A stretch of DNA of 64,000 nt from an uncultured bacterium (GTDB taxonomy: Bacteria; UBP6; UBA1177). Below, one piece after another: positions 1 through 64,000 of this stretch (position 1 is the stretch's first letter; each line of letters begins with the position of its first letter). The notes below the pieces were generated by a model. It was not told the origin of the DNA. It ran no database searches and worked only from the letters and a program-made list of their open reading frames with translations. The stretch covers positions 11,320 to 75,319 of the forward strand of contig CAJOFY010000020.1 of NCBI GenBank assembly GCA_905233945.1. Direction: 5' to 3'. The position numbers and the translations under genes were made by a program.

Positions 1-24
1 ATGAGACGTTTCAGGAAACGTCTC
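1..24. repeat. Palindromic element GAGACGTTTC-AG-GAAACGTCTC at 3' end of tex (second copy of the 14461-14484 palindrome)
   Basis: 10-bp inverted arms identical to those at 14462-14483, only the central 2-3 nt differ. Confidence 0.5.
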
Positions 25-2126
25 TACAAGCCTTTCATTGAGAGGGAGATACGTTTTCTTTCAAGGTCGATATTTTTGACCATAACTTTGATTTTCTGCC
101 CCAATTTCAGGCATTCGGCGGGACTTTTAATGAATTTATCAGATATTTCTGAGATGTGAAGAAGCCCCTTTTCCTTTATTCCGATTTCGACAAAGGCTCC
201 GAAAGCGACGATGTTGTCAACGATTCCGTTTAAGATCATTCCTTCTTTGAGGTCGTTTATCGTGCGCACTTCATCGGAAAATTCAGCCTGTTCGAACTTT
301 TCACGCGGGTCGAGCCCGCGTTTTTTCAGCTCTTCGATGACTGAGGGTGTGAGAAGTTCCTGAAGAAGCATATTTTTGTCGATGATTTCCGGGTTTTTGA
401 CGAGAGTTTCAAGAGGAACTCCCGCTTTTTTCGCGGCACTTTTCACTAATTCGTAGTTTTCAGGGTGGACGCCTGTCGAATCGAGTATTTCGTCTCCGCC
501 GAAGATACGCAGGAATCCGGCGCACTGCTCGAAAGATTTTGCACCTATACCTTTGATATTCTTGAGTCCTTCGATGTTTTTAAAGCGTCTTCCGCTGCGC
601 CTGAAAGCTGCGATTTCAGCCGATTTTTTATTGTCGAGACCTGAAATGTAGGCTAGAAGGTAAGGGCTTGCGGTGTTTAGGTTCGCTCCGACGCGGTTTA
701 CCGCCCATTCGACCGTTCTTTTGAGCCTTTCTGCCAGTTTTTTGACAGGGATATCGTGCTGATACTGCCCGACACCGAGGCTTTCGGGCGGAATTTTGAC
801 GAGTTCGGATAGCGGATCCTGAAACCTGCGCCCGATCGAAATAGCACCGCGGACCGTGATGTCGAGATCAGGGAACTCTTCTCTGGCGACGGCACTCGCG
901 CTGTAAACTGAAGCTCCGTCCTCGCTGACAGAGGCGACGACAAGCTGTTTTCCGAAGAAATTTTTGAGGATCTCATGCGCCTCTCTTCCGAAAGTTCCGC
1001 TTCCGACGGCGATTCCCGCGACTTTGTACTCGGTTATCCACTTTTCGAGTTTTTTGGCCTCGTTTTTGTCAAGGTGGAGATTGAGAAGAGCCGAAGCGAT
1101 GAAGTTTCCGTGCTCGTCAAGGAGGGCTGCCTTGCAGCCTGTTCTGATGCCCGGGTCGACACCGATCACCGGTTTTTCGCCGAACGGCGGCATGAGGAGG
1201 ATCTGCTCTAAATTTTTGTGGAAGACATCCAGTGAGGCATCTATCGCAAACTCTTTGATTTTATTGAAATTTTCAGTTTCTATGCTGCCGAAGATCCTGT
1301 CAGTGAGGGCTAGAGTTGAGCATTCGCCGAAAAAGTCGGAATGTCTTGCGAAAAATATCGATTCAATGCCGTTTGCAAGCTCTTTTTCGGTTTTAGCGGC
1401 TTCAGCAGAAACAGTGAGAAATCCCTCTTTTTCGCCGCGGTTGAGCGCCATGACGCGGTGCGGCGTGATCCTCTGCGCGCTTTCCCTGAAATCAAAGTAG
1501 TCGCTGTAAAGAATGCCGCTTTCCTTTTTTCCGCGCTTTACTTTCGAGACAATGAATCCGTTTTCGACGTTTTTCCTGACAAAATCACGCACTTTTGGAG
1601 TGTCTGCGATTTTTTGTGCAATGATTTCCTTTGCACCATTCACTGCAGAAGCACAGTCGGCAAATGCCTCACAGACAAAATTTTTCGCTTTTTCTAGGAT
1701 TTTAGCGATCGGCGGATTGTTCAGTATGATATATTCCGCAAGCGGCTGCAACCCTGCCTCGACTGCTTTGTCGGCCTTGGTTTTGCGCCCCGGCTTGAAC
1801 GGCGCGTAAATATCTTCGAGAACGGTCATGTCGGCTGCACCGGCGACCGCGATTCCAAGTTCGTCGGAATAATTTCCGGTCTCTTCAAGCGATTTGAGAA
1901 CAGCACGCTTCCTTTTGTCGAGATTTATTAGTTTTTCTGAAAAATCAATGACTTCAGATGTCTGCACTTCGTTAAGGTTGCCCGTCATCTCCTTGCGGTA
2001 TCTCGCGATGAAAGGGATAGTGCAGCCCGATTCTGTGAGTTCAAGTACAGCTTTAACCGATTTTTCAGCTATTTTCAGGGCTTTCGACGTTTCGCCCGCA
2101 ATATTCAATTCTTTAAGTTCGATCAT
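24..2126 (-). CDS. tex: Tex-like RNA-binding transcription accessory protein (YqgF/HhH core, C-terminal S1 domain)
   Basis: 700-aa ORF; N-terminal Tex-like helical region, C-terminal S1 fold (GMILNGIVDNIVAFGAFVEIG...KVMVKNIDLERKRISLSMK); length typical of Tex. Confidence 0.8.
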   Translation of the reverse strand: MIELKELNIAGETSKALKIAEKSVKAVLELTESGCTIPFIARYRKEMTGNLNEVQTSEVIDFSEKLINLDKRKRAVLKSLEETGNYSDELGIAVAGAADMTVLEDIYAPFKPGRKTKADKAVEAGLQPLAEYIILNNPPIAKILEKAKNFVCEAFADCASAVNGAKEIIAQKIADTPKVRDFVRKNVENGFIVSKVKRGKKESGILYSDYFDFRESAQRITPHRVMALNRGEKEGFLTVSAEAAKTEKELANGIESIFFARHSDFFGECSTLALTDRIFGSIETENFNKIKEFAIDASLDVFHKNLEQILLMPPFGEKPVIGVDPGIRTGCKAALLDEHGNFIASALLNLHLDKNEAKKLEKWITEYKVAGIAVGSGTFGREAHEILKNFFGKQLVVASVSEDGASVYSASAVAREEFPDLDITVRGAISIGRRFQDPLSELVKIPPESLGVGQYQHDIPVKKLAERLKRTVEWAVNRVGANLNTASPYLLAYISGLDNKKSAEIAAFRRSGRRFKNIEGLKNIKGIGAKSFEQCAGFLRIFGGDEILDSTGVHPENYELVKSAAKKAGVPLETLVKNPEIIDKNMLLQELLTPSVIEELKKRGLDPREKFEQAEFSDEVRTINDLKEGMILNGIVDNIVAFGAFVEIGIKEKGLLHISEISDKFIKSPAECLKLGQKIKVMVKNIDLERKRISLSMKGL

Positions 2127-2147
2127 TTTTTCTCCGGATGATAAAAA

Positions 2148-2176
2148 AAAGGCCCTCCGAAGAGGGCCGAAAAAAG
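2148..2176 (-). terminator. Rho-independent terminator downstream of ferredoxin gene (hairpin GGCCCTC-ttcgg-GAGGGCC followed by T-run on minus strand)
   Basis: Perfect 7-bp GC stem with flanking A-run/T-run directly 3' of the minus-strand ferredoxin stop. Confidence 0.6.
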
Positions 2177-2190
2177 CAAGGCTTACGGAA

Positions 2191-2355
2191 TTAAGCTTTG
2201 ATAGCTTCTACCGGGCAGCCGTCTTCACATGCGCCGCAGTCAACGCAAGCGTCGGTTACTTCGTAGCCGCCGTCTTTTTCGATGATAGCTTCTACCGGGC
2301 ATGTTCCAGCGCAAGCACCGCATTTTACGCAAACATCTTGATTAATCTTGTGCAT
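2191..2355 (-). CDS. Small 2x[4Fe-4S] ferredoxin (about 55 aa; absent from ORF track because under 60 aa)
   Basis: Minus-strand translation MHKINQDVCVKCGACAGTCPVEAIIEKDGGYEVTDACVDCGACEDGCPVEAIKA with two CxxCxxCxxxCP clusters. Confidence 0.6.
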   Translation of the reverse strand: MHKINQDVCVKCGACAGTCPVEAIIEKDGGYEVTDACVDCGACEDGCPVEAIKA

Positions 2356-2436
2356 TTTTTTCTCCTCGTACCGTGTTAATAAACGCTAAAAAGCCCTATT
2401 TTTTAAATTGCCGGCAGTGTTTTGTCAAGGAAAAAG

Positions 2437-2976
2437 TCAGTGTATTTTTATTTCGCCTAGTATAGAGAGAAGTTCTTCGACCTGTGTCGATTCGCTGACG
2501 CCTGTTTTGCACCATATTGCAAAGTGTTCGCAGTTGTTGGTCGCAATGTTGTAATTCCTTTCGCCCAAACGGCTTTCGGCGCGGGCTACGGTTTCTTCCG
2601 GCGAATAAAGGTGATAGCTGTTGTCGCCGAAAAGAATCTCCAGTATTTTCAATACGTTTATTCTGCCGGTTTTGGTTATTATATCAAAAATACTGTTTTT
2701 TTTCTGCTTGATGTAGTTGTCAAAATCAATGACAAAAACATATTCCGAACCCTCTTTGAATTTTTCGAGAGTCGTTCGGTGTACAACGATGTTTTTGCCG
2801 AAGTCGCCTGACGGGTCTGCATAGTGGATCATTCCGCCGTTTCCGGTGTAAATTCCGTAATGATCGTAAAGTCCGCGTAGTCTTTGGATTCCGACAACAT
2901 CGCCTGCTTTGAGTTCATCGTCTGAAACTACTCTTTTTATTTGTTTAGTTGTATAGTTAGGCAGTTTTTCTATCAT
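2437..2976 (-). CDS. LRAT/NlpC-P60 superfamily protein (putative acyltransferase/hydrolase)
   Basis: 179 aa; conserved His...NCEHF Cys-containing motif (NNCEHFAIWCKTG) typical of LRAT-like NlpC/P60 domains. Confidence 0.45.
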   Translation of the reverse strand: MIEKLPNYTTKQIKRVVSDDELKAGDVVGIQRLRGLYDHYGIYTGNGGMIHYADPSGDFGKNIVVHRTTLEKFKEGSEYVFVIDFDNYIKQKKNSIFDIITKTGRINVLKILEILFGDNSYHLYSPEETVARAESRLGERNYNIATNNCEHFAIWCKTGVSESTQVEELLSILGEIKIH

Positions 2977-3135
2977 TTTTCCTCCTTAAAACGGCGGTTT
3001 ATAGCTTTTTGAATGTAAAAAGCAATATGAAAGTTGACTTTCAGGCAAAATAACAATAAGCCTTTAGCGGTAATCAGGCTTTGTCGGGAGGGTTCCCGTA
3101 AGGCCGTGTCGGTTTGATTTTAAGAGGAGGAAGTT

Positions 3136-3729
3136 ATGACAAAAAGATTCGTTTGCAAGGTTTGCGGTTATGTTTATGAAGGCGAGAGCGCTCCGGAAAA
3201 ATGCCCGGTCTGCAAAGCTCCGTCAACAATGTTCGATGAGATCAAGGACGAGCTCAAACTTGCTGCTGAGCACGAGTTCGGCGTTTATGAAAAGACTGTA
3301 AAAGACAACGCTAATGTTTCCGAAGAAGACAAAAAATTCATCCTTGAGCAGCTCAAGGCAAATTTCACCGGCGAGTGCTCCGAAGTCGGAATGTATCTCT
3401 GCATGGCTAGGATCGCTCACAGAGAAGGCTATCCTGAAATCGGTCTCTACTGGGAAAAGGCTGCTTTCGAAGAAGCTGAACACGCTGCAAAATTTGCTGA
3501 ACTTCTGGGCGAAACTCTTGAGCCGAACATGAAAAATTCGACCAAGGCAAACCTTAAATGGCGTGTTGACTGCGAATTCGGCGCAACAGCAGGCAAAGTC
3601 GAACTTGCAAAATGCGCGAAACAGAACGGTCTTGACGCGATCCACGACACAGTTCACGAGATGGCACGCGACGAAGCACGTCACGGCAAAGCTCTCAAAG
3701 GACTTCTTGAAAGATATTTCGGAAAATAA
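3136..3729 (+). CDS. rbr: Reverse rubrerythrin (N-terminal rubredoxin-like CxxC...CxxC plus ferritin-like diiron domain)
   Basis: [23 protein letters not shown] rubredoxin knuckles, then ExxH diiron motifs ([17 protein letters not shown]); strong RBS GAGGAGG upstream. Confidence 0.8.
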
Positions 3730-3739
3730 TCTTTAATTT

Positions 3740-3768
3740 TTGTCAAAAATCCGTTTCTGGCTATAATA
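3740..3768 (+). promoter_or_regulatory. Sigma70-like promoter (TTGTCA-17 nt-TATAAT) upstream of pepT
   Basis: Near-consensus -35/-10 hexamers with 17-nt spacer in the rbr-pepT intergenic region. Confidence 0.45.
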
Positions 3769-3803
3769 CTCCGGTTTTTTTATTAACTTTGATGGAGTCC
3801 GTT

Positions 3804-5051
3804 ATGAAAAGAGATCAGCTGGTAACAAAAATCCTTAATGAAACCAATCTGTTGAACCGTTTCCTCGACTATGTTAAGGAAGACACGCAGTCTGTTGAAG
3901 AAAGCGAGACATGTCCTTCTTCTCCGAAAGAAAAAAATCTCGGCAGAAAACTTGTCGAAGAGCTTAAATCGCTCGGTCTTGCAAACGCGGAAATGGATGA
4001 AAACGGCTATGTTTACGCGAAAATGGCTACAAACTGCGGAATCACGAAGAAAGTCGCTTTCATAGCCCACATGGATGTCGCTCTTGACTGCAAAGGCGAA
4101 GGCGTATGTCCGGTCATCCATGAAAAATACGACGGTTCAGTCCTGAATCTTAAAGGCGGCACAGTTATCGACCCGGCTGACACGATGCATCTTTCGGACT
4201 GCATCGGCGACACGATCATCACTTCCGACGGCACGACGCTTCTCGGCGCTGACGACAAAGCAGGCGTTGCGGCGATCATGTCGATGGTTGAATATCTGGG
4301 CAAACACCCCGAAATCAAACATCCCGAAATCAGAATCTGCTTCACTCCGGACGAAGAGATCGGACGCGGTGTTGACAAGATCAACCTTCAGAAAGTCGAC
4401 GCTGACTTCGCATACACTTTCGACGGCGGCGCTCCGTATGAAGTAAACTACGAGAATTTCAACGCTTTCTCGGCAAAAGTTACACTGCGCGGTGTTTCGA
4501 TCCATCCCGGATATGCAAAAGACAAAATGGTCAACGCGATCAGATACGCAGGAAAATTCATCGACATGCTCCCGAAGACGATGTCGCCTGAAAGGACCTG
4601 CGGCAGAGAGCCTTTCATCCACATTGTCGGCATCAGCGGCGGCAGCGAGGAAGTTACTGTCAGCATGATCCTGAGAAGCTTCGTTCCTGAGGATATCGAG
4701 CGCGAAGAGAAGATAATCCTCAACATCATCGAAGTCCTCAAGGCTGAGGAACCGCGTCTGCAGGTAACTCCTGTTTTCACCGAAAGCTACCTCAACATGT
4801 ATGAAGTCATGAAAGACAACATGGTCGTTTACGAATATGTCAAGAAGGCGATCGAAGATCTCGGCGCTACACCTGAAGTTGAGCCTATCCGCGGCGGAAC
4901 CGACGGTGCAAGACTTTCCTTCATGGGTCTTCCGTGCCCGAACATCTTCGCAGGCGGCGTAAACTTCCATTCTCAGAAAGAGTGGGTCGCTCTCGAAGAT
5001 ATCGCACTTGCTTCCGCGGTTGCTCTCAAAATCGCTGAAAACATCAAATAA
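3804..5051 (+). CDS. pepT: Peptidase T (M20 family tripeptide aminopeptidase)
   Basis: About 415 aa; M20 family signatures (HMDV, DDKAG, EEIG, GGTDG); start placed at ATG with GGAG RBS, since the ORF-track start is probably an upstream TTG. Confidence 0.75.
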   Translation: MKRDQLVTKILNETNLLNRFLDYVKEDTQSVEESETCPSSPKEKNLGRKLVEELKSLGLANAEMDENGYVYAKMATNCGITKKVAFIAHMDVALDCKGEGVCPVIHEKYDGSVLNLKGGTVIDPADTMHLSDCIGDTIITSDGTTLLGADDKAGVAAIMSMVEYLGKHPEIKHPEIRICFTPDEEIGRGVDKINLQKVDADFAYTFDGGAPYEVNYENFNAFSAKVTLRGVSIHPGYAKDKMVNAIRYAGKFIDMLPKTMSPERTCGREPFIHIVGISGGSEEVTVSMILRSFVPEDIEREEKIILNIIEVLKAEEPRLQVTPVFTESYLNMYEVMKDNMVVYEYVKKAIEDLGATPEVEPIRGGTDGARLSFMGLPCPNIFAGGVNFHSQKEWVALEDIALASAVALKIAENIK

Positions 5052-5055
5052 ATCG

Positions 5056-6117
5056 TTACGGTGTTTCGTCGTTACGTTTCTTTCTTTTTGCTTTTCTTGT
5101 TTCGAGAATTTTTAGTGAAAACGCTTTTTTCTGTTTGAGTTCTTCCGATTCTGCAAGCTGTTTGCGCCACATTTCAAGTGTTTCTGCGGGCAGGATTCCG
5201 TTTTCGACAGCCTCTTTCACGGCGCATCCCGGTTCAGTATCGTGACGGCAGTCGGCAAAACGGCAGTTTTGTGACAATTCCTCTATTGTTTCAAAACCTT
5301 TTGAATCTTCTTCCTGCCAGTTCTGGATTTCGCGCATTCCGGGAGTGTCAATCACCATGCCGCCCGATTCGAGAAGAATAAGTTCTCTGGCGGAAGTTGT
5401 GTGGCGCCCTTTGTTGACGGCTGTGCTGATTTCGCCTGTGGCGCGGATATTCGAGCCTGAGAGAGTATTGATCAAAGTCGATTTTCCGACTCCTGACGAT
5501 CCGATAAAAACAGCAGTGAGGCCGGGTTTGACAAAGGAATTGAGAAGTTCCTCCGTTTTTTGGTCAAACGATGAAACAGCATAAATTTCTTTGTTGCCGC
5601 ATATTTTTGCCGCTTCTTCAAAAAGTTCGCCAGTGTTTTCGCAAGCATCTGATTTTGTTAGCAAAATAACGTGGCTGATTCCTGCTGACGCGGCAACTGA
5701 AATATACCTTTGAAGGCGTTTGAGGTTGAAGTTGCTATCAAGCGACATTACGATGAATACAATATCGATATTGGAGCTTAAAACCTGTTCGTCGATCACG
5801 TTTCCGCTACACCGTCTTGAAATGCGGTTTTTCCGCGGAAGAATTGAGCAGATATACGATTTGTCACGGCGTATCGAAACCATGACCCAGTCGCCGACGG
5901 CAGGAAGATCCGATTTTAAAACGGAGTTGTATCTGATAGAGCCGCTTGTCTTTGCCGAAAAGAACCCTTTTTCGCAGACAATGTCGTAAAAATGGCGGTT
6001 GTGGCCGATTACACGTGCCGGAATAAGTGAAGAATCTTTCTCTTTTTCAGCCAAATTCTTGAAATAACTGTCAAAACCCCATTTTTCAAGATCGATTTTG
6101 AGTGAATCCGAAATCAA
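5056..6117 (-). CDS. rsgA: Ribosome small-subunit-dependent GTPase A (RsgA/YjeQ)
   Basis: Circularly permuted GTPase motifs (LTKSD ... GSSGVGKSTLIN), C-terminal zinc knuckle CRFADCRHDTEPGC. Confidence 0.85.
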   Translation of the reverse strand: MISDSLKIDLEKWGFDSYFKNLAEKEKDSSLIPARVIGHNRHFYDIVCEKGFFSAKTSGSIRYNSVLKSDLPAVGDWVMVSIRRDKSYICSILPRKNRISRRCSGNVIDEQVLSSNIDIVFIVMSLDSNFNLKRLQRYISVAASAGISHVILLTKSDACENTGELFEEAAKICGNKEIYAVSSFDQKTEELLNSFVKPGLTAVFIGSSGVGKSTLINTLSGSNIRATGEISTAVNKGRHTTSARELILLESGGMVIDTPGMREIQNWQEEDSKGFETIEELSQNCRFADCRHDTEPGCAVKEAVENGILPAETLEMWRKQLAESEELKQKKAFSLKILETRKAKRKKRNDETP

Positions 6118-6125
6118 GAAAACTC

Positions 6126-6929
6126 CTATTCGCAGACAAATACAGGGTTAATAAACTGATTGTTTTTTGTAATGAAAAGAAGAACTTTGTCGGGCATAAC
6201 CGGATTGCCGGCAGAAGCCGAAAAAAGTTTTTTGCCGGCCTCGACGTTCTCTTCTGGCTTTACGTTGAGCGATTTGACGTAGGCGAAATTAAGGTCGTAA
6301 CCTTCAGCTTTTGCCGAAATCATGTATCCCTCTTTTTTCATCGGAGCAATACCGGTGATTTTGGCGGGGAAGGGGAGCACAGCCGCTTTTTCGGGCTGTA
6401 TGAAGACTCCGCGGGCGGTGTTCCAGCCGCTTTTTTTCGCGCATTTGTAGAATTTTTTCAACTTGGGAATCACTGTTTTCACTTTGATTGATGCAACTTC
6501 GGTTTCGACTCCTTTTTCGAGCATTTCCATTTTTTCGTCGAGGATTTTTTTTCTGCCCAGACTTTCCGAAAGCATTTTTTCGTAACTGTCAAGCTCGGCT
6601 TTGGTCTTTTCAAGCTCATCAGTGAGGTAAGCTATTGAAATATCGTAGAATTTCTTGCATTCAAAATCGAATGAGACGCAGTTTGCCTTCATTATCCGCG
6701 ACGATTTTTCGAGCAGAACGAGTTTTTTGTATTTTAAAAGGGTATCTGAAGTCAGTTTTTCGGCTGCTTCAAGCTCCTGATCGTTGACTTTGGATGCGAA
6801 AACGACTTCGGCCTTTTCTTTTTCCATACGTTCACGGATAATCTGGTCTTTTTTCGACACGGCGAAGATCGGAAACTGCAGTAAAAGCAGTAATATTATG
6901 AAAATACTAAAGAATTTCTTCATAAACAA
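6126..6929 (-). CDS. Signal-anchored coiled-coil protein with degenerate LytM/M23 domain (EnvC/NlpD-like activator candidate)
   Basis: N-terminal hydrophobic signal, central Lys/Glu-rich coiled coil, C-terminal M23-like scaffold (GWNTARGVFIQ...GYDLNFAYV...VNP) lacking HxxxD/HxH catalytic histidines. Confidence 0.4.
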   Translation of the reverse strand: MFMKKFFSIFIILLLLLQFPIFAVSKKDQIIRERMEKEKAEVVFASKVNDQELEAAEKLTSDTLLKYKKLVLLEKSSRIMKANCVSFDFECKKFYDISIAYLTDELEKTKAELDSYEKMLSESLGRKKILDEKMEMLEKGVETEVASIKVKTVIPKLKKFYKCAKKSGWNTARGVFIQPEKAAVLPFPAKITGIAPMKKEGYMISAKAEGYDLNFAYVKSLNVKPEENVEAGKKLFSASAGNPVMPDKVLLFITKNNQFINPVFVCE

Positions 6930-8103
6930 AAATCAGCTCGCCCATATACTTTATATTGTGGAAGTCGCCGGAGTAGGGCGGAGTCCATGACGAGAAGTCG
7001 CCTTTCTGAACTTTTTTACTGTTTGAATGGCGGTTGATTCTGTGAAAGAAAACTTTCCATCTGTCGCCGTCTTTAGGCGGTTCTTTGACGATTGATTTCC
7101 ACGGGATCGCGATTTCAGCGCTCCAGTTGTGGTCTTTGTCCGCATTTTCGTTGAGAGTGCCGTTCAGCGAAACGCCGTAAACAATGCCGGAATCCCATGA
7201 ATCATCGCGGTTTTTGCGCCTTCCACCGCTGAATTTCGAATCGAATTTGACGCCCGCAGCCGAAACCTGAATTTCGTAGTAAGGTGTCGCTGTTCCTGTC
7301 GGATCAATGAAGATTTCAACGACATCGTCATGGTCGTAAAGCGGATCGTCGTTGTTTTTAAGTTCCGCGTAAATGTCGTTGTCGTCCGCTATGAATCCGA
7401 TGTAAAGGTATTTGTGATCCATGACTGCCATGACTGTTGTTTTGACGGGGCTCAGCTCGGAACCGTCGGGAAGCCAGAATTTATCGTCCTTTGATGAGTT
7501 GAGCCAGTAACTTTCGTCGAGCATTCCGTCTATTTTTGTCTGGGAGCGCGAATTGCCGGCGATCACATAGACATCCATCTGCTTTTTAAGGATGTTGGGC
7601 TTCGTGATTTTTACGCTACCGATCTCCATTCTGTTTTTGCCGTCGTTGAATTTTTCTTCAGGTACCAAACGCTCTTTTTCCTTGAAGAATCCGCCGCGGA
7701 TGAACATTGTGTCGGTGTCGAAGGCAAGCGGGAGTTTTTCGATATTCGTGACATCCTTTATGATTTTCCCGAGGGCAAGCTCCTTCACTTTGCCGTCAAG
7801 AAACTCATGGTCTGCAGTGAAACGTTCTGATCCGTTCTCGTTTTCGAAGTGGAAGAACAGCTGGTAGCCGTCAGGAATCTGCTCTTTGAAACGCCAGAAT
7901 GAGACAAGTTTGAAAGGTTCGCCGTGTCTCGGTTTGCGCGGTTCGGTGTAGTATCCGAGCATCTCTATTTTGCCGTCGTTGAGCTTGATGCCGGTTTTTA
8001 CAGCCGTTTTTGACATTTCTTCTTCGGAGACAACGCCTTCGTGTGTTTTTGAGCAGCCCGCGAAAGCAATCAAAGCAATCAAGAGAACGAAAAGTTTTTT
8101 CAT
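6907..8103 (-). CDS. Lipoprotein, possible carbohydrate-binding (CBM9/DOMON-like) domain protein
   Basis: Lipobox MKKLFVLLIALIAFAGCSK; aromatic-rich beta-type C-terminal region; function not recognisable with confidence. Confidence 0.35.
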   Translation of the reverse strand: MKKLFVLLIALIAFAGCSKTHEGVVSEEEMSKTAVKTGIKLNDGKIEMLGYYTEPRKPRHGEPFKLVSFWRFKEQIPDGYQLFFHFENENGSERFTADHEFLDGKVKELALGKIIKDVTNIEKLPLAFDTDTMFIRGGFFKEKERLVPEEKFNDGKNRMEIGSVKITKPNILKKQMDVYVIAGNSRSQTKIDGMLDESYWLNSSKDDKFWLPDGSELSPVKTTVMAVMDHKYLYIGFIADDNDIYAELKNNDDPLYDHDDVVEIFIDPTGTATPYYEIQVSAAGVKFDSKFSGGRRKNRDDSWDSGIVYGVSLNGTLNENADKDHNWSAEIAIPWKSIVKEPPKDGDRWKVFFHRINRHSNSKKVQKGDFSSWTPPYSGDFHNIKYMGELIFVYEEIL

Positions 8104-8362
8104 TTTTTCCTCCGGAAATCAAAAAACAAAAGATTTTAAGGAAAAACCGGAAAAAAACAAGAGTGGTCGTTCTTGTCGTCGCCGCCAATCTTTTGCACGA
8201 CGCCGCCCGATTTTTTCGTTATAACGTTATTCCGTTATTCCGGTATACCGACACAGGGCGGCGAATCGTTCTTAACGTTATTATCGATTCGCGCCGCAAA
8301 GAAGTTGCTGCGGCGCGAAAAATCGTTATAATCTCTTGCTTTTTGTATTTTTGGAGCTCAAC

Positions 8363-9178
8363 ATGAAACACTTGAAACTTTTATTTCTTTTCATAATTTC
8401 GTTTCCTCTTTTCAGCAGGATCTGGGGAAAAATCACAAAACTTGAAATCCCTGCTTTTCTTATTCAGAAAGCGATTCAGATTTATGCCTCACACTATGAA
8501 ATAGACATGAAGAATTTCGAGGGAGAACTTGACGAGTATGATTCTCTCTGCGCTTTTTTTACAAGGAAAACCGATCCTTCGGTACGTCCGCTTAAAAACG
8601 ATGAAAACTCGTTTCTTTCGCCTTGCGACGGAGTTGTAAGCGTTCTCGAGAATATCCATGCCGATGTCGCGACACAGGTCAAAGGGAGAAAATATCTTGT
8701 TTCGGAGCTTGTCAAAAAGGAGCTTCCCTTTGAGAAAGGTTTCTGGCTTGCAACGATCTATCTTTCGCCGCGCGACTACCACAGATTTCATGTTCCGGTC
8801 GATTCGACCGTTGCGGCGCACATTCACACAGGCTGGCGGCTTTTCCCGGTAAATTCGCTCGGGCTCAACAACATCGACAGGCTTTTTATCAGAAACGAGC
8901 GCGTCGTCGTGAAATTCAGAGCTGAGAATTTCAACTACTTTTACACCGCGGTCGGAGCTACTTTTGTCGGCTCGATAAAAATGAATTTTACAGAAAATTT
9001 CTCTGACGAATGGGTAAAAAACGATGTGAAATATTCACAGAACGACGAGCTCGGAATGTTCGAAATGGGTTCGACTATCGTTCTTCTCGTTCCAGAAGAA
9101 GCGGTCGAAAAACCGAACATCGGAGAAGGTGAAAAAATCCGCGCCGGAGAACCGCTTTTCACTCTCAGAAAACAGTAA
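8363..9178 (+). CDS. psd: Phosphatidylserine decarboxylase proenzyme
   Basis: PSD signatures LSPRDYHRFHVP and C-terminal GSTIV cleavage-site motif (FEMGSTIVLL); start moved to ATG (MKHLK) after GGAG RBS because the track start is an upstream TTG. Confidence 0.8.
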   Translation: MKHLKLLFLFIISFPLFSRIWGKITKLEIPAFLIQKAIQIYASHYEIDMKNFEGELDEYDSLCAFFTRKTDPSVRPLKNDENSFLSPCDGVVSVLENIHADVATQVKGRKYLVSELVKKELPFEKGFWLATIYLSPRDYHRFHVPVDSTVAAHIHTGWRLFPVNSLGLNNIDRLFIRNERVVVKFRAENFNYFYTAVGATFVGSIKMNFTENFSDEWVKNDVKYSQNDELGMFEMGSTIVLLVPEEAVEKPNIGEGEKIRAGEPLFTLRKQ

Positions 9179-9372
9179 ATTTTCACCCGGAAAAATCACA
9201 AATTTTTGTCATAAAAAAATGCAGTTTTTCCAAAAAAACGGCCAATTTTTGACCTGAAATTTTTGCCTCTGAAAAAGTTTAATAAAATCAAGCACTTAAA
9301 AACGCATTTTTGGGGGCAAAAAAATCATCTATGTCCAAAAAATCATTGATTTTTTTCTTCGATAAAAATTGA

Positions 9373-11886
<2,514 letters not shown>

Positions 11887-11895
11887 GAGGGAAAA

Positions 11896-14433
11896 ATGGA
11901 CGAATTGATACACGGCAAAATTAAAGATATCGCGATTGAACACTCCATGAAAACGGCGTTCATCGACTATGCGATGAGCGTCATCACCGACCGTTCTCTC
12001 CCGGATGTCAGAGACGGTCTGAAACCTGTTCACCGCAGGGTCCTCTTCGCGATGAAAGAACTCGGAAACACCTACAACGCGGCTTACAAAAAGTCTGCGA
12101 GAATCGTCGGCGACGTCATCGGTAAATACCATCCGCACGGCGACCAGGCTGTTTACCAGACACTTGTCAGAATGGCGCAGGATTTCTCGATGCGCTACAC
12201 TCTCGTTGACGGACAGGGCAACTTCGGCTCGGTCGACGGCGACGGCGCGGCTGCAATGAGGTACACCGAGGCGAGAATGGCCAAAATCGCAGGTGAGATC
12301 ATGGCCGATCTCGACAAGGACACCGTCAATATGCGCGACAACTACGACGGCAGCTTGCAGGAACCCGAAGTCATGCCGACAAAAATTCCGGAACTTCTTG
12401 TCAACGGAACAAGCGGTATCGCAGTCGGTATGGCGAGCAACATCCCGCCGCACAATATCACCGAAGCGGTAAACGCGACGATACACCTTATTGACAATCC
12501 CGATGCCGACATTCCGGAACTTATGGAATTCATTACCGGCCCCGACTTCCCGACAGGCGGCTCGATCCTCGGCAAAGCAGGCATCAGAGCGGCTTACGAA
12601 ACAGGTAAAGGCATCATCAAAATCCGCTCGAAAGTGACGATCGAACTCGGTCAGAACGGCGCACGTGACCGCATAATCATCCACGAAATTCCTTATCAGG
12701 TAAACAAGGCGAACATGATCATTCAGATCGCCGAGCTCGTTAAGGAAAAGAAACTCGAGGGTATCCACGACATCCGCGACGAGTCCGGAAGACGCGAAAA
12801 GATCAGAGTCGTCATCGAGCTCAAAAAGGACGCAGACCCGAACATTCTTCTCAACCAGCTTTTCAAAATGACACAGCTTCAGGTCTCCTTCGGCATCAAC
12901 ATGCTCGCTATCTGCAACGGAATCCCGAAGACGATAAACCTCAAAGACGCGCTCCACTACTTCATTCTCCACAGAAAGGATGTCGTAACGAGAAGGACAC
13001 GTTTCGAACTTGCAGAAGCAGAAAAACGCGCTCACATTTTGGAAGGCCTCAAAATCGCGATCGACAACATCGACGAAGTCGTCCACATCATCAGATCGTC
13101 TGCTTCGACAGATGACGCGAGAGCAAGACTTATGGAGAGATTCGAGCTTTCGAAGCTTCAGGCGAACGCCATCTTAGACATGAAACTGAGCAGACTTACA
13201 GGACTTGAAAGAGACAAGATCATCGCCGAACTCGAAGAACTCTACAAAAAGATCGAATGGTACAAAGAGATCCTTGCGAACGAAAGCGTTCTTTTCAGCG
13301 TAATCAAGGACGAGCTCAAGGAAATCAAGGAAAAATACGGCGACGAGAGAAAAACCGACATCGTCAACTACGACGGAGACATCGACATCGAAGACCTTAT
13401 CGCGGACGACGACATGGTCGTAACTCTCACGACCGAAAACTACATCAAACGCACTCCGCTTGACCTCTACCGCAAGCAGAAACGCGGCGGCAAAGGTATC
13501 AACGCGATAAATCCTAAGGAAAACGACTACGTCAAGAACATTTTCGTAGCAAGCAGTCACACGCTTCTCCTTCTCTTCACTTCCTACGGCAAAGTTTACT
13601 GGATCAAAGTCCACCAGCTTCCGGAAGCGGCGAGAAACAGCAGAGGCAAACCGATCATCAACCTCGTCAACATCGAAAAGGACGAAAAGATCGCTGCCGT
13701 TCTTCCTATCAAAGAGTTCGTTGACGGCGAATTCATAATGATGGGAACGAAGAACGGAACCGTCAAGAAGACCGACATCATGGAATACAAGACTCAGCGC
13801 ACGAACGGCAAGAAGGCGATCAAACTCAACGAAGGCGACGAGCTTATCGAAGTCAAGATCACGAAAGGAAACGACGATGTCGTTCTCGCAACGAAGAAAG
13901 GCTTAAGCATCCGCTTCAACGAAAACGATGTCAGGGCGATGGGCCGTGTTGCTGCAGGTGTCCGCGGTATCAGGATCAACAGCGACGATGAAGTCGTCAC
14001 GATGGATGTCATCGAAGAAGGAACTACGCTTCTTTCGATCACCGACAAAGGTATCGGAAAACGCACTCCGGTCGAAGATTACAGGCTTCAGTCGAGAGGC
14101 GGCAAAGGTATCATCACCATCAAGACTTCCGAAGAAAACGGATACGTCGTCGGCGTTCTCAAAGTCAACCAGAACGATGAGGCAATGCTCATCACATCGA
14201 ACGGTCAGGCGATCAGGATCCCGGTCAGCGGAATCAGTGTAATTGGCAGAAACACGAAAGGTGTCAGACTTTTCAAAGTCGAAAACGGCGAACTTGTAGT
14301 TTCAGTCACCAAAATCATCGATCCCGAAGACCTTCAGGCTGAATCAGGCGACATAAACGAACTTATTGAAAACCCTGAAAATCAGGTCGAATTCCCTGAA
14401 GAACCGGAAGATTCCGACAATTCTGAAGAATAA
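11896..14433 (+). CDS. gyrA: DNA gyrase subunit A
   Basis: Catalytic region [10 protein letters not shown], quinolone resistance-determining region (QRDR) [10 protein letters not shown]-terminal beta-pinwheel repeats, acidic tail; immediately downstream of gyrB. Confidence 0.92.
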
Positions 14434-14460
14434 ATAACCTCTCATTTATCCGTTTATCGT

Positions 14461-14484
14461 AGAGACGTTTCATGAAACGTCTCT
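14461..14484. terminator. Perfect 24-nt palindrome AGAGACGTTTCA|TGAAACGTCTCT between convergent gyrA and helicase genes (bidirectional terminator candidate)
   Basis: Perfect hairpin then T-run (acatttttcat) 3' of gyrA; near-identical element at window positions 3-24. Confidence 0.5.
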
Positions 14485-14491
14485 ACATTTT

Positions 14492-16519
14492 TCATTTTTC
14501 GTTTCTCAGTTTCGCGAGCATTTCTTCGATCATTTTTGCCTGGTCAAGCGGCGGTCCGCCGTATTTTTCACCGTCGAGCCCTGATTCCTTGATAAAAACG
14601 GAAGGTTTTGTTTCCTTTGTGCTGCCTCGGAATGAGACTGTTTCTGGAATTGTTATGACGAGCAGTTTTTTAGCCCGTGTGAAGGCGACATAGGCGAGTC
14701 TGCGTTCTTCATCGACGTTAAATTCCTCGATTGCGAGATGGTTGGGAAAGCCGCCCTGATAGAAACCCGGTATGAAAACGCGGTCAAATTCGAGCCCTTT
14801 TGCGCTGTGGGCCGTGATTATCGTTACTTTTCCGGCACGGCTCTCTTCTTCCCCGCTGCCCAGAAGCGAAACATTGTTCACGAAACGGGCGAAAAACGAA
14901 CGGGCCGTCTTGTGCTCGGGAAGAGACTGATCGCTTGAAACGGCATCGAAAAAAGCGGAGATGTTGTCGAGTTTTATCCTTGCAACTTCCTCGTTTTCGG
15001 CACTTTTTCTTATCTCGTTCTCGATTCCGGTCTGCTGGATGAGAAAGGCTGTGAACTGCATCGGATCGGTGGAAGTAAATTTCTCTTCAAGTTCATGAAG
15101 CAGAACCGAAAAACCGTTGAGAGCAGCCGCTTGTTCAGTGCTGAAAAGCGTTCTGTAAATTGAAAAATCGTCAAGCAGCTGTCTCGGTTCCATTTTCATT
15201 GAAGCGGCGGTCGAAAAGAGCTTTTCCATCGTGCCGCTGCCGATTCCGCGCGCCGGATAGTTGATTATTCTCCGCAGATTTATTTCATCGTGCGGATTGA
15301 GAAGGATCCTGATGTAGGCAAGAATATCCTTGATTTCCTTGTTTTCAAAAAAGCGGCTGCCGCCGACGACGACAAACGGGATGCCGAACTGCGAAAAAGC
15401 GACTTCAAAAAGGCGGGTCTGGAAATTCGCCCTCACGATAACTGCGACATCGTTGTAGTTGACTCCTTCCGAAGACTTCCATTTCATGATTTCCTGCGCC
15501 GTGAAGTCGGCTTCCTCTTTTTCATTCGTTTTTTTGACGACTTTTATTCCTTCCCCGGCTTCGCCTTTCCTTGATGCGAAGCACTTTTTCGGGCTGCGCT
15601 TTGTGTTGTGGGCGATGAGTGTTCCGGCCGTATCGACGATTTCAGATATCGAACGGTAGTTTTCCTCGAGTTTGACAATCGTGACATTGCCGAAATCACG
15701 CTCGAAATTGAGAATGTTTTCGACATTCGCTCCGCGCCAGCTGTAGATGCTCTGGTCGTCGTCGCCGACAACGCATATATTTTTGTGGACGGATGAGAGA
15801 AGTTTTACAAACTCGAACTGGGCGGAGTTTGTGTCCTGATACTCGTCGACCATTATGTATTTGTATTTTGTCGCATACTTTTTGCGGAGAGAGTCGTCAT
15901 TTTTCAGAAGTCCGACCGACAGTGCTATCAGATCGTCGAAATCGAGCGCAGCACGCACCTTCATTGCCTGGCAGTAGGGTTCAAAAAGCCTGTTGGCAAG
16001 TGCGTTTGTGGGGTTTGAGACAAGAAAAGCGGTTTTTTCCCTGAGAGCAGGGTCGTTTTTCATTTTTGAAATTGCAGAAACTATCACAGGAGCCGAAAAA
16101 CGCTCTGTCGAAATCTTCCCGTCGGTCATAACGCACTTCATCAGTTCGATCTGCTCGTAAGGAGAATAAATAGTGAAATCGGCCGGATAGCCTATTTTGT
16201 CATGCTCGGCTCGGAGAATCGAGAGGCCGAGCGCGTGGAAAGTGCAGATTGTGAGGCGGTTTGACTTGTCTTCGGAATCGAGAAGCGAATGAAGCCGCTC
16301 CCGCATCTCCTTGGCCGCCTTGTTCGTGAAAGTGACGGCAAGAATATTCTCCGGCGCGATATTTTTTCCTTCGATAAGCCACGCGATTCTGTGGGTTATG
16401 ACACGCGTTTTTCCGGAACCGGCTCCGGCAAAAACAAGGACGGCTCCTTCGGTCGTTTTTACCGCTTTTTCCTGCGGTGCACTAAGATTTTTATTTACTG
16501 TATTCAAACTTAGCTCCAA
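14492..16519 (-). CDS. pcrA: UvrD/PcrA-family ATP-dependent DNA helicase
   Basis: Walker A AGAGSGKTRV, motifs II-VI of SF1A helicases; TTG start implied by ORF track. Confidence 0.85.
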   Translation of the reverse strand: MELSLNTVNKNLSAPQEKAVKTTEGAVLVFAGAGSGKTRVITHRIAWLIEGKNIAPENILAVTFTNKAAKEMRERLHSLLDSEDKSNRLTICTFHALGLSILRAEHDKIGYPADFTIYSPYEQIELMKCVMTDGKISTERFSAPVIVSAISKMKNDPALREKTAFLVSNPTNALANRLFEPYCQAMKVRAALDFDDLIALSVGLLKNDDSLRKKYATKYKYIMVDEYQDTNSAQFEFVKLLSSVHKNICVVGDDDQSIYSWRGANVENILNFERDFGNVTIVKLEENYRSISEIVDTAGTLIAHNTKRSPKKCFASRKGEAGEGIKVVKKTNEKEEADFTAQEIMKWKSSEGVNYNDVAVIVRANFQTRLFEVAFSQFGIPFVVVGGSRFFENKEIKDILAYIRILLNPHDEINLRRIINYPARGIGSGTMEKLFSTAASMKMEPRQLLDDFSIYRTLFSTEQAAALNGFSVLLHELEEKFTSTDPMQFTAFLIQQTGIENEIRKSAENEEVARIKLDNISAFFDAVSSDQSLPEHKTARSFFARFVNNVSLLGSGEEESRAGKVTIITAHSAKGLEFDRVFIPGFYQGGFPNHLAIEEFNVDEERRLAYVAFTRAKKLLVITIPETVSFRGSTKETKPSVFIKESGLDGEKYGGPPLDQAKMIEEMLAKLRNEK

Positions 16520-16810
16520 TTAACAATAATTAGTGCCTAATCAAGCAAAATATGATGGTTTTTCCACATTTTTTCAACATTATTGAGATTTATGTCCAAT
16601 TATATGAGTTTTCAACAAAAATTCTTTAGTGAGAGTATCTAACTCATGTATTTTATTGGGCGAAACATTTGCACACTTTTTTGTGCAATATGCAGAAACT
16701 ATTGATTTCTTAGCATATTTTTGGCAAAAAACAGCGGGTTGACAACAAGAATGTGGAAAACTTTCCGGCATGTGGAAAAAGTGAGTTTCAAACTGTAATT
16801 TTATCATGTT

Positions 16811-17488
16811 TTACAAGGTTCTTCTGTTAAAGGAACGGACGATTACTTTTTTTTCTCCGTCTTCTAGTTTTACCACAGAAAAAACAAGGACTGCCGCCTC
16901 AGGTTTATTCGATGAACTGAAAATTGTGAGCTGGGGACGGATGATGGTTTTCTGCGGAGCGTCGAAATTCCCTGTAAGGATCAGATTTACACGGCTTTCC
17001 TGAATGCCTGTGAAGGCGTCTTCGAGATCCTCTGCGGCAGATTCGGGATCGTTGTAGAGATAGTAGATTACAAAATCGCTCTTGGGATCGGGCAGGGAAG
17101 TGCGGAGGCTGGTTTTCTGCTCGTTTTTTTGAGAGTCTTTCTTCTCTTCGCGCTGTTCGCCGTGGGAGAGCGGAAGGTCGTCGGCCCGTTTTTCAGGGAT
17201 TATTGCGGATACAAAAAAGGAGATGTTTCCCATCCTTCTTTTAAGCGGTTCGGCAAATTTCAGAACATCGCCGCCTTTTAAGGTATTTAGAATTAATGTG
17301 TTGTTTTTATTGCATTTTTCTGCATTGTCGGCTTGGAGGAAAACAATGTCGTCGAAAGTTATTCCCTCTTTGAAGGAGTTCAGCAGAACAACACATCCGT
17401 CATCTTCCGAATATGTCGAAAAAGACAGAAAGAATAACGCTAAAACGATAAAAGGAATTAAAAGAAGTAAAATTATTAGTTTCTTCAC
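16811..17488 (-). CDS. Hypothetical signal-anchored/secreted protein
   Basis: 225-aa ORF with N-terminal hydrophobic segment MKKLIILLLLIPFIVLALFFLSF; no recognisable domain. Confidence 0.35.
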   Translation of the reverse strand: MKKLIILLLLIPFIVLALFFLSFSTYSEDDGCVVLLNSFKEGITFDDIVFLQADNAEKCNKNNTLILNTLKGGDVLKFAEPLKRRMGNISFFVSAIIPEKRADDLPLSHGEQREEKKDSQKNEQKTSLRTSLPDPKSDFVIYYLYNDPESAAEDLEDAFTGIQESRVNLILTGNFDAPQKTIIRPQLTIFSSSNKPEAAVLVFSVVKLEDGEKKVIVRSFNRRTL

Positions 17489-17505
17489 GGGCTTCAGAAA
17501 AAAAG

Positions 17506-17582
17506 TGGTCGGGATGACTGGGTTCGAACCAGCGACTTCTGCGTCCCGAACGCAGCACTCTACCAGGCTGAGCTACATCCCG
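17506..17582 (-). tRNA. tRNA-Pro (anticodon CGG)
   Basis: Minus-strand cloverleaf: acceptor CGGGATG/CATCCCG, D-arm GCTCAGCCTGGTAGAGT, anticodon stem CTGCG/CGCAG with loop TTCGGGA, T-arm GCTGGTTCGAACCCAGT, encoded CCA. Confidence 0.8.
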
Positions 17583-17659
17583 ACCCAAAAAACGTCCGCT
17601 TTATAGCAACTTATTTTCAAATAGCAAATTTTTTCTTGGCAAAAAATATAAAAGCCTTT

Positions 17660-18138
17660 TCAGCAGGCATTATCCGCCCATTCGGCAAGAGCCTCTTTCG
17701 TCCATTCTCCGTTGAGAACTTTGCCTTCCTTCAAAACAGCCGTTTCAGAAACTGACGGTTTCAGCGATTTCACGCTGCCGTCAAGCTTCATAGTGCCGCC
17801 GCTTGTCGCGAAAACGACGATTGTTTTGCCGGAAAAATCGTGTTTTTCTAAAAAAGCGTTGACTATCGACGGTGCGGCCCAGCCCCAGATCGGGAAACCG
17901 AGAAAAATCTTGTCGTAGCCCGTCAGATCCAGCTCTTTATCGACTATTTCGGGGCGTTTGCTTTTGCGCGTCGCCACTTCGCGGAAACTCCTTGAAAGCG
18001 GATTCATCCAGAGAAGATCGGCTTTCGTGTATTTTTTAACAGGCTCGATCTCTCCGCTTCGATCGCCTCTGCAAGCTGCAGCGCTCTCAGCTTCGTGTGA
18101 CCAGCAGCCGAAAAGTAAATAACTAAATTTTTGCTCAT
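17660..18138 (-). pseudogene. Flavodoxin (PF12682-like) with apparent 1-nt frameshift near 18070-18085
   Basis: GGAGG RBS + MSKNLVIYFSAAGHTKLRALQLAEAIEAE in one frame terminates after about 45 codons; the rest of the flavodoxin (IEPVKKYTKADLLWMNPLSRS...FLGFPIWGWAAPS...VVFATSGG) continues in the -1 frame. Confidence 0.5.
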
Positions 18139-18286
18139 TTTGTGCCTCCATTATTCACTACTTCCTCTCAAACCCCAGTAGAATAGCCGATTTGCCGAAA
18201 TATATCAAAATTTAATAGTGTAAACATTTGCCCTTTTGATGTTTATTTCTTAAAATCATCCGTTTTTTGAGTAGTTGGAGCAAAAA

Positions 18287-19921
18287 ATGAAGAATTTTTT
18301 TATTTCTTTTGCACTTTTTGCCGCTTTGATTTTTGTCCTCAGCTGCGGAAACAGTTCAAAAACCGAGGAGAAAACTGACGACAAAACCGATACAGGCGAA
18401 ACTTCAGCCGATGAAGATGCGTATACAGAACCTGAAGATTCTGACAGTGACGCTGACACAGGCGAGACCGAATCTGCGGAAGCCGTAGAGTGCAATGATG
18501 CCGGCGGAACCTGGAACTATGAGACCGAGACGTGCACAAGAAAAACAAAATGCGAACCTCTTTCAGACAAACATGCCGAATGGAACGGCGAATCCTCCTA
18601 CACACAGACTTATATCGATGGAAAATGGAGCGCTGAAAATACTACGAAATACAGCGCCAACGAAGGAATCTGCCACTTCAAATGTGCATCAGGCTACGAA
18701 TGGAACGGCTCTGCCTGCATATACGACGGTTCATCGCAGATTCAGCTTCCCGAATGCGGATCAAGAAGTGTCTTTCCCTGCTACGATTCCTCGACAGGCT
18801 ATATCTGGTCTGCAAGACAAACTCTCAACTGGAACCAGGCTGTTTCATACTGCGACAACCTTACAGAAGACGGCATAGAAGGCTGGCATCTGCCGAATAT
18901 AAACGAATTGAGGACTCTTGTACGGAACTGTTCTGACATTATGCCTGGCGGTATATGCCTTCTTCATGATCCGGATTGTCTTGAACGCAGCTGCTGGAGC
19001 GAAAGTACCTGTGAGGCATGTTCATATGACGAGTCTACAGGATATCATACAGGTGATCCTTCAGGCGGTTACAGCAAATTACAGCAAACCGGCAGCTTAT
19101 GGTCTTCATCTATAGAAACCAAATATGATGGCGCCTGGGTCGTGAGTTTCAGTATAGCTACCATTTCACCTTACGGTAAGGAAAACTACCTTGATCTCCG
19201 TTGTGTGAAACACACTATCCCCGTCGGAAAAACAAGGAAAAAAAGCTGCCAGAACAAACCTGCGAACACAGTCTGGAACATAGTCGATACGATCACTCAG
19301 ACATACAATGGCGAAGGCTGGGAACCAACAACTGAAGCGAGCTACAACCCTGAAGCAAGCGAAACCAAGTGCCGCTACAAATGCGCCGAGGGTTATGAAT
19401 GGAACGGCAACAGCTGCACAACCAAAGGCTCGTCTGCGCTTCCAGAATGCAGCGCCTCAAGCGGCACGCCCTGCATTGATACAAGTACTGGCTATGTCTG
19501 GTCGGAGAGATCATCAGAATCAATGAATTGGGAAGATGCAAAATCTTATTGCGGAAGCTATTCTGAAAAGTGGATCGACGGCTGGAAACTGCCGAATATA
19601 GATGAACTCAAGACTCTTTTGATAGCGGACAGAGTCCAGGCCGAATGTCTTGTTAGCGAAGTAAACCACTGTCTTTCCAACAGTTGCTGGAGTTGCTCGA
19701 CCTGTACTCAGACAGCGACTCTGACAAGCGACAATGTCTGCATGGGATCTCCTTCCGATGACGGCAGATACAGCAAATTCGGTGAAACCGGCGATTTTTG
19801 GTCATCCTCTGCCAATTCTCAAACCAATAGTGCCTGGGGCATAACTTTTGACTATGGAGATGTGATCGGTTGGGTCAGAACAGGCACAAGCGATGTTCGT
19901 TGCATGAAGGAAGCCTGGTAA
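18287..19921 (+). CDS. Lipoprotein with two tandem Fibrobacter succinogenes major paralogous (FISUMP)-like Cys-rich modules
   Basis: Lipobox LSCGNSS, acidic Thr/Asp/Glu linker, duplicated modules (C.FKCA.GYEWNG..C ... DGW.LPNI.EL.TL); start set to ATG after GGAG since the track start is TTG. Confidence 0.55.
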   Translation: MKNFFISFALFAALIFVLSCGNSSKTEEKTDDKTDTGETSADEDAYTEPEDSDSDADTGETESAEAVECNDAGGTWNYETETCTRKTKCEPLSDKHAEWNGESSYTQTYIDGKWSAENTTKYSANEGICHFKCASGYEWNGSACIYDGSSQIQLPECGSRSVFPCYDSSTGYIWSARQTLNWNQAVSYCDNLTEDGIEGWHLPNINELRTLVRNCSDIMPGGICLLHDPDCLERSCWSESTCEACSYDESTGYHTGDPSGGYSKLQQTGSLWSSSIETKYDGAWVVSFSIATISPYGKENYLDLRCVKHTIPVGKTRKKSCQNKPANTVWNIVDTITQTYNGEGWEPTTEASYNPEASETKCRYKCAEGYEWNGNSCTTKGSSALPECSASSGTPCIDTSTGYVWSERSSESMNWEDAKSYCGSYSEKWIDGWKLPNIDELKTLLIADRVQAECLVSEVNHCLSNSCWSCSTCTQTATLTSDNVCMGSPSDDGRYSKFGETGDFWSSSANSQTNSAWGITFDYGDVIGWVRTGTSDVRCMKEAW

Positions 19922-19943
19922 GCAAACCAACAAGATCTATATA

Positions 19944-21518
19944 TTACCCGAAAATCTCAGTTGTCTTCAGCCACTCGGCGACTGCTTCGGCTTCTTTGTC
20001 GAGGGCTCGGTCGTCTTCTACGAATGCGCTGATTTTACGGATTTCAGCATGGATCTTCTGCGTGAATGAGGAAAATTCGTCTTTTCCAGCGAGGTCAACG
20101 GCCTGCATTGCCGCAAGGAAATGGGCTGCGAACTGCAAAAATACGAGGTCAGTCTGCTCGGCAAGTTTGCGTGCCGAGATCGTTCCCATCGAGACTTTGT
20201 CCTGATTCAAAGCCTCTGTCGGCGCACTTGTGATGCTGACGGGGAAGGAATATGTCATGACTTCGCCGCGTATCGCGCTTATCGTTATCTGGACTGCCTT
20301 GAAACCTAGTCTGAGCCCCGCTCTCGGGTGATTTTCCGGGGTGAAAGGAATAAGGTTTTCGGTGAGTCCGTTGAATTTGCCGTCGATTATGACTTCAGCC
20401 TGTTTGTCGGAAAGATCTGCTATATTGGCAAGTGCTGTCCGCAGGTAGTCGCATGCTGCGCAGATGTGGCCGCCGTAGAAGTTTCCGGTGTTGAAAAGTC
20501 TGCCGCTTTCAATATCGACAAGCGGATTGTCGTTGGCTGAATTGAGTTCTTCCGTTATGAGGTCTCTCGCAAAGCGCAGAGTGTCGCGGTAAACGCCTGA
20601 AATCTGCGGTGCGCAGCGAATGGAGTATCTGTCCTGGATCTTGTTCTGCTGCTTGATGAAACCTTTGTTTTCGATCGAATCTATCTTGTTTTTAAGGAAA
20701 TCCTCATATCTGAAAACTCGTTTGGAATCTTTAATGATTTCCCTGATATACGCTGCGGAATCGCACTGCCCGCGGTGGTTTTTGATTTCGCTCACTTTTT
20801 CTGCGAAAGGAGTGTCCTTTCCCTGCGTGATCTCAGAGGTCACAGCGGTGAGAAAGTCTGAGATTTTGGCTAATCTTTCCGCTTTTTTCCATGCCAAAGC
20901 GGCGACCGCGCTCATCACGCTCGTTCCGTTCATAAGAGCTAAACCTTCTTTCGCTTCGATGGGAAGCGGTTTTATCCCTTCCGCCTTGAAAGCCTCCGCC
21001 GCGGGAACGATTTTTCCTTTGTAGTAAACGTCTCTTTCGCCCATGATGACAGCCGCGAGGTAGCTGAGCGGTGTCAAGTCTCCCGAAGCGCCGACCGAAC
21101 CGAGCTGCGGGATCACCGGGATTATGTCCTTGTTGAGAAGCGTGAGCATCATTTTCGCAAGTTCAGGCCTTATCGCGGAATGACCGCCTTTCACGTTGCT
21201 GTTGAGGCGCGCAAGCACTACCGCTCTACCGGTAACGCGGCTGAATTTAGGTCCCAAGCCGATGCCGTGGTAAGTGCAGATCGTCCGCTGGAGTTCTCCC
21301 GCCTTGTCAACGCTTATCTGGTTGTCGCAGCTGTCGCCGAAATCGGTCGTTACGCCATATACCGGAACTCCGGTTTTCACGTAATCTTCCAGGAATTTCC
21401 GCGATTTTTCGAGAGTTTCCCAGAATTTTTGATCTTCGGGAAGGGCAACTTCCTCGTTTTTATACGCGACATCGCATACATCTTCGATCGTTAAATCATT
21501 TCCGTTTACAACTTTCAT
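19944..21518 (-). CDS. hutH: Histidine ammonia-lyase (aromatic amino acid ammonia-lyase with the MIO prosthetic group, 4-methylidene-imidazol-5-one)
   Basis: MIO-forming ASG triad in GSVGASGDLTPLSYLA; overall HAL/PAL family length and motifs. Confidence 0.8.
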   Translation of the reverse strand: MKVVNGNDLTIEDVCDVAYKNEEVALPEDQKFWETLEKSRKFLEDYVKTGVPVYGVTTDFGDSCDNQISVDKAGELQRTICTYHGIGLGPKFSRVTGRAVVLARLNSNVKGGHSAIRPELAKMMLTLLNKDIIPVIPQLGSVGASGDLTPLSYLAAVIMGERDVYYKGKIVPAAEAFKAEGIKPLPIEAKEGLALMNGTSVMSAVAALAWKKAERLAKISDFLTAVTSEITQGKDTPFAEKVSEIKNHRGQCDSAAYIREIIKDSKRVFRYEDFLKNKIDSIENKGFIKQQNKIQDRYSIRCAPQISGVYRDTLRFARDLITEELNSANDNPLVDIESGRLFNTGNFYGGHICAACDYLRTALANIADLSDKQAEVIIDGKFNGLTENLIPFTPENHPRAGLRLGFKAVQITISAIRGEVMTYSFPVSITSAPTEALNQDKVSMGTISARKLAEQTDLVFLQFAAHFLAAMQAVDLAGKDEFSSFTQKIHAEIRKISAFVEDDRALDKEAEAVAEWLKTTEIFG

Positions 21519-21525
21519 TTATCCC

Positions 21526-22869
21526 TCACTTGTAGTCGTATTTCACTCTCAAAGCGGCAGGGCCGTATTGGAGCAGAATTTTTTCCTCAGTTTTGGTTTT
21601 TGTGTCGAAAGATTTCAGGTAAGTATCCGATTTTTCATCTACAAAATAATAAATTTTGCCGGTAACCGAGCTGAAATCGATCGGATTCGCCGCAAAAGCG
21701 TTGATGTTCGAGTCTATTTTCGAAATTTTTCCTTCTTTCGGCTTGTAAAGCAGAAGAGTGTTTTCGTTTTTCAGGATGTTGTTTGAAAAAATAATGTAGA
21801 AATCACCGCTGTCGGCAATCGAAAGGTCAACGAAATCACCGTCAAGGATGTTGTTTTCCTCCTCCGATTCACTGAGAACTTTTTTTACCTCGTAAGTATC
21901 CGTATTTACTTGCAGAAGCGCGCCGTCACCCTGTTTCCAGTTGCCGGTCGTCGTTAAATAGATGTGGTTTTTATCGACATTTGCGTTGTATTCGATTTTT
22001 CCGTTCGGGTTCGTTGCCGGAAGTTCAATTCTTTCGACCGAATAATTTTCAAGATTTACAACAGCGATTTCCCCTTTTTCCGAAGTATTGTATTCATTCA
22101 GATTCTGCAGCGCAATAAACAGTTTTTTACCTGCAACCTTCATTTTTGCAGGTGTCGCCGATTTGCTTTCACTTATTTCAAGTTCCGAAATCTGAAGGTT
22201 TTCCATATCGTTTTTTATAATCTGAAGTTTGTTCAGACTCCATGCCGAAACGATAAACTCGTCCTTGAACGGATTGTAAATCGCGTCCTGCATGTTTATG
22301 TAAGTGTCCGCTTTTATTTTGATTTCCTGCTCAAACTCGAAATCATCGCCGAAGAAGTAAAGCGATGAAGAATCGTGCCTTCCGACAACTGCAAAACCTT
22401 CTGGAAAAGCCGCGACGTTGAGATCCGCGCCGTCTGAACTTCCCATTCCGCCGTCGACCGGAATTTCCTTGAAAGTGTCGAGTTTTTCATCTTTTGCATA
22501 GTAAACGTGTCCGCTCATCGGAACGTCGTATCCGCCGACTGTAGCCACAATGAGGTGTGAAGCCGTTATCTCAGGTTCTGGAACTTCTTCGTCGGGCGTT
22601 TCAGGTGTTTCATCTGGAGTTTCATTATCCGGTTTTTCGGAATCTGGAATCTCAGAATCATGGGTTTCTTGGTTGTCCGCATCATTTACGCCGTTTTCCT
22701 CGTCAGGTTCTGACTCGGAATCTGAAGTTTCGTCTTCGTCGCCGATTTCAAAGCTGTCAACATCCATCGACTCGTCCATTTCGGGCAGATCAGGAAGCGT
22801 AGAATCTTCACAACTGACTAAAAAGATCAATGAAATCAATATCAAAACCGGAAAAACAATCTTTTTCAT
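21526..22869 (-). CDS. Hypothetical lipoprotein with acidic Asp/Glu/Pro/Thr-rich N-terminal linker
   Basis: Lipobox LVSCEDS; low-complexity acidic region then beta-rich domain; no recognisable catalytic motif. Confidence 0.35.
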   Translation of the reverse strand: MKKIVFPVLILISLIFLVSCEDSTLPDLPEMDESMDVDSFEIGDEDETSDSESEPDEENGVNDADNQETHDSEIPDSEKPDNETPDETPETPDEEVPEPEITASHLIVATVGGYDVPMSGHVYYAKDEKLDTFKEIPVDGGMGSSDGADLNVAAFPEGFAVVGRHDSSSLYFFGDDFEFEQEIKIKADTYINMQDAIYNPFKDEFIVSAWSLNKLQIIKNDMENLQISELEISESKSATPAKMKVAGKKLFIALQNLNEYNTSEKGEIAVVNLENYSVERIELPATNPNGKIEYNANVDKNHIYLTTTGNWKQGDGALLQVNTDTYEVKKVLSESEEENNILDGDFVDLSIADSGDFYIIFSNNILKNENTLLLYKPKEGKISKIDSNINAFAANPIDFSSVTGKIYYFVDEKSDTYLKSFDTKTKTEEKILLQYGPAALRVKYDYK

Positions 22870-22985
22870 ATCTTTTGACCAAAAAACTTAATAAAACCGC
22901 GCGATAATACAAAAAGAGGCTGTTTTGTCCAGTTTAAAAGCGATATGAATTTTGTAATTGTACGGGAATTTTGAATAAATGAGAA

Positions 22986-24788
22986 TTATCTCGTCGTACC
23001 TTCAGGAACGACAACATGGATGAGACGGCTCGAAAGGTATGAACCGTTTCCGAGAACTGTTGCATGAGCTTCATATTTGATGAAGTCGTTCGTGGAGTTG
23101 ATGCAGAAGTCGTTATAGAAGTGGACATCAAACGTAACATCCGTGCCCTGTTTTACCGAGAAGAAGGTTGTTTCGTTCTGACCGTCAACACCTTCAGGCG
23201 GATCAGCCGCGATTGTTGTGGACGATTTTACGAATTTTGCCGCATTTTCACCGTTACATTCATCATCACTGATGCTGCCTGTCGTGACATCCATGTCGAT
23301 CCAGCTCGTGAGCTGTTTGATTGCTTCAGTAACGTTGCCGCCGATTCCTGTTCCGTCAGCTTGTTCAGTGTGATAAAGGAACGGTTTGCCGTCGCCGTCA
23401 AGCGAGCTGGTTGCGTTTGCGAATGCTTCGAACCAGTCTTTTGCCGCATCAGTTTTTTTGCCGTCATCGTTGAATCCTGAGTCAATTCCGATGAATTTCG
23501 CGCCGATTCCGTTCATTGCAGCAATCGACATTTCTATGGAAAGCTCTTTTGTTCCTTGATTGAACATGCAGTCGGTGCTCAGAGTTACCTGAGAGCCGTA
23601 CGGAACACAGTCATCGGAATCTTCGTCGGTGATTACGATGAAAATCGGCATCGATTTCTTTCTCATGCAGAGTGCTCCGACTGTGCCGAGTTTGTCTTCG
23701 CCTGAGCAGTCAGCTTTCTGGACGTCGTATGTTGTCTTTTTGAGAGTGCCGAAAGTTACAGCGAAAGATTCCTGGCATTTGCCCATAGCGCACGGAAGAA
23801 GACTACCGTTGTAAGCTTCTCCTGTTGCGGCAAGGTAAATCGCGTAAATCGCAAGTTCGTTTGCCTGGTTGCCTTTGAGGTTTCCGATAGCATCTTGAAC
23901 TGCCTGCGGGTCGGTAGTCATAGTCTGTTCAACTATATACGGTTTTTCCCATCCGAATCTTACAAGGCCGAACGAAGCGTAGTTCGGATTGTCTGCGAAC
24001 TGGTTTGCAATCTCACCGACAACTTTGTCTTTTACTTCCTCTTTGAGCTTTTGAATCTCATCGCCCATCGAGCCGGAGTCGTCGAAGAAAATCGCGACAT
24101 CGATAGCTTCGATTTTTGTCGAGAAAGTAAGGACTCTTGTTACATCTGCAGGAGCGTTGTAGGGGAGAACGACATAGAAAAGACCTTCCGGAATATGGTC
24201 GCCGTCGTCAAGCGGATCTGAGCCGTAAGCTATTTCGGCAAGGTCGTCGTCGCCGTCACCGTCGGTATCGTGGTTGAGCGGATCCGTGCCGGCTTCCTTC
24301 TCTTTCTTGTCGTTAAGACCGTCGTTGTCGCTGTCTTTGTCAAGAGCGTCAATCATACCATCGCCGTCTGTGTCTCTGCACGGCTGTTCCGGGCATTCAA
24401 GGTTGTCGGCAGTGCCGTCACCGTCGCTGTCCTTGTCCAGACAGTTCGGCAGGGAATCACCGTCAAGGTCTTCGCAGCCTTCCACTTCGTTAGGAATACC
24501 GTCGCCGTCGTCGTCAGCTCCCGGCTCGGAACTGCAGATGCAGGTTTCAACCGGTTCTTCTTCAGAGTCGGTATCGCCTGAAGATTCACCGTCAGGTTCC
24601 GTGTCTGTGTTTGTATCAGTATCTGTGTCGGAAGTTCCTGAATCTCCTGAATCAGGTGTTGTGTCTGAATCTGAGGTGTTCGTTCCCGTGTCGTTTGTGT
24701 CGCTGGGTTCCTCATCATCGCTGCCGCATGCCGCAAAGAAGCAGCAGAGCGCGAAAGCCGCAAATAATGCGAGTAACTGTTTTTTCAT
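22986..24788 (-). CDS. Lipoprotein with thrombospondin type-3 Ca-binding repeats and von Willebrand factor A domain
   Basis: Multiple DxDxDGxxDxxD repeats (DTDGDGMIDALDKDSDNDG...), VWA metal ion-dependent adhesion site (MIDAS)-like DxSxS (FFDDSGSMGDE). Confidence 0.55.
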   Translation of the reverse strand: MKKQLLALFAAFALCCFFAACGSDDEEPSDTNDTGTNTSDSDTTPDSGDSGTSDTDTDTNTDTEPDGESSGDTDSEEEPVETCICSSEPGADDDGDGIPNEVEGCEDLDGDSLPNCLDKDSDGDGTADNLECPEQPCRDTDGDGMIDALDKDSDNDGLNDKKEKEAGTDPLNHDTDGDGDDDLAEIAYGSDPLDDGDHIPEGLFYVVLPYNAPADVTRVLTFSTKIEAIDVAIFFDDSGSMGDEIQKLKEEVKDKVVGEIANQFADNPNYASFGLVRFGWEKPYIVEQTMTTDPQAVQDAIGNLKGNQANELAIYAIYLAATGEAYNGSLLPCAMGKCQESFAVTFGTLKKTTYDVQKADCSGEDKLGTVGALCMRKKSMPIFIVITDEDSDDCVPYGSQVTLSTDCMFNQGTKELSIEMSIAAMNGIGAKFIGIDSGFNDDGKKTDAAKDWFEAFANATSSLDGDGKPFLYHTEQADGTGIGGNVTEAIKQLTSWIDMDVTTGSISDDECNGENAAKFVKSSTTIAADPPEGVDGQNETTFFSVKQGTDVTFDVHFYNDFCINSTNDFIKYEAHATVLGNGSYLSSRLIHVVVPEGTTR

Positions 24789-24893
24789 TTTATCCTCCTG
24801 TGCATAAAAAGGGCAAAAACATCAACGGCAGAAAGTATAGCTGAAAAAATAATAAAAAAAAGAGTTTTTTTGTCCTCGGCCTGTTTTTTGCGG

Positions 24894-27803
24894 TTATTCG
24901 TCGAAATCATCGTCGTCTGTCGGCTTGTCTTCACCTTTCGTGAAGGTGACATACTTTGAAGCTGTCGACGTTTTTGTGTCGAATCCTGTGACTACGATCC
25001 CGATCCGGTTGTATTTCTTTTTCATTTCGACATCGACCGAAACAGTTTCCTTGCCGCCGTTGTTCTCGATACGTTTGTAGAAAATTTTCTTGCCGTTCAG
25101 GAAAACGAATGCGTCCTTGACCTCGCGCGTGTCTATTTCAAAACTTGCTTTGGTCGTTTTCTGGTCGGTCGTGAGCGGTGTCCTGTCGAAGGAGAGCCTA
25201 GGCATTTTTATCGGGTAAAGCGTCTCTGTTTTTGTTTTGGTTTTATCTGTTCCGGGTTTTATGTCTGCGGATTTTATCCACATCCCGTTCTGTAGAAGTC
25301 TTGCTTCGCCGCATTCGCCTGCGGTTTCCACTGTCCCTGCAGCCGAAACTTTTCCTGTCTGCAAAGAGAAAGCGGCATCACTGAAAAGGGGAGTCTCTTT
25401 TTCGAGCGAGACTGTCGAATCTGCGGCTTTGAATGTGCATTTCGCCGTCTTTTCGAAAGGAACATTGAAGTCTGCGCTGTATTTCAGCTTGTAGTCATAA
25501 ACCGAAACTTCAAGTTTTTGTTTTGCCAGATCTTCAGCTTTTGCCGGTTTTTCGGTCTTGAGCGTGAATTTCAAGGTCGTTGATTTACCGGGTTCGAGAG
25601 TGAAGGACTCGTTTCCGTGCTCAATGAATATCTCTTTGGAATCATTTGAATTGATCAGCATTGCCTTGCCTTCCAGAATCGATCCTTCCCCGGCATTCAT
25701 AACATTCAGCGTAAGTTCGGCAGTTTCTCCGCTCTGGATTATGCCGTCGCGGTTTCCGTTCGAATCGGCTGCAACGAGCGAGAAGTTGAGTTCAGGCTGT
25801 TTTACCGGAATTGTTTCAACCGTGAATTTTTCGGTTTTTATCTCTTTTTTCTTTTCGGGCTCGTTAAGGTAAAGTTTCATAGTTCCTTCGGTTTTCTGCC
25901 ATTTTACCGATTCCGGCAGCTTTACGCTGACAGTGCGCTCGACCGAACCGCTGAAAGTGCCGAAAGGAACCTCGATCCGTCTCAGGTTTGCGATCGGAGT
26001 CTCGAAAACGCCGAGCAGATTCTCGATTTCACCTTCGATTTCGGCCTTGAATGTAAATTTCGCCGTCTCGCCGCCTTTAAGCTGCGGATCGCTCAGCATC
26101 GAAACTTTCAAAGTGTCGGTTTTAGGCTGAGCAAGAGATGTCTTATCCTTCCAGTTTATGCCGTTTTCATGCAGCTTTGCGAGGATTTTTTTCCATTCCT
26201 CGTCCTTTATTTTCATGGAGCTTTCATAGGCTTTGGCGCCTTTTGTCATCTGTTCGGCGATTTTGACGGCTATTTCGATTTCTTCATCGCTTCTGAATTC
26301 GTCGTCCTTCTGCTCGCGGCGTTCCTTGATAATAGTTTTTACATCTTTGTATTCCTTAAAATAGCTGATCGTCGTGAGCGGCTTTTCGATGGTCTTAGGC
26401 GCGTATTTGCTGACGATGTGCTCCTCAAGGTCGCCTTCCTTCAGAATGTTTTCTCCCGAGTCGAAGACAGAAATCTTGTCTGGATGGATGAAAACAGGTC
26501 TTGTTTCGATGTGAGGAGTGATTCCGACCGACTGGATCGAAATGTTGCCGGGTGTGAGATACTCGGCGATCGTGAGCTTCATTCCGCCGCCGCCGGGAGT
26601 GCCGATTATCGTCTGTACGCTTCCTTTACCGAAACTTTTTCTTCCCAGAACCGTTGCCCTGCCGTTCTTTTTGAGAGCAGCCGTAACGATTTCGGTAGCC
26701 GAAGCCGATCCTTCGTTGATCATGACGATTATAGGTATGTCGAGGATATCGCTGCGTTTTTTCTTTGCATAGTTGACTTCGATCTCATCGTCGTCCTCTA
26801 CAGTCGAAACGATGACGCCTTTATCGAGGAAGAGGTCGCTTATTGCTATAGCCTGCGAAAGAAGGCCGCCGGAATTGTTGCGCATATCGAGAACGAGAGC
26901 CTTCATTCCTTTCTTTTGGAGCCCGTCCAGTTCCTCAAGCAGTGTCGAATATGTGTTTTCCATGAAGCCCGAAAGGTTGATGTAGCCGATTCCGGGTTTC
27001 GGCATTGCAGCGAGGACAGACGTGATTTTGATGATTGCTCTCGTGATTTCGAATTTTAGAAGTTCCGGTACTCCTTCACGTCTTATCATCAGTGTTATGG
27101 GGGTTCCGGGCTCGCCTCTCATTTTGCTGACGGCTTTGTCAAGAGTGAGGTTGACAGCCGAGGTGTCGTCAATCTGGACAATTACGTCATTCGCCTCGAT
27201 TCCCGCTTTTGTCGCCGGGGTTCCCTTCATCGGGGAGATTACGGTGATTTCGCCGTTGTCATTCATTCCGACAACGATTCCGAGTCCGCCGAAGTTGCCG
27301 CCTGTCGACTGCTCGAAGTCGTCAAAATCCTTCGGTGTGAAAATGTATGAATGAGGGTCGAGTTTTTTGAGAATGCCGTTTATGGCGATGTATTCAATCT
27401 CGTCTTTCGTAAGCGGCGGTTCAGGCTCGTATTCCTTGTCGAGCAGCACATATACCGATCGCAGAGCGTATGCAATGTCGACGACATCCCTCAGATGTTT
27501 GACCTTTATGTCGTGTTTTTTATTGTAAATCTGCAGGTTTATCAGTTTTTTTTCTTTGTCGTAGGAGATTATCGTTTCCGGAAGCGAGTCCTGCACGGCG
27601 TTGAGTGCATAGACCAGAAGATCCTCGACTTTTATCTTTGACTTGTCGAGATAGCGTGATTCTGCGGTTTTGAGGGCAAAAACTGTTATCTCGCCCTTTT
27701 GCAGCGAAGTGTCCCTGGAAAGCCACCTTACGTTCTTGAAAAAGTCGGCGTTTAGAGCGAACGCCAGAAACAAAACAAGCAGTAATGCTAATTTTTTTCT
27801 CAT
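24894..27803 (-). CDS. Large S41 family C-terminal processing (tail-specific) protease with PDZ domain
   Basis: PDZ (GLGIVVGMNDNGEITVISPMKGTPATKAGIEANDVIVQID), S41 catalytic region (LVLDMRNNSGGLL...GSASATE). Confidence 0.7.
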   Translation of the reverse strand: MRKKLALLLVLFLAFALNADFFKNVRWLSRDTSLQKGEITVFALKTAESRYLDKSKIKVEDLLVYALNAVQDSLPETIISYDKEKKLINLQIYNKKHDIKVKHLRDVVDIAYALRSVYVLLDKEYEPEPPLTKDEIEYIAINGILKKLDPHSYIFTPKDFDDFEQSTGGNFGGLGIVVGMNDNGEITVISPMKGTPATKAGIEANDVIVQIDDTSAVNLTLDKAVSKMRGEPGTPITLMIRREGVPELLKFEITRAIIKITSVLAAMPKPGIGYINLSGFMENTYSTLLEELDGLQKKGMKALVLDMRNNSGGLLSQAIAISDLFLDKGVIVSTVEDDDEIEVNYAKKKRSDILDIPIIVMINEGSASATEIVTAALKKNGRATVLGRKSFGKGSVQTIIGTPGGGGMKLTIAEYLTPGNISIQSVGITPHIETRPVFIHPDKISVFDSGENILKEGDLEEHIVSKYAPKTIEKPLTTISYFKEYKDVKTIIKERREQKDDEFRSDEEIEIAVKIAEQMTKGAKAYESSMKIKDEEWKKILAKLHENGINWKDKTSLAQPKTDTLKVSMLSDPQLKGGETAKFTFKAEIEGEIENLLGVFETPIANLRRIEVPFGTFSGSVERTVSVKLPESVKWQKTEGTMKLYLNEPEKKKEIKTEKFTVETIPVKQPELNFSLVAADSNGNRDGIIQSGETAELTLNVMNAGEGSILEGKAMLINSNDSKEIFIEHGNESFTLEPGKSTTLKFTLKTEKPAKAEDLAKQKLEVSVYDYKLKYSADFNVPFEKTAKCTFKAADSTVSLEKETPLFSDAAFSLQTGKVSAAGTVETAGECGEARLLQNGMWIKSADIKPGTDKTKTKTETLYPIKMPRLSFDRTPLTTDQKTTKASFEIDTREVKDAFVFLNGKKIFYKRIENNGGKETVSVDVEMKKKYNRIGIVVTGFDTKTSTASKYVTFTKGEDKPTDDDDFDE

Positions 27804-27827
27804 TTTCCGACTCCTATTTTCAGCTTT

Positions 27828-28472
27828 TTAGAATTTGAATCTTGTCGCATTTATAATAAATTCAATTTTCCCCATAAAAAGGATAAGCCTCGACAGCAGA
27901 GTATACGCAAAAGCCGAACCTATTGCAACTAATACGAAAAATCTCCCTATTTCGCCCGTTGTGTTTACAAAGCGGTTGTTGTTTTTGTGGCGTGCGACAA
28001 GGAAAAGCATCGCCGAAGTGACGCAGATAATGCTCAGAACGGCGTTTATGGTCGTGTCAGCCTGCAGATTTCCGCTTTTATCGTAGGAAATCAGGGGAAT
28101 TACCGAAGTCCGGATCATTTCCTGAATGAAGGCGGAGAAATAAACCGGAATGTTTATTGCTGTTGTGACGATTATGATGAAGGCTGCCGGCAGAAAGCGC
28201 AGCTTGGAGTATTTCGTGTCGTTGTTCGACGGAAGGAATAGCAGAAGTCCGGCCATAAACGGAACCAGGATAAGCAGTTCTCCGTTTACGGCTGACTGGA
28301 ATGCAGGTTTTATTATCGAAAAATACCATATAACCGCGAAATAACCTGCCGAAACCCCTATGAAGAGCGATTCTGCAAAACGGTACACGGGATTCTGTTT
28401 GAAAAATCCCGAAAATACCGCAACTGTCAGCAATAAAGCAGTGATTGTTCCTAAATCATTGAAAATATTCAT
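27828..28472 (-). CDS. Polytopic membrane protein, unknown function (operon gene 6 of 6)
   Basis: 214 aa, about 6 hydrophobic helices; start overlaps upstream gene stop by 4 nt. Confidence 0.5.
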   Translation of the reverse strand: MNIFNDLGTITALLLTVAVFSGFFKQNPVYRFAESLFIGVSAGYFAVIWYFSIIKPAFQSAVNGELLILVPFMAGLLLFLPSNNDTKYSKLRFLPAAFIIIVTTAINIPVYFSAFIQEMIRTSVIPLISYDKSGNLQADTTINAVLSIICVTSAMLFLVARHKNNNRFVNTTGEIGRFFVLVAIGSAFAYTLLSRLILFMGKIEFIINATRFKF

Positions 28473-29371
28473 TTTTTATCTTTCGCTATTAGTTTTGACA
28501 AGTTCGATAGTATGACGATTCCGATTATGTATAAAAGTATCGCCGATAAAATGCTGTACTGTTTTTCTATTATGATGGACGGCTGAAATTCATGGATGAA
28601 CAGTGATATTGATCTGAAGCCGCCGACAAGACCGTCGAGATAGAGCGTTTCCCTGAACGGAATATAGGCGGGAAGCATGTCCGACGAGCAGAAGGCTACC
28701 TTTTTAAGCTCTTTGTCCTTCAGCATGACAGCCAGCGAGACGAGACCCGGAATACCGTCGAAAGTCTGGGAGGAGAACTCGAAAACCGCCGAGAAATCGG
28801 AGATTTTTGCAATGTTGTTCATCATCGGCTGCCGGAAATCAATGCTGCTGTTGAAAATGTCACGCTCCCGCACTTCGTCAAAGTTGTTGGCGATCAGGTA
28901 TGTCGCAATGCTGCCGCCGACAATGAACCCCAGATGTGTATATTCGTGACCGTATACGAAGCGCTTTTTGCCGAAACTGCCGGTTTCTATCGTTTTTTCA
29001 ACAGCTGTGAAAGCCGATTCGATACCGTTCGGTATCATTGTGGCAAAAGCTATGCCGATGTTTTTTTCAGCCAGTTTTCCGATAAGCGCAGACATTGCCG
29101 GTTCGAGTTCGTATTTTGATTCCGGACCGTAGTTTACAAGGATGAGCACTTTGGAATCTGCTGGAATTTCTTCAATTATTTTAAATACTTTCATGTCGCT
29201 TTCGTTGGGCGATACATACAGCTCCGATTTTTTTTCAGCCTTTTCCGCAGCTTTGTTTGTGTCAAAAAACGAGGCATAGTGGAGTAGAGTCAGGAAAATA
29301 ACCGGAAGTACGAGAACCCAGTGCGGGATTTTTGTGAAGAGGGCGAAGATGTTTCTTATCGAATCCTTCAT
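28469..29371 (-). CDS. Membrane protein, unknown function (operon gene 5 of 6)
   Basis: Start placed at internal ATG (MKDSIRNIF...) that forms ATGA overlap with upstream stop; N- and C-terminal TM helices. Confidence 0.45.
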   Translation of the reverse strand: MKDSIRNIFALFTKIPHWVLVLPVIFLTLLHYASFFDTNKAAEKAEKKSELYVSPNESDMKVFKIIEEIPADSKVLILVNYGPESKYELEPAMSALIGKLAEKNIGIAFATMIPNGIESAFTAVEKTIETGSFGKKRFVYGHEYTHLGFIVGGSIATYLIANNFDEVRERDIFNSSIDFRQPMMNNIAKISDFSAVFEFSSQTFDGIPGLVSLAVMLKDKELKKVAFCSSDMLPAYIPFRETLYLDGLVGGFRSISLFIHEFQPSIIIEKQYSILSAILLYIIGIVILSNLSKLIAKDKK

Positions 29372-30879
29372 TTTTTCCCTCCTGATCCCGAAATGAAAGT
29401 CGTGTAGAAACTTTCGGCCATAAAAAACAGAAATCCGCTGGCTGTCCCTATCGCAAGAGCCCTGAAAACCGGCACGGCAAGAACATTCATAAGCCATCCG
29501 GGCGAGAGCGGACCGTTCCAGCCGGCTAAATTGTTGCGGGCAAAGAGTCCGTACTGGTTGGTCAGTCCGGCGAGAGTCAGGATAAAGGCTATAGTGATTA
29601 CGCAGTATGAGTAGCTTCTCAGCGAGAAGCGGCTGTAAGCAGTCGAAATCATGTTGAGAATGAGCAGGGCGACAAACGACGAGAGAAGTGGATCGAATAT
29701 GTAGCGGTAGATCCAGCGGACGAGACCTTTGATTTCAGGACTGGTCGTGATTCCTGTTTCAAGAAATTTTTCCGCGATCCGTTTTTTGCTGTCAGGCGGA
29801 AGGACCGATGTCCCCCTGTCGGAAAGTTTTTCTGCAACTATTCCTGCGATGCGGCTGTTTGTCATAAACCTGTTGTATCTGAACATGTCTTTTTTCAGTT
29901 TGTCGCCGGAGTTCGATCGGAGCAGCTCCTTTTCTTTCGTAAGCCAGCTTTCAAGCTCTGTTCCGCTGCCGTCGATTCTTGTTCCGTCGTATACGAAGTC
30001 GTCGAAACGGTTCTTTTCACCCGCTTCGAGGCCGAAGTTCAGCTCTGTCTGTTTCAGAGAGGCTATGGAGTTGTCAAACCATTCCTTGAGCTCCTGAGAG
30101 ATGGGGAATATATCGGAAATTATCTCAATGGAGGCTGATTTGACCTTTTCCCTGATTTCTTTAACCCGTTTCATGTCGCTGTCGTTTATGAAAGTTATTC
30201 CGGAAGCCGTTGATTCTTCTCCCGGCATTGTTATTTTGTTTTCCGCGATCAGTTTTTTGTAGTCTTCTTTATGTGAAATGCCGGCGCTTTTCAGCATCTC
30301 TTCCGACGGGAAGAAGTCGGTCGAAACGTCAGCCGAAATATAGAGCGCGAGTTTCTTTTTGGCCGGAAATTTCGAGAGACGCAGGTCGTTTTCAATGAAG
30401 ACGATGGCTGTCTGAGTCAGGAAGTCAGGCTGTTCCCTTACTATGTTTTCGAATGTGTAGCGGCTCTGGTTGGGGTTCATGAAGCCTAAAATAAAGGTCG
30501 TGACGGCTGAAACGACGATAATCAGCGAATTCAGGAGGCGGTTTATGTTCTTTGAACGGGCTTCCTTGCTCAGAAGTCCTGTATCTGTGCCCGGGAGCTT
30601 GTTTTTTTTCGCATTTTCAGCCGAAGTGAGGACATCTTTTATCACTGAAGCCGGTTTTTTGGATGAAAACGACTCTTTCAGTCCGCGGAAAGAGGATTTT
30701 ACAGATGATATTTCCCGCCCGAGAAATTTGAAGAGACCGGCAAAAAACGAGAGTACGATGATTATTTCTGTCCATCTGACGGCTTTTGTCAGAAAAACGC
30801 TGTCGATGCCGAGTGAAATCATTACGAAAACAGCCACGATGCAGACAAAAACCGATATGAGTATTATTTTGGATCTCAT
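29368..30879 (-). CDS. Membrane protein with large soluble domain, unknown function (operon gene 4 of 6)
   Basis: 503 aa; TM helices at both ends; 4-nt overlaps with both neighbours. Confidence 0.5.
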   Translation of the reverse strand: MRSKIILISVFVCIVAVFVMISLGIDSVFLTKAVRWTEIIIVLSFFAGLFKFLGREISSVKSSFRGLKESFSSKKPASVIKDVLTSAENAKKNKLPGTDTGLLSKEARSKNINRLLNSLIIVVSAVTTFILGFMNPNQSRYTFENIVREQPDFLTQTAIVFIENDLRLSKFPAKKKLALYISADVSTDFFPSEEMLKSAGISHKEDYKKLIAENKITMPGEESTASGITFINDSDMKRVKEIREKVKSASIEIISDIFPISQELKEWFDNSIASLKQTELNFGLEAGEKNRFDDFVYDGTRIDGSGTELESWLTKEKELLRSNSGDKLKKDMFRYNRFMTNSRIAGIVAEKLSDRGTSVLPPDSKKRIAEKFLETGITTSPEIKGLVRWIYRYIFDPLLSSFVALLILNMISTAYSRFSLRSYSYCVITIAFILTLAGLTNQYGLFARNNLAGWNGPLSPGWLMNVLAVPVFRALAIGTASGFLFFMAESFYTTFISGSGGKK

Positions 30880-31607
30880 TCCGTCAACCTTCTGACAAAA
30901 TCTTCAAAAACAGGATAGCGGAGAGCTAAAGTCCGGCATAGCGAAAGAGAGAGGATCAGTCCGGCGATTATTATTAAAAACATATAGACCCCGGCGGTTT
31001 CGAGAGTTTTTTTATTCTTGAGTTTTTTGATCTGCGCACTCATCAGAAACGGTTCAAGCGAGATGAGGCACTTTTTCGAGTTTATTGCGTCGATGATTGT
31101 CCCTTCGACTGAGCACGAGAGGGCGACTCTTTTTCTGTCGGAATCCGAGTTGTAGGCATCCCAGTCCGAAATAGCCGATCCGTCGGAAATGTTGAGGATA
31201 AGGGACGCGCTGAGCTCGCGTTTTTCTATTGTGGTGTAAAAGGTGTTGTTTGCGTTTGAAAGCGGTGCAAACCGGATCGATGCCGTTTCGGAACCGCTTG
31301 CCGTGAGAACGCCGAACTCTTCGGGAATCGTTGTCCTGACGTAGTTTCCTATCTCGCTGTCTTCAAGAATTTCGTCAATGAACTTTGCTGCAGCAGAGAA
31401 AAGCGGATGAGTTTTGGAGTCTATCGAGCTGTTGAGAACGATTCTTCCGCTGTCCTCGTCTATCATGGTTTTGATGAACTGCAGGAGAAGCATCGTTTCC
31501 CTCGGGAGCCGGTATGAGAATTTTTTCGAAAAAATCTGCGGAATGACGAGGGATACTATGAAAATCACAAAAAGCGAGAGTATTTTCAAATCTATAATTA
31601 TTTCCAT
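30876..31607 (-). CDS. Bitopic membrane protein, unknown function (operon gene 3 of 6)
   Basis: 243 aa; N-terminal TM (LKILSLFVIFIVSLVIPQIF) and C-proximal TM; overlaps neighbours. Confidence 0.5.
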   Translation of the reverse strand: MEIIIDLKILSLFVIFIVSLVIPQIFSKKFSYRLPRETMLLLQFIKTMIDEDSGRIVLNSSIDSKTHPLFSAAAKFIDEILEDSEIGNYVRTTIPEEFGVLTASGSETASIRFAPLSNANNTFYTTIEKRELSASLILNISDGSAISDWDAYNSDSDRKRVALSCSVEGTIIDAINSKKCLISLEPFLMSAQIKKLKNKKTLETAGVYMFLIIIAGLILSLSLCRTLALRYPVFEDFVRRLTE

Positions 31608-33055
31608 ACGTGCATCTCTTCGCGCAGGTCGAAAATCAGCGTCTTGCTGCTTTTTTTCGTGCCTATAGTCTTTTTAGTGCTTTCAGGGTCGTCCTTTGTC
31701 ATAAAAACTCCTTTCGCAGTGTTGATCTCAACTACCGAATTCGGTTCTATTTCAAAAACGCGGTATTCACCCCATCGGAGAACAATATCCTCTTTTCTGT
31801 CGTTTTCTAATTTTTCTATAAAAACAGCCGGAGCCCCTTTCCTGAATCTGCCGTAAGGGATGAAAAGCCAGCCGTTCCTGACATCTTTCGTGTTGAAGAA
31901 TCCGCGCAGAAAAGGGTTGTTTCCGATTCTTCCGCCGAGGAACATCGTCATTCCGGCGAGTATTATCCCCTGGTTGTCGAAAAGAAAGTATACGGTGCCG
32001 TGTGTGACTCCGGGAATGGAGAGCCTGCTGATGAAAGTCTCGAAATCGATTTTGTCGGTGAGGGATATCCCGATAATCCTGTCAGGTTCGAAAAGAAGTG
32101 CTTCCCTGTTGGCGTCGTCGAGGGCAAGAACGTCGTCCTGCTGGAAATTTTCGTCGAAAACAGTCCGCTTTTCAATGAAAAGATCGTTGAAAACAGACTC
32201 GAAGACTTCTGTTGACAGAGTTTCCGCCTGCTGCGGGATCGCATAGTTCTTGAAAAAAGTGATTCCGGCGCCCCGTTCTGCGTGGCTGAGAAGGGAGTAG
32301 TCGTCGGTAAAGAGAACCGAAAGAACCGTTTCAGAGCGCTTCATGCAGAAAACGTCCGAAACTTTGCGCAGAGCTTCCGTGTAGGTGATGTCCTCGATAT
32401 TGATGTCGCCTGACGCTTCCCAGAGGGTCGTCTGCCGCGGAGCAGGAAGAGTGTTGTGCGCAACAAACTCCTCGTCGCCGGTATAGTCGTTGTTTTCAAG
32501 AACATTCGGCATCGATGAAAACCGTATTCCGGGTTTTACGAGCTCTTTTCTTGCCGTTTCGAGCGAAAGTCTGCTTCCCGCAAAAATAATGTCCGGCCTG
32601 AATTCGGAAAGCTGCGGATTTTTCCCCAGAGAAATTATCATGCTGTTAAGCCTGTTGTTGACAGTGTTGTCGTATCCGCCTGAAATTATTATATAATCTA
32701 TGCTGGACAAATCTATTGTCGAAAAAGGGGCGGAACCCGAGTAAGCCTGTTTTACGTTGAGAAGTTTTGACCATGCAAGTCTTTTAGCCGAACGTGTCGA
32801 GCCGTCCTCGCTTATGCCGAAAACCGCCGCGTTCATAAGCCTTTCGGGAATTATTATCCTCCTTATCGTTTTTGCGCCTGAAGCCGGAGCTTTTTCATAA
32901 AACTGACTGATTTCATCTCTGTTTCCGGACTCTTCATTTATTGTTTTCTCATCGGTTTCCGCTGAAATGCTCTCATTGTAGTAGTCAAAGTCTATGACTA
33001 TTTTCCTGATGATGTTCCTTGTGGAAAGAAAGACGGTGAAGTTCTCGGAAATCAT
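31598..33055 (-). CDS. Soluble 485-aa protein of unknown function (operon gene 2 of 6)
   Basis: No TM segments; contains a stretch (DYIIISGGYDNTVNNRLN) vaguely resembling the GGDGT motif of diacylglycerol-kinase-catalytic (DAGK_cat)/NAD-kinase-like domains; not assignable. Confidence 0.45.
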   Translation of the reverse strand: MISENFTVFLSTRNIIRKIVIDFDYYNESISAETDEKTINEESGNRDEISQFYEKAPASGAKTIRRIIIPERLMNAAVFGISEDGSTRSAKRLAWSKLLNVKQAYSGSAPFSTIDLSSIDYIIISGGYDNTVNNRLNSMIISLGKNPQLSEFRPDIIFAGSRLSLETARKELVKPGIRFSSMPNVLENNDYTGDEEFVAHNTLPAPRQTTLWEASGDINIEDITYTEALRKVSDVFCMKRSETVLSVLFTDDYSLLSHAERGAGITFFKNYAIPQQAETLSTEVFESVFNDLFIEKRTVFDENFQQDDVLALDDANREALLFEPDRIIGISLTDKIDFETFISRLSIPGVTHGTVYFLFDNQGIILAGMTMFLGGRIGNNPFLRGFFNTKDVRNGWLFIPYGRFRKGAPAVFIEKLENDRKEDIVLRWGEYRVFEIEPNSVVEINTAKGVFMTKDDPESTKKTIGTKKSSKTLIFDLREEMHVWK

Positions 33056-33339
33056 TTTTCCCCCCTTTCCAGGGCATCAGTCAGGCTTTCTAGAAAGTCC
33101 TCGTTCCGGGCGGAAGATATGAGTCTGCCGGCATTTTCGTGTCCCATGACAATAGAAAAAAGCGGTTCTGCAACCGAAATAAAAGCTGAAAGCGGCCTTT
33201 TGAAAGGAATCGCAGTGTCGAGCAGTATCAGAAAGAAAGAATCAAGTTTCTTTGATTTCAGAAAGCGTGCGATTTCAGCAGCCTGAAAGCCGCTGTCCGC
33301 TGTTTCGTTTCCGATAGTTGATTTTCCGCCGATTGCCAA
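33052..33339 (-). CDS. Small cytoplasmic protein (operon gene 1 of 6), possible roadblock/LC7-like fold
   Basis: 95 aa; first gene after intrinsic terminator of upstream gene; 4-nt overlap with next gene. Confidence 0.35.
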   Translation of the reverse strand: MAIGGKSTIGNETADSGFQAAEIARFLKSKKLDSFFLILLDTAIPFKRPLSAFISVAEPLFSIVMGHENAGRLISSARNEDFLESLTDALERGEK

Positions 33340-33411
33340 GCCTTTGCTCCAATCATTAAAAACGGGGCATATTACGTTGGAGGTGAGTTTTTGTCAATTA
33401 GACGCGTGATT

Positions 33412-33442
33412 TTAAGGCAAAAAAAGGGAGCCTGAGCTCCCC
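33412..33442 (-). terminator. Rho-independent terminator of the 1752-aa lipoprotein gene (GGGAGCCTGAGCTCCC hairpin + T7 on minus strand)
   Basis: GC-rich hairpin immediately followed (minus strand) by TTTTTTT, 25 nt 3' of the stop at 33467. Confidence 0.65.
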
Positions 33443-33466
33443 TGTAAAAAAACGTTTCAGCTGTGT

Positions 33467-36400
33467 TTAGTAGCGTGAAGCGTACTCAACTGCGAAGCCG
33501 AGGTTGTCAGCTGCGAAGGAGTTGAGCTGGTCAATCGTTGTTTCCATGATGACCAGTCTGGAGAATCCTTCAGCACCGTCAGCAAGGCTGTCGTCTTCGT
33601 AGTTCTTGAGCTGGCTTGCGCTCTGGACAAGTCTGAATGACGGAGACAGTCTTGAGTATTTGTCTGAGAGGTACTGTCTGAATGCTTCTTTCGATGTAAA
33701 ACGCTGAGTTCCTTCAAGACTCGGATCACCAGCTGCAGCCGCACCGTCTTTCGAGAATACGATCTTTGCAAGGCAGGTGTCATCATCGTTACCTTGTGCT
33801 TTACAGGTTTTCCATCCGTCCGGAACAATCTCGTTACCTTTGCTGTCGTATTGAGCGACACCATAGAGAGCGTTCTGATCCTGAATATCGAGGCTCGATT
33901 TTGCAAGAACAGCTCTGTAGTAAGCGTTTCCGTCCTTGTTAAGGAACTGGACTTCGTTTACATCGGGTTCCGGATAGTTGCCGATATCGTAGGTGTTGAT
34001 TCTGTAAGCTACGAATCTCTGGAGAACCGAAGTATCTGCCGAAGTGTTCGCAACGTTCCCCATTGTCCAGTACATCGGCCACATCTTGTCGAAGTAAGTC
34101 CAGCCTGCGTGAACAGGAACATAGTCATCGCTTACCTGCGAGCAGAGGTTCTTCTTCGGAGTGTATGCAAGGTTTGTGGTCGCATTAGGCGGATTGACTG
34201 CCCAGTTGGAGAGGATGTTGACCGGAACATCGACTCTTACGATGTCGGAACCGTTGAAGCAGTACGGAGAGAATGTGAAGAGAGCTTCTTCATCTACAAC
34301 ATCGGAAAGCATTGTGAACTTAACGTTCTCAAGACCTTCGAACTGCTGGTCAATGCTGTTAGCGCGGCTTTCTCTTCTGTATTTGCCGTCAAACCATCCT
34401 GCGTTTGCGATTGCATAGATTGCAACCATTTTTTCTTCCGCATAGCCTCTTCTGAGGACTTTGTCGTAGTAAATGCTTTCGTTGTCCTGAATATCCCAGC
34501 GGTCTTTCTGGAAACGGCCAAGAACAGGAGAAACGTTGATGACGGTTTCGCCTCTCTTTTCCATATAATCAGCATAGCCGTCGATGTAGTTGTCTGTCGA
34601 CTGGAAGTAATTCTGCTGACCTACCCATTTTTCAAGAAGATTGCCGTTGTCATCTTTTTTCTGTTCACCTGTTTCGTCGTCGATATCGGGCTCAAAATGA
34701 CCTTCAAGCTTGTCATAGATATCAGGATCGTTCGAGCCGACAGCAACAGCTGCATAACTTGAAACAGCCGGTCTGTAAAGAACGTTGAAGTAGAAGTAGT
34801 TGACACCGATCATACCTGCGATTACGTGGTCTGCCGGTCCCATCGGAGTGAGTGTTCTGAGTTCGCCGGTGTAATCGTCGATCCAGTATTCCTCACCTTT
34901 AAGAGCTCTCTGGTACTCTTCGTCAACGTAGTTGCTGATACGTTCAGCATAGTTTGCATCCGTTGTTTCACCAGGAATTTCAAATGTATTTGCGCCGAGA
35001 AGAATATACGGTGCCCATTTTCCATAGAGGTAGAAGTTGAAATCAAGCATGAAGTGGATGTATTTGTATTTGCTGAAGAGTGTGTCGTAGATCATCTTCA
35101 TGGAAGTTCTGCCGCGGAATTCTCTGAACTTCGGGTTACCTCTTCTGAAGAATCTCAAGAAGTAGTAGTTGTCGTCCATGTCAACCATGCTTCTGATTAT
35201 GTCGGAAGCCATGTAGCCGGCATCGAATGTGTTAGCCTTAGGATCGTCTGAAGATTTTTCATCGGAAATGAAGGTGTATTCGTAGTGTCTGCCGTCGTTG
35301 ACGAGGTAGGTGGTGTTGTTTGTGCACTCAGCCTGGGAATCGTCACAGTCGAAATCATATTTGTAGTGGGTTTCGAAAGTATTCGGATCTGTTACAGTCT
35401 TGAGCTCTGCTTCGAGGTTGAGCGCTACTTTCGGAGCAAGTCTTTCGACTTTTTTGCCGTTATCATCGTAGAATACGTAAATCTGGGTAGGAACGTCTAC
35501 TTTTATGAGTTTTCCGTCTTTGTCGAGGTATTCCTCGTTGGTTCTGACGTAATCCGGATATTTAGCGTCTCTGAGAGGATTGAGTTTCGTTCCTTTGTAC
35601 TTGTCACCGCTCTGACCCTGAAGGAGAAGCGTACCGTATTCGCCGTTGCCTGCAAGTTTAACCTGCTCGAAAGAACGTCCGTAAACGAACTTGAGAGCCG
35701 CGAGGTCGTATTTGCCGAGACCTACAGCGTGGATGTAAACTTCTCTCTGGTAGTCCATTACAGATGTGTAGGTGTAGTAGTTGATGTCGGTTTCAAAAGC
35801 TTTTTTGTATCTGTAAGCCTTGATACCGAATGTTGCCGGATTGTAATTGTCCTTTGCCTGTTCTTCGATGAGAAGGTTTTTGATTCCTTCCATCATAGCA
35901 GGATAGTTGTCGCTTCTGTAGTAGTTGTCACCGTAGTTCTTCTGGTCGGTTGAACCGGCGAAGTTGTGTCTGAGACCGAGAGTGTGACCCATTTCGTGCT
36001 GAGCGACACCTTTGTACTGCATTTTTTCAAGAACATCGTAGATAGCGTAGATAAGCGCATCTTCGTATTTCTGTCTGTTTTCTTTGTTGTCGTTCCAGTC
36101 AGGCATTTCCTTGCGGAGTTTTTCCTGTCTTTCCTTTATGAACTGGATTATGGAACCATCCATGAAAGACTCGTCGAAATCGAAGTCAAGAGCCTTTGCC
36201 TGGAGATATTTAACCATTTCGGCTTCAAGAGCCGCAGGTCCTACGAACCAAGGCTGCATCATCTGTTTCTGCTCGTCGGAGTAAGCAGGATTGTCAGACG
36301 GGTTCATCCACGGGAAGAGGTTCTTTTTGATCGAGTAGGGAACCATTTTGCCTTCCCATTTCGTGTTTCCGATCATCGTCGAGAAATCGAATCTGTCATA

Positions 36401-38725
36401 GTTCCTGGTTTTAAGTTCCTGTTCGATGCTGAGCTCTTCAAGTCTCTGCTGAGTGTTGATAGCCGTAGACTCATGTTTAACCATGGTCATAAGGTTGTTT
36501 TTGCTGTAGAGCTTGCCGGGAGCGTAAGGAGAAGCGGTTTTGCTTTTGGTAGCAGCTTTTGCTTTCGTATCCCAGATAACTTCCGGAGTGTTTGCATAGT
36601 CGGGGTTGATGAGTTCTTTCCAGTCCCAGCTTGCCGGATCGTCCGGAGAAATAAGGACTCTTGCGAGTTCGATAGCTCTGGTGTTAGCCCATGCAAGAAC
36701 TGATCCTGCGATGTTCGAGCCGCCGCCGAGCGTCATACCGGTTTCGGGGTTTACGTTCCACTGAGAAACACCGAGAATACCGTATTCTGTCGGTTTGTCG
36801 ACCCAGTTGATAAGAGCCGCGTAGGGGTTACCGTTGTCATATTTGTGGCGGAGAACAGGAAGACCGTCCTCGACTTCACAGGTTCTTTCTTCGTTGAGAA
36901 CACATGCAGCCTTTACAGCTACGTATTCATCAGGACATTCTTCGTTTTCAGCAAAAATCTGGCAGTCCCAGCGGTCGCCTCTCCATTCCGGGAAACCGTT
37001 TGCCATGTAAAGTTTGGACATGCCTTCGTCGTTTGTGAGACATGTCGTGAAGTGCATAACCTTTTCTTCGTCATACTGGTCAGCCTCGTCTTTCTTGACG
37101 CAGATTTTTACAGCGTTTTCGCGGCTGTCGGAAGCAAGGTTGTAGTAGTTCTCGAAACCGTAGAGAGCTTTGCCGTCTCTGGCCGGAACATAGGATTCAA
37201 CAGGGTTTTCAACCATAACGACGATGTCGTTTCTGTACTCGTCGAGAAGAGCGGCGTTTTTCTTGTTGAGTTCGTCGTCACCGCTTTCATCGATAAAGTT
37301 ACCGTTCCATTTCTGGATCCATGCCTGACTGTCGGGAACAAAGCATTTTTCTCTCCAGTTGTAGTGCGGGTTCGATTTGTCGTTGAGGTCGGAAGTATAC
37401 CATTCAAGGTCTCTGACTTTAACGGTTTTGCCGTTTACTTCAATTTCTTTGAAGAAGTCGTTTTTGTAGTTCTCAAAATACCAGTCGTCGAAAGCACGCG
37501 TATCGCTTCCCGGATTCATTGCAGCGTATCTTGCGCCGAGCATCGCGTAGTTGTAGTCTTTCGTGATTGCGCAGTTTGCAGGAAGCATGCGGAGCGGGGT
37601 TTTCGGTGAAGAAGTGAAAACGATCTTCTGCTGATATTTGATCTTCTTCAGGCATTTGTTGTAGTCTTCGCCTTCGCCGCATTTGAAATTCCACTCTTTC
37701 TTGTCGTTGGCCCAAGCCATGTTCCAGTAGTTTGCAAGGGTGTGGAAATTGTCTTCACGGTAGCCGTGGTAGTTGTCGTAACCTTTGAAATTGTTGGTGA
37801 AGAAACCGTATTCACGGAACATTTCGTCCGGATATTCAAGCGGTCTGAAGCCGTTGTCTTTTGCGCCCGGAGTCCATTTGAAAGTCTTGGTCGCAAGGTC
37901 GTAGTCTCTCTTTCCGACAACGTCTCTGTTGATTTTCGAGAATACGAAACGGTAGGTTACAGCTGCAGGTTCGCTGCCTACGAATTCGTGAATATCTTCC
38001 CAGCTGTAAATTGTGCTCCAGTCGTTGAGCGGTTCGAAGTATTCTGTCGAGAAGAACTGGAACCATTCAACTTCCTTGTTGTATCTTTCCTCGTCGTCTT
38101 TGATCGCGGTGTAGTCGCGGTATTTCTTCGGGACGATGAAAGTGCCGTCGTGAGCGTAGAATTCCCAGTCTGTAGCGGTCGTAAGACCAGCTTTGTAGAA
38201 AGGAGCACCCCATTCTCTGGTGAGGTTGAGGTATTCAAGCTCGTAGTTGTTTACACCGCTCATCGAGTTGGTAGCGAGAGAGAAGTAACGTCTCTCGTTC
38301 CACGGTCTGTCGGTGTTTGCAACAAGAACAGGAAGTGCTTCGCCTGTCGTCGGGTTTTCACTCGGAACGATGTCGTAGTGAGCCGCGATAGGATAAGCGA
38401 CAACCGGGGTTTCGTTGACATCAACGATTTCGTTGGTGTCGATTGCGGTGAGTTTGTCCCATACGTTGTAAGCGATGAGCCAATTCTCGGTGATTTTCCA
38501 TTTGATGACCTTGCCGGAGCTCGATTCGCCTATGAAAGCGTAATCAGCGGTGTAAGGCAGATCAACAATGGTCTGACGGAAAAAGAACTCGCCTTCGAAC
38601 AACCTTTTGTCGAGAGCAAGTTCATCGGTTTTGTCGACTGCGCTTCTTTCTGTTGTGCATGATACCGCCATCATCACAGCAATGAGAGCAATAAGCAGCG
38701 ACAATGCTTTTTTGGTCAAATTCAT
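33467..38725 (-). CDS. Giant (1752-aa) surface lipoprotein with metzincin-type zinc-protease motif HEMGHTLGLRHNF
   Basis: Lipobox AVSCTTE; single HExxHxxGxxH zinc-binding consensus mid-protein; otherwise aromatic/Asn/Asp-rich beta-type sequence. Confidence 0.55.
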   Translation of the reverse strand: MNLTKKALSLLIALIAVMMAVSCTTERSAVDKTDELALDKRLFEGEFFFRQTIVDLPYTADYAFIGESSSGKVIKWKITENWLIAYNVWDKLTAIDTNEIVDVNETPVVAYPIAAHYDIVPSENPTTGEALPVLVANTDRPWNERRYFSLATNSMSGVNNYELEYLNLTREWGAPFYKAGLTTATDWEFYAHDGTFIVPKKYRDYTAIKDDEERYNKEVEWFQFFSTEYFEPLNDWSTIYSWEDIHEFVGSEPAAVTYRFVFSKINRDVVGKRDYDLATKTFKWTPGAKDNGFRPLEYPDEMFREYGFFTNNFKGYDNYHGYREDNFHTLANYWNMAWANDKKEWNFKCGEGEDYNKCLKKIKYQQKIVFTSSPKTPLRMLPANCAITKDYNYAMLGARYAAMNPGSDTRAFDDWYFENYKNDFFKEIEVNGKTVKVRDLEWYTSDLNDKSNPHYNWREKCFVPDSQAWIQKWNGNFIDESGDDELNKKNAALLDEYRNDIVVMVENPVESYVPARDGKALYGFENYYNLASDSRENAVKICVKKDEADQYDEEKVMHFTTCLTNDEGMSKLYMANGFPEWRGDRWDCQIFAENEECPDEYVAVKAACVLNEERTCEVEDGLPVLRHKYDNGNPYAALINWVDKPTEYGILGVSQWNVNPETGMTLGGGSNIAGSVLAWANTRAIELARVLISPDDPASWDWKELINPDYANTPEVIWDTKAKAATKSKTASPYAPGKLYSKNNLMTMVKHESTAINTQQRLEELSIEQELKTRNYDRFDFSTMIGNTKWEGKMVPYSIKKNLFPWMNPSDNPAYSDEQKQMMQPWFVGPAALEAEMVKYLQAKALDFDFDESFMDGSIIQFIKERQEKLRKEMPDWNDNKENRQKYEDALIYAIYDVLEKMQYKGVAQHEMGHTLGLRHNFAGSTDQKNYGDNYYRSDNYPAMMEGIKNLLIEEQAKDNYNPATFGIKAYRYKKAFETDINYYTYTSVMDYQREVYIHAVGLGKYDLAALKFVYGRSFEQVKLAGNGEYGTLLLQGQSGDKYKGTKLNPLRDAKYPDYVRTNEEYLDKDGKLIKVDVPTQIYVFYDDNGKKVERLAPKVALNLEAELKTVTDPNTFETHYKYDFDCDDSQAECTNNTTYLVNDGRHYEYTFISDEKSSDDPKANTFDAGYMASDIIRSMVDMDDNYYFLRFFRRGNPKFREFRGRTSMKMIYDTLFSKYKYIHFMLDFNFYLYGKWAPYILLGANTFEIPGETTDANYAERISNYVDEEYQRALKGEEYWIDDYTGELRTLTPMGPADHVIAGMIGVNYFYFNVLYRPAVSSYAAVAVGSNDPDIYDKLEGHFEPDIDDETGEQKKDDNGNLLEKWVGQQNYFQSTDNYIDGYADYMEKRGETVINVSPVLGRFQKDRWDIQDNESIYYDKVLRRGYAEEKMVAIYAIANAGWFDGKYRRESRANSIDQQFEGLENVKFTMLSDVVDEEALFTFSPYCFNGSDIVRVDVPVNILSNWAVNPPNATTNLAYTPKKNLCSQVSDDYVPVHAGWTYFDKMWPMYWTMGNVANTSADTSVLQRFVAYRINTYDIGNYPEPDVNEVQFLNKDGNAYYRAVLAKSSLDIQDQNALYGVAQYDSKGNEIVPDGWKTCKAQGNDDDTCLAKIVFSKDGAAAAGDPSLEGTQRFTSKEAFRQYLSDKYSRLSPSFRLVQSASQLKNYEDDSLADGAEGFSRLVIMETTIDQLNSFAADNLGFAVEYASRY

Positions 38726-38738
38726 AATAACCTCCTAA

Positions 38739-40022
38739 TTAAAAACTGTATGAATAGCCAATGTTAGCAAAAACTGTCGTATATTTAGCCTTGAACGGGT
38801 AGTTCGTAGCGCCGTTGTTTACGTCAGGATCCCCCGGACGTTCCGTGAATCCCTCGTAGTTGCCGTTGTCGAACTCGGGAGCGTTTGTTCTGACACCGAG
38901 AGCGAACACAAAGCCTTTTACAGAATAGGACGCCGTTACGCCGAACGTGAAAAGGTAGTACCATTCGGAATCTTCGACCGAACCGTAGAAACCGTCGTAA
39001 TAGTAGTCTTTCACATTGAGTTTGTAATCAGAGCCGAAACTGTATCCGCCGGAAACTTTGAATCCGAAACCTTTGTAAGCTATGCCGATACCGAGAACAA
39101 GACCTATGTCGTGGTTCTGGAGATAGCCCAGCGGTTCGTTGGAGTACGGATCCCATGCCGCATCGTATTCAGCGAATGTTTTTGCGTAGTTAAAGCCGAA
39201 TGAAATACCAAGGTTGACTTCTTTCGGAAGCTTGAAGTTCTTTGCAAGGCTTAAATCAACGCCGAGAATCGTTCTGATCTCGTAAACATCCCAGAGTTCC
39301 TTTGAAGTGAAAGGAATCGAAACGCCGATTCCGATTGAACCCATAACGCCGGCAAAAGCCTCGAAACCTTTGGAAAGGTGAATGTTGAACGGTGTGCCGT
39401 CAAATTTGGAATAGTTGAGATCTGAAGAAGATTCCAGACCGGCTTCGGTTGCGACTGCTTCCGACATTCCGTAGCGGTATAATTCCCTCAAGCCGACATC
39501 TACAGAAATGGCGAATGCCAGCGGAAGGTCGTAGTTCGCGAAAACGTTGAGAGTGTAGGCAAAACTCTTTCTTTCTTTCGCAAAACCGTGCGAGAAACCG
39601 TTGTTGATGCCGAGTGTGAAGGTCGACTGGCTTCCCTGTTCTGCCGCTTTGTCCCCGGCAGCAGTCTCCGAGTCGGCGTCCTCAGCCTGTGCTGCGAGTT
39701 CAGCTTCGAGATCCGACGGTTCTTCTTCGCCGGACGGAGCTTCTTCTTTCGCAGGTGCAGCTTCTTCAGCCGGAGCTTCTTCTTTTGCAGGTGCAGCTTC
39801 TTCAGCCGGAGCTGCCTCTGCCGGTTGCTCAGCTGCCGGTGCCTCTTCCTGCTGCGCAGCTTCCGCCGGGGCTTCCTGGGCGGGTTCCGCAGCCGCGCCT
39901 TGTTCCGGTGCGCTTTCGGAAGCCTGAGCTTCCTGTGCGAAAACCGGCAACGCGCAAATCAACAGCAGAGCAAGAAAGTAAAACTTAAAAACTTTCAATG
40001 TCTCCTCCTTTAATATGAGCAA
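38739..40022 (-). CDS. Outer-membrane beta-barrel protein with Ala/Pro/Glu-rich periodic linker
   Basis: Signal peptide ending VFAQEA; (EEAPA/AAPAKEEAPS) repeats; C-terminal alternating-hydrophobic strands ending in aromatic ...IGYSYSF. Confidence 0.55.
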   Translation of the reverse strand: MLILKEETLKVFKFYFLALLLICALPVFAQEAQASESAPEQGAAAEPAQEAPAEAAQQEEAPAAEQPAEAAPAEEAAPAKEEAPAEEAAPAKEEAPSGEEEPSDLEAELAAQAEDADSETAAGDKAAEQGSQSTFTLGINNGFSHGFAKERKSFAYTLNVFANYDLPLAFAISVDVGLRELYRYGMSEAVATEAGLESSSDLNYSKFDGTPFNIHLSKGFEAFAGVMGSIGIGVSIPFTSKELWDVYEIRTILGVDLSLAKNFKLPKEVNLGISFGFNYAKTFAEYDAAWDPYSNEPLGYLQNHDIGLVLGIGIAYKGFGFKVSGGYSFGSDYKLNVKDYYYDGFYGSVEDSEWYYLFTFGVTASYSVKGFVFALGVRTNAPEFDNGNYEGFTERPGDPDVNNGATNYPFKAKYTTVFANIGYSYSF

Positions 40023-40191
40023 GTTTCATTCATGAGCAAGTATCCGTTTACAAAAAAACGCGCTAAAATAGTAGAAACGCAAATCAAAGTCAAATGAAAA
40101 TAAGCAAAAATCCGAAAACCTTCCGTAGCAAAGAGTGCCCCGGACTTTTTTTTGCAGTTATATCGCCGACTTAGAGTAAAAAATTTCTTGG

Positions 40192-41436
40192 TCATTCTTT
40201 GGCGGTTTCTTCGACAAGGTTCATTCTGTAAATTTTTCCCATTGCGGCGAAAGAAAGTGCGGTTCCTGCGGCAAGCGTCCAGAAAATTCCGCGGATTTCG
40301 ACTTCAGTGAAGAAAAACGGCTCGAGGTTTATGCCGAGCTCGAAGTCGATCCACGGCTTGAAAACAACCAGAAGCGAGTGCCCTAAAGTGATTCCGGCAA
40401 CAATTCCGGCTGCAGAAATAAAGAATGATTCAAGAAAAATCATGAGTGAAACCGGTGCTCTGCCTATTCCCAAAGTCCGCATCAGCGCCATTTCGCGCTT
40501 TCTTTCGTTTATCGAACTCAGAATCGTAACGAAAACCATAGTTAAAACCAGAAAAAGCGTCCCGTAGCTGAAAAATCCGGCCGCTTTCTCCGCCTTGTTC
40601 ATGTAAGTCAGCAGTTTCCGGACAGTTTTTGCCGTGTCAGCTGCGCTTGTTATGCCGTTTTCGGAGTATTCCCGCTCAAGTGCCGCCGTAAAAACAGGAT
40701 TTTTTGTCTTCACGAGAACAGCTGTGATTTTTCCTTCCGTATGCTCGGTTTCTTCCCCGTTTTCATGGTGGTGATGCCCGTGTTCATGGATTTTCCAGAC
40801 ATTACTCAGGCTCGTGAAAATCGCGAAGTCTTCAGGTCCGTTCACTGCCTTCAGTATAGCGCAGACTCTGTATTCGAAGTCGTGGAGGCGGGCATCTTCG
40901 TCGCCGACGCTTCCGTGGCTTCCGAAAAATGTGTCGCTGGTTTTCATTTCGTATCTTGCCGCGGTTTTTGAGCCGATTACTACACAGTTTCTGCCGTTTT
41001 CTCCGAAAATATCGTCTTCTTTCAAACCGCTTTCAATGGCCTCGAAACCGTTTGAAATCTCGCTGATGTAGGTACTTTCGACTCCGGTTATCGGTATTCC
41101 CATGTAGCTGTCGGAGCGGGCAATCGGGAATACCGCTGCAACTCTTTCGTCTTTTGCAAGTTTTTCGGCTGTTTCGTAGTCGAGTGTGCCGAAAGGCTTG
41201 TCGATATTGAAAAGTGTCGACATCACAAGTGTGGTGTCGCTTGCACCGGCGGGACCTACGACAAGCGGAAAGGTGAGGGATGAGTTTACAGCCGTCGCCG
41301 CAAGCCCGAACGAAACGCATCCTATCGCGGCTAAAAACGCAAAAGCAACGGAAATTGCGAAAATACTCAGCAAAACCGAGAACTTGCGGTGCTTTATACT
41401 GTGAAAGACGGCCTTTAATATAAATATGTATTTCAT
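40192..41436 (-). CDS. FtsX/MacB/LolE-family ABC transporter permease with His-rich periplasmic insert
   Basis: N-terminal TM + large periplasmic domain + 3 C-terminal TMs typical of FtsX-like permeases; HEHGHHHHENGEETEH segment. Confidence 0.65.
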   Translation of the reverse strand: MKYIFILKAVFHSIKHRKFSVLLSIFAISVAFAFLAAIGCVSFGLAATAVNSSLTFPLVVGPAGASDTTLVMSTLFNIDKPFGTLDYETAEKLAKDERVAAVFPIARSDSYMGIPITGVESTYISEISNGFEAIESGLKEDDIFGENGRNCVVIGSKTAARYEMKTSDTFFGSHGSVGDEDARLHDFEYRVCAILKAVNGPEDFAIFTSLSNVWKIHEHGHHHHENGEETEHTEGKITAVLVKTKNPVFTAALEREYSENGITSAADTAKTVRKLLTYMNKAEKAAGFFSYGTLFLVLTMVFVTILSSINERKREMALMRTLGIGRAPVSLMIFLESFFISAAGIVAGITLGHSLLVVFKPWIDFELGINLEPFFFTEVEIRGIFWTLAAGTALSFAAMGKIYRMNLVEETAKE

Positions 41437-42128
41437 GAAATTTTTCCCGTTTCCAGATTAAATTCGATATCGGGCTTTACATCGTCGAAAATCGGGTCAT
41501 GTGAGGTCAGAACTAGCGTTTTTCCGCTTTTATTGAGCTCGAGAAGAGTTGTTTTTACAAGTTCCGAAGAAGCTCTGTCAAGGCTTGCGGTGGGTTCGTC
41601 GGCGAGTATGATTTTCGGGTCGGCGAAAAGGACTCTTGCGATTGCAACGCGCTGTTTCTGACCTACCGAAAGGTGGTACGGCATTTTGGCCGCGAAGTCG
41701 CCCATTTCAACTTTCTTTAATGATTCCAGAGCCTTTTCTTTGTAATCTTTTGTGAGCTTTCCTGCAAATGCAAGCGGTGCAAAAACATTTTCGATTACCG
41801 AAAAGGGGGATAGAAGATTGAAAGTCTGGAAAATATATCCGATGTTTTCGGCGCGGAAACGGTCTTTTTCGCTTTCACTGAGGCTTGAGATATCGGTGTT
41901 CCCGTAGAAAACCGAGCCTGAATCGGGCTTTATCAGCCCTGACATGACATTCATGAATGTGCTTTTGCCGCATCCGCTCGCACCTGTTAGGCGCAGAACC
42001 GCACCTTCAGGCAAATCAAAAGTGACATTCTCGAAAATCACCGTCTTTTTTCCGTCAGCGCCGCCGAACGATTTCGTCAGATTTTTTACCGAAACTTTCC
42101 CAAAAGCCACGACTGCTCCGTCACTCAA
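41433..42128 (-). CDS. ABC transporter ATP-binding protein (LolD/MacB-like)
   Basis: Walker A GASGCGKST, Q-loop, signature LSVGQKQRVAIARVL, Walker B ILADEPT; 4-nt overlap with permease gene. Confidence 0.85.
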   Translation of the reverse strand: MSDGAVVAFGKVSVKNLTKSFGGADGKKTVIFENVTFDLPEGAVLRLTGASGCGKSTFMNVMSGLIKPDSGSVFYGNTDISSLSESEKDRFRAENIGYIFQTFNLLSPFSVIENVFAPLAFAGKLTKDYKEKALESLKKVEMGDFAAKMPYHLSVGQKQRVAIARVLFADPKIILADEPTASLDRASSELVKTTLLELNKSGKTLVLTSHDPIFDDVKPDIEFNLETGKIS

Positions 42129-42154
42129 CTTTTTTATTTAATAAAACCGGACAC

Positions 42155-42898
42155 TTAATTTAAAATCTCTATCTCTTTTACAAGTATGCTGTTCAGGAAA
42201 GTCTGCCCGTTTATCGTGTCAGGGCCGAAGAAAAAACGCCCGGTGACTCTGACGAGAAGAACCTGCTTGAAAAGTTTTTCGCGTTCGAACTCGAACGGTT
42301 TTTCGCCGGCGTCCTTGTAGGCATAGACAATGTCGCCCATCGTCGGCGGGTTGCAGAAAACGCAGCCTTTCATGACTATTGCCGGGTTTGAAAGCCAGAA
42401 AGTCGAAAATCTGCCGTCGTCGGGGATTTTTTCAAACGGCATTACCGCTCCGACCATCGTGACGAGCGAGCCGTTCAGAACTTCGACGACTTCCTGAGGC
42501 AGTTTTTCCTTGAGTCTGAAATAAGTATAGACTTTTTTCAGACCTTTGAACTCGATCGGGCGCGGCGGCATGTCATAGTCGGGCTCGTTTATTATATACT
42601 TTCCGTGTGTCATTTCGTTTTTGTTCAGCTTGTCGGAATGGTGCAGGACCGAATTTGTGCCGTGTTCGCGGAAGCTGTCTGCAATTGATTCGTCTGCTTC
42701 TTTTCTCTTTTCTTCCGGAGTTTTTTCAGGCTGCTGTTCAGGAGCTTTTTCCGGAATGTTTTCTTTCGGTTTCAGTTTCTGAGGCATGGCGGTTTCGTTT
42801 TTCTGAATCTGGTTTACCGAAGAGTTTTCTTTAGAGCATGAAACTGTGCATGTCGCTGAAAAAACAAGGAAAAAAAGGATGATAAAAATATTTTTCAT
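42155..42898 (-). CDS. Lipoprotein (DUF3299-like companion of LolD-type ABC systems)
   Basis: Lipobox TCTVSCSKE, Pro/Glu/Lys-rich linker, C-terminal globular domain. Confidence 0.4.
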   Translation of the reverse strand: MKNIFIILFFLVFSATCTVSCSKENSSVNQIQKNETAMPQKLKPKENIPEKAPEQQPEKTPEEKRKEADESIADSFREHGTNSVLHHSDKLNKNEMTHGKYIINEPDYDMPPRPIEFKGLKKVYTYFRLKEKLPQEVVEVLNGSLVTMVGAVMPFEKIPDDGRFSTFWLSNPAIVMKGCVFCNPPTMGDIVYAYKDAGEKPFEFEREKLFKQVLLVRVTGRFFFGPDTINGQTFLNSILVKEIEILN

Positions 42899-42901
42899 GG
42901 T

Positions 42902-44296
42902 CTATTTGTTCTGCTTGTTCAACATTTCGTTTATTGCGTTCGCGGCGGTTTTGCCGTTTGCCATCGCCAGAATTACGGTCGAAGCACCGCTTACCGCGTC
43001 TCCGCCTGCGTAAATATGCGGAACGTTTGTCGCGCATGTTTCGGGATTGACGACGATGCACCCTTTTTTGTTGAGCTCGAGCTCTCTGCAGTTGCTTGTC
43101 AGAGTTGGATTCGGGCTTGTTCCGGTGGCGAAAATGACGACTTCGCACTCCATCGTGACAGTTTCTTCGGTCTCGAAAATCCTGCTCCTGCCCCCTTCAG
43201 GATCGTCTTCAGCCCGCATTTTCCTGAAAACAATGCTTGAAACGCGGCCGTTGTCGCCCTCGGTGATTTCAACCGGGGAGATAAGGAACATCGTCTCGAT
43301 TCCTTCCTCGCGGGCATGGAGAAGTTCCTCTCGGCGTACCGGCATATCGGCTTCAAGTCTGCGGTAAGCCACGATGACGCGTTCGCTTCCGAGCCTCATT
43401 GCAACTCTGGCAGCATCCATAGCGACGTTTCCGCCGCCGATGACGACAGTGGTTTTTCCGACTGAAATCGGGGTTTTGCTCCAAAGTTTGCCGGCGTGCA
43501 TCAGGTTGGCGCGGGTCAGATATTCGTTTGCCGAATAGACACCCGGGAGATCTTCGCCCGGAATTTCCGGAAATGAGGGGACTCCGGCACCTGTTCCGAT
43601 ATATAATGCATCGTAATTGTTAAGGATTTCTTCAACGCTTATCGTTTTCCCGATAATCGTGTTCATTTTGAACTCAACGCCGTACTGCTTCAGGATCTTG
43701 ATTTCCTCGGCTACGATTTTGCGCGGCAGACGAAACGCAGGAATTCCGTAAGCCAGAACTCCGCCGGGTTCGTGCAGAGCCTCGAAAACAGTGACCTTGT
43801 GGCCGTGCAGAACCGACTGGTAAGCGCAGGAGAGACCGCCGGGGCCGCTTCCCGCAATTGCGATTTTTTTGCCGTTGGCCGCTTTGATTTCAGGCTGAGG
43901 AAGATCCCTTGAATAGTTGTCTGCAAGAAATCTTTCGATATTTCCGATAGATACCGGCGCATTGATCTTTGCCATCGTACAGTTTTTCTGGCACTGGCTT
44001 TCCTGCGGACAGACGCGGCCGCAGACAGCAGGGAGCGAATTGTCCTGCCTTATTACCTGCAGTGCTTCGACAAAACGCCTTTCTGCAGTGAGCTCCATCA
44101 CTTTCGGAATATCGATATTTACCGGACAGCCTTTGACGCACGGCGCGTCTTTGCAGCCGAGGCATCTCCACGCTTCTAGAATAGCAGAGTCTTCACCGTA
44201 ACCAACCGGAACCTCGTCAAAAGTCCTTTTTCTGAACTCCGGATCGAGCGTCGGCATGACCTGCGGCGGAATTTTTATTTTATCAGCCGGTTTCAT
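42902..44296 (-). CDS. GltD/SudA-like NAD(P)H-dependent oxidoreductase (glutamate synthase small-subunit family; 2x[4Fe-4S] + FAD/NAD Rossmann)
   Basis: N-terminal Cys clusters (CLGCKDAPCVKGCP), dinucleotide motifs IAIAGSGPGGLSCAY and VIGGGNVAMD; start moved to ATG after GGAGAG RBS. Confidence 0.75.
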   Translation of the reverse strand: MKPADKIKIPPQVMPTLDPEFRKRTFDEVPVGYGEDSAILEAWRCLGCKDAPCVKGCPVNIDIPKVMELTAERRFVEALQVIRQDNSLPAVCGRVCPQESQCQKNCTMAKINAPVSIGNIERFLADNYSRDLPQPEIKAANGKKIAIAGSGPGGLSCAYQSVLHGHKVTVFEALHEPGGVLAYGIPAFRLPRKIVAEEIKILKQYGVEFKMNTIIGKTISVEEILNNYDALYIGTGAGVPSFPEIPGEDLPGVYSANEYLTRANLMHAGKLWSKTPISVGKTTVVIGGGNVAMDAARVAMRLGSERVIVAYRRLEADMPVRREELLHAREEGIETMFLISPVEITEGDNGRVSSIVFRKMRAEDDPEGGRSRIFETEETVTMECEVVIFATGTSPNPTLTSNCRELELNKKGCIVVNPETCATNVPHIYAGGDAVSGASTVILAMANGKTAANAINEMLNKQNK

Positions 44297-44481
44297 TTTT
44301 CTCTCCTGAACAAGAAAAACAGCAACTGAATCGCTAATTAGCATTTTTAAGGGATATTTGAAAGTTTTTTGTGAAATCAGGCGGCATAACAGCGGATTCC
44401 TCTAAAAAATCACGTGAAATATTGACTAAAAATCTCTTTTTCCCTAAATTCCGGAGGTTTTTTAATTTTGGAGGTTGAATA

Positions 44482-46500
44482 ATGTCTGAAAATCAGGAAC
44501 AAATCAAAGGGATTCCGGAGAATGCGTTCAGGGAACTCAAGGAAGGCGAGGTTTTCGAGCCTCTGATGTCCCCTAAGAAAATTTATCCCGAAATCACGGC
44601 ATGGTCGGTAGTCTGGGGTCTTGTCATGGCTGTCGTTTTCTCGGCTGCCGCTGCCTATCTCGGACTTAAAATCGGTCAGGTTTTCGAGGCTGCGATTCCG
44701 ATTGCAATCATCGCGATAGCTCTTTCCACGCTTTTCAAGAGGAAAAACGCTCTCGGCGAGAACGTAATAATCCAGTCGATCGGCGCATGCTCGGGCGTTA
44801 TCGTCGCAGGTGCGATCTTCACTCTTCCGGCTCTTTACATTCTTCAGGCAAAATACGGTGAAGAGGCTATACAGGTCGATTTTATCCAGATTTTCTTTTC
44901 ATCGCTTCTCGGCGGATTTCTCGGAATCCTTTTCCTTATTCCGTTCCGCAAATATTTCGTTGCCGATATGCACGGAAAATACCCGTTCCCTGAAGCGACC
45001 GCTACGACTCAGGTCCTTGTCAGCGGCGAGAAGGGCGGAAACCAGGCGAAAGTTCTTCTTATCGCAGGTCTTATCGGCGGTCTTTACGACTTCATAATCG
45101 CTACTTTCGGTGCATGGTCTGAAACTGTTACAACCAGAATAATCGGCCTCGGTGAAACTTTGGCAAAAGACTATAAACTTGTGTTCAAAACGAATACCGG
45201 CGCCGCCGTAATGGGTCTCGGCTATATCGTCGGCCTTAAATATGCCGCAATCATCTGCGCCGGCTCCTTCATCGGCTGGTTCGTAATAATCCCGATAATC
45301 GCCTACTTTGCAAACGGTATGACACAGCCGGTCGGAGCAAACATCACTCTGACGATCTCACAGATGTCGCCTGAACAGATTTTTGCCAGCTATGTCCGTC
45401 CTATCGGTATCGGCGGTATCGCAATGGCCGGAATGATCGGAATCTGGCGTTCAAAAGGAATCATTCTTCAGGCTTTCGGACTTGCTGTCAGGGAGCTCGG
45501 CGGCAAAGGTGGCGACAAAAAAGCTGAAGTTCTGAGAACTCAGAAGGATATTTCAATGAAAATCATCGCTTTCGGCGTTCTTGCTCTCACAATTCTTGTT
45601 TTCGTATTTTTCCAGTTCGGCGTTGTCCATAATCTGACTCACACCATAGTAGGACTTGCGATAGTTATGGTTATTGCTTTCCTCTTCACGACAGTTGCGG
45701 CAAACGCGATCGCGATCGTCGGCTCGAACCCTGTTTCGGGCATGACGCTTATGACTCTTATAATCGCTTCATTCATCATGGTCGCGGTAGGACTTAAAGG
45801 ACCTGCCGGAATGGTTGCAGCGCTTGTCATCGGCGGCGTTGTCTGCACCGCTCTTTCGACTGCCGGCGGCTTCATCACAGACCTCAAAATAGGCTACTGG
45901 CTCGGCACATCGCCTTATAAACAGGAAACCTGGAAGTTCCTCGGCGTTCTCGTTTCGGCTGCTACTGTCGGCGGCGTAATCATGGTTCTCAACAAAACCT
46001 ACGGATTTACCGGCGACAACGCTCTCGTTGCTCCGCAGGCAAACGCGATGGCGGCTGTAATCGAGCCTCTTATGACCGGCGGCGAAGCTCCATGGATGCT
46101 TTACGGCGCAGGTGCGGCACTCGCGCTCATCCTCACTTCAATCGGTGTTCCGGCGCTTGCTTTCGCACTCGGCATGTTCATTCCGCTCGACCTAAACGTT
46201 CCGATACTTATCGGCGGCTTTATCAATGAAATCGTAATCACGCGCTCGAAAGACGAAAAACTCAACAACGCGCGTCAGGAACAGGGCACCCTCATCGCTT
46301 CCGGTTTCATTGCAGGCGGTGCGCTGATGGGAGTCGCGGCGGCAATAATCAAATTTGCGGGCTTTGACTTTTTTGAAATGGTCCCGGCAATGAAAGACTG
46401 GGCTGATTCAAACGGCGCCCAGTGGCTTGGAATAGCTATGTTCCTTATTCTCTGCGGCTATATGATCTGGCACTCTCTCAAAGCGAAAGTCGAAGAATAA
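44482..46500 (+). CDS. OPT superfamily oligopeptide transporter
   Basis: 672 aa, about 16 predicted TM helices, glycine-rich helix motifs typical of the OPT/YgL family. Confidence 0.7.
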   Translation: MSENQEQIKGIPENAFRELKEGEVFEPLMSPKKIYPEITAWSVVWGLVMAVVFSAAAAYLGLKIGQVFEAAIPIAIIAIALSTLFKRKNALGENVIIQSIGACSGVIVAGAIFTLPALYILQAKYGEEAIQVDFIQIFFSSLLGGFLGILFLIPFRKYFVADMHGKYPFPEATATTQVLVSGEKGGNQAKVLLIAGLIGGLYDFIIATFGAWSETVTTRIIGLGETLAKDYKLVFKTNTGAAVMGLGYIVGLKYAAIICAGSFIGWFVIIPIIAYFANGMTQPVGANITLTISQMSPEQIFASYVRPIGIGGIAMAGMIGIWRSKGIILQAFGLAVRELGGKGGDKKAEVLRTQKDISMKIIAFGVLALTILVFVFFQFGVVHNLTHTIVGLAIVMVIAFLFTTVAANAIAIVGSNPVSGMTLMTLIIASFIMVAVGLKGPAGMVAALVIGGVVCTALSTAGGFITDLKIGYWLGTSPYKQETWKFLGVLVSAATVGGVIMVLNKTYGFTGDNALVAPQANAMAAVIEPLMTGGEAPWMLYGAGAALALILTSIGVPALAFALGMFIPLDLNVPILIGGFINEIVITRSKDEKLNNARQEQGTLIASGFIAGGALMGVAAAIIKFAGFDFFEMVPAMKDWADSNGAQWLGIAMFLILCGYMIWHSLKAKVEE

Positions 46501-46522
46501 CACTCTGACGGAGTAGGTTTCT

Positions 46523-48313
46523 ATGTTCCAGAAAAGCAAAAAATTTCTGATTCTCTTTTTCATCATCGCTGCTGTTGCCGCAGCGGTATTGCTCAGTAAA
46601 GGCGAGGAAAAGAGAAAGATCCCCGAAAAGGATATTGTCGTGATTTACACGAACGATATCCACACGTACATCAAAAACCGTGACATAAACGATGAAAAGA
46701 AGGCAAAGAACCTATCTTACTCGGCTCTATCGGCTTTAAAAGAAGAGGTTGCGGCGCAGGGAAAGGAGGTGATTCTCGTTGATGCCGGAGACCACATCCA
46801 GGGAACGGCTTACGGCGATATGGACAAGGGAGCGACGATAATCCAGATGATGAACGAAACAGGATATGACATCGCAACTATTGGCAACCACGAGTTCGAT
46901 TACGGCATTGCAAGAATTTTTGAACTGGTAAACAAAGCGGAATTCACCTATCTTTCATGCAATTTCTACAAAACAGATGACGGAAAACTTGTTCTTCCGG
47001 CTTACGAAATCGTTGAAAAAGGCGGCCTGAAAATAGCATTTATCGGCATTTCCACACCTGAAAGCATCACGAAGTCAACTCCAACTTTCTTCATGGACAA
47101 GGACGGGAATCTGCTCTACAACTTCTATTCCGGCGAAGACGGAAGCGATCTTTACAGCGCGGTTCAGAAAGCTATCGACGAAGCCAAACCGCAGGCTGAT
47201 TATGTCATCGCGCTTGGACACTTGGGAGTTGATCTTTCGTCAGTTCCTTACACGAGCCGCGAGGTCATTCAGCATACTCACGGACTTGATGCATTTATCG
47301 ACGGTCACTCGCACACACTCATAGAACACGAATATGTTCCGGATTCAAAAGGAAATGAAGTGCTTCTGACACAAACCGGCGCATATTTTAAAGGTATTGG
47401 TGTAATGACTATCGCCAAAGACGGCACGATATCGACCGAAGTTCTGCACGAATACGACAGACAGAACGAATTTGTCACCGAAACAGAGCTAGGCTGGATA
47501 AAGACGATCGATGAAAAATTAGGTGAGAAAATCGCAGTTCTCGACACAAAAATGTTCGTCATGGATCCGAAAAATCCGACTCAGAGAATCGTCAGATGTC
47601 AGGAAACCAATCTCGGTGATCTTACTGCCGATTCATTTTACTATTACTTCAACGAAAAGCTGAAACTCGACTGCGATATCGCCTTTTCAAACGGCGGCGG
47701 AATCAGGAACGGCATAAATCCCGGCGATGTTTCGTATTTTTCGGCAAAAACAGTTTTCCCGTTCGGAAACCAGCTCTGCGTAGTCGAAGCGACTGGACAG
47801 CAGATTCTCGACGCTCTCGAAAAAGGGGCGATGTTTGCAGGAATCTACGACGAATCGAAGCATGTTCCGGCTGAATCGGGCGGATTTCTCCACGTGGCCG
47901 GCATGAAATACGAAATCGACTCCACGGTTGACTCAACTGTCCGGATCGACGGAAACGGAATCTGGCTCGGCGCTCCGACAGGAAAGTACAAAGTCGGAAA
48001 CGTTCAGGTCTACAACCGCGAAACCGCCGAATACGAGCCTCTGGATCCTGAAAAAAACTACCGTCTTGCAGGCGCAAACTACATTCTCAAGAATTTAGGC
48101 GACGGAATGGCGATGTTCAAGGGGATAGTCCCGGTTCTCGACTTTGTCGGCGAGGACTACATAATTCTGTCCGACTACTTCAAGTCGTTCAAAAAAGGGA
48201 AGGACAAGTTTCCGCACATCTCAACCGAAAACAGTCCGCTCAAATCCTACAAAAACTACCTTCTCGACTATGAAAACCCGTTCGGATCGGGAAGAATCGA
48301 AATCAACAAATAA
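46523..48313 (+). CDS. Bifunctional metallophosphatase/5'-nucleotidase (UshA-like), signal-anchored
   Basis: Calcineurin-like motifs (DIHTYI, DAGDHIQG, GNHEFDYG) and 5'-nucleotidase C-terminal substrate-binding domain. Confidence 0.8.
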   Translation: MFQKSKKFLILFFIIAAVAAAVLLSKGEEKRKIPEKDIVVIYTNDIHTYIKNRDINDEKKAKNLSYSALSALKEEVAAQGKEVILVDAGDHIQGTAYGDMDKGATIIQMMNETGYDIATIGNHEFDYGIARIFELVNKAEFTYLSCNFYKTDDGKLVLPAYEIVEKGGLKIAFIGISTPESITKSTPTFFMDKDGNLLYNFYSGEDGSDLYSAVQKAIDEAKPQADYVIALGHLGVDLSSVPYTSREVIQHTHGLDAFIDGHSHTLIEHEYVPDSKGNEVLLTQTGAYFKGIGVMTIAKDGTISTEVLHEYDRQNEFVTETELGWIKTIDEKLGEKIAVLDTKMFVMDPKNPTQRIVRCQETNLGDLTADSFYYYFNEKLKLDCDIAFSNGGGIRNGINPGDVSYFSAKTVFPFGNQLCVVEATGQQILDALEKGAMFAGIYDESKHVPAESGGFLHVAGMKYEIDSTVDSTVRIDGNGIWLGAPTGKYKVGNVQVYNRETAEYEPLDPEKNYRLAGANYILKNLGDGMAMFKGIVPVLDFVGEDYIILSDYFKSFKKGKDKFPHISTENSPLKSYKNYLLDYENPFGSGRIEINK

Positions 48314-48367
48314 ATAGGCATCAGATTCCTTCCTGCGGACTGATACGCAGCAATCCGGACCGGCTGA

Positions 48368-48395
48368 TTTTTATTCTGCGCTGCCTCGGCAGTTT
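48368..48395 (+). terminator. Putative intrinsic terminator after the 5'-nucleotidase gene
   Basis: Short GC hairpin (CTGCC..GGCAG) followed by TTTTTTG, plus T6GCCGC-A8 palindrome. Confidence 0.35.
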
Positions 48396-48483
48396 TTTGC
48401 CGCAAAAAAAATTTTATTTTTGAAGTGTTTTAGTATTATTCCGCCGTTGACAGTTTAACAAATAGCTTCCAGGGAGGTGAGAG

Positions 48484-48969
48484 ATGGCAGGCATTGGAAA
48501 AGACTGGGCTGTTAGAGGTAAAACTGCAGTCGGGGTCGAAAACAGAATCTATTTTTTGGGTGAAATTTTTTGGACTGAGCGTGAGCCGTGGAAAACGACA
48601 TGTTACGGTAGAAATCCGAACAAGCCTCTCAGGGCGGCCATGGTGGCAGTCAAAAGTTCGAATTTCGGTAGAGTTACGATGATTCCAGGATCTTCGCAGT
48701 TTTCCGAGGGAGAGTGGAAATTCACACCTGAGGAGATATTGAACAACACTTCGCAGAAAGGGATTGTAGGAACCTACGACCTGGATTATATCAGAGGAAT
48801 AGACAGGTGGTTTATCGAAGGCGATTACAACTATACCAACAAAAGCGAAAACTGGAAATCTGTTGTGAAGGACAAAAATCCGGGTTTTATCGGTACCATC
48901 AGCACGAAAGATAAACAAAGACTTGCTGATATGGTTGTGAAATATATGAAAAAGGGAGAGACAAAATGA
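48484..48969 (+). CDS. Uncharacterised protein A (first gene of the cas-linked operon)
   Basis: 161 aa; GGAGGTG RBS; no recognisable domain; stop overlaps next start (ATGA). Confidence 0.5.
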   Translation: MAGIGKDWAVRGKTAVGVENRIYFLGEIFWTEREPWKTTCYGRNPNKPLRAAMVAVKSSNFGRVTMIPGSSQFSEGEWKFTPEEILNNTSQKGIVGTYDLDYIRGIDRWFIEGDYNYTNKSENWKSVVKDKNPGFIGTISTKDKQRLADMVVKYMKKGETK

Positions 48970-50063
48970 ATATGTGGGATTTTATTTTAAAGCTCCGGAA
49001 TAAGGAATGTCCTGACGATATGAATGAAATGCTGAACTTTTGGACGGAAGCACTCTGCAAGGACAAGAACATCCGCGGATGGTTCCGCAATGCAGTTCAA
49101 TTAAAAGAGGATTATGTCAGGGCAGCTGTAATCGATGTTATGATATCGGCAGGGAAAAAAGAGGACGAGAATGAAAAAAACAAGGACCGTTTTAGATCGT
49201 TCATAGAACAACATATTGATACAGAAGATGAGGCGGCGCGGGAAGAGAAAATAAAAAGCGATTTTTATAAAGCGGTCTACAACAAGGTTTGGGGGATGGT
49301 ATTTGTAAGAAAAAAGGGTGATCCGAGTGAAGAATCAGAAGAATCAGAAAAACAATGTGAATATAAAGAGCCGGCCTTGAATGCAGTCTCTATAGATTAC
49401 ACTCCTGACGAGAATGAAAAAAATATGGAACAGAAACACAAAGAACTTCAAGAGATGGGTTTTGAGGATAAATTCTCCTGCGATCAGATTATGGAGCTTG
49501 TTGACACGGAAATCTTTGATAAAGTTGTGGATTTTATTGAGAAAAAAGACGCATGGGGGCATTATTCCAAGTTTAAGGATAAAAAATTCCCCATTTATTT
49601 TCACAATCCCAAGTTTGTGGACATCAAAACATGCAATGACATTGACAAGCTGTCGTGGACGAAAAATGTCATGAAAAATCTTTGTCTGGATGACGAAGGA
49701 AAATATGCCAAGGATTTCATTCTTTTTATGCCGTGGGAAAAATATCCTGTAAAAAGCGGAGGGAAATATACATCGGAAGAATATATAGAGTATATGAAAT
49801 CCCAATATATAAAATCCCGTATAGAAGAAAAATTTGAAGAGCTGAATCTGAACGATTCAACGATAAGCGATCATCTAAGAGGGGAACAAGGTGTGGAAAA
49901 AGAGTTCCACCGCCTTCTTGACGAGAAAAAGCTGACAAGCAAAGATATTCATGCTTATTGCTATAAAGAGTTTGAAGATATAATCAGGGAAAATTTTAAG
50001 GAAAGGATGCCTGATATAATTGATTTGGAAGATTTGGAAGAAGATTCGGAATTTTCCGATTAG
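48966..50063 (+). CDS. Uncharacterised protein B (cas-linked), acidic C-terminal tail
   Basis: 365 aa; Lys/Glu-rich, ends EDLEEDSEFSD; translationally coupled to gene A. Confidence 0.5.
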   Translation: MNMWDFILKLRNKECPDDMNEMLNFWTEALCKDKNIRGWFRNAVQLKEDYVRAAVIDVMISAGKKEDENEKNKDRFRSFIEQHIDTEDEAAREEKIKSDFYKAVYNKVWGMVFVRKKGDPSEESEESEKQCEYKEPALNAVSIDYTPDENEKNMEQKHKELQEMGFEDKFSCDQIMELVDTEIFDKVVDFIEKKDAWGHYSKFKDKKFPIYFHNPKFVDIKTCNDIDKLSWTKNVMKNLCLDDEGKYAKDFILFMPWEKYPVKSGGKYTSEEYIEYMKSQYIKSRIEEKFEELNLNDSTISDHLRGEQGVEKEFHRLLDEKKLTSKDIHAYCYKEFEDIIRENFKERMPDIIDLEDLEEDSEFSD

Positions 50064-50116
50064 TTCCACTTTAGGGAAATGTAGAGATGATATTTTTGTG
50101 CTGTTGGAGATAAATA

Positions 50117-51289
50117 ATGAACAAATTCGCAAACAAAGAAAGAATCAAAAAAATTGCTGAAACTTATGCAAGAGAAATGTATCTGTGGGGCGATCCTTTT
50201 GAGGCGCCCAGTGTTCCGCCGGAAGATGTTATCAGGAAATTCATGAAGAACCCGGAAGAGCTGGAACCTGATCTTGTCCGCCAGATAGAGACTGATATAA
50301 ACTGCGGAGCCGCTGTTAAAAAACTTGAAATTTGTGATGCTGATCCGGCACTCGAAGAAAATATTCAGATCTCCGGAGAGGAAATACGCAAGGCGCTTGA
50401 ATCGATGAAACATCCTGAAACTAAAATGGATTTTCCTTGCAAGGGCGGTGTTTTCTATACAAAAAGCAAACTCAAGGTGTTTGATGATGCAAAAGGAAAA
50501 AACTATAACATTTATACTTTCCTTCCTCAGGCTGTTCTGCTTCTTAGTGACGAAAAAAGAAAATCGTGCGGAACGAGACTCTTCAGGTGCGCAGTTGTAA
50601 CACCCGATTTCGCGGGTGGAGCCGTTGACGGTCAGGATATGGACCTTGGAAACGGCTGGATTCTCCACAAATGGCTGTGTTTTCCTGTAAGTTTCGAGCA
50701 GCTTGACTGTGAAAGAAAAATGGCTGATGTAGAAAACATTGATAAAATCGCCGAAGAGGTCAACAACTATTTCTTTTCTGAACACGAAATGACGTGCTAC
50801 GGCAGGAAAGAACAGAGACTCTCGGCGATGTCGGATTATGTTCCGGCTATGGCTGATGCCGATGTGGCAAGAGCTGAATGGCAGGCGGAACACTCCGTAT
50901 CTTTCGACACTATACAGGCTTATACAAAAGAATCTTTCAGGAAAGCTGCTGATACCGACGAGGATGTCAGCCGACTTGTTGTCAGAAGAGGTGAAAACGC
51001 CGTTGCGAAATCTTTTGAAGCGGAACTTGATGTAATAATTGATATCAATGCCGACAACTGTGATAGAATTGTAAAAGAGAAGGCATTTCCGACATGGACT
51101 ATTGATAAAGATGCAAATATTCCGGATGGAACTGTTTTCCTGCTGCGGGATGTCAGAAACGGAAACACGATCGGTTCAGGAGAAATAAGTCGCGGCGTGG
51201 CATGGCTCGAGCGTCTTGTTCCGGAGGCTGTTACGATTTCCGTAACTGACGCATCACAAGTAGTTCTGGAGGTTTATCTTCCATGTTAG
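50117..51289 (+). CDS. Uncharacterised protein C (cas-linked)
   Basis: 390 aa; no recognisable motif; overlaps gene D start by 7 nt. Confidence 0.5.
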   Translation: MNKFANKERIKKIAETYAREMYLWGDPFEAPSVPPEDVIRKFMKNPEELEPDLVRQIETDINCGAAVKKLEICDADPALEENIQISGEEIRKALESMKHPETKMDFPCKGGVFYTKSKLKVFDDAKGKNYNIYTFLPQAVLLLSDEKRKSCGTRLFRCAVVTPDFAGGAVDGQDMDLGNGWILHKWLCFPVSFEQLDCERKMADVENIDKIAEEVNNYFFSEHEMTCYGRKEQRLSAMSDYVPAMADADVARAEWQAEHSVSFDTIQAYTKESFRKAADTDEDVSRLVVRRGENAVAKSFEAELDVIIDINADNCDRIVKEKAFPTWTIDKDANIPDGTVFLLRDVRNGNTIGSGEISRGVAWLERLVPEAVTISVTDASQVVLEVYLPC

Positions 51290-52641
51290 TAAAAATTTTT
51301 GATTCCGCTCATACTGGAATGAGCCGAAGTCAGTTTCTTCGTTTTTTTTTCAAAGATTTCCCTTATGAAGCAAAAGACTTTGAATCGACAAATTTCGAAG
51401 AATCACCCGAAAATCCTGAATTGCGCGACTTGTTTACAGATCTGGGTTCGCTTTCGCTTCTGATGATCAAAAACAAAGAAGAAAACGATGAAATCCGGAA
51501 ATTGAAGGCGTTTTTCAAAGATAAAATCCCTTTTCAGCCGTGTAATAAAACCAAATTTGAAGATCTAGACAAGCGGAGATTCTCCGCAGTGTTTTTCCCG
51601 ATAGAGACAGGAGCTGATCCTGAATGGGGAATGTGCGTCAGAAGTGATGCAGGCGACACTTTCTTCTTTGATTCAAAAGACTGCGAATGGAAATCCGGAT
51701 GGAGCGGTGACGGAGATTCATATAAACTCGCTGCGGCACTTGCGAAAGAACTTCTTGAATCGGATTTGCCGGAACGGGATGAACATATTTTCAAAGCTGC
51801 GCAGGACTGGATTGTCACAGGCAGCGTAGATGGAAAAGGGAAAGTCGGCAAAGTAGCTCTCGGCGGCAAACTAAGGCTCAGAACAAAAAAGAGTTTTATG
51901 ATTCCATTGGAAAATATTGCCACCCTTTCGGATGAAGAGAGAAAAAGGGATTTGTTTTCAGTAGATGAGATCTCGACGGCGATGAATCTGATTACAAGAA
52001 ACGGTGTGAAACCGCTTGTCGAGCGCGAATTTCCTCTGGAAGTTGATGAACTTCACATTCTTGTCGGTGCGGCTCTTGCTCCGCAGGTAGCTTCCGTCGT
52101 GCTTCTGAATGCAAAAAAAATTATACTCTGGCACTCGGAAAATTCCAAAGTAAATGCAGATGAAATGTGTGAAATCGCCCGAAAATTAAAGGGAATTGTC
52201 CCTGAAAAGCGCAAAATGTCGTCTTCATCCCTGCTTGATGCCGAAAAGGAACTCAAAAAGTATTTCGCTTACGGCAAGATTTCGCCTCAGGCACGGATTT
52301 TTTTCAATTTCACGAGCGGAAACAGACTCATGGCGATGGCAGTCCAGTCAGTGGCAAGACTTTATCACAATGTAGAGATGATTTACCGCGATATAGATGA
52401 AACCGACAAAAAAAAGGAGGCTGAAGAGAGCCGTCTTATGACATTCAATCTTCTGCAGTACAGCGAATTCCCCCCTCTTTACGGTAAAATATACGGAACT
52501 GTAAGGAGCGGACTTGATGTCAATTTTCTGCGGAACGGCAAAAGAGAAACTGCAAAGAACGTCAATTTTCAGCAGAACGAAGAAACTGAATATAAGGACG
52601 GAGAGGATTTTTTAAATAAACTGATAAAAAAGGAGAAGTGA
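51283..52641 (+). CDS. Uncharacterised protein D (cas-linked), possible Rossmann-like sensor domain in C-terminal half
   Basis: 452 aa; stop abuts the cas10 start (52641/52642); C-terminal region (ELHILVGAALAPQVASVVLLNAKKIILWHS) has a beta-alpha Rossmann-like pattern, but assignment to the CRISPR-associated Rossmann fold (CARF) is unproven. Confidence 0.45.
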   Translation: MLVKIFDSAHTGMSRSQFLRFFFKDFPYEAKDFESTNFEESPENPELRDLFTDLGSLSLLMIKNKEENDEIRKLKAFFKDKIPFQPCNKTKFEDLDKRRFSAVFFPIETGADPEWGMCVRSDAGDTFFFDSKDCEWKSGWSGDGDSYKLAAALAKELLESDLPERDEHIFKAAQDWIVTGSVDGKGKVGKVALGGKLRLRTKKSFMIPLENIATLSDEERKRDLFSVDEISTAMNLITRNGVKPLVEREFPLEVDELHILVGAALAPQVASVVLLNAKKIILWHSENSKVNADEMCEIARKLKGIVPEKRKMSSSSLLDAEKELKKYFAYGKISPQARIFFNFTSGNRLMAMAVQSVARLYHNVEMIYRDIDETDKKKEAEESRLMTFNLLQYSEFPPLYGKIYGTVRSGLDVNFLRNGKRETAKNVNFQQNEETEYKDGEDFLNKLIKKEK

Positions 52642-54279
52642 ATGGCAACTTACGTTTACGGCGGAAAATTCCAGGGAATCCAAAGCTACATTTTTTCAAC
52701 GAACAGACTGAGGGAGAACATCGGTGCAAGCGAACTGCTGAACGAAATATGTACCGAAGATTTTCTTAAAGAAAAACTTACTTCTTTCGAAATCAAAGGT
52801 GATTACGAAATTGTGCAGAAAGCGGCAAGTACAATTAAAATCGTTTTCCGAGAACAAGACGATGCTAAAAAAATGAAACAGGAATTTCCCAAGGTCGCAC
52901 GTGACTTGGTTCCTGGAATAGAGTTTTCACAGACTTATATTGAGCAGAAAAGTGATGATCTGAAAAACATAGACAAAGAAGTCAGAGATAGTTTAGAAGA
53001 GGAACTGAATAAGGAAAAAAACCGTCCTGCAACACTTTATTATCCTAATCTGATGATCGTAAAAAGGGATAACCGCACAGGACTGCCGGTTCGCGCTGAA
53101 AAAAAATACAGAATAAATTATATCGATGATGATGGAAAACAAAAAGAGAAACCTGCAGATGAATCGACATACAAAAAAGATTCCAAAGCAAATGATGCTC
53201 ACCCGAAACTTGTGGAAAAACTTATCGGAGAAGGACGGGGCCAACTGATGCCTGTTGAAATTGAACGAATTTCAAATTCAAACAGTTTTATTGCTGTTGT
53301 TCACGCTGACGGAAACGGACTCGGTCAGATAATAAGCAATTTGGGAAAGAATGTTAATTCAAAATTGTTTTCCGAGACACTTGACGACTGTCTCGTCGGG
53401 GCAGCCGGAGATGCCTTCAGAGAAATAATAGAGAATAAATACAATGGTGACAAAAAAAATTATTATCCGTTCCGTCCGATGGTGCTTGGCGGAGACGACT
53501 TTAATTTTATCTGCAAGGCGGATGATGCCGTTGAGTTCACAAAGAAATTTATAACGCTGGTCGAGAAATATACCGAAACAAAGTTTGAACCTCTTTTTGG
53601 AGATACAAACGAACAAAATAAAAAAGTGTCAAAAATGACGGTTTGTGCCGGAATAGCTTTTGTTAAAGAGAATTATCCGCTGCATTTTGCCTACGAACTG
53701 GCGGAATCGCTGTGTGATCTTGCAAAGGACAAAGCAAAGGATCTGCGAAAGCAGGAAGTGGAAAGATTAAAAAAAGAAAATGCTGAAGCAAATAAAGATG
53801 CGATAAAGAAGGTTCTGATTCCTTCCTGTATCGCTTTCAGAAAGGAATTGGGCAGTTTTGCTGAGGATTTCGATAATATAAAAGAAAAGGACAAGAAATT
53901 TATTTTCGGACCTTATGCGGTTTCCGACAGCGGATACAAACTTCCTCAGATTGACAGTCTGGTTAAAGTTGCGGAAGTTTTGAAAGACAACAATCCTTTC
54001 AAATCGTTCCTCAGAAACTGGATGAGCGATGAACTGGTCAATCCGCATTCGGCTCAGCTTTTAAAAAAACGTTTCATGCAGGTCGCAAATGAGAAAAACG
54101 GTGGAGCATACGCAAAATTCTGCAATGCGTTGAATGAACTTGTTCCACAGGCAAACGCAGAAGACCTTACGCTTGAAAAGGACGGTGTTTCACCTGTTCT
54201 CGATATTCTGACTCTTATTTCCATTGCGGAAAAAACAGACCCGGACAGTAAGAAAGGAGGAGAAAATGATAACAATTAA
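52642..54279 (+). CDS. cas10: Cas10 (type III large subunit) lacking HD domain, cyclase GGDD motif intact
   Basis: N-terminus starts directly with palm-1 signature (YVYGGKFQGIQSYIFS..LRENIGAS, compare Cas10 GDxSGIQxFIF..LRGRS); palm-2 DxD (AVVHADGNGLG) and RPMVLGGDDFNF; no HD motif, no treble-clef CxxC pairs. Confidence 0.7.
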   Translation: MATYVYGGKFQGIQSYIFSTNRLRENIGASELLNEICTEDFLKEKLTSFEIKGDYEIVQKAASTIKIVFREQDDAKKMKQEFPKVARDLVPGIEFSQTYIEQKSDDLKNIDKEVRDSLEEELNKEKNRPATLYYPNLMIVKRDNRTGLPVRAEKKYRINYIDDDGKQKEKPADESTYKKDSKANDAHPKLVEKLIGEGRGQLMPVEIERISNSNSFIAVVHADGNGLGQIISNLGKNVNSKLFSETLDDCLVGAAGDAFREIIENKYNGDKKNYYPFRPMVLGGDDFNFICKADDAVEFTKKFITLVEKYTETKFEPLFGDTNEQNKKVSKMTVCAGIAFVKENYPLHFAYELAESLCDLAKDKAKDLRKQEVERLKKENAEANKDAIKKVLIPSCIAFRKELGSFAEDFDNIKEKDKKFIFGPYAVSDSGYKLPQIDSLVKVAEVLKDNNPFKSFLRNWMSDELVNPHSAQLLKKRFMQVANEKNGGAYAKFCNALNELVPQANAEDLTLEKDGVSPVLDILTLISIAEKTDPDSKKGGENDNN

Positions 54280-54799
54280 CTATAAAATCGAATTTTTTAC
54301 CGACTGGAACTGTTCCAGCGGTCTCACAGGAAACGCCGATATCGATATCGCGGCTCTGCGTGACAATGACGGATTTCCGTATGTTCCCGGCAAAACGGTA
54401 AAAGGACTTTTGAGAGATGCGGCAAGAAATCTGGGTGAAACCAGTGAAGAAAAAATTTTCGGTTCTCCAAACGAGAAAGTTGACGAAACCGAAATAGAAA
54501 AAGCATACTTCTCAAATGCCGAACTTAATGAAAATGTCCGGAAAGCATTGAAATACGACAATGAGAAAAAAGCGTGCCTTTTCCGCGAAATTGCATCTAC
54601 CGCCATTGGTTCTGACGGGGTGGCAAAAGACAATTCGCTCAGAAAAGTCGAAGTTGCTATTCCTCTTACACTTTTCGGCACAATCGAATGTGAGGAAATG
54701 CACAAAGATACGATTTCGAGATGCATGAAGTTCATAAAAAGGCTCGGTATGGAGAGAAACCGCGGTCTTGGAAGATGTGAAATGTCGGAGGTGAAATAA
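54266..54799 (+). CDS. cas7: Minimal Cas7 (Csm3-like RAMP)
   Basis: AGGAGG RBS; RAMP motifs SSGLTGNADIDI...DGFPYVPGKTVKGLLR and C-terminal Gly-rich loop GMERNRGLGRCE. Confidence 0.65.
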   Translation: MITINYKIEFFTDWNCSSGLTGNADIDIAALRDNDGFPYVPGKTVKGLLRDAARNLGETSEEKIFGSPNEKVDETEIEKAYFSNAELNENVRKALKYDNEKKACLFREIASTAIGSDGVAKDNSLRKVEVAIPLTLFGTIECEEMHKDTISRCMKFIKRLGMERNRGLGRCEMSEVK

Positions 54800-56331
54800 T
54801 GAGATACTGTTACAAAGTCACGCTTCTTGCCGATGTCGTAATGAGTTCGCTCAGCTCGACCGAAGTATCGGAATCGCTTGATTATCTCAGCGGTTCTGCA
54901 TTTATGGGGATCGCGGCAAATTATCTTTTCACAGAAAACAGAAAAAACGGAAAAAATTATGATGTTTTTGACGCTGTTTTTTCAGGGAAAATCCGTTTTC
55001 TGGATGCCCATCCGCTGATTGACGGTAAAAGAAGTTTCAAGATCCCGCTCTGCCTCCACAAACCGAAAGTAAAGGGCGCTGCGAAAAAATACCGTTTTGA
55101 AGGAAAACCGCTGGAGGAAGGTGAAAACAAGATCCAGATGAAGCAGGTACGCAAGGGTTTCTTCATCGCAGACGGCGGAACCTGGACAAAAGTCGAACCG
55201 GAACACCAGTACACGATGAAATCTTCATACGACAGCGAAACAAGACGTGCCCAGGACAACGCTCTTTTCGGCTACGACGCTCTTGTAAAAGGAAGCGAGT
55301 GGGTTTTTGTCATGGAATTCGACGATGAAAAGAAGGATATCGCCGAAGAACTTAATAAATTTTTCATTTCAAAAAACCACAGGATCGGAAAATCGAAGAC
55401 CAGCCAGTACGGAAATGTGGAAATCAAAAGAGACGATTCTCTTCTTTCTGACTGCGGGACCTATGAGGCGACAGAAAACAAATACAAAGTCTATGCCGAT
55501 TCGCGCCTCTGCTTCTTTGATGAAAACGGTCAGCCGACATTCCAGCCGACACCTGAGCAGCTCGGTTTCAAAGACGGAGAAATCCTCTGGAACGAAAGTT
55601 TTGTTAGAAAATATGTCTTTACTCCGAGAAACGCGACAAGAAACGCTTACGACGGCGATATCGCCTGCATAGACAAAGGAAGCGTGTTTACTGTCAAGTC
55701 CGAGACAGGTCACAACGGAAGAAAAGTTGTCGGTGAATATCAGTCGATAGGTCTCGGGCAGATAATCGTAAATCCGGAATTTCTGAAAGAACATCCGGAG
55801 CATTTGAAAGATGTTGATGAAAACGATACTAAACCGGCAGTTCAGTGCAACGGTCCTCTTGTTGCATGGCTTGAAAGTAAGCAGAAAGAGAAAGATGTGG
55901 AGCAGAAAATCGCTGAGCAGGTAAATGAGGCGCGTAAGCTTATTACATGGCTTGAAAGTAAGCAGAAAGAGAAAGATGTGGAGCAGAAAATCGCTGAAAA
56001 GGTGACTGCTGCTTTTGCAAGTATGCCGGTCGGCATTTCTCCGAGCCAGTGGGGAGTTTTGAGAGCAAAAGCAAGAATGGCACTTGTCGAACATACAGAT
56101 TGGGCAGACTTCGAATATGCCATTTTCTTGGCTGGAGATGCATATCTTAAAAAAGAGCGCCTGAATTCAAAATGGGGCACGGATAAAGTTAAAAAACTCC
56201 ACAGTGTTTGTAAGAATGTTTGCGGTAATTCAACTTGGAACGATATTCAGAAACTCCGCTTTTTTGAGCTTCTGTGTGCGGCAGCAGCAAAAGAAGCAGC
56301 CAAAAAAACAAAAGATAATGGAGGCAAATAA
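54799..56331 (+). CDS. cas5: Cas5-group RAMP (Csm4/Csx10-like) with C-terminal extension containing a 27-aa tandem repeat
   Basis: N-terminal YLSGSAFMGIAANYL (RAMP G-loop variant), Csm4-like HRIGKSKTSQYGNVEI; coupled start (ATAATGA) with upstream gene. Confidence 0.55.
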   Translation: MRYCYKVTLLADVVMSSLSSTEVSESLDYLSGSAFMGIAANYLFTENRKNGKNYDVFDAVFSGKIRFLDAHPLIDGKRSFKIPLCLHKPKVKGAAKKYRFEGKPLEEGENKIQMKQVRKGFFIADGGTWTKVEPEHQYTMKSSYDSETRRAQDNALFGYDALVKGSEWVFVMEFDDEKKDIAEELNKFFISKNHRIGKSKTSQYGNVEIKRDDSLLSDCGTYEATENKYKVYADSRLCFFDENGQPTFQPTPEQLGFKDGEILWNESFVRKYVFTPRNATRNAYDGDIACIDKGSVFTVKSETGHNGRKVVGEYQSIGLGQIIVNPEFLKEHPEHLKDVDENDTKPAVQCNGPLVAWLESKQKEKDVEQKIAEQVNEARKLITWLESKQKEKDVEQKIAEKVTAAFASMPVGISPSQWGVLRAKARMALVEHTDWADFEYAIFLAGDAYLKKERLNSKWGTDKVKKLHSVCKNVCGNSTWNDIQKLRFFELLCAAAAKEAAKKTKDNGGK

Positions 56332-57800
56332 TGAAGAAATATCTGGCAAGAATCATATTCGAGGCTGAAACACCGCTCCATGTCGGCAGCGGCAGTTCAG
56401 ACCTTACCCTTGATGCGCCCATAAACTGCGATGCGAACGGACTTCCTCAGATAAACGGATCAAGCCTCGCAGGAATTCTGAGAAGTTCTTTCAGTGACGA
56501 CGAAAAAATCAGAGAAAAAATTTTCGGTTTTCAGAAAAAAGCAGCAGAAGAAGAAGGAAAAGGTGAAGGTTCAAGGCTTGTTGTCAGCAATGCACACCTG
56601 ATTTATGAAGGCGGCAGAGTTGTAGAAGGCCTGATAACCAACGATGAAATAACAAAAAGCAAATATCTCAAAGCGATGCAGGCTTACGCTCTTCCTCTGC
56701 GCGATCACTGCAGGATAAATGAAAAAGGTGCTGCAAAAGATCAGGGAAAATTCGACAACTGCGTCCTTCCGAAAGGTGTCAGATTTGTATGCGAGCTTGA
56801 ACTGACTGAAAATGACAAAGATCTTTCCGCTGACTGGGAAAATCTGCTTCAAGTTGTTTCAAGCGATACTTTCAGGGTCGGCGGCAAAGTTAGAAGCGGT
56901 CTCGGAAGACTGAAAGTTCATGAATGTTTCGAAAAACCTTTTGATTTTCAAAATCCTGATGCTGTCAAAGAATATCTTGAACACTCTTCCTCATTCAATA
57001 AAAAAACTGCATGGAAAACTGAACTCAAATCAGGCGGAAAGTCAGATAAATATTTGTGCTACACTCTCGAGATCCAGCCGGAGGATTTCTTCACTTTCGG
57101 CAGCGGATACGGAGATGAAGAAGTCGATATGACTCCGAAAAAAGAGATCGTTGTTAAGTGGGACGGTGACACTCCTGACATCAGTGAAGCAAAAATCCTT
57201 ATTCCTGCTTCTTCGATCAAGGGGGCGATTTCACACAGGACCGCTTTCTACTACAACAAACTGACAGAAAATTATGCTGAAAAATTTAAAGGTGTTAAAG
57301 AAGAAGATAAGCCGGTCGGTCCAAAAAACGAAGCTGTAAGAGCTCTTTTCGGTTATGACAAGCAAAAAGAGGCTGAATTTAAAAAGCCGGAAGTGCCTGC
57401 CGATAAGCAGGAGAAGGCTGAATCTGAAAAGCAGGAAACTCCCGCAGGCAAAGTGTTTTTTGACGACATGATAATTGAAGAAAATGCCGATGAGAAAGTT
57501 TTCAACCATGTTTCGATAGACAGATTCACAGGCGGTGCGATGAGCGGAGCTCTTTTTGACGAGAAAGTCTGCGGAACCAGCGTCGAAGTTGAACCTGATA
57601 AGTTCAAACCGCTGGAGATCGAACCTCTGAAGATTTATGTCAAAAAATCGGCTTTCGAAGGAAACGTCAATGTCAGAGAAGCTTTCGAAAATGCTCTTGA
57701 CGACATCTGCACCGGAATGCTTCCTCTCGGCGGCAGCACGATGCGCGGACACGGCTGTTTTACAGGAACTTTGAAAAAACCGGAGGATAACAATGAGTGA
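56331..57800 (+). CDS. cas7: Fused double-Cas7 RAMP (two Csm3/Csm5-like domains in one polypeptide)
   Basis: Domain 1: ETPLHVGSGSS...GLPQINGSSLAGILRS with G-loop VRSGLGRLKV; domain 2: ILIPASSIKGAISHRTAF with terminal G-loop LPLGGSTMRGHGCF. Confidence 0.6.
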   Translation: MKKYLARIIFEAETPLHVGSGSSDLTLDAPINCDANGLPQINGSSLAGILRSSFSDDEKIREKIFGFQKKAAEEEGKGEGSRLVVSNAHLIYEGGRVVEGLITNDEITKSKYLKAMQAYALPLRDHCRINEKGAAKDQGKFDNCVLPKGVRFVCELELTENDKDLSADWENLLQVVSSDTFRVGGKVRSGLGRLKVHECFEKPFDFQNPDAVKEYLEHSSSFNKKTAWKTELKSGGKSDKYLCYTLEIQPEDFFTFGSGYGDEEVDMTPKKEIVVKWDGDTPDISEAKILIPASSIKGAISHRTAFYYNKLTENYAEKFKGVKEEDKPVGPKNEAVRALFGYDKQKEAEFKKPEVPADKQEKAESEKQETPAGKVFFDDMIIEENADEKVFNHVSIDRFTGGAMSGALFDEKVCGTSVEVEPDKFKPLEIEPLKIYVKKSAFEGNVNVREAFENALDDICTGMLPLGGSTMRGHGCFTGTLKKPEDNNE

Positions 57801-58191
57801 AAATATTATAAAAAGAGAAATGGACCGCCAGCAGCTTAAAGAATTATGGAATGAACTGAAAGCTGAAGGGATGGACTGCGGCTACTACTGGCTTGACAAT
57901 GATGATCACCCGGAACTTTTTGAAAACGGAAATATGCCCGATTTTCCCGGCAACAGCCGTAACTTCATCGTCGAAAGCTGCTGGTACAAAAAGAACGAAA
58001 AGAGTGTCGAGATCCGTTTTGCAGGCGGAAAATACATCGTCACGACAGTTGATCTGACGAAAGAAAAACTTGAAATACCAAAAGAATACTTTGTCTCGAC
58101 GCAGAAAGAAGCGACAATCCTTTTCTCGGATATCATCAACGAAGAAGACGGTTCGATAAAAAAGATTGTTTTTGTTGGTTTCGGAAATTAG
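57793..58191 (+). CDS. Small uncharacterised cas-embedded protein (132 aa)
   Basis: Overlaps upstream stop; mixed alpha/beta, not obviously Cas11. Confidence 0.45.
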   Translation: MSENIIKREMDRQQLKELWNELKAEGMDCGYYWLDNDDHPELFENGNMPDFPGNSRNFIVESCWYKKNEKSVEIRFAGGKYIVTTVDLTKEKLEIPKEYFVSTQKEATILFSDIINEEDGSIKKIVFVGFGN

Positions 58192-58200
58192 GAGGCAGAA

Positions 58201-60537
58201 ATGGCATACGATAATGATCAGAACAGGAAAGGTTCAAATAGTTTCGGGAAAAATCCCACTATAAAATCACCGTATAATTTTGTACCTCTTTCAGAGACAG
58301 TCGTTTGCCCTGATTGGGCGGATGAAGTCAGCCATGACATTCCGTTTGAAGACGGCATCAGCGGAAAAATCGACCTCACAGTCACGCTTCAGAGCGATAC
58401 TTACATCAGAAACGGCGGGAATTGGAGTGAAGCAGATAAAAAAGACGACAAATCTAAATGCCAGAAATTCTTCACTGCAGCAGTAAACGGCGAAAAGAAA
58501 TACATTATTCCCGGAACATCGTTCAAAGGAATGATCCGCAATGTCCTTGAAATCGCAAGTTTCGGAAAGATGCAGAAAGTCAATGACGACAAGTATTCGA
58601 TAAGGGATCTGCATAACACAAGATATACCGGTGAACTGACTGAAAAAAGAGGCGGGATTATTTATCCTAAAACAAAGGCAGGATGGCTGTGTCTCGATGA
58701 AGGTTCCTATGAAGATGAAGGCGGAAGAAAGTGGCAGATAATTCCTTGTGATTATGCGAGGATAGAGCAGGAAGAACTTAGTCCTGATTTTGGCAGAAGA
58801 GGGACTAAAACACTCAAGGAAACTACTGAATTTAAGTATGAAAAATTCGGAGAAGACAAGCTCGAAGTAACTTTTCAACTCGATGAAAAAACAGAACATG
58901 ATGAGCATTCATGCGGAACAATATACTATAAAAAAGTAAAAAAAGACACTCTCAACAAGCCCGAGTCCGAGATGAAAGGAATTCTTGTTTTTACCGGCCA
59001 GCCAAGCAATCGAATTACTCAGGCAGAACGTAACAGCAATGAAAAACTAAAAAAACAACATCCTAAACACATGGAATTTGTTTTCTACGAATATGAAACT
59101 TCGAAAAAACCTCGATCTATTACAGCATCACAAAAAGAAAATTTCATATTTATAAATTCTGACAGCAATAAAAAACCTCTTCCGGAATGGGAATACTGGA
59201 CAAGAAATGAAGAACCGAAGGATAAAAATCTGAAAGAGAAAAAAGGTGACGGAGAATTGAAAGAGGGAAGAAAAGTCCCCGTTTTTTATCTCGAAGACAG
59301 CGAGGGAAATATAAAATCTTTCGGTCTTGCAATGATGTACAGACTGCCTTACGACAACTCTGTCGTGCAGACGATAGAACATACTTCAAGAGATCATTTT
59401 TCTTTTGATGCTTATAAAAAATACGAAAACAAGAACAAAGATAAAGACGATAAAAATAAAGACAAAGATGAATGGAAACCAGACTTGTCAGATCTCATAT
59501 TCGGTTACTCGAATAAGGAAAAATCCCTTAAAGGCAGAGTCCAGTTTTCGCATTTTATCAGTAAAGATAAGGTCGGAGAAATTGAGACTGTCGGTGAGAC
59601 GAAAACAACCGTTCTCGGAGGACCTAAAGCAAGTTATTATCCTAATTATCTGGAACAGCCGGATCTTAAAGCAGGATATAAACTGTTCTGGGATAAAGAT
59701 GCTAAAATCAGAGGTTGGAAGCGCTATCCTGCGCAGGGAATTGAAGCTTCATACCCGCCACCTCCTGAGATAAACGGAAAAGTGAATGAAGATGTTGCGA
59801 CAAAACTTATTCCGCTGAAAGCAGGTGCAGAATTTAAAGGTTCTGTCCGTTTCTTCAATCTTAAACATGAAGAACTCGGTGCTCTGCTCTGGGCTATTAC
59901 CTGGGATAAAGACAAGTACTGCCAGCACAATATCGGTATGGGAAAACCGCTCGGTCTCGGCAGAATCTCGATAGATATTACAGCACAAGTGATTACGGAA
60001 ACTTCAGAAACAATGGATGATTTCCTTGCAGAATTCAAGAAGTATATGAACGGTAAAGTTCCTAATTGGGAGAAGTCCGAACAGATAACAGAACTCAAGC
60101 GAATGGCGGACATCAGGTTCTGGAGTGACGAAGTAACGACATCTTATCCTATTCTTGATATGAACTGCAAACCTACCATCAACGAGTTTAATGATGCGAA
60201 AACAGCAATGGAAAAACTCGAGCGTTATTCTGAAATTGCAGACCGGCACGATGTCAAGGTAGAAACTCTGGAAGACAAGCTGAAAAAAGATGAAAAAAAG
60301 GCAAAAATTGCAGCAGCTTCCGAAGGTTTGGCTCCTGAACTCCAGAAAGTATTTGAATCACTGCGCAATTTAACGAAAGGCAAATTAAACAATAAGCTTA
60401 AAAACAATGAACTCACTGATAAAGGTAACGAACTCACCGAGAAAGAAGTCGCAGTGCTTAAAATTCAACCTCAGGATGCCTGGGAAAAATGGCAGTGGGA
60501 AGTTATAGATTCTCGTAGAAAAAATTGGGACAAATAA
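58201..60537 (+). CDS. cas7: Large Cas7-family RAMP (Csm5/Cmr6-like) with insertions and alpha-helical C-terminal tail (possible fused small subunit)
   Basis: GGAGG RBS; SPYNFVPL N-terminal motif, YIIPGTSFKGMIRNVLE, distal G-loop GMGKPLGLGRISI; final 180 aa Lys/Glu-rich helical. Confidence 0.6.
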   Translation: MAYDNDQNRKGSNSFGKNPTIKSPYNFVPLSETVVCPDWADEVSHDIPFEDGISGKIDLTVTLQSDTYIRNGGNWSEADKKDDKSKCQKFFTAAVNGEKKYIIPGTSFKGMIRNVLEIASFGKMQKVNDDKYSIRDLHNTRYTGELTEKRGGIIYPKTKAGWLCLDEGSYEDEGGRKWQIIPCDYARIEQEELSPDFGRRGTKTLKETTEFKYEKFGEDKLEVTFQLDEKTEHDEHSCGTIYYKKVKKDTLNKPESEMKGILVFTGQPSNRITQAERNSNEKLKKQHPKHMEFVFYEYETSKKPRSITASQKENFIFINSDSNKKPLPEWEYWTRNEEPKDKNLKEKKGDGELKEGRKVPVFYLEDSEGNIKSFGLAMMYRLPYDNSVVQTIEHTSRDHFSFDAYKKYENKNKDKDDKNKDKDEWKPDLSDLIFGYSNKEKSLKGRVQFSHFISKDKVGEIETVGETKTTVLGGPKASYYPNYLEQPDLKAGYKLFWDKDAKIRGWKRYPAQGIEASYPPPPEINGKVNEDVATKLIPLKAGAEFKGSVRFFNLKHEELGALLWAITWDKDKYCQHNIGMGKPLGLGRISIDITAQVITETSETMDDFLAEFKKYMNGKVPNWEKSEQITELKRMADIRFWSDEVTTSYPILDMNCKPTINEFNDAKTAMEKLERYSEIADRHDVKVETLEDKLKKDEKKAKIAAASEGLAPELQKVFESLRNLTKGKLNNKLKNNELTDKGNELTEKEVAVLKIQPQDAWEKWQWEVIDSRRKNWDK

Positions 60538-60539
60538 CT

Positions 60540-62312
60540 ATGACTCCGGCTTTCTATACTCTCAGAACTGCTTATTCCGCGCAGAAAAGAGGCGTGATCC
60601 TTCACGCTGTCCTGCAGGCGATAATGAAAGAGAGCTATATGGATGCTTTCCCCGGCATGGTCTGGAAAAATCTGGCTGTGCCGAACATTTTCTACCATGT
60701 CGAGGGAAGGCGTTTCAGCGATGTTCTGGAGGAAAAGGAGGTCTTTACTGTCTGCTACTTTTTCTGCGGAATTGACGAAGAAACAGTTGCAAAGTTCACC
60801 GATGCTCTGAAAAAGCGGATGGATGTGCCTGAAAACCAGCATTACTACAGGCTGGAAAAGGTGGCTCAGCCGGTTTTGAAAACGCTTGACGATCTTCGCA
60901 GAGAGTATGCCTTCATTCCTGAGAAGGGTGAGATCACGCTTGATCTATTGATGCCGCTTCCTTTCAACTCGGGCAAGGATACGGAAAAAACAGAGATCTC
61001 GAAAGAGCTCTTCAAAAAGCTGCTTTCGGGAAGGATGAAACGCCTTTTCGGCGATGATCTGCAGGGCGGGATCGATACCGATGCTTTCGAGATCACGACA
61101 GATTTAAGGCGCAAAACTCTGTGCACGCACCAAAAGAACGGCGTCTACGGGCAGAGGATACGCGGATGTATCGGCAAAATCACGCTAAAAGGCGATTTTT
61201 CATCTTTCCGTGATCTGCTGATCCTTGCGTGCGAACTGCACCTGGGGCCGGAACTTACGACTTCTCAGGGGTATTTCGTGCCGGAAAGAGGCGGAGAGCC
61301 TTCATCTGCGGATGATGATGAAACAGTGGCCGAACCTTACAAAAAGCCGCTCTACATCACGGCGATGAACTCTTTTCTCGGGGTGAGCGGAGGAACGATC
61401 GAGATTTACAGCGACCGAGAGCTGAAAAATTCATATCCGATGAACAGAATAGGCGAGGTCATCGTTCTGGAAAAGGCGATTTTCAGCACCGATTTTCTGA
61501 CGAAGTGCGCGGAACGCGGTATTCCGGTTTCGATTTCTCTCGGAAAATCGGCTGAATACGGCACGTTCACCAAGCCGGAAAAGAATCGCTACGAAGTTCT
61601 TAAAAGCCATATTCTGAAGTTTTCATCTCTTTCGGAAGAGGAAATCGTCAAAATTTCGAGAGATATAGCCGAAACGAAGACAAGAGCGTTCATAAGCATT
61701 TTCAAAAGAAGGTGGGAAAAAGGAACCGCAAGGATCCTGAAAAAGCTGGAAGCTGCGGCTGATTTGTTCGCAAAGGCTGAAACGATCGATGAAATACGCG
61801 GCTACGAAGGAATATCGAGCAGGCTGATATACGAGAAGATCCAGAATCTGATCCTGAATGAGGATTTCAGGTTCGAGAGGCGCGGCAGATACGAAAAAGA
61901 CTTTATGAACACGACTCTGAATTTCGTATATTCAAAGCTTTATCAAAGGGTCGTGCTTACGCTTAATGCGCTCGGACTGAATCCGTATCTGGGTTTCCTG
62001 CACAGTTCAAACGACCGCTACGAATCGCTTGCCTGTGACATTGAAGAGCTTTTCCGCGCACCGGTTTTCAACGCAGTAATCAATCTGATCAACCTGCAGC
62101 AGCTGAAAGCGTCCGATTTTGTTGAGACTGAAAAAGGAATCATTATCAAGCAAGGGGCGATCCGCACAATACTTGAGGTTTTTGAAAAAGAATTTCAAAA
62201 AATTAACCCGAAAAGCGGAAAAACGCTTGAATATGAGCTTTATAACCAGTGTGTGCTCATCAAAAACTGGGCACTCGGGAAATGTGAACTGAGCTGGTTC
62301 AGGTGGGAATGA
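60540..62312 (+). CDS. cas1: Cas6-Cas1 fusion protein
   Basis: N-terminal 260 aa with Cas6-like G-rich loop (ELHLGPELTTSQGYF); C-terminal Cas1 core (LYITAMNSFLGVSGGTIEIY ... RYESLACDIEELFRAPV). Confidence 0.65.
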   Translation: MTPAFYTLRTAYSAQKRGVILHAVLQAIMKESYMDAFPGMVWKNLAVPNIFYHVEGRRFSDVLEEKEVFTVCYFFCGIDEETVAKFTDALKKRMDVPENQHYYRLEKVAQPVLKTLDDLRREYAFIPEKGEITLDLLMPLPFNSGKDTEKTEISKELFKKLLSGRMKRLFGDDLQGGIDTDAFEITTDLRRKTLCTHQKNGVYGQRIRGCIGKITLKGDFSSFRDLLILACELHLGPELTTSQGYFVPERGGEPSSADDDETVAEPYKKPLYITAMNSFLGVSGGTIEIYSDRELKNSYPMNRIGEVIVLEKAIFSTDFLTKCAERGIPVSISLGKSAEYGTFTKPEKNRYEVLKSHILKFSSLSEEEIVKISRDIAETKTRAFISIFKRRWEKGTARILKKLEAAADLFAKAETIDEIRGYEGISSRLIYEKIQNLILNEDFRFERRGRYEKDFMNTTLNFVYSKLYQRVVLTLNALGLNPYLGFLHSSNDRYESLACDIEELFRAPVFNAVINLINLQQLKASDFVETEKGIIIKQGAIRTILEVFEKEFQKINPKSGKTLEYELYNQCVLIKNWALGKCELSWFRWE

Positions 62313-62596
62313 TGCCGAATACGGGAAATTATGTTTTCGCTTACGACATTTCGCTCACGAAAGAGCGGAACAAAGTTGATAAAGTTTTGAAGGAATACGG
62401 GTTTCGTATCCAGAAAAGTGTTTTTGAATGTGTTCTGACTGAAAATGACCGCGAAAAACTGCTGAACAGGCTGAATGAACTTGGGTTGAACAGCGGTTTC
62501 GTTAAGGTTTACAGGCAGGATTCCTATTTTAAGGCAAAAACTGTGGGACCTGCACCGGAAAAGCAGGATACCGGTTTTGCCTATTTCGCGGCTTAG
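62309..62596 (+). CDS. cas2: Cas2
   Basis: YVFAYDIS...RNKVDKVLKEYGFRIQKSVFEC Cas2 signature; ATGATG start overlapping cas1 stop. Confidence 0.8.
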   Translation: MMPNTGNYVFAYDISLTKERNKVDKVLKEYGFRIQKSVFECVLTENDREKLLNRLNELGLNSGFVKVYRQDSYFKAKTVGPAPEKQDTGFAYFAA

Positions 62597-62648
62597 CGCG
62601 CGAATGTTCGTTGACAATTGAGAAACAGATAAACTCTGCTATGACCTC

Positions 62649-62711
62649 ACCCCTTTTTCCCCTCGCAGACCTCACCCTAATCCCTCTCCATTGTGGCGAG
62701 GGAAAAGGGGT
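62649..62711 (+). promoter_or_regulatory. Long imperfect inverted repeat (ACCCCTTTTTCCCCTCGC ... GCGAGGGAAAAGGGGT) between cas2 and the CRISPR leader
   Basis: 16-18-nt arms separated by about 29 nt of C-rich sequence, 53 nt 3' of cas2 stop. Confidence 0.4.
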
Positions 62712-62958
62712 TCATAGGTAGCTAATTTTTGTGTTGCAGGAGCCTTAGATCAGGAAACGTTTTTATAACGAGGTTTGAACTAATATCTCGATTTTATTTG
62801 GTAATTTCTTAAATGGCGTTTTCTTTGAACTTCTTGATCTCAGTAAAAAAACAGCGGTCGCACGAAGTCACATTTTTGCGGCTGTTGAAAAATGAAAATA
62901 TGGGTAGCCAATTTTTTAATTGAAAACCTCAGTATTTTCTGCTATGTGAGCATGCTAC

Positions 62959-63750
62959 TGTAACGAGTAGCAGAGTAGCTACTCTGGTTGAAACTGTTAG
63001 TGCACTGAATTGTTTTGCCATTTTGTGTAACGAGTAGCAGAGTAGCTACTCTGGTTGAAACAGGTGTCTTTCTGTATCCCCAATCTCACGCTCAAGTAAC
63101 GAGTAGCAGAGTAGCTACTCTGGTTGAAACTGTGTTCATTCTAAGTCTCCAAAATAAAAGTTACTGTAACGAGTAGCAGAGTAGCTACTCTGGTTGAAAC
63201 ATTCACCCATGCCTTACTGTCTCGAATTACTTCAGTAACGAGTAGCAGAGTAGCTACTCTGGTTGAAACTATATCTTCTTTATCTTTTAAAAGATAAAAA
63301 AGGTAACGAGTAGCAGAGTAGCTACTCTGGTTGAAACTCTTTCTCTTCTTCTTTGTCTTCTTTTTCATCAGGTAACGAGTAGCAGAGTAGCTACTCTGGT
63401 TGAAACCTTCTACAAGGCAGAATACCAGAAAATGTCCAAGTAACGAGTAGCAGAGTAGCTACTCTGGTTGAAACCCGTTAAGAAAACGTTTCATAATTTA
63501 CACCTTCGTAACGAGTAGCAGAGTAGCTACTCTGGTTGAAACTAATACTACCTTTTTTCTTTTCTTCTGTTACTTGTAACGAGTAGCAGAGTAGCTACTC
63601 TGGTTGAAACCAGAGTTTCCGCAACATTCTGATGACCCGCTGTAGTAACGAGTAGCAGAGTAGCTACTCTGGTTGAAACATCGTACCAGGCTGATACCTC
63701 TCCGATAATGCCCCTGTAACGAGTAGCAGAGTAGCTACTCTGGTTGAAAC
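62959..63750 (+). CRISPR. CRISPR array 1: 12 copies of 35-nt repeat GTAACGAGTAGCAGAGTAGCTACTCTGGTTGAAAC, spacers 32-36 nt
   Basis: Identical repeats with 67-71 nt period; repeat has internal 7-bp hairpin (GAGTAGC..GCTACTC) and 3' GTTGAAAC handle; AT-rich leader 62716-62958 on cas side. Confidence 0.95.
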
Positions 63751-63789
63751 TAGTTCGTGTTGTTCTTGTTGTTGTTATTGTTGTTGACA

Positions 63790-64000
63790 GTTACATGAAG
63801 GCGGAACCTAGGCTCCGGTTGAAACTATGCTTCTTTATCATTCTTAATTTCAGTTATTTGTTACATGAAGGCGGAACCTAGGCTCCGGTTGAAACAGCCA
63901 GTCAGGTTTGATATCATCAGGCAGACTGCGTTACATGAAGGCGGAACCTAGGCTCCGGTTGAAACAAACAGTTGCCGTCGTAAGTCATATCACTGACAAG
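63790..64000 (+). CRISPR. CRISPR array 2 (truncated by window end): at least 3 copies of distinct 36-nt repeat GTTACATGAAGGCGGAACCTAGGCTCCGGTTGAAAC
   Basis: Three identical repeats with 70-nt period starting 39 nt after the last repeat of array 1; shares 5' GTWAC and 3' CYGGTTGAAAC with array-1 repeat. Confidence 0.85.

Follow-up and report, generated by a model that had tools for sequence, protein, structure and literature searches.

The window, i.e. the whole stretch of 64,000 nucleotides that was analysed, contains a CRISPR-Cas locus whose genes, leader and repeats are all orientated on the + strand (Table 1). Cas10d, Csx10, Csx19 and the III-D Cas7 proteins are encoded in one complete operon upstream of the repeats, which identifies the system as type III-D. 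The translation of Cas10d displays a GGDD motif at residue 283 and lacks an HD domain. The CARF-domain protein encoded by the first gene in Table 1 is likely a signal-activated accessory effector; its N-terminal 250 amino acids are without an assigned domain.

The effector genes are followed by the genes for a Cas6-Cas1 fusion protein and Cas2. The N-terminus of the fusion protein showed a weak match to the Pfam family Cas6 (PF10040), and a sequence search against the PDB with this part gave no match. Its identity as Cas6 came from fold comparison instead: the top PDB fold matches of an AlphaFold model of the domain (pLDDT 69, pTM 0.68) were all Cas6 proteins, the best of them being 6dd5. Homologues of the domain are stand-alone proteins of 252 to 262 amino acids, which close related III-D operons. 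The locus encodes a Cas6 endoribonuclease in the form of the N-terminal domain of the Cas1 fusion, which has a Cas6 fold. It is the only one within the window and the adjoining extension of 14 kb. A reverse transcriptase (RT) domain was not detected in Cas6-Cas1 by Pfam, NCBIfam or PADLOC; the two domains are connected by an acidic linker of approximately 25 residues.

Table 1. Genes, leader and repeat blocks of the type III-D locus (coordinates of the window)
Feature	Coordinates	Strand	Evidence and remarks
CARF-domain protein, 452 aa	51283..52641	+	PADLOC CARF/Csx1 models E 1.5e-9; weak Pfam CARF_Card1 match
Cas10d, 545 aa	52642..54279	+	PADLOC Cas10d E 4.8e-98; Pfam Cas10 palm2
Cas7 (type III-D)	54224..54799	+	PADLOC Cas7_IIId E 6e-61
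Cas5/Csx10 (type III-D)	54799..56331	+	PADLOC Cas5_IIId E 2.6e-109
Double Cas7 (type III-D)	56331..57800	+	PADLOC Cas7_IIId E 1.2e-142; two RAMP stretches in Pfam
Csx19/Cas11-like small subunit	57793..58191	+	PADLOC Csx19 E 1e-12; NCBIfam TIGR04423 above cut-off
Large Cas7 with insertion (TIGR03986 family)	58201..60537	+	NCBIfam TIGR03986 308.8 bits, above cut-off; PADLOC Cas7_IIId E 1.8e-146
Cas6-Cas1 fusion, 590 aa	60540..62312	+	Pfam Cas1 E 1e-53; Cas6 residues 1-262, Cas1 approximately 271-570
Cas2	62309..62596	+	Pfam CRISPR_Cas2 on the identical product in public contigs
Leader of array A	62597..62959	+	363 nt between cas2 and the first R1; motif ATGTTCGTTGACAATTGAGAAACAGA at 62604-62629; REP-like hairpin insert
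R1 block	62960..63750	+	12 identical 35-nt repeats, 11 spacers; probably the younger, leader-proximal part; R1 after the same leader in loci L001, L002 and L008
Junction spacer	63751..63789	+	39 nt, (GTT)n-rich
R2 block, start	63790..64000	+	3 of 6 full 36-nt repeats; block runs on to a truncated copy 7 and a trailer, window-equivalent approximately 64240

The repeats downstream of cas2 are referred to as array A, which is composed of the repeats R1 and R2; two further arrays, B and C, are situated further downstream on contig L006, which extends the window. R1 (GTAACGAGTAGCAGAGTAGCTACTCTGGTTGAAAC) is present in 12 copies without mismatches, which start at positions 62960, 63027, 63096, 63166, 63235, 63303, 63372, 63440, 63508, 63576, 63645, and 63716 and are separated by spacers of 32 to 36 nt. 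Behind the junction, mismatch-free copies of R2 (GTTACATGAAGGCGGAACCTAGGCTCCGGTTGAAAC) were found at positions 63790, 63860, and 63930 with spacers of 34 nt, and position 64000 is the initial G of the fourth copy. The count of mismatch-free copies reproduces exactly what the sequence-only reading had reported, namely a 35-nt repeat in 12 copies up to position 63750, a (GTT)n-rich gap of 39 nt, and a different 36-nt family behind it. In a CRISPR array, at least three near-identical direct repeats of 23 to 47 nt are expected, which are separated by unique spacers of similar length and accompanied by neighbouring cas genes and an upstream leader. The spacers of array A are 32 to 39 nt long and all unique, cas6-cas1 and cas2 end immediately upstream of the leader, and the leader is conserved across strains.

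Over their whole length, R1 and R2 are identical at 25 out of 36 positions and differ at 11. The 5' ends are similar (GTAAC in R1, GTTAC in R2), and both repeats end with the 9-mer GGTTGAAAC, which occurs 17 times in the window versus 0.8 times expected by chance; 15 of these occurrences are repeat ends. The 9-mer had been noticed before, and the shared end is even longer, since it covers 13 nt with a single difference (CTCYGGTTGAAAC). The change from R1 to R2 is abrupt and the R2 copies are uniform, without the progressive distal divergence that a degenerate tail of R1 would display. R2 is also present independently in other genomes, which, together with the identity of only 25 out of 36 positions, makes such a tail very improbable and agrees with the earlier description of R2 as a uniform second family. 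Just as improbable is an assembly chimera formed via the shared GGTTGAAAC. CRISPR repeats are frequent sites of breaks and misjoins in assemblies, and several related contigs do end within arrays. However, the same R1/R2 junction was found base for base in L006 and L007, two assemblies from different ENA analyses. Because the junction is identical in these two further assemblies, and hence in three, it is not regarded as a chimera; an equivalent junction is also present in array C.

L006 is a metagenome contig of 67,981 bp (ENA ERZ27234821), which was found by an exact-protein look-up with Cas6-Cas1 and is 100% identical to the window across 13,461 shared nucleotides. Rumen samples with this strain include ERZ27234821 and ERZ28573570. 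The extension past position 64000, which the sequence-only reading had proposed as a check, revealed the end of array A. The R2 block comprises six full copies, five of them identical and one with a SNP, and a seventh copy, which is cut at nucleotide 30 and joined to a trailer of approximately 140 nt; TGAAATTTAGTCACTAGGAAAGGTTTTTCACTTTC is an example of a distal spacer. Array B is a decayed hybrid of one 5'-truncated and two mutated R1-like copies, followed by the same truncated R2 and trailer. It is separated from array C by a CARF/Card1-like gene in the same orientation. Array C consists of a short leader, two R1 copies, three identical full R2 copies, a truncated R2, and a trailer, and its R1/R2 junction is an ordinary spacer of 33 nt. 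The order R1-then-R2 hence occurs three times within approximately 4 kb, in arrays A, B, and C, each time in the same orientation.

These results bear directly on the suggestion that the second array is reverse-orientated and has a separate leader and separate cas genes past the end of the window. The minus-strand RNA folds into a hairpin as well, which would be compatible with this arrangement. In the extension, however, neither a leader nor cas genes were detected after the R2 block, which terminates with a truncated repeat and the trailer and is followed by arrays of the same orientation. Moreover, the leader of R2 is located on the GTTACATG side in L004, L012, L013, and L015. As long as L006 agrees with the genome past position 64000, a reverse orientation can practically be dismissed.

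For array A itself, four observations agree with transcription on the + strand and acquisition at the cas2 side. The leader is conserved to approximately 99% in the other strains L001–L003, whose leader-proximal spacers differ and in which Cas2 is also the same; the truncated repeat is distal; R1 is uniform whereas R2 includes a variant copy; and the spacers are biased in composition. When read on the + strand, the 73 spacers of these loci are rich in pyrimidines (mean 0.57, p = 3e-8); this would fit crRNAs antisense to purine-rich mRNAs, although the evidence is weak. The leader motif is common to the leaders of L004, L008, L009, L012, L013, and L015. That this motif (CAATTGAGAAACAGA) represents a genome-wide REP element was considered and rejected: since it occurs only once in the 64-kb window, it is regarded as specific to the CRISPR locus.

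To find relatives of the locus, genome and metagenome contigs were scanned for the R2 core. In L015, a syntenic III-D operon is accompanied by a long, homologous leader and an array made up of R2 only; its Cas6-Cas1 and Cas2 are 74% and 70.5% identical to those of the window. In the related rumen genomes L004, L005, and L013, R2-only mini-arrays of two full copies and a truncated one are preceded by a short leader with the same motif. L012 harbours an "empty" array, i.e. the full modular leader with a single truncated R2, and L014 an array of an R2 variant. R1 alone is found in L008, where it follows a stand-alone Cas6, and R1 arrays after the same leader are present in L001 and L002. Both families occur independently with their own leaders, R1 in L001, L002, and L008 and R2 in L004, L005, L012, L013, and L015, and from this distribution R2 appears to be a real second repeat family, independent of R1. 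Neither repeat matches a CRISPR-DR family in Rfam.

In L001 and L002, the cassette of cas6-cas1, cas2, leader, and R1, which has 94% nucleotide identity to that of the window, is located behind a Cmr (III-B) operon. The homology of both loci to the window begins at position 60539, one base before the start of cas6-cas1. Adaptation and effector modules of CRISPR-Cas systems exchange modularly, and the cassette appears to be mobile as a unit, accompanying both III-D and III-B effectors. A further case of mixing is found in L009/L010, where a single Cas6 (73% identical) is followed by an array composed of R2, a third repeat (R3), and chimeras of the two. Between R2 and R3, a compensatory change of a G-C to an A-U pair keeps the stem. 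Judged from these sequences, mixed-repeat arrays are recurrent in this group of rumen bacteria.

The sequence-only reading had described array A as two abutting arrays. The two repeat families are real, but composite array is the better wording. No leader lies between the blocks, as had been stated, and no promoter-like or terminator-like site was found at the R1/R2 junction either; both blocks share the same orientation. Array A is probably a single composite type III-D array with a younger R1 block and an older R2 block, which arose by leader-end replacement. In the proposed course of events, a resident R2 array would most likely have lost its leader-proximal end by recombination and received in its place the leader end, together with the first repeat, of an R1 cassette. 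With each acquisition, Cas1-Cas2 duplicates the repeat in first position. Since new repeats are copies of the first one, the repeats acquired once R1 occupied position one would be uniformly R1 and proximal; each later spacer would arrive with an R1 repeat, so that the R1 block grows and the R2 block is pushed distally. The R1 block would be the actively growing younger part and the R2 block an older legacy keeping the repeat of a sister III-D system. Twelve identical R1 copies next to an R2 block with one SNP-bearing copy and a truncated end are as expected if R2 is the older distal part.

The comparison of array C with the R2-only mini-array of L013 is informative in this respect. The upstream flanks are 88% identical over 66 nt, up to GAGAAACAGA (motif ...ACAATTGAGAAACAGA), and both arrays share the trailer and the downstream gene (64% amino acid identity), which lies approximately 4 kb further off in L006. 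Only the segment from the leader motif to the R2 block sets them apart. In L013, this place is occupied by the locus's own leader end and R2; in L006, it is occupied by an R1 leader end of the L008 type (TAACTCTGCTAAA) and two R1 units, followed by R2. The difference points to a footprint of a replaced leader-proximal end in these sequences. Together with L015 and L008, this comparison favours the recombination or replacement of an older array, which had been suggested from the window. The replacement is shown by comparison for array C only. For array A, an R2-only relative with its distal spacers was not found, and a search with the downstream CARF gene gave identical copies or unrelated contexts. 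No chimeric R1/R2 repeat marking a crossover was seen. The tracts shared by R1 and R2 loci comprise the leader motif and 9 to 13 nt of the repeat end only, which is short for homologous recombination. The identity of the "resident" module is ambiguous, because the 3' effector genes of the window resemble those of the R1-type L008 more than those of the R2-type L015 (84% versus 52% for Cas7c).

An origin by fusion of two formerly separate arrays, each with its own leader, is unlikely. The leader of the second array would have been deleted and the junction would be the scar. The junction is indeed exceptionally long and of low complexity: among 73 measured inter-repeat gaps, it is one of two exceeding 36 nt, the other being a 58-nt gap in the decayed array B. 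The leaders of this clade are modular and indel-prone. The junction starts with AGTTCGT and ends with GTTGACA, which recalls the leader motif ATGTTCGTTGACA. A leader remnant was nevertheless rejected, because the resemblance amounts to one 6-mer and one 7-mer within GTT-rich DNA and is probably due to chance; in real leaders, the motif is located 10 to 330 nt upstream of the first repeat and never directly against it. Slippage of one or two GTT units from a spacer of 33 to 36 nt is the simplest explanation for the length of 39 nt; a microrepeat of period 12 was detected by TRF at positions 63758-63786 inside the junction. The junction of array C, in contrast, has the length of a normal spacer, and its counterpart in L013 indicates leader-end replacement instead of fusion.

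If array A is such a composite, both blocks lie downstream of a single Cas6. The predicted hairpin of R1 comprises 7 bp (−11.2 kcal/mol) and its stem ends 10 nt from the 3' end; that of R2 is weak (4 to 5 bp, −5.8 kcal/mol, z 0.3) and its stem ends 8 nt from the 3' end. The Cas6 of a III-D2 system has been shown to yield an 8-nt repeat-derived 5' tag, which is read by Cas7 and Cas5 (PMC13294483). Because the hairpins end 8 to 10 nt from the 3' end and the last 13 nt are shared, the Cas1-fused Cas6 could cut both repeats and generate crRNAs with the same 8-nt 5' tag GUUGAAAC for one III-D effector. From the repeat sequences, it is plausible that the crRNAs of both blocks would carry GUUGAAAC as their tag. 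The Cas6 domain of the window shows 86% identity to its counterpart in the R2-type L015 and 90% to the one in the R1-type L008, whereas the Cas1 domains of the window and L015 are only 64% identical. Since the Cas6 domains are alike across R1 and R2 loci and Cas1 is divergent, the repeat body tracks Cas1-Cas2 and not Cas6.

It is conceivable, albeit doubtful, that the R2 block is a non-functional fossil, which is co-transcribed, neither processed by Cas6 nor loaded into the effector, and leaves immunity to the R1 block alone. The differences in sequence and strength between the two hairpins would fit this assumption, as would the degenerate array B, which illustrates that such blocks do decay in this locus. 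The spacers of the R2 block are without strand bias, i.e. no pyrimidine bias was observed for the R2-block spacers of this locus, of which there are only nine. The full R2 copies argue against decay, as five of six are identical in array A, with one SNP in the sixth, and all three are identical in array C. The 13-nt 3' end is conserved, Cas6 domains with 86% to 90% identity serve R1 or R2 arrays elsewhere, and mixed-repeat arrays behind one Cas6 recur in L009/L010.

A tentative and rather doubtful generalization is that adaptation cassettes repeatedly take over resident arrays with other repeats. The 13-nt end and the 8-nt tag would keep the legacy spacers usable, so that the memory might outlive a swap of the acquisition machinery. 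Cas1-Cas2 would specify the repeat body, while Cas6 and the effector would read only the shared end.

The spacers themselves gave no indication of their targets. In an all-versus-all comparison of the 73 spacers, only L001 and L002 had spacers in common; none of the spacers has a target within the window itself. The comparison of spacers with phage databases, which had been recommended as a further check, yielded no protospacers: 26 spacers, concatenated for a blastn search, had no match among 50,697 phage records, and the exact 23- to 27-nt cores of four spacers, including the junction, had no match in IMG/VR.

Repeats are usually treated as uniform per array and as co-evolving with Cas1-Cas2 and Cas6. 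In this locus, one transcript would carry two repeat bodies that differ at 11 out of 36 positions, with one Cas6 and one III-D effector encoded upstream, and the arrangement represents a natural experiment in which these constraints are separated. The locus would serve mainly as a natural test to tell the parts of a repeat recognized by Cas1-Cas2 from those recognized by Cas6 and the effector. Should processing and loading of the legacy block still take place, immune memory could be passed on even when the adaptation module is exchanged, and the shared 13-nt end would be the least that processing and loading require. The locus also calls for caution in annotation pipelines, which might split such loci into two arrays or orientate them independently, and it documents an RT-less Cas6-Cas1 fusion travelling with III-D and III-B effector modules alike. 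In the literature searched, no description was found of a natural array in which two distinctly different repeat families follow one another, and the exact term "Cas6-Cas1" did not occur.

The system resembles the III-Dv system of Synechocystis and the III-D2 system of Gammaproteobacteria (PMC13294483), whose arrays are processed by Cas6, in the presence of Cas10d, Csx10/Cas5, fused or inserted Cas7, Csx19, a CARF accessory protein, and Cas6, and an 8-nt 5' tag is expected here as well. The locus differs from these systems in the fusion of Cas6 to Cas1 and in the tandem arrangement of two repeat families within one array. Cas6 is also joined to Cas1 in a type III context in the Cas6-RT-Cas1 protein of Marinomonas mediterranea (PDB 6dd5), which is the best structural match to the N-terminal domain; the fusion protein of the window has 590 amino acids and lacks the RT domain. 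Recombination within and between CRISPR loci has been reviewed for the Sulfolobales (PMC4390879), and the locus is similar to these cases with regard to repeat-mediated rearrangement and the exchange of modules between loci. In most of the documented cases, spacers are shuffled among arrays with the same repeat, whereas a stable array with two repeats (11 out of 36 positions different) is found here, three times in one locus. One or a few Cas6 proteins are reported to serve several repeat families in S. solfataricus (PMC4041471), Synechocystis (PMC5741207), and Anabaena (bioRxiv 10.1101/2020.04.14.041012). These cases raise the same question, i.e. the specificity or promiscuity of Cas6 towards repeats sharing a tag. 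The repeat families of these organisms are located in separate arrays with their own leaders, in contrast to the single transcript proposed for array A.

The cas6 and cas1 genes of the window are fused into a single open reading frame, in which the two domains are joined directly and a reverse transcriptase is absent. The fusion is retained in diverged copies, both in a sister III-D locus of the same gene order (L015, 74% identity) and in another strain (L001, 94%). Two III-D loci without cas1 and cas2 (L008 and L009) encode close homologues of the Cas6 part as separate, unfused genes. In the other strain, a III-B operon (Cmr4/5/6) is followed by the same cassette of cas6-cas1, cas2, leader and R1 repeats (35 nt) as in the window (L001 1-5380 and L002, compared with window 60539-63200). 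The homology begins at position 60539, one base ahead of the cas6-cas1 start. This arrangement suggests that the cassette, which covers adaptation and processing, has been traded as a module between effectors of types III-D and III-B.

Arrays of this clade lie between the leader motif ACAATTGAGAAACAGA on one side and, at the trailer end, its inverted copy TCTGTTTCTCAATT. ACAATTGAGAAACAGA occurs only once in the whole 64-kb window and is therefore specific to the CRISPR locus; it could serve as a promoter or operator or as a recombination site, or it could mark the termini of a mobile cassette carrying the array. The long leader between cas2 and the first R1 repeat looks like the short leader carrying an insert of approximately 320 nt with CTGCTATG at both flanks. 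It contains a REP-like hairpin element (CCTCACCCCTTTT...CCCTCTCCATTGTGGCGAGGG), inverted copies of which are located in trailers and behind a nearby gene. A GC-rich short palindromic element (GGCGCCCCTGAGGCAGGGGAGCTGG...CTGAGGGGTC) is also recurrent in intergenic positions of the window and related genomes.

A third hybrid array was detected on the contig extending past the window (L006). It is decayed and has no leader; one R1-like repeat is truncated at its 5' end, and two further ones are mutated with disrupted stems. After a gap of 58 nt, the unit made up of the truncated R2 (a 36-nt repeat when complete) and the trailer is present for a second time (94%). An "empty" array in L012 consists of the full modular leader and a single truncated R2. 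tmRNA-like sequence adjoins the arrays at two related loci, as a tmRNA-like gene in L009 (12580-12920) and as a tRNA/tmRNA-like 3' end in L012 (4690-4940).

Features of the window and of related loci (L006, contig overlapping the window; L004, L005 and L013, R2-only mini-arrays; L009, mixed R2/R3 array)
Feature	Window	Related loci	Remarks
365-aa protein gene	48966-50063		
390-aa protein gene	50117-51289		
CARF protein gene	51283-52641		N-terminal 250 aa unassigned
Cas6-Cas1 fusion	60540-62312		590 aa, acidic linker of ~25 residues
Leader motif	62604-62629	L006 ~14335 and 16735 (inverted); L009 ~12412; L013 ~11730	
REP-like hairpin	62640-62715	L006 14204-14330, 16660-16720, 17480-17560	
GC-rich palindrome	3-30, 14441-14486	L005 384-429; L006 14265-14310	
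Decayed hybrid array		L006 13830-14203	window-equivalent ~64369-64742
Gene-upstream sequence		L006 16046-16100, 16765-16810, 17575-17620; L004 1440-1490; L009 12445-12480, 12995-13030	

The operon includes three candidates for novel type III accessory effectors, namely the CARF protein and the 365-aa and 390-aa products, the latter two without any family match. The 390-aa protein is conserved (86% in L008, 43% in L015); the sole match of the 365-aa protein is partial (30%, L015). Elsewhere in the window, 18-, 21-, 27- and 36-nt tandem repeats (39720-39865) are covered by a long ORF on each strand (38739-40022, minus; 39588-40013, plus) and probably encode a low-complexity repeat region. The sequence TCCGGAAAAA..C..AAAA..C..CGCTTTA(T/A)AG recurs 5' of genes, with GGAGG and ATG about 30 nt further on, and probably represents the kind of promoter used by this uncultured rumen lineage.

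From R2 to the third repeat, R3, the sequence changes from CGGAACCT/AGGCTCCG to CAGAACCC/GGGCTCTG, and the perfect-but-one palindrome is kept (alignment; L009 10910-12330). Compensatory changes are found at positions 14/27 and at the adjacent central positions 20/21. Since base-pairing of the central pair inside a hairpin is impossible, this comparison of repeats hints at selection on the DNA-level symmetry of the repeat, which may reflect, for example, recognition by the integrase.
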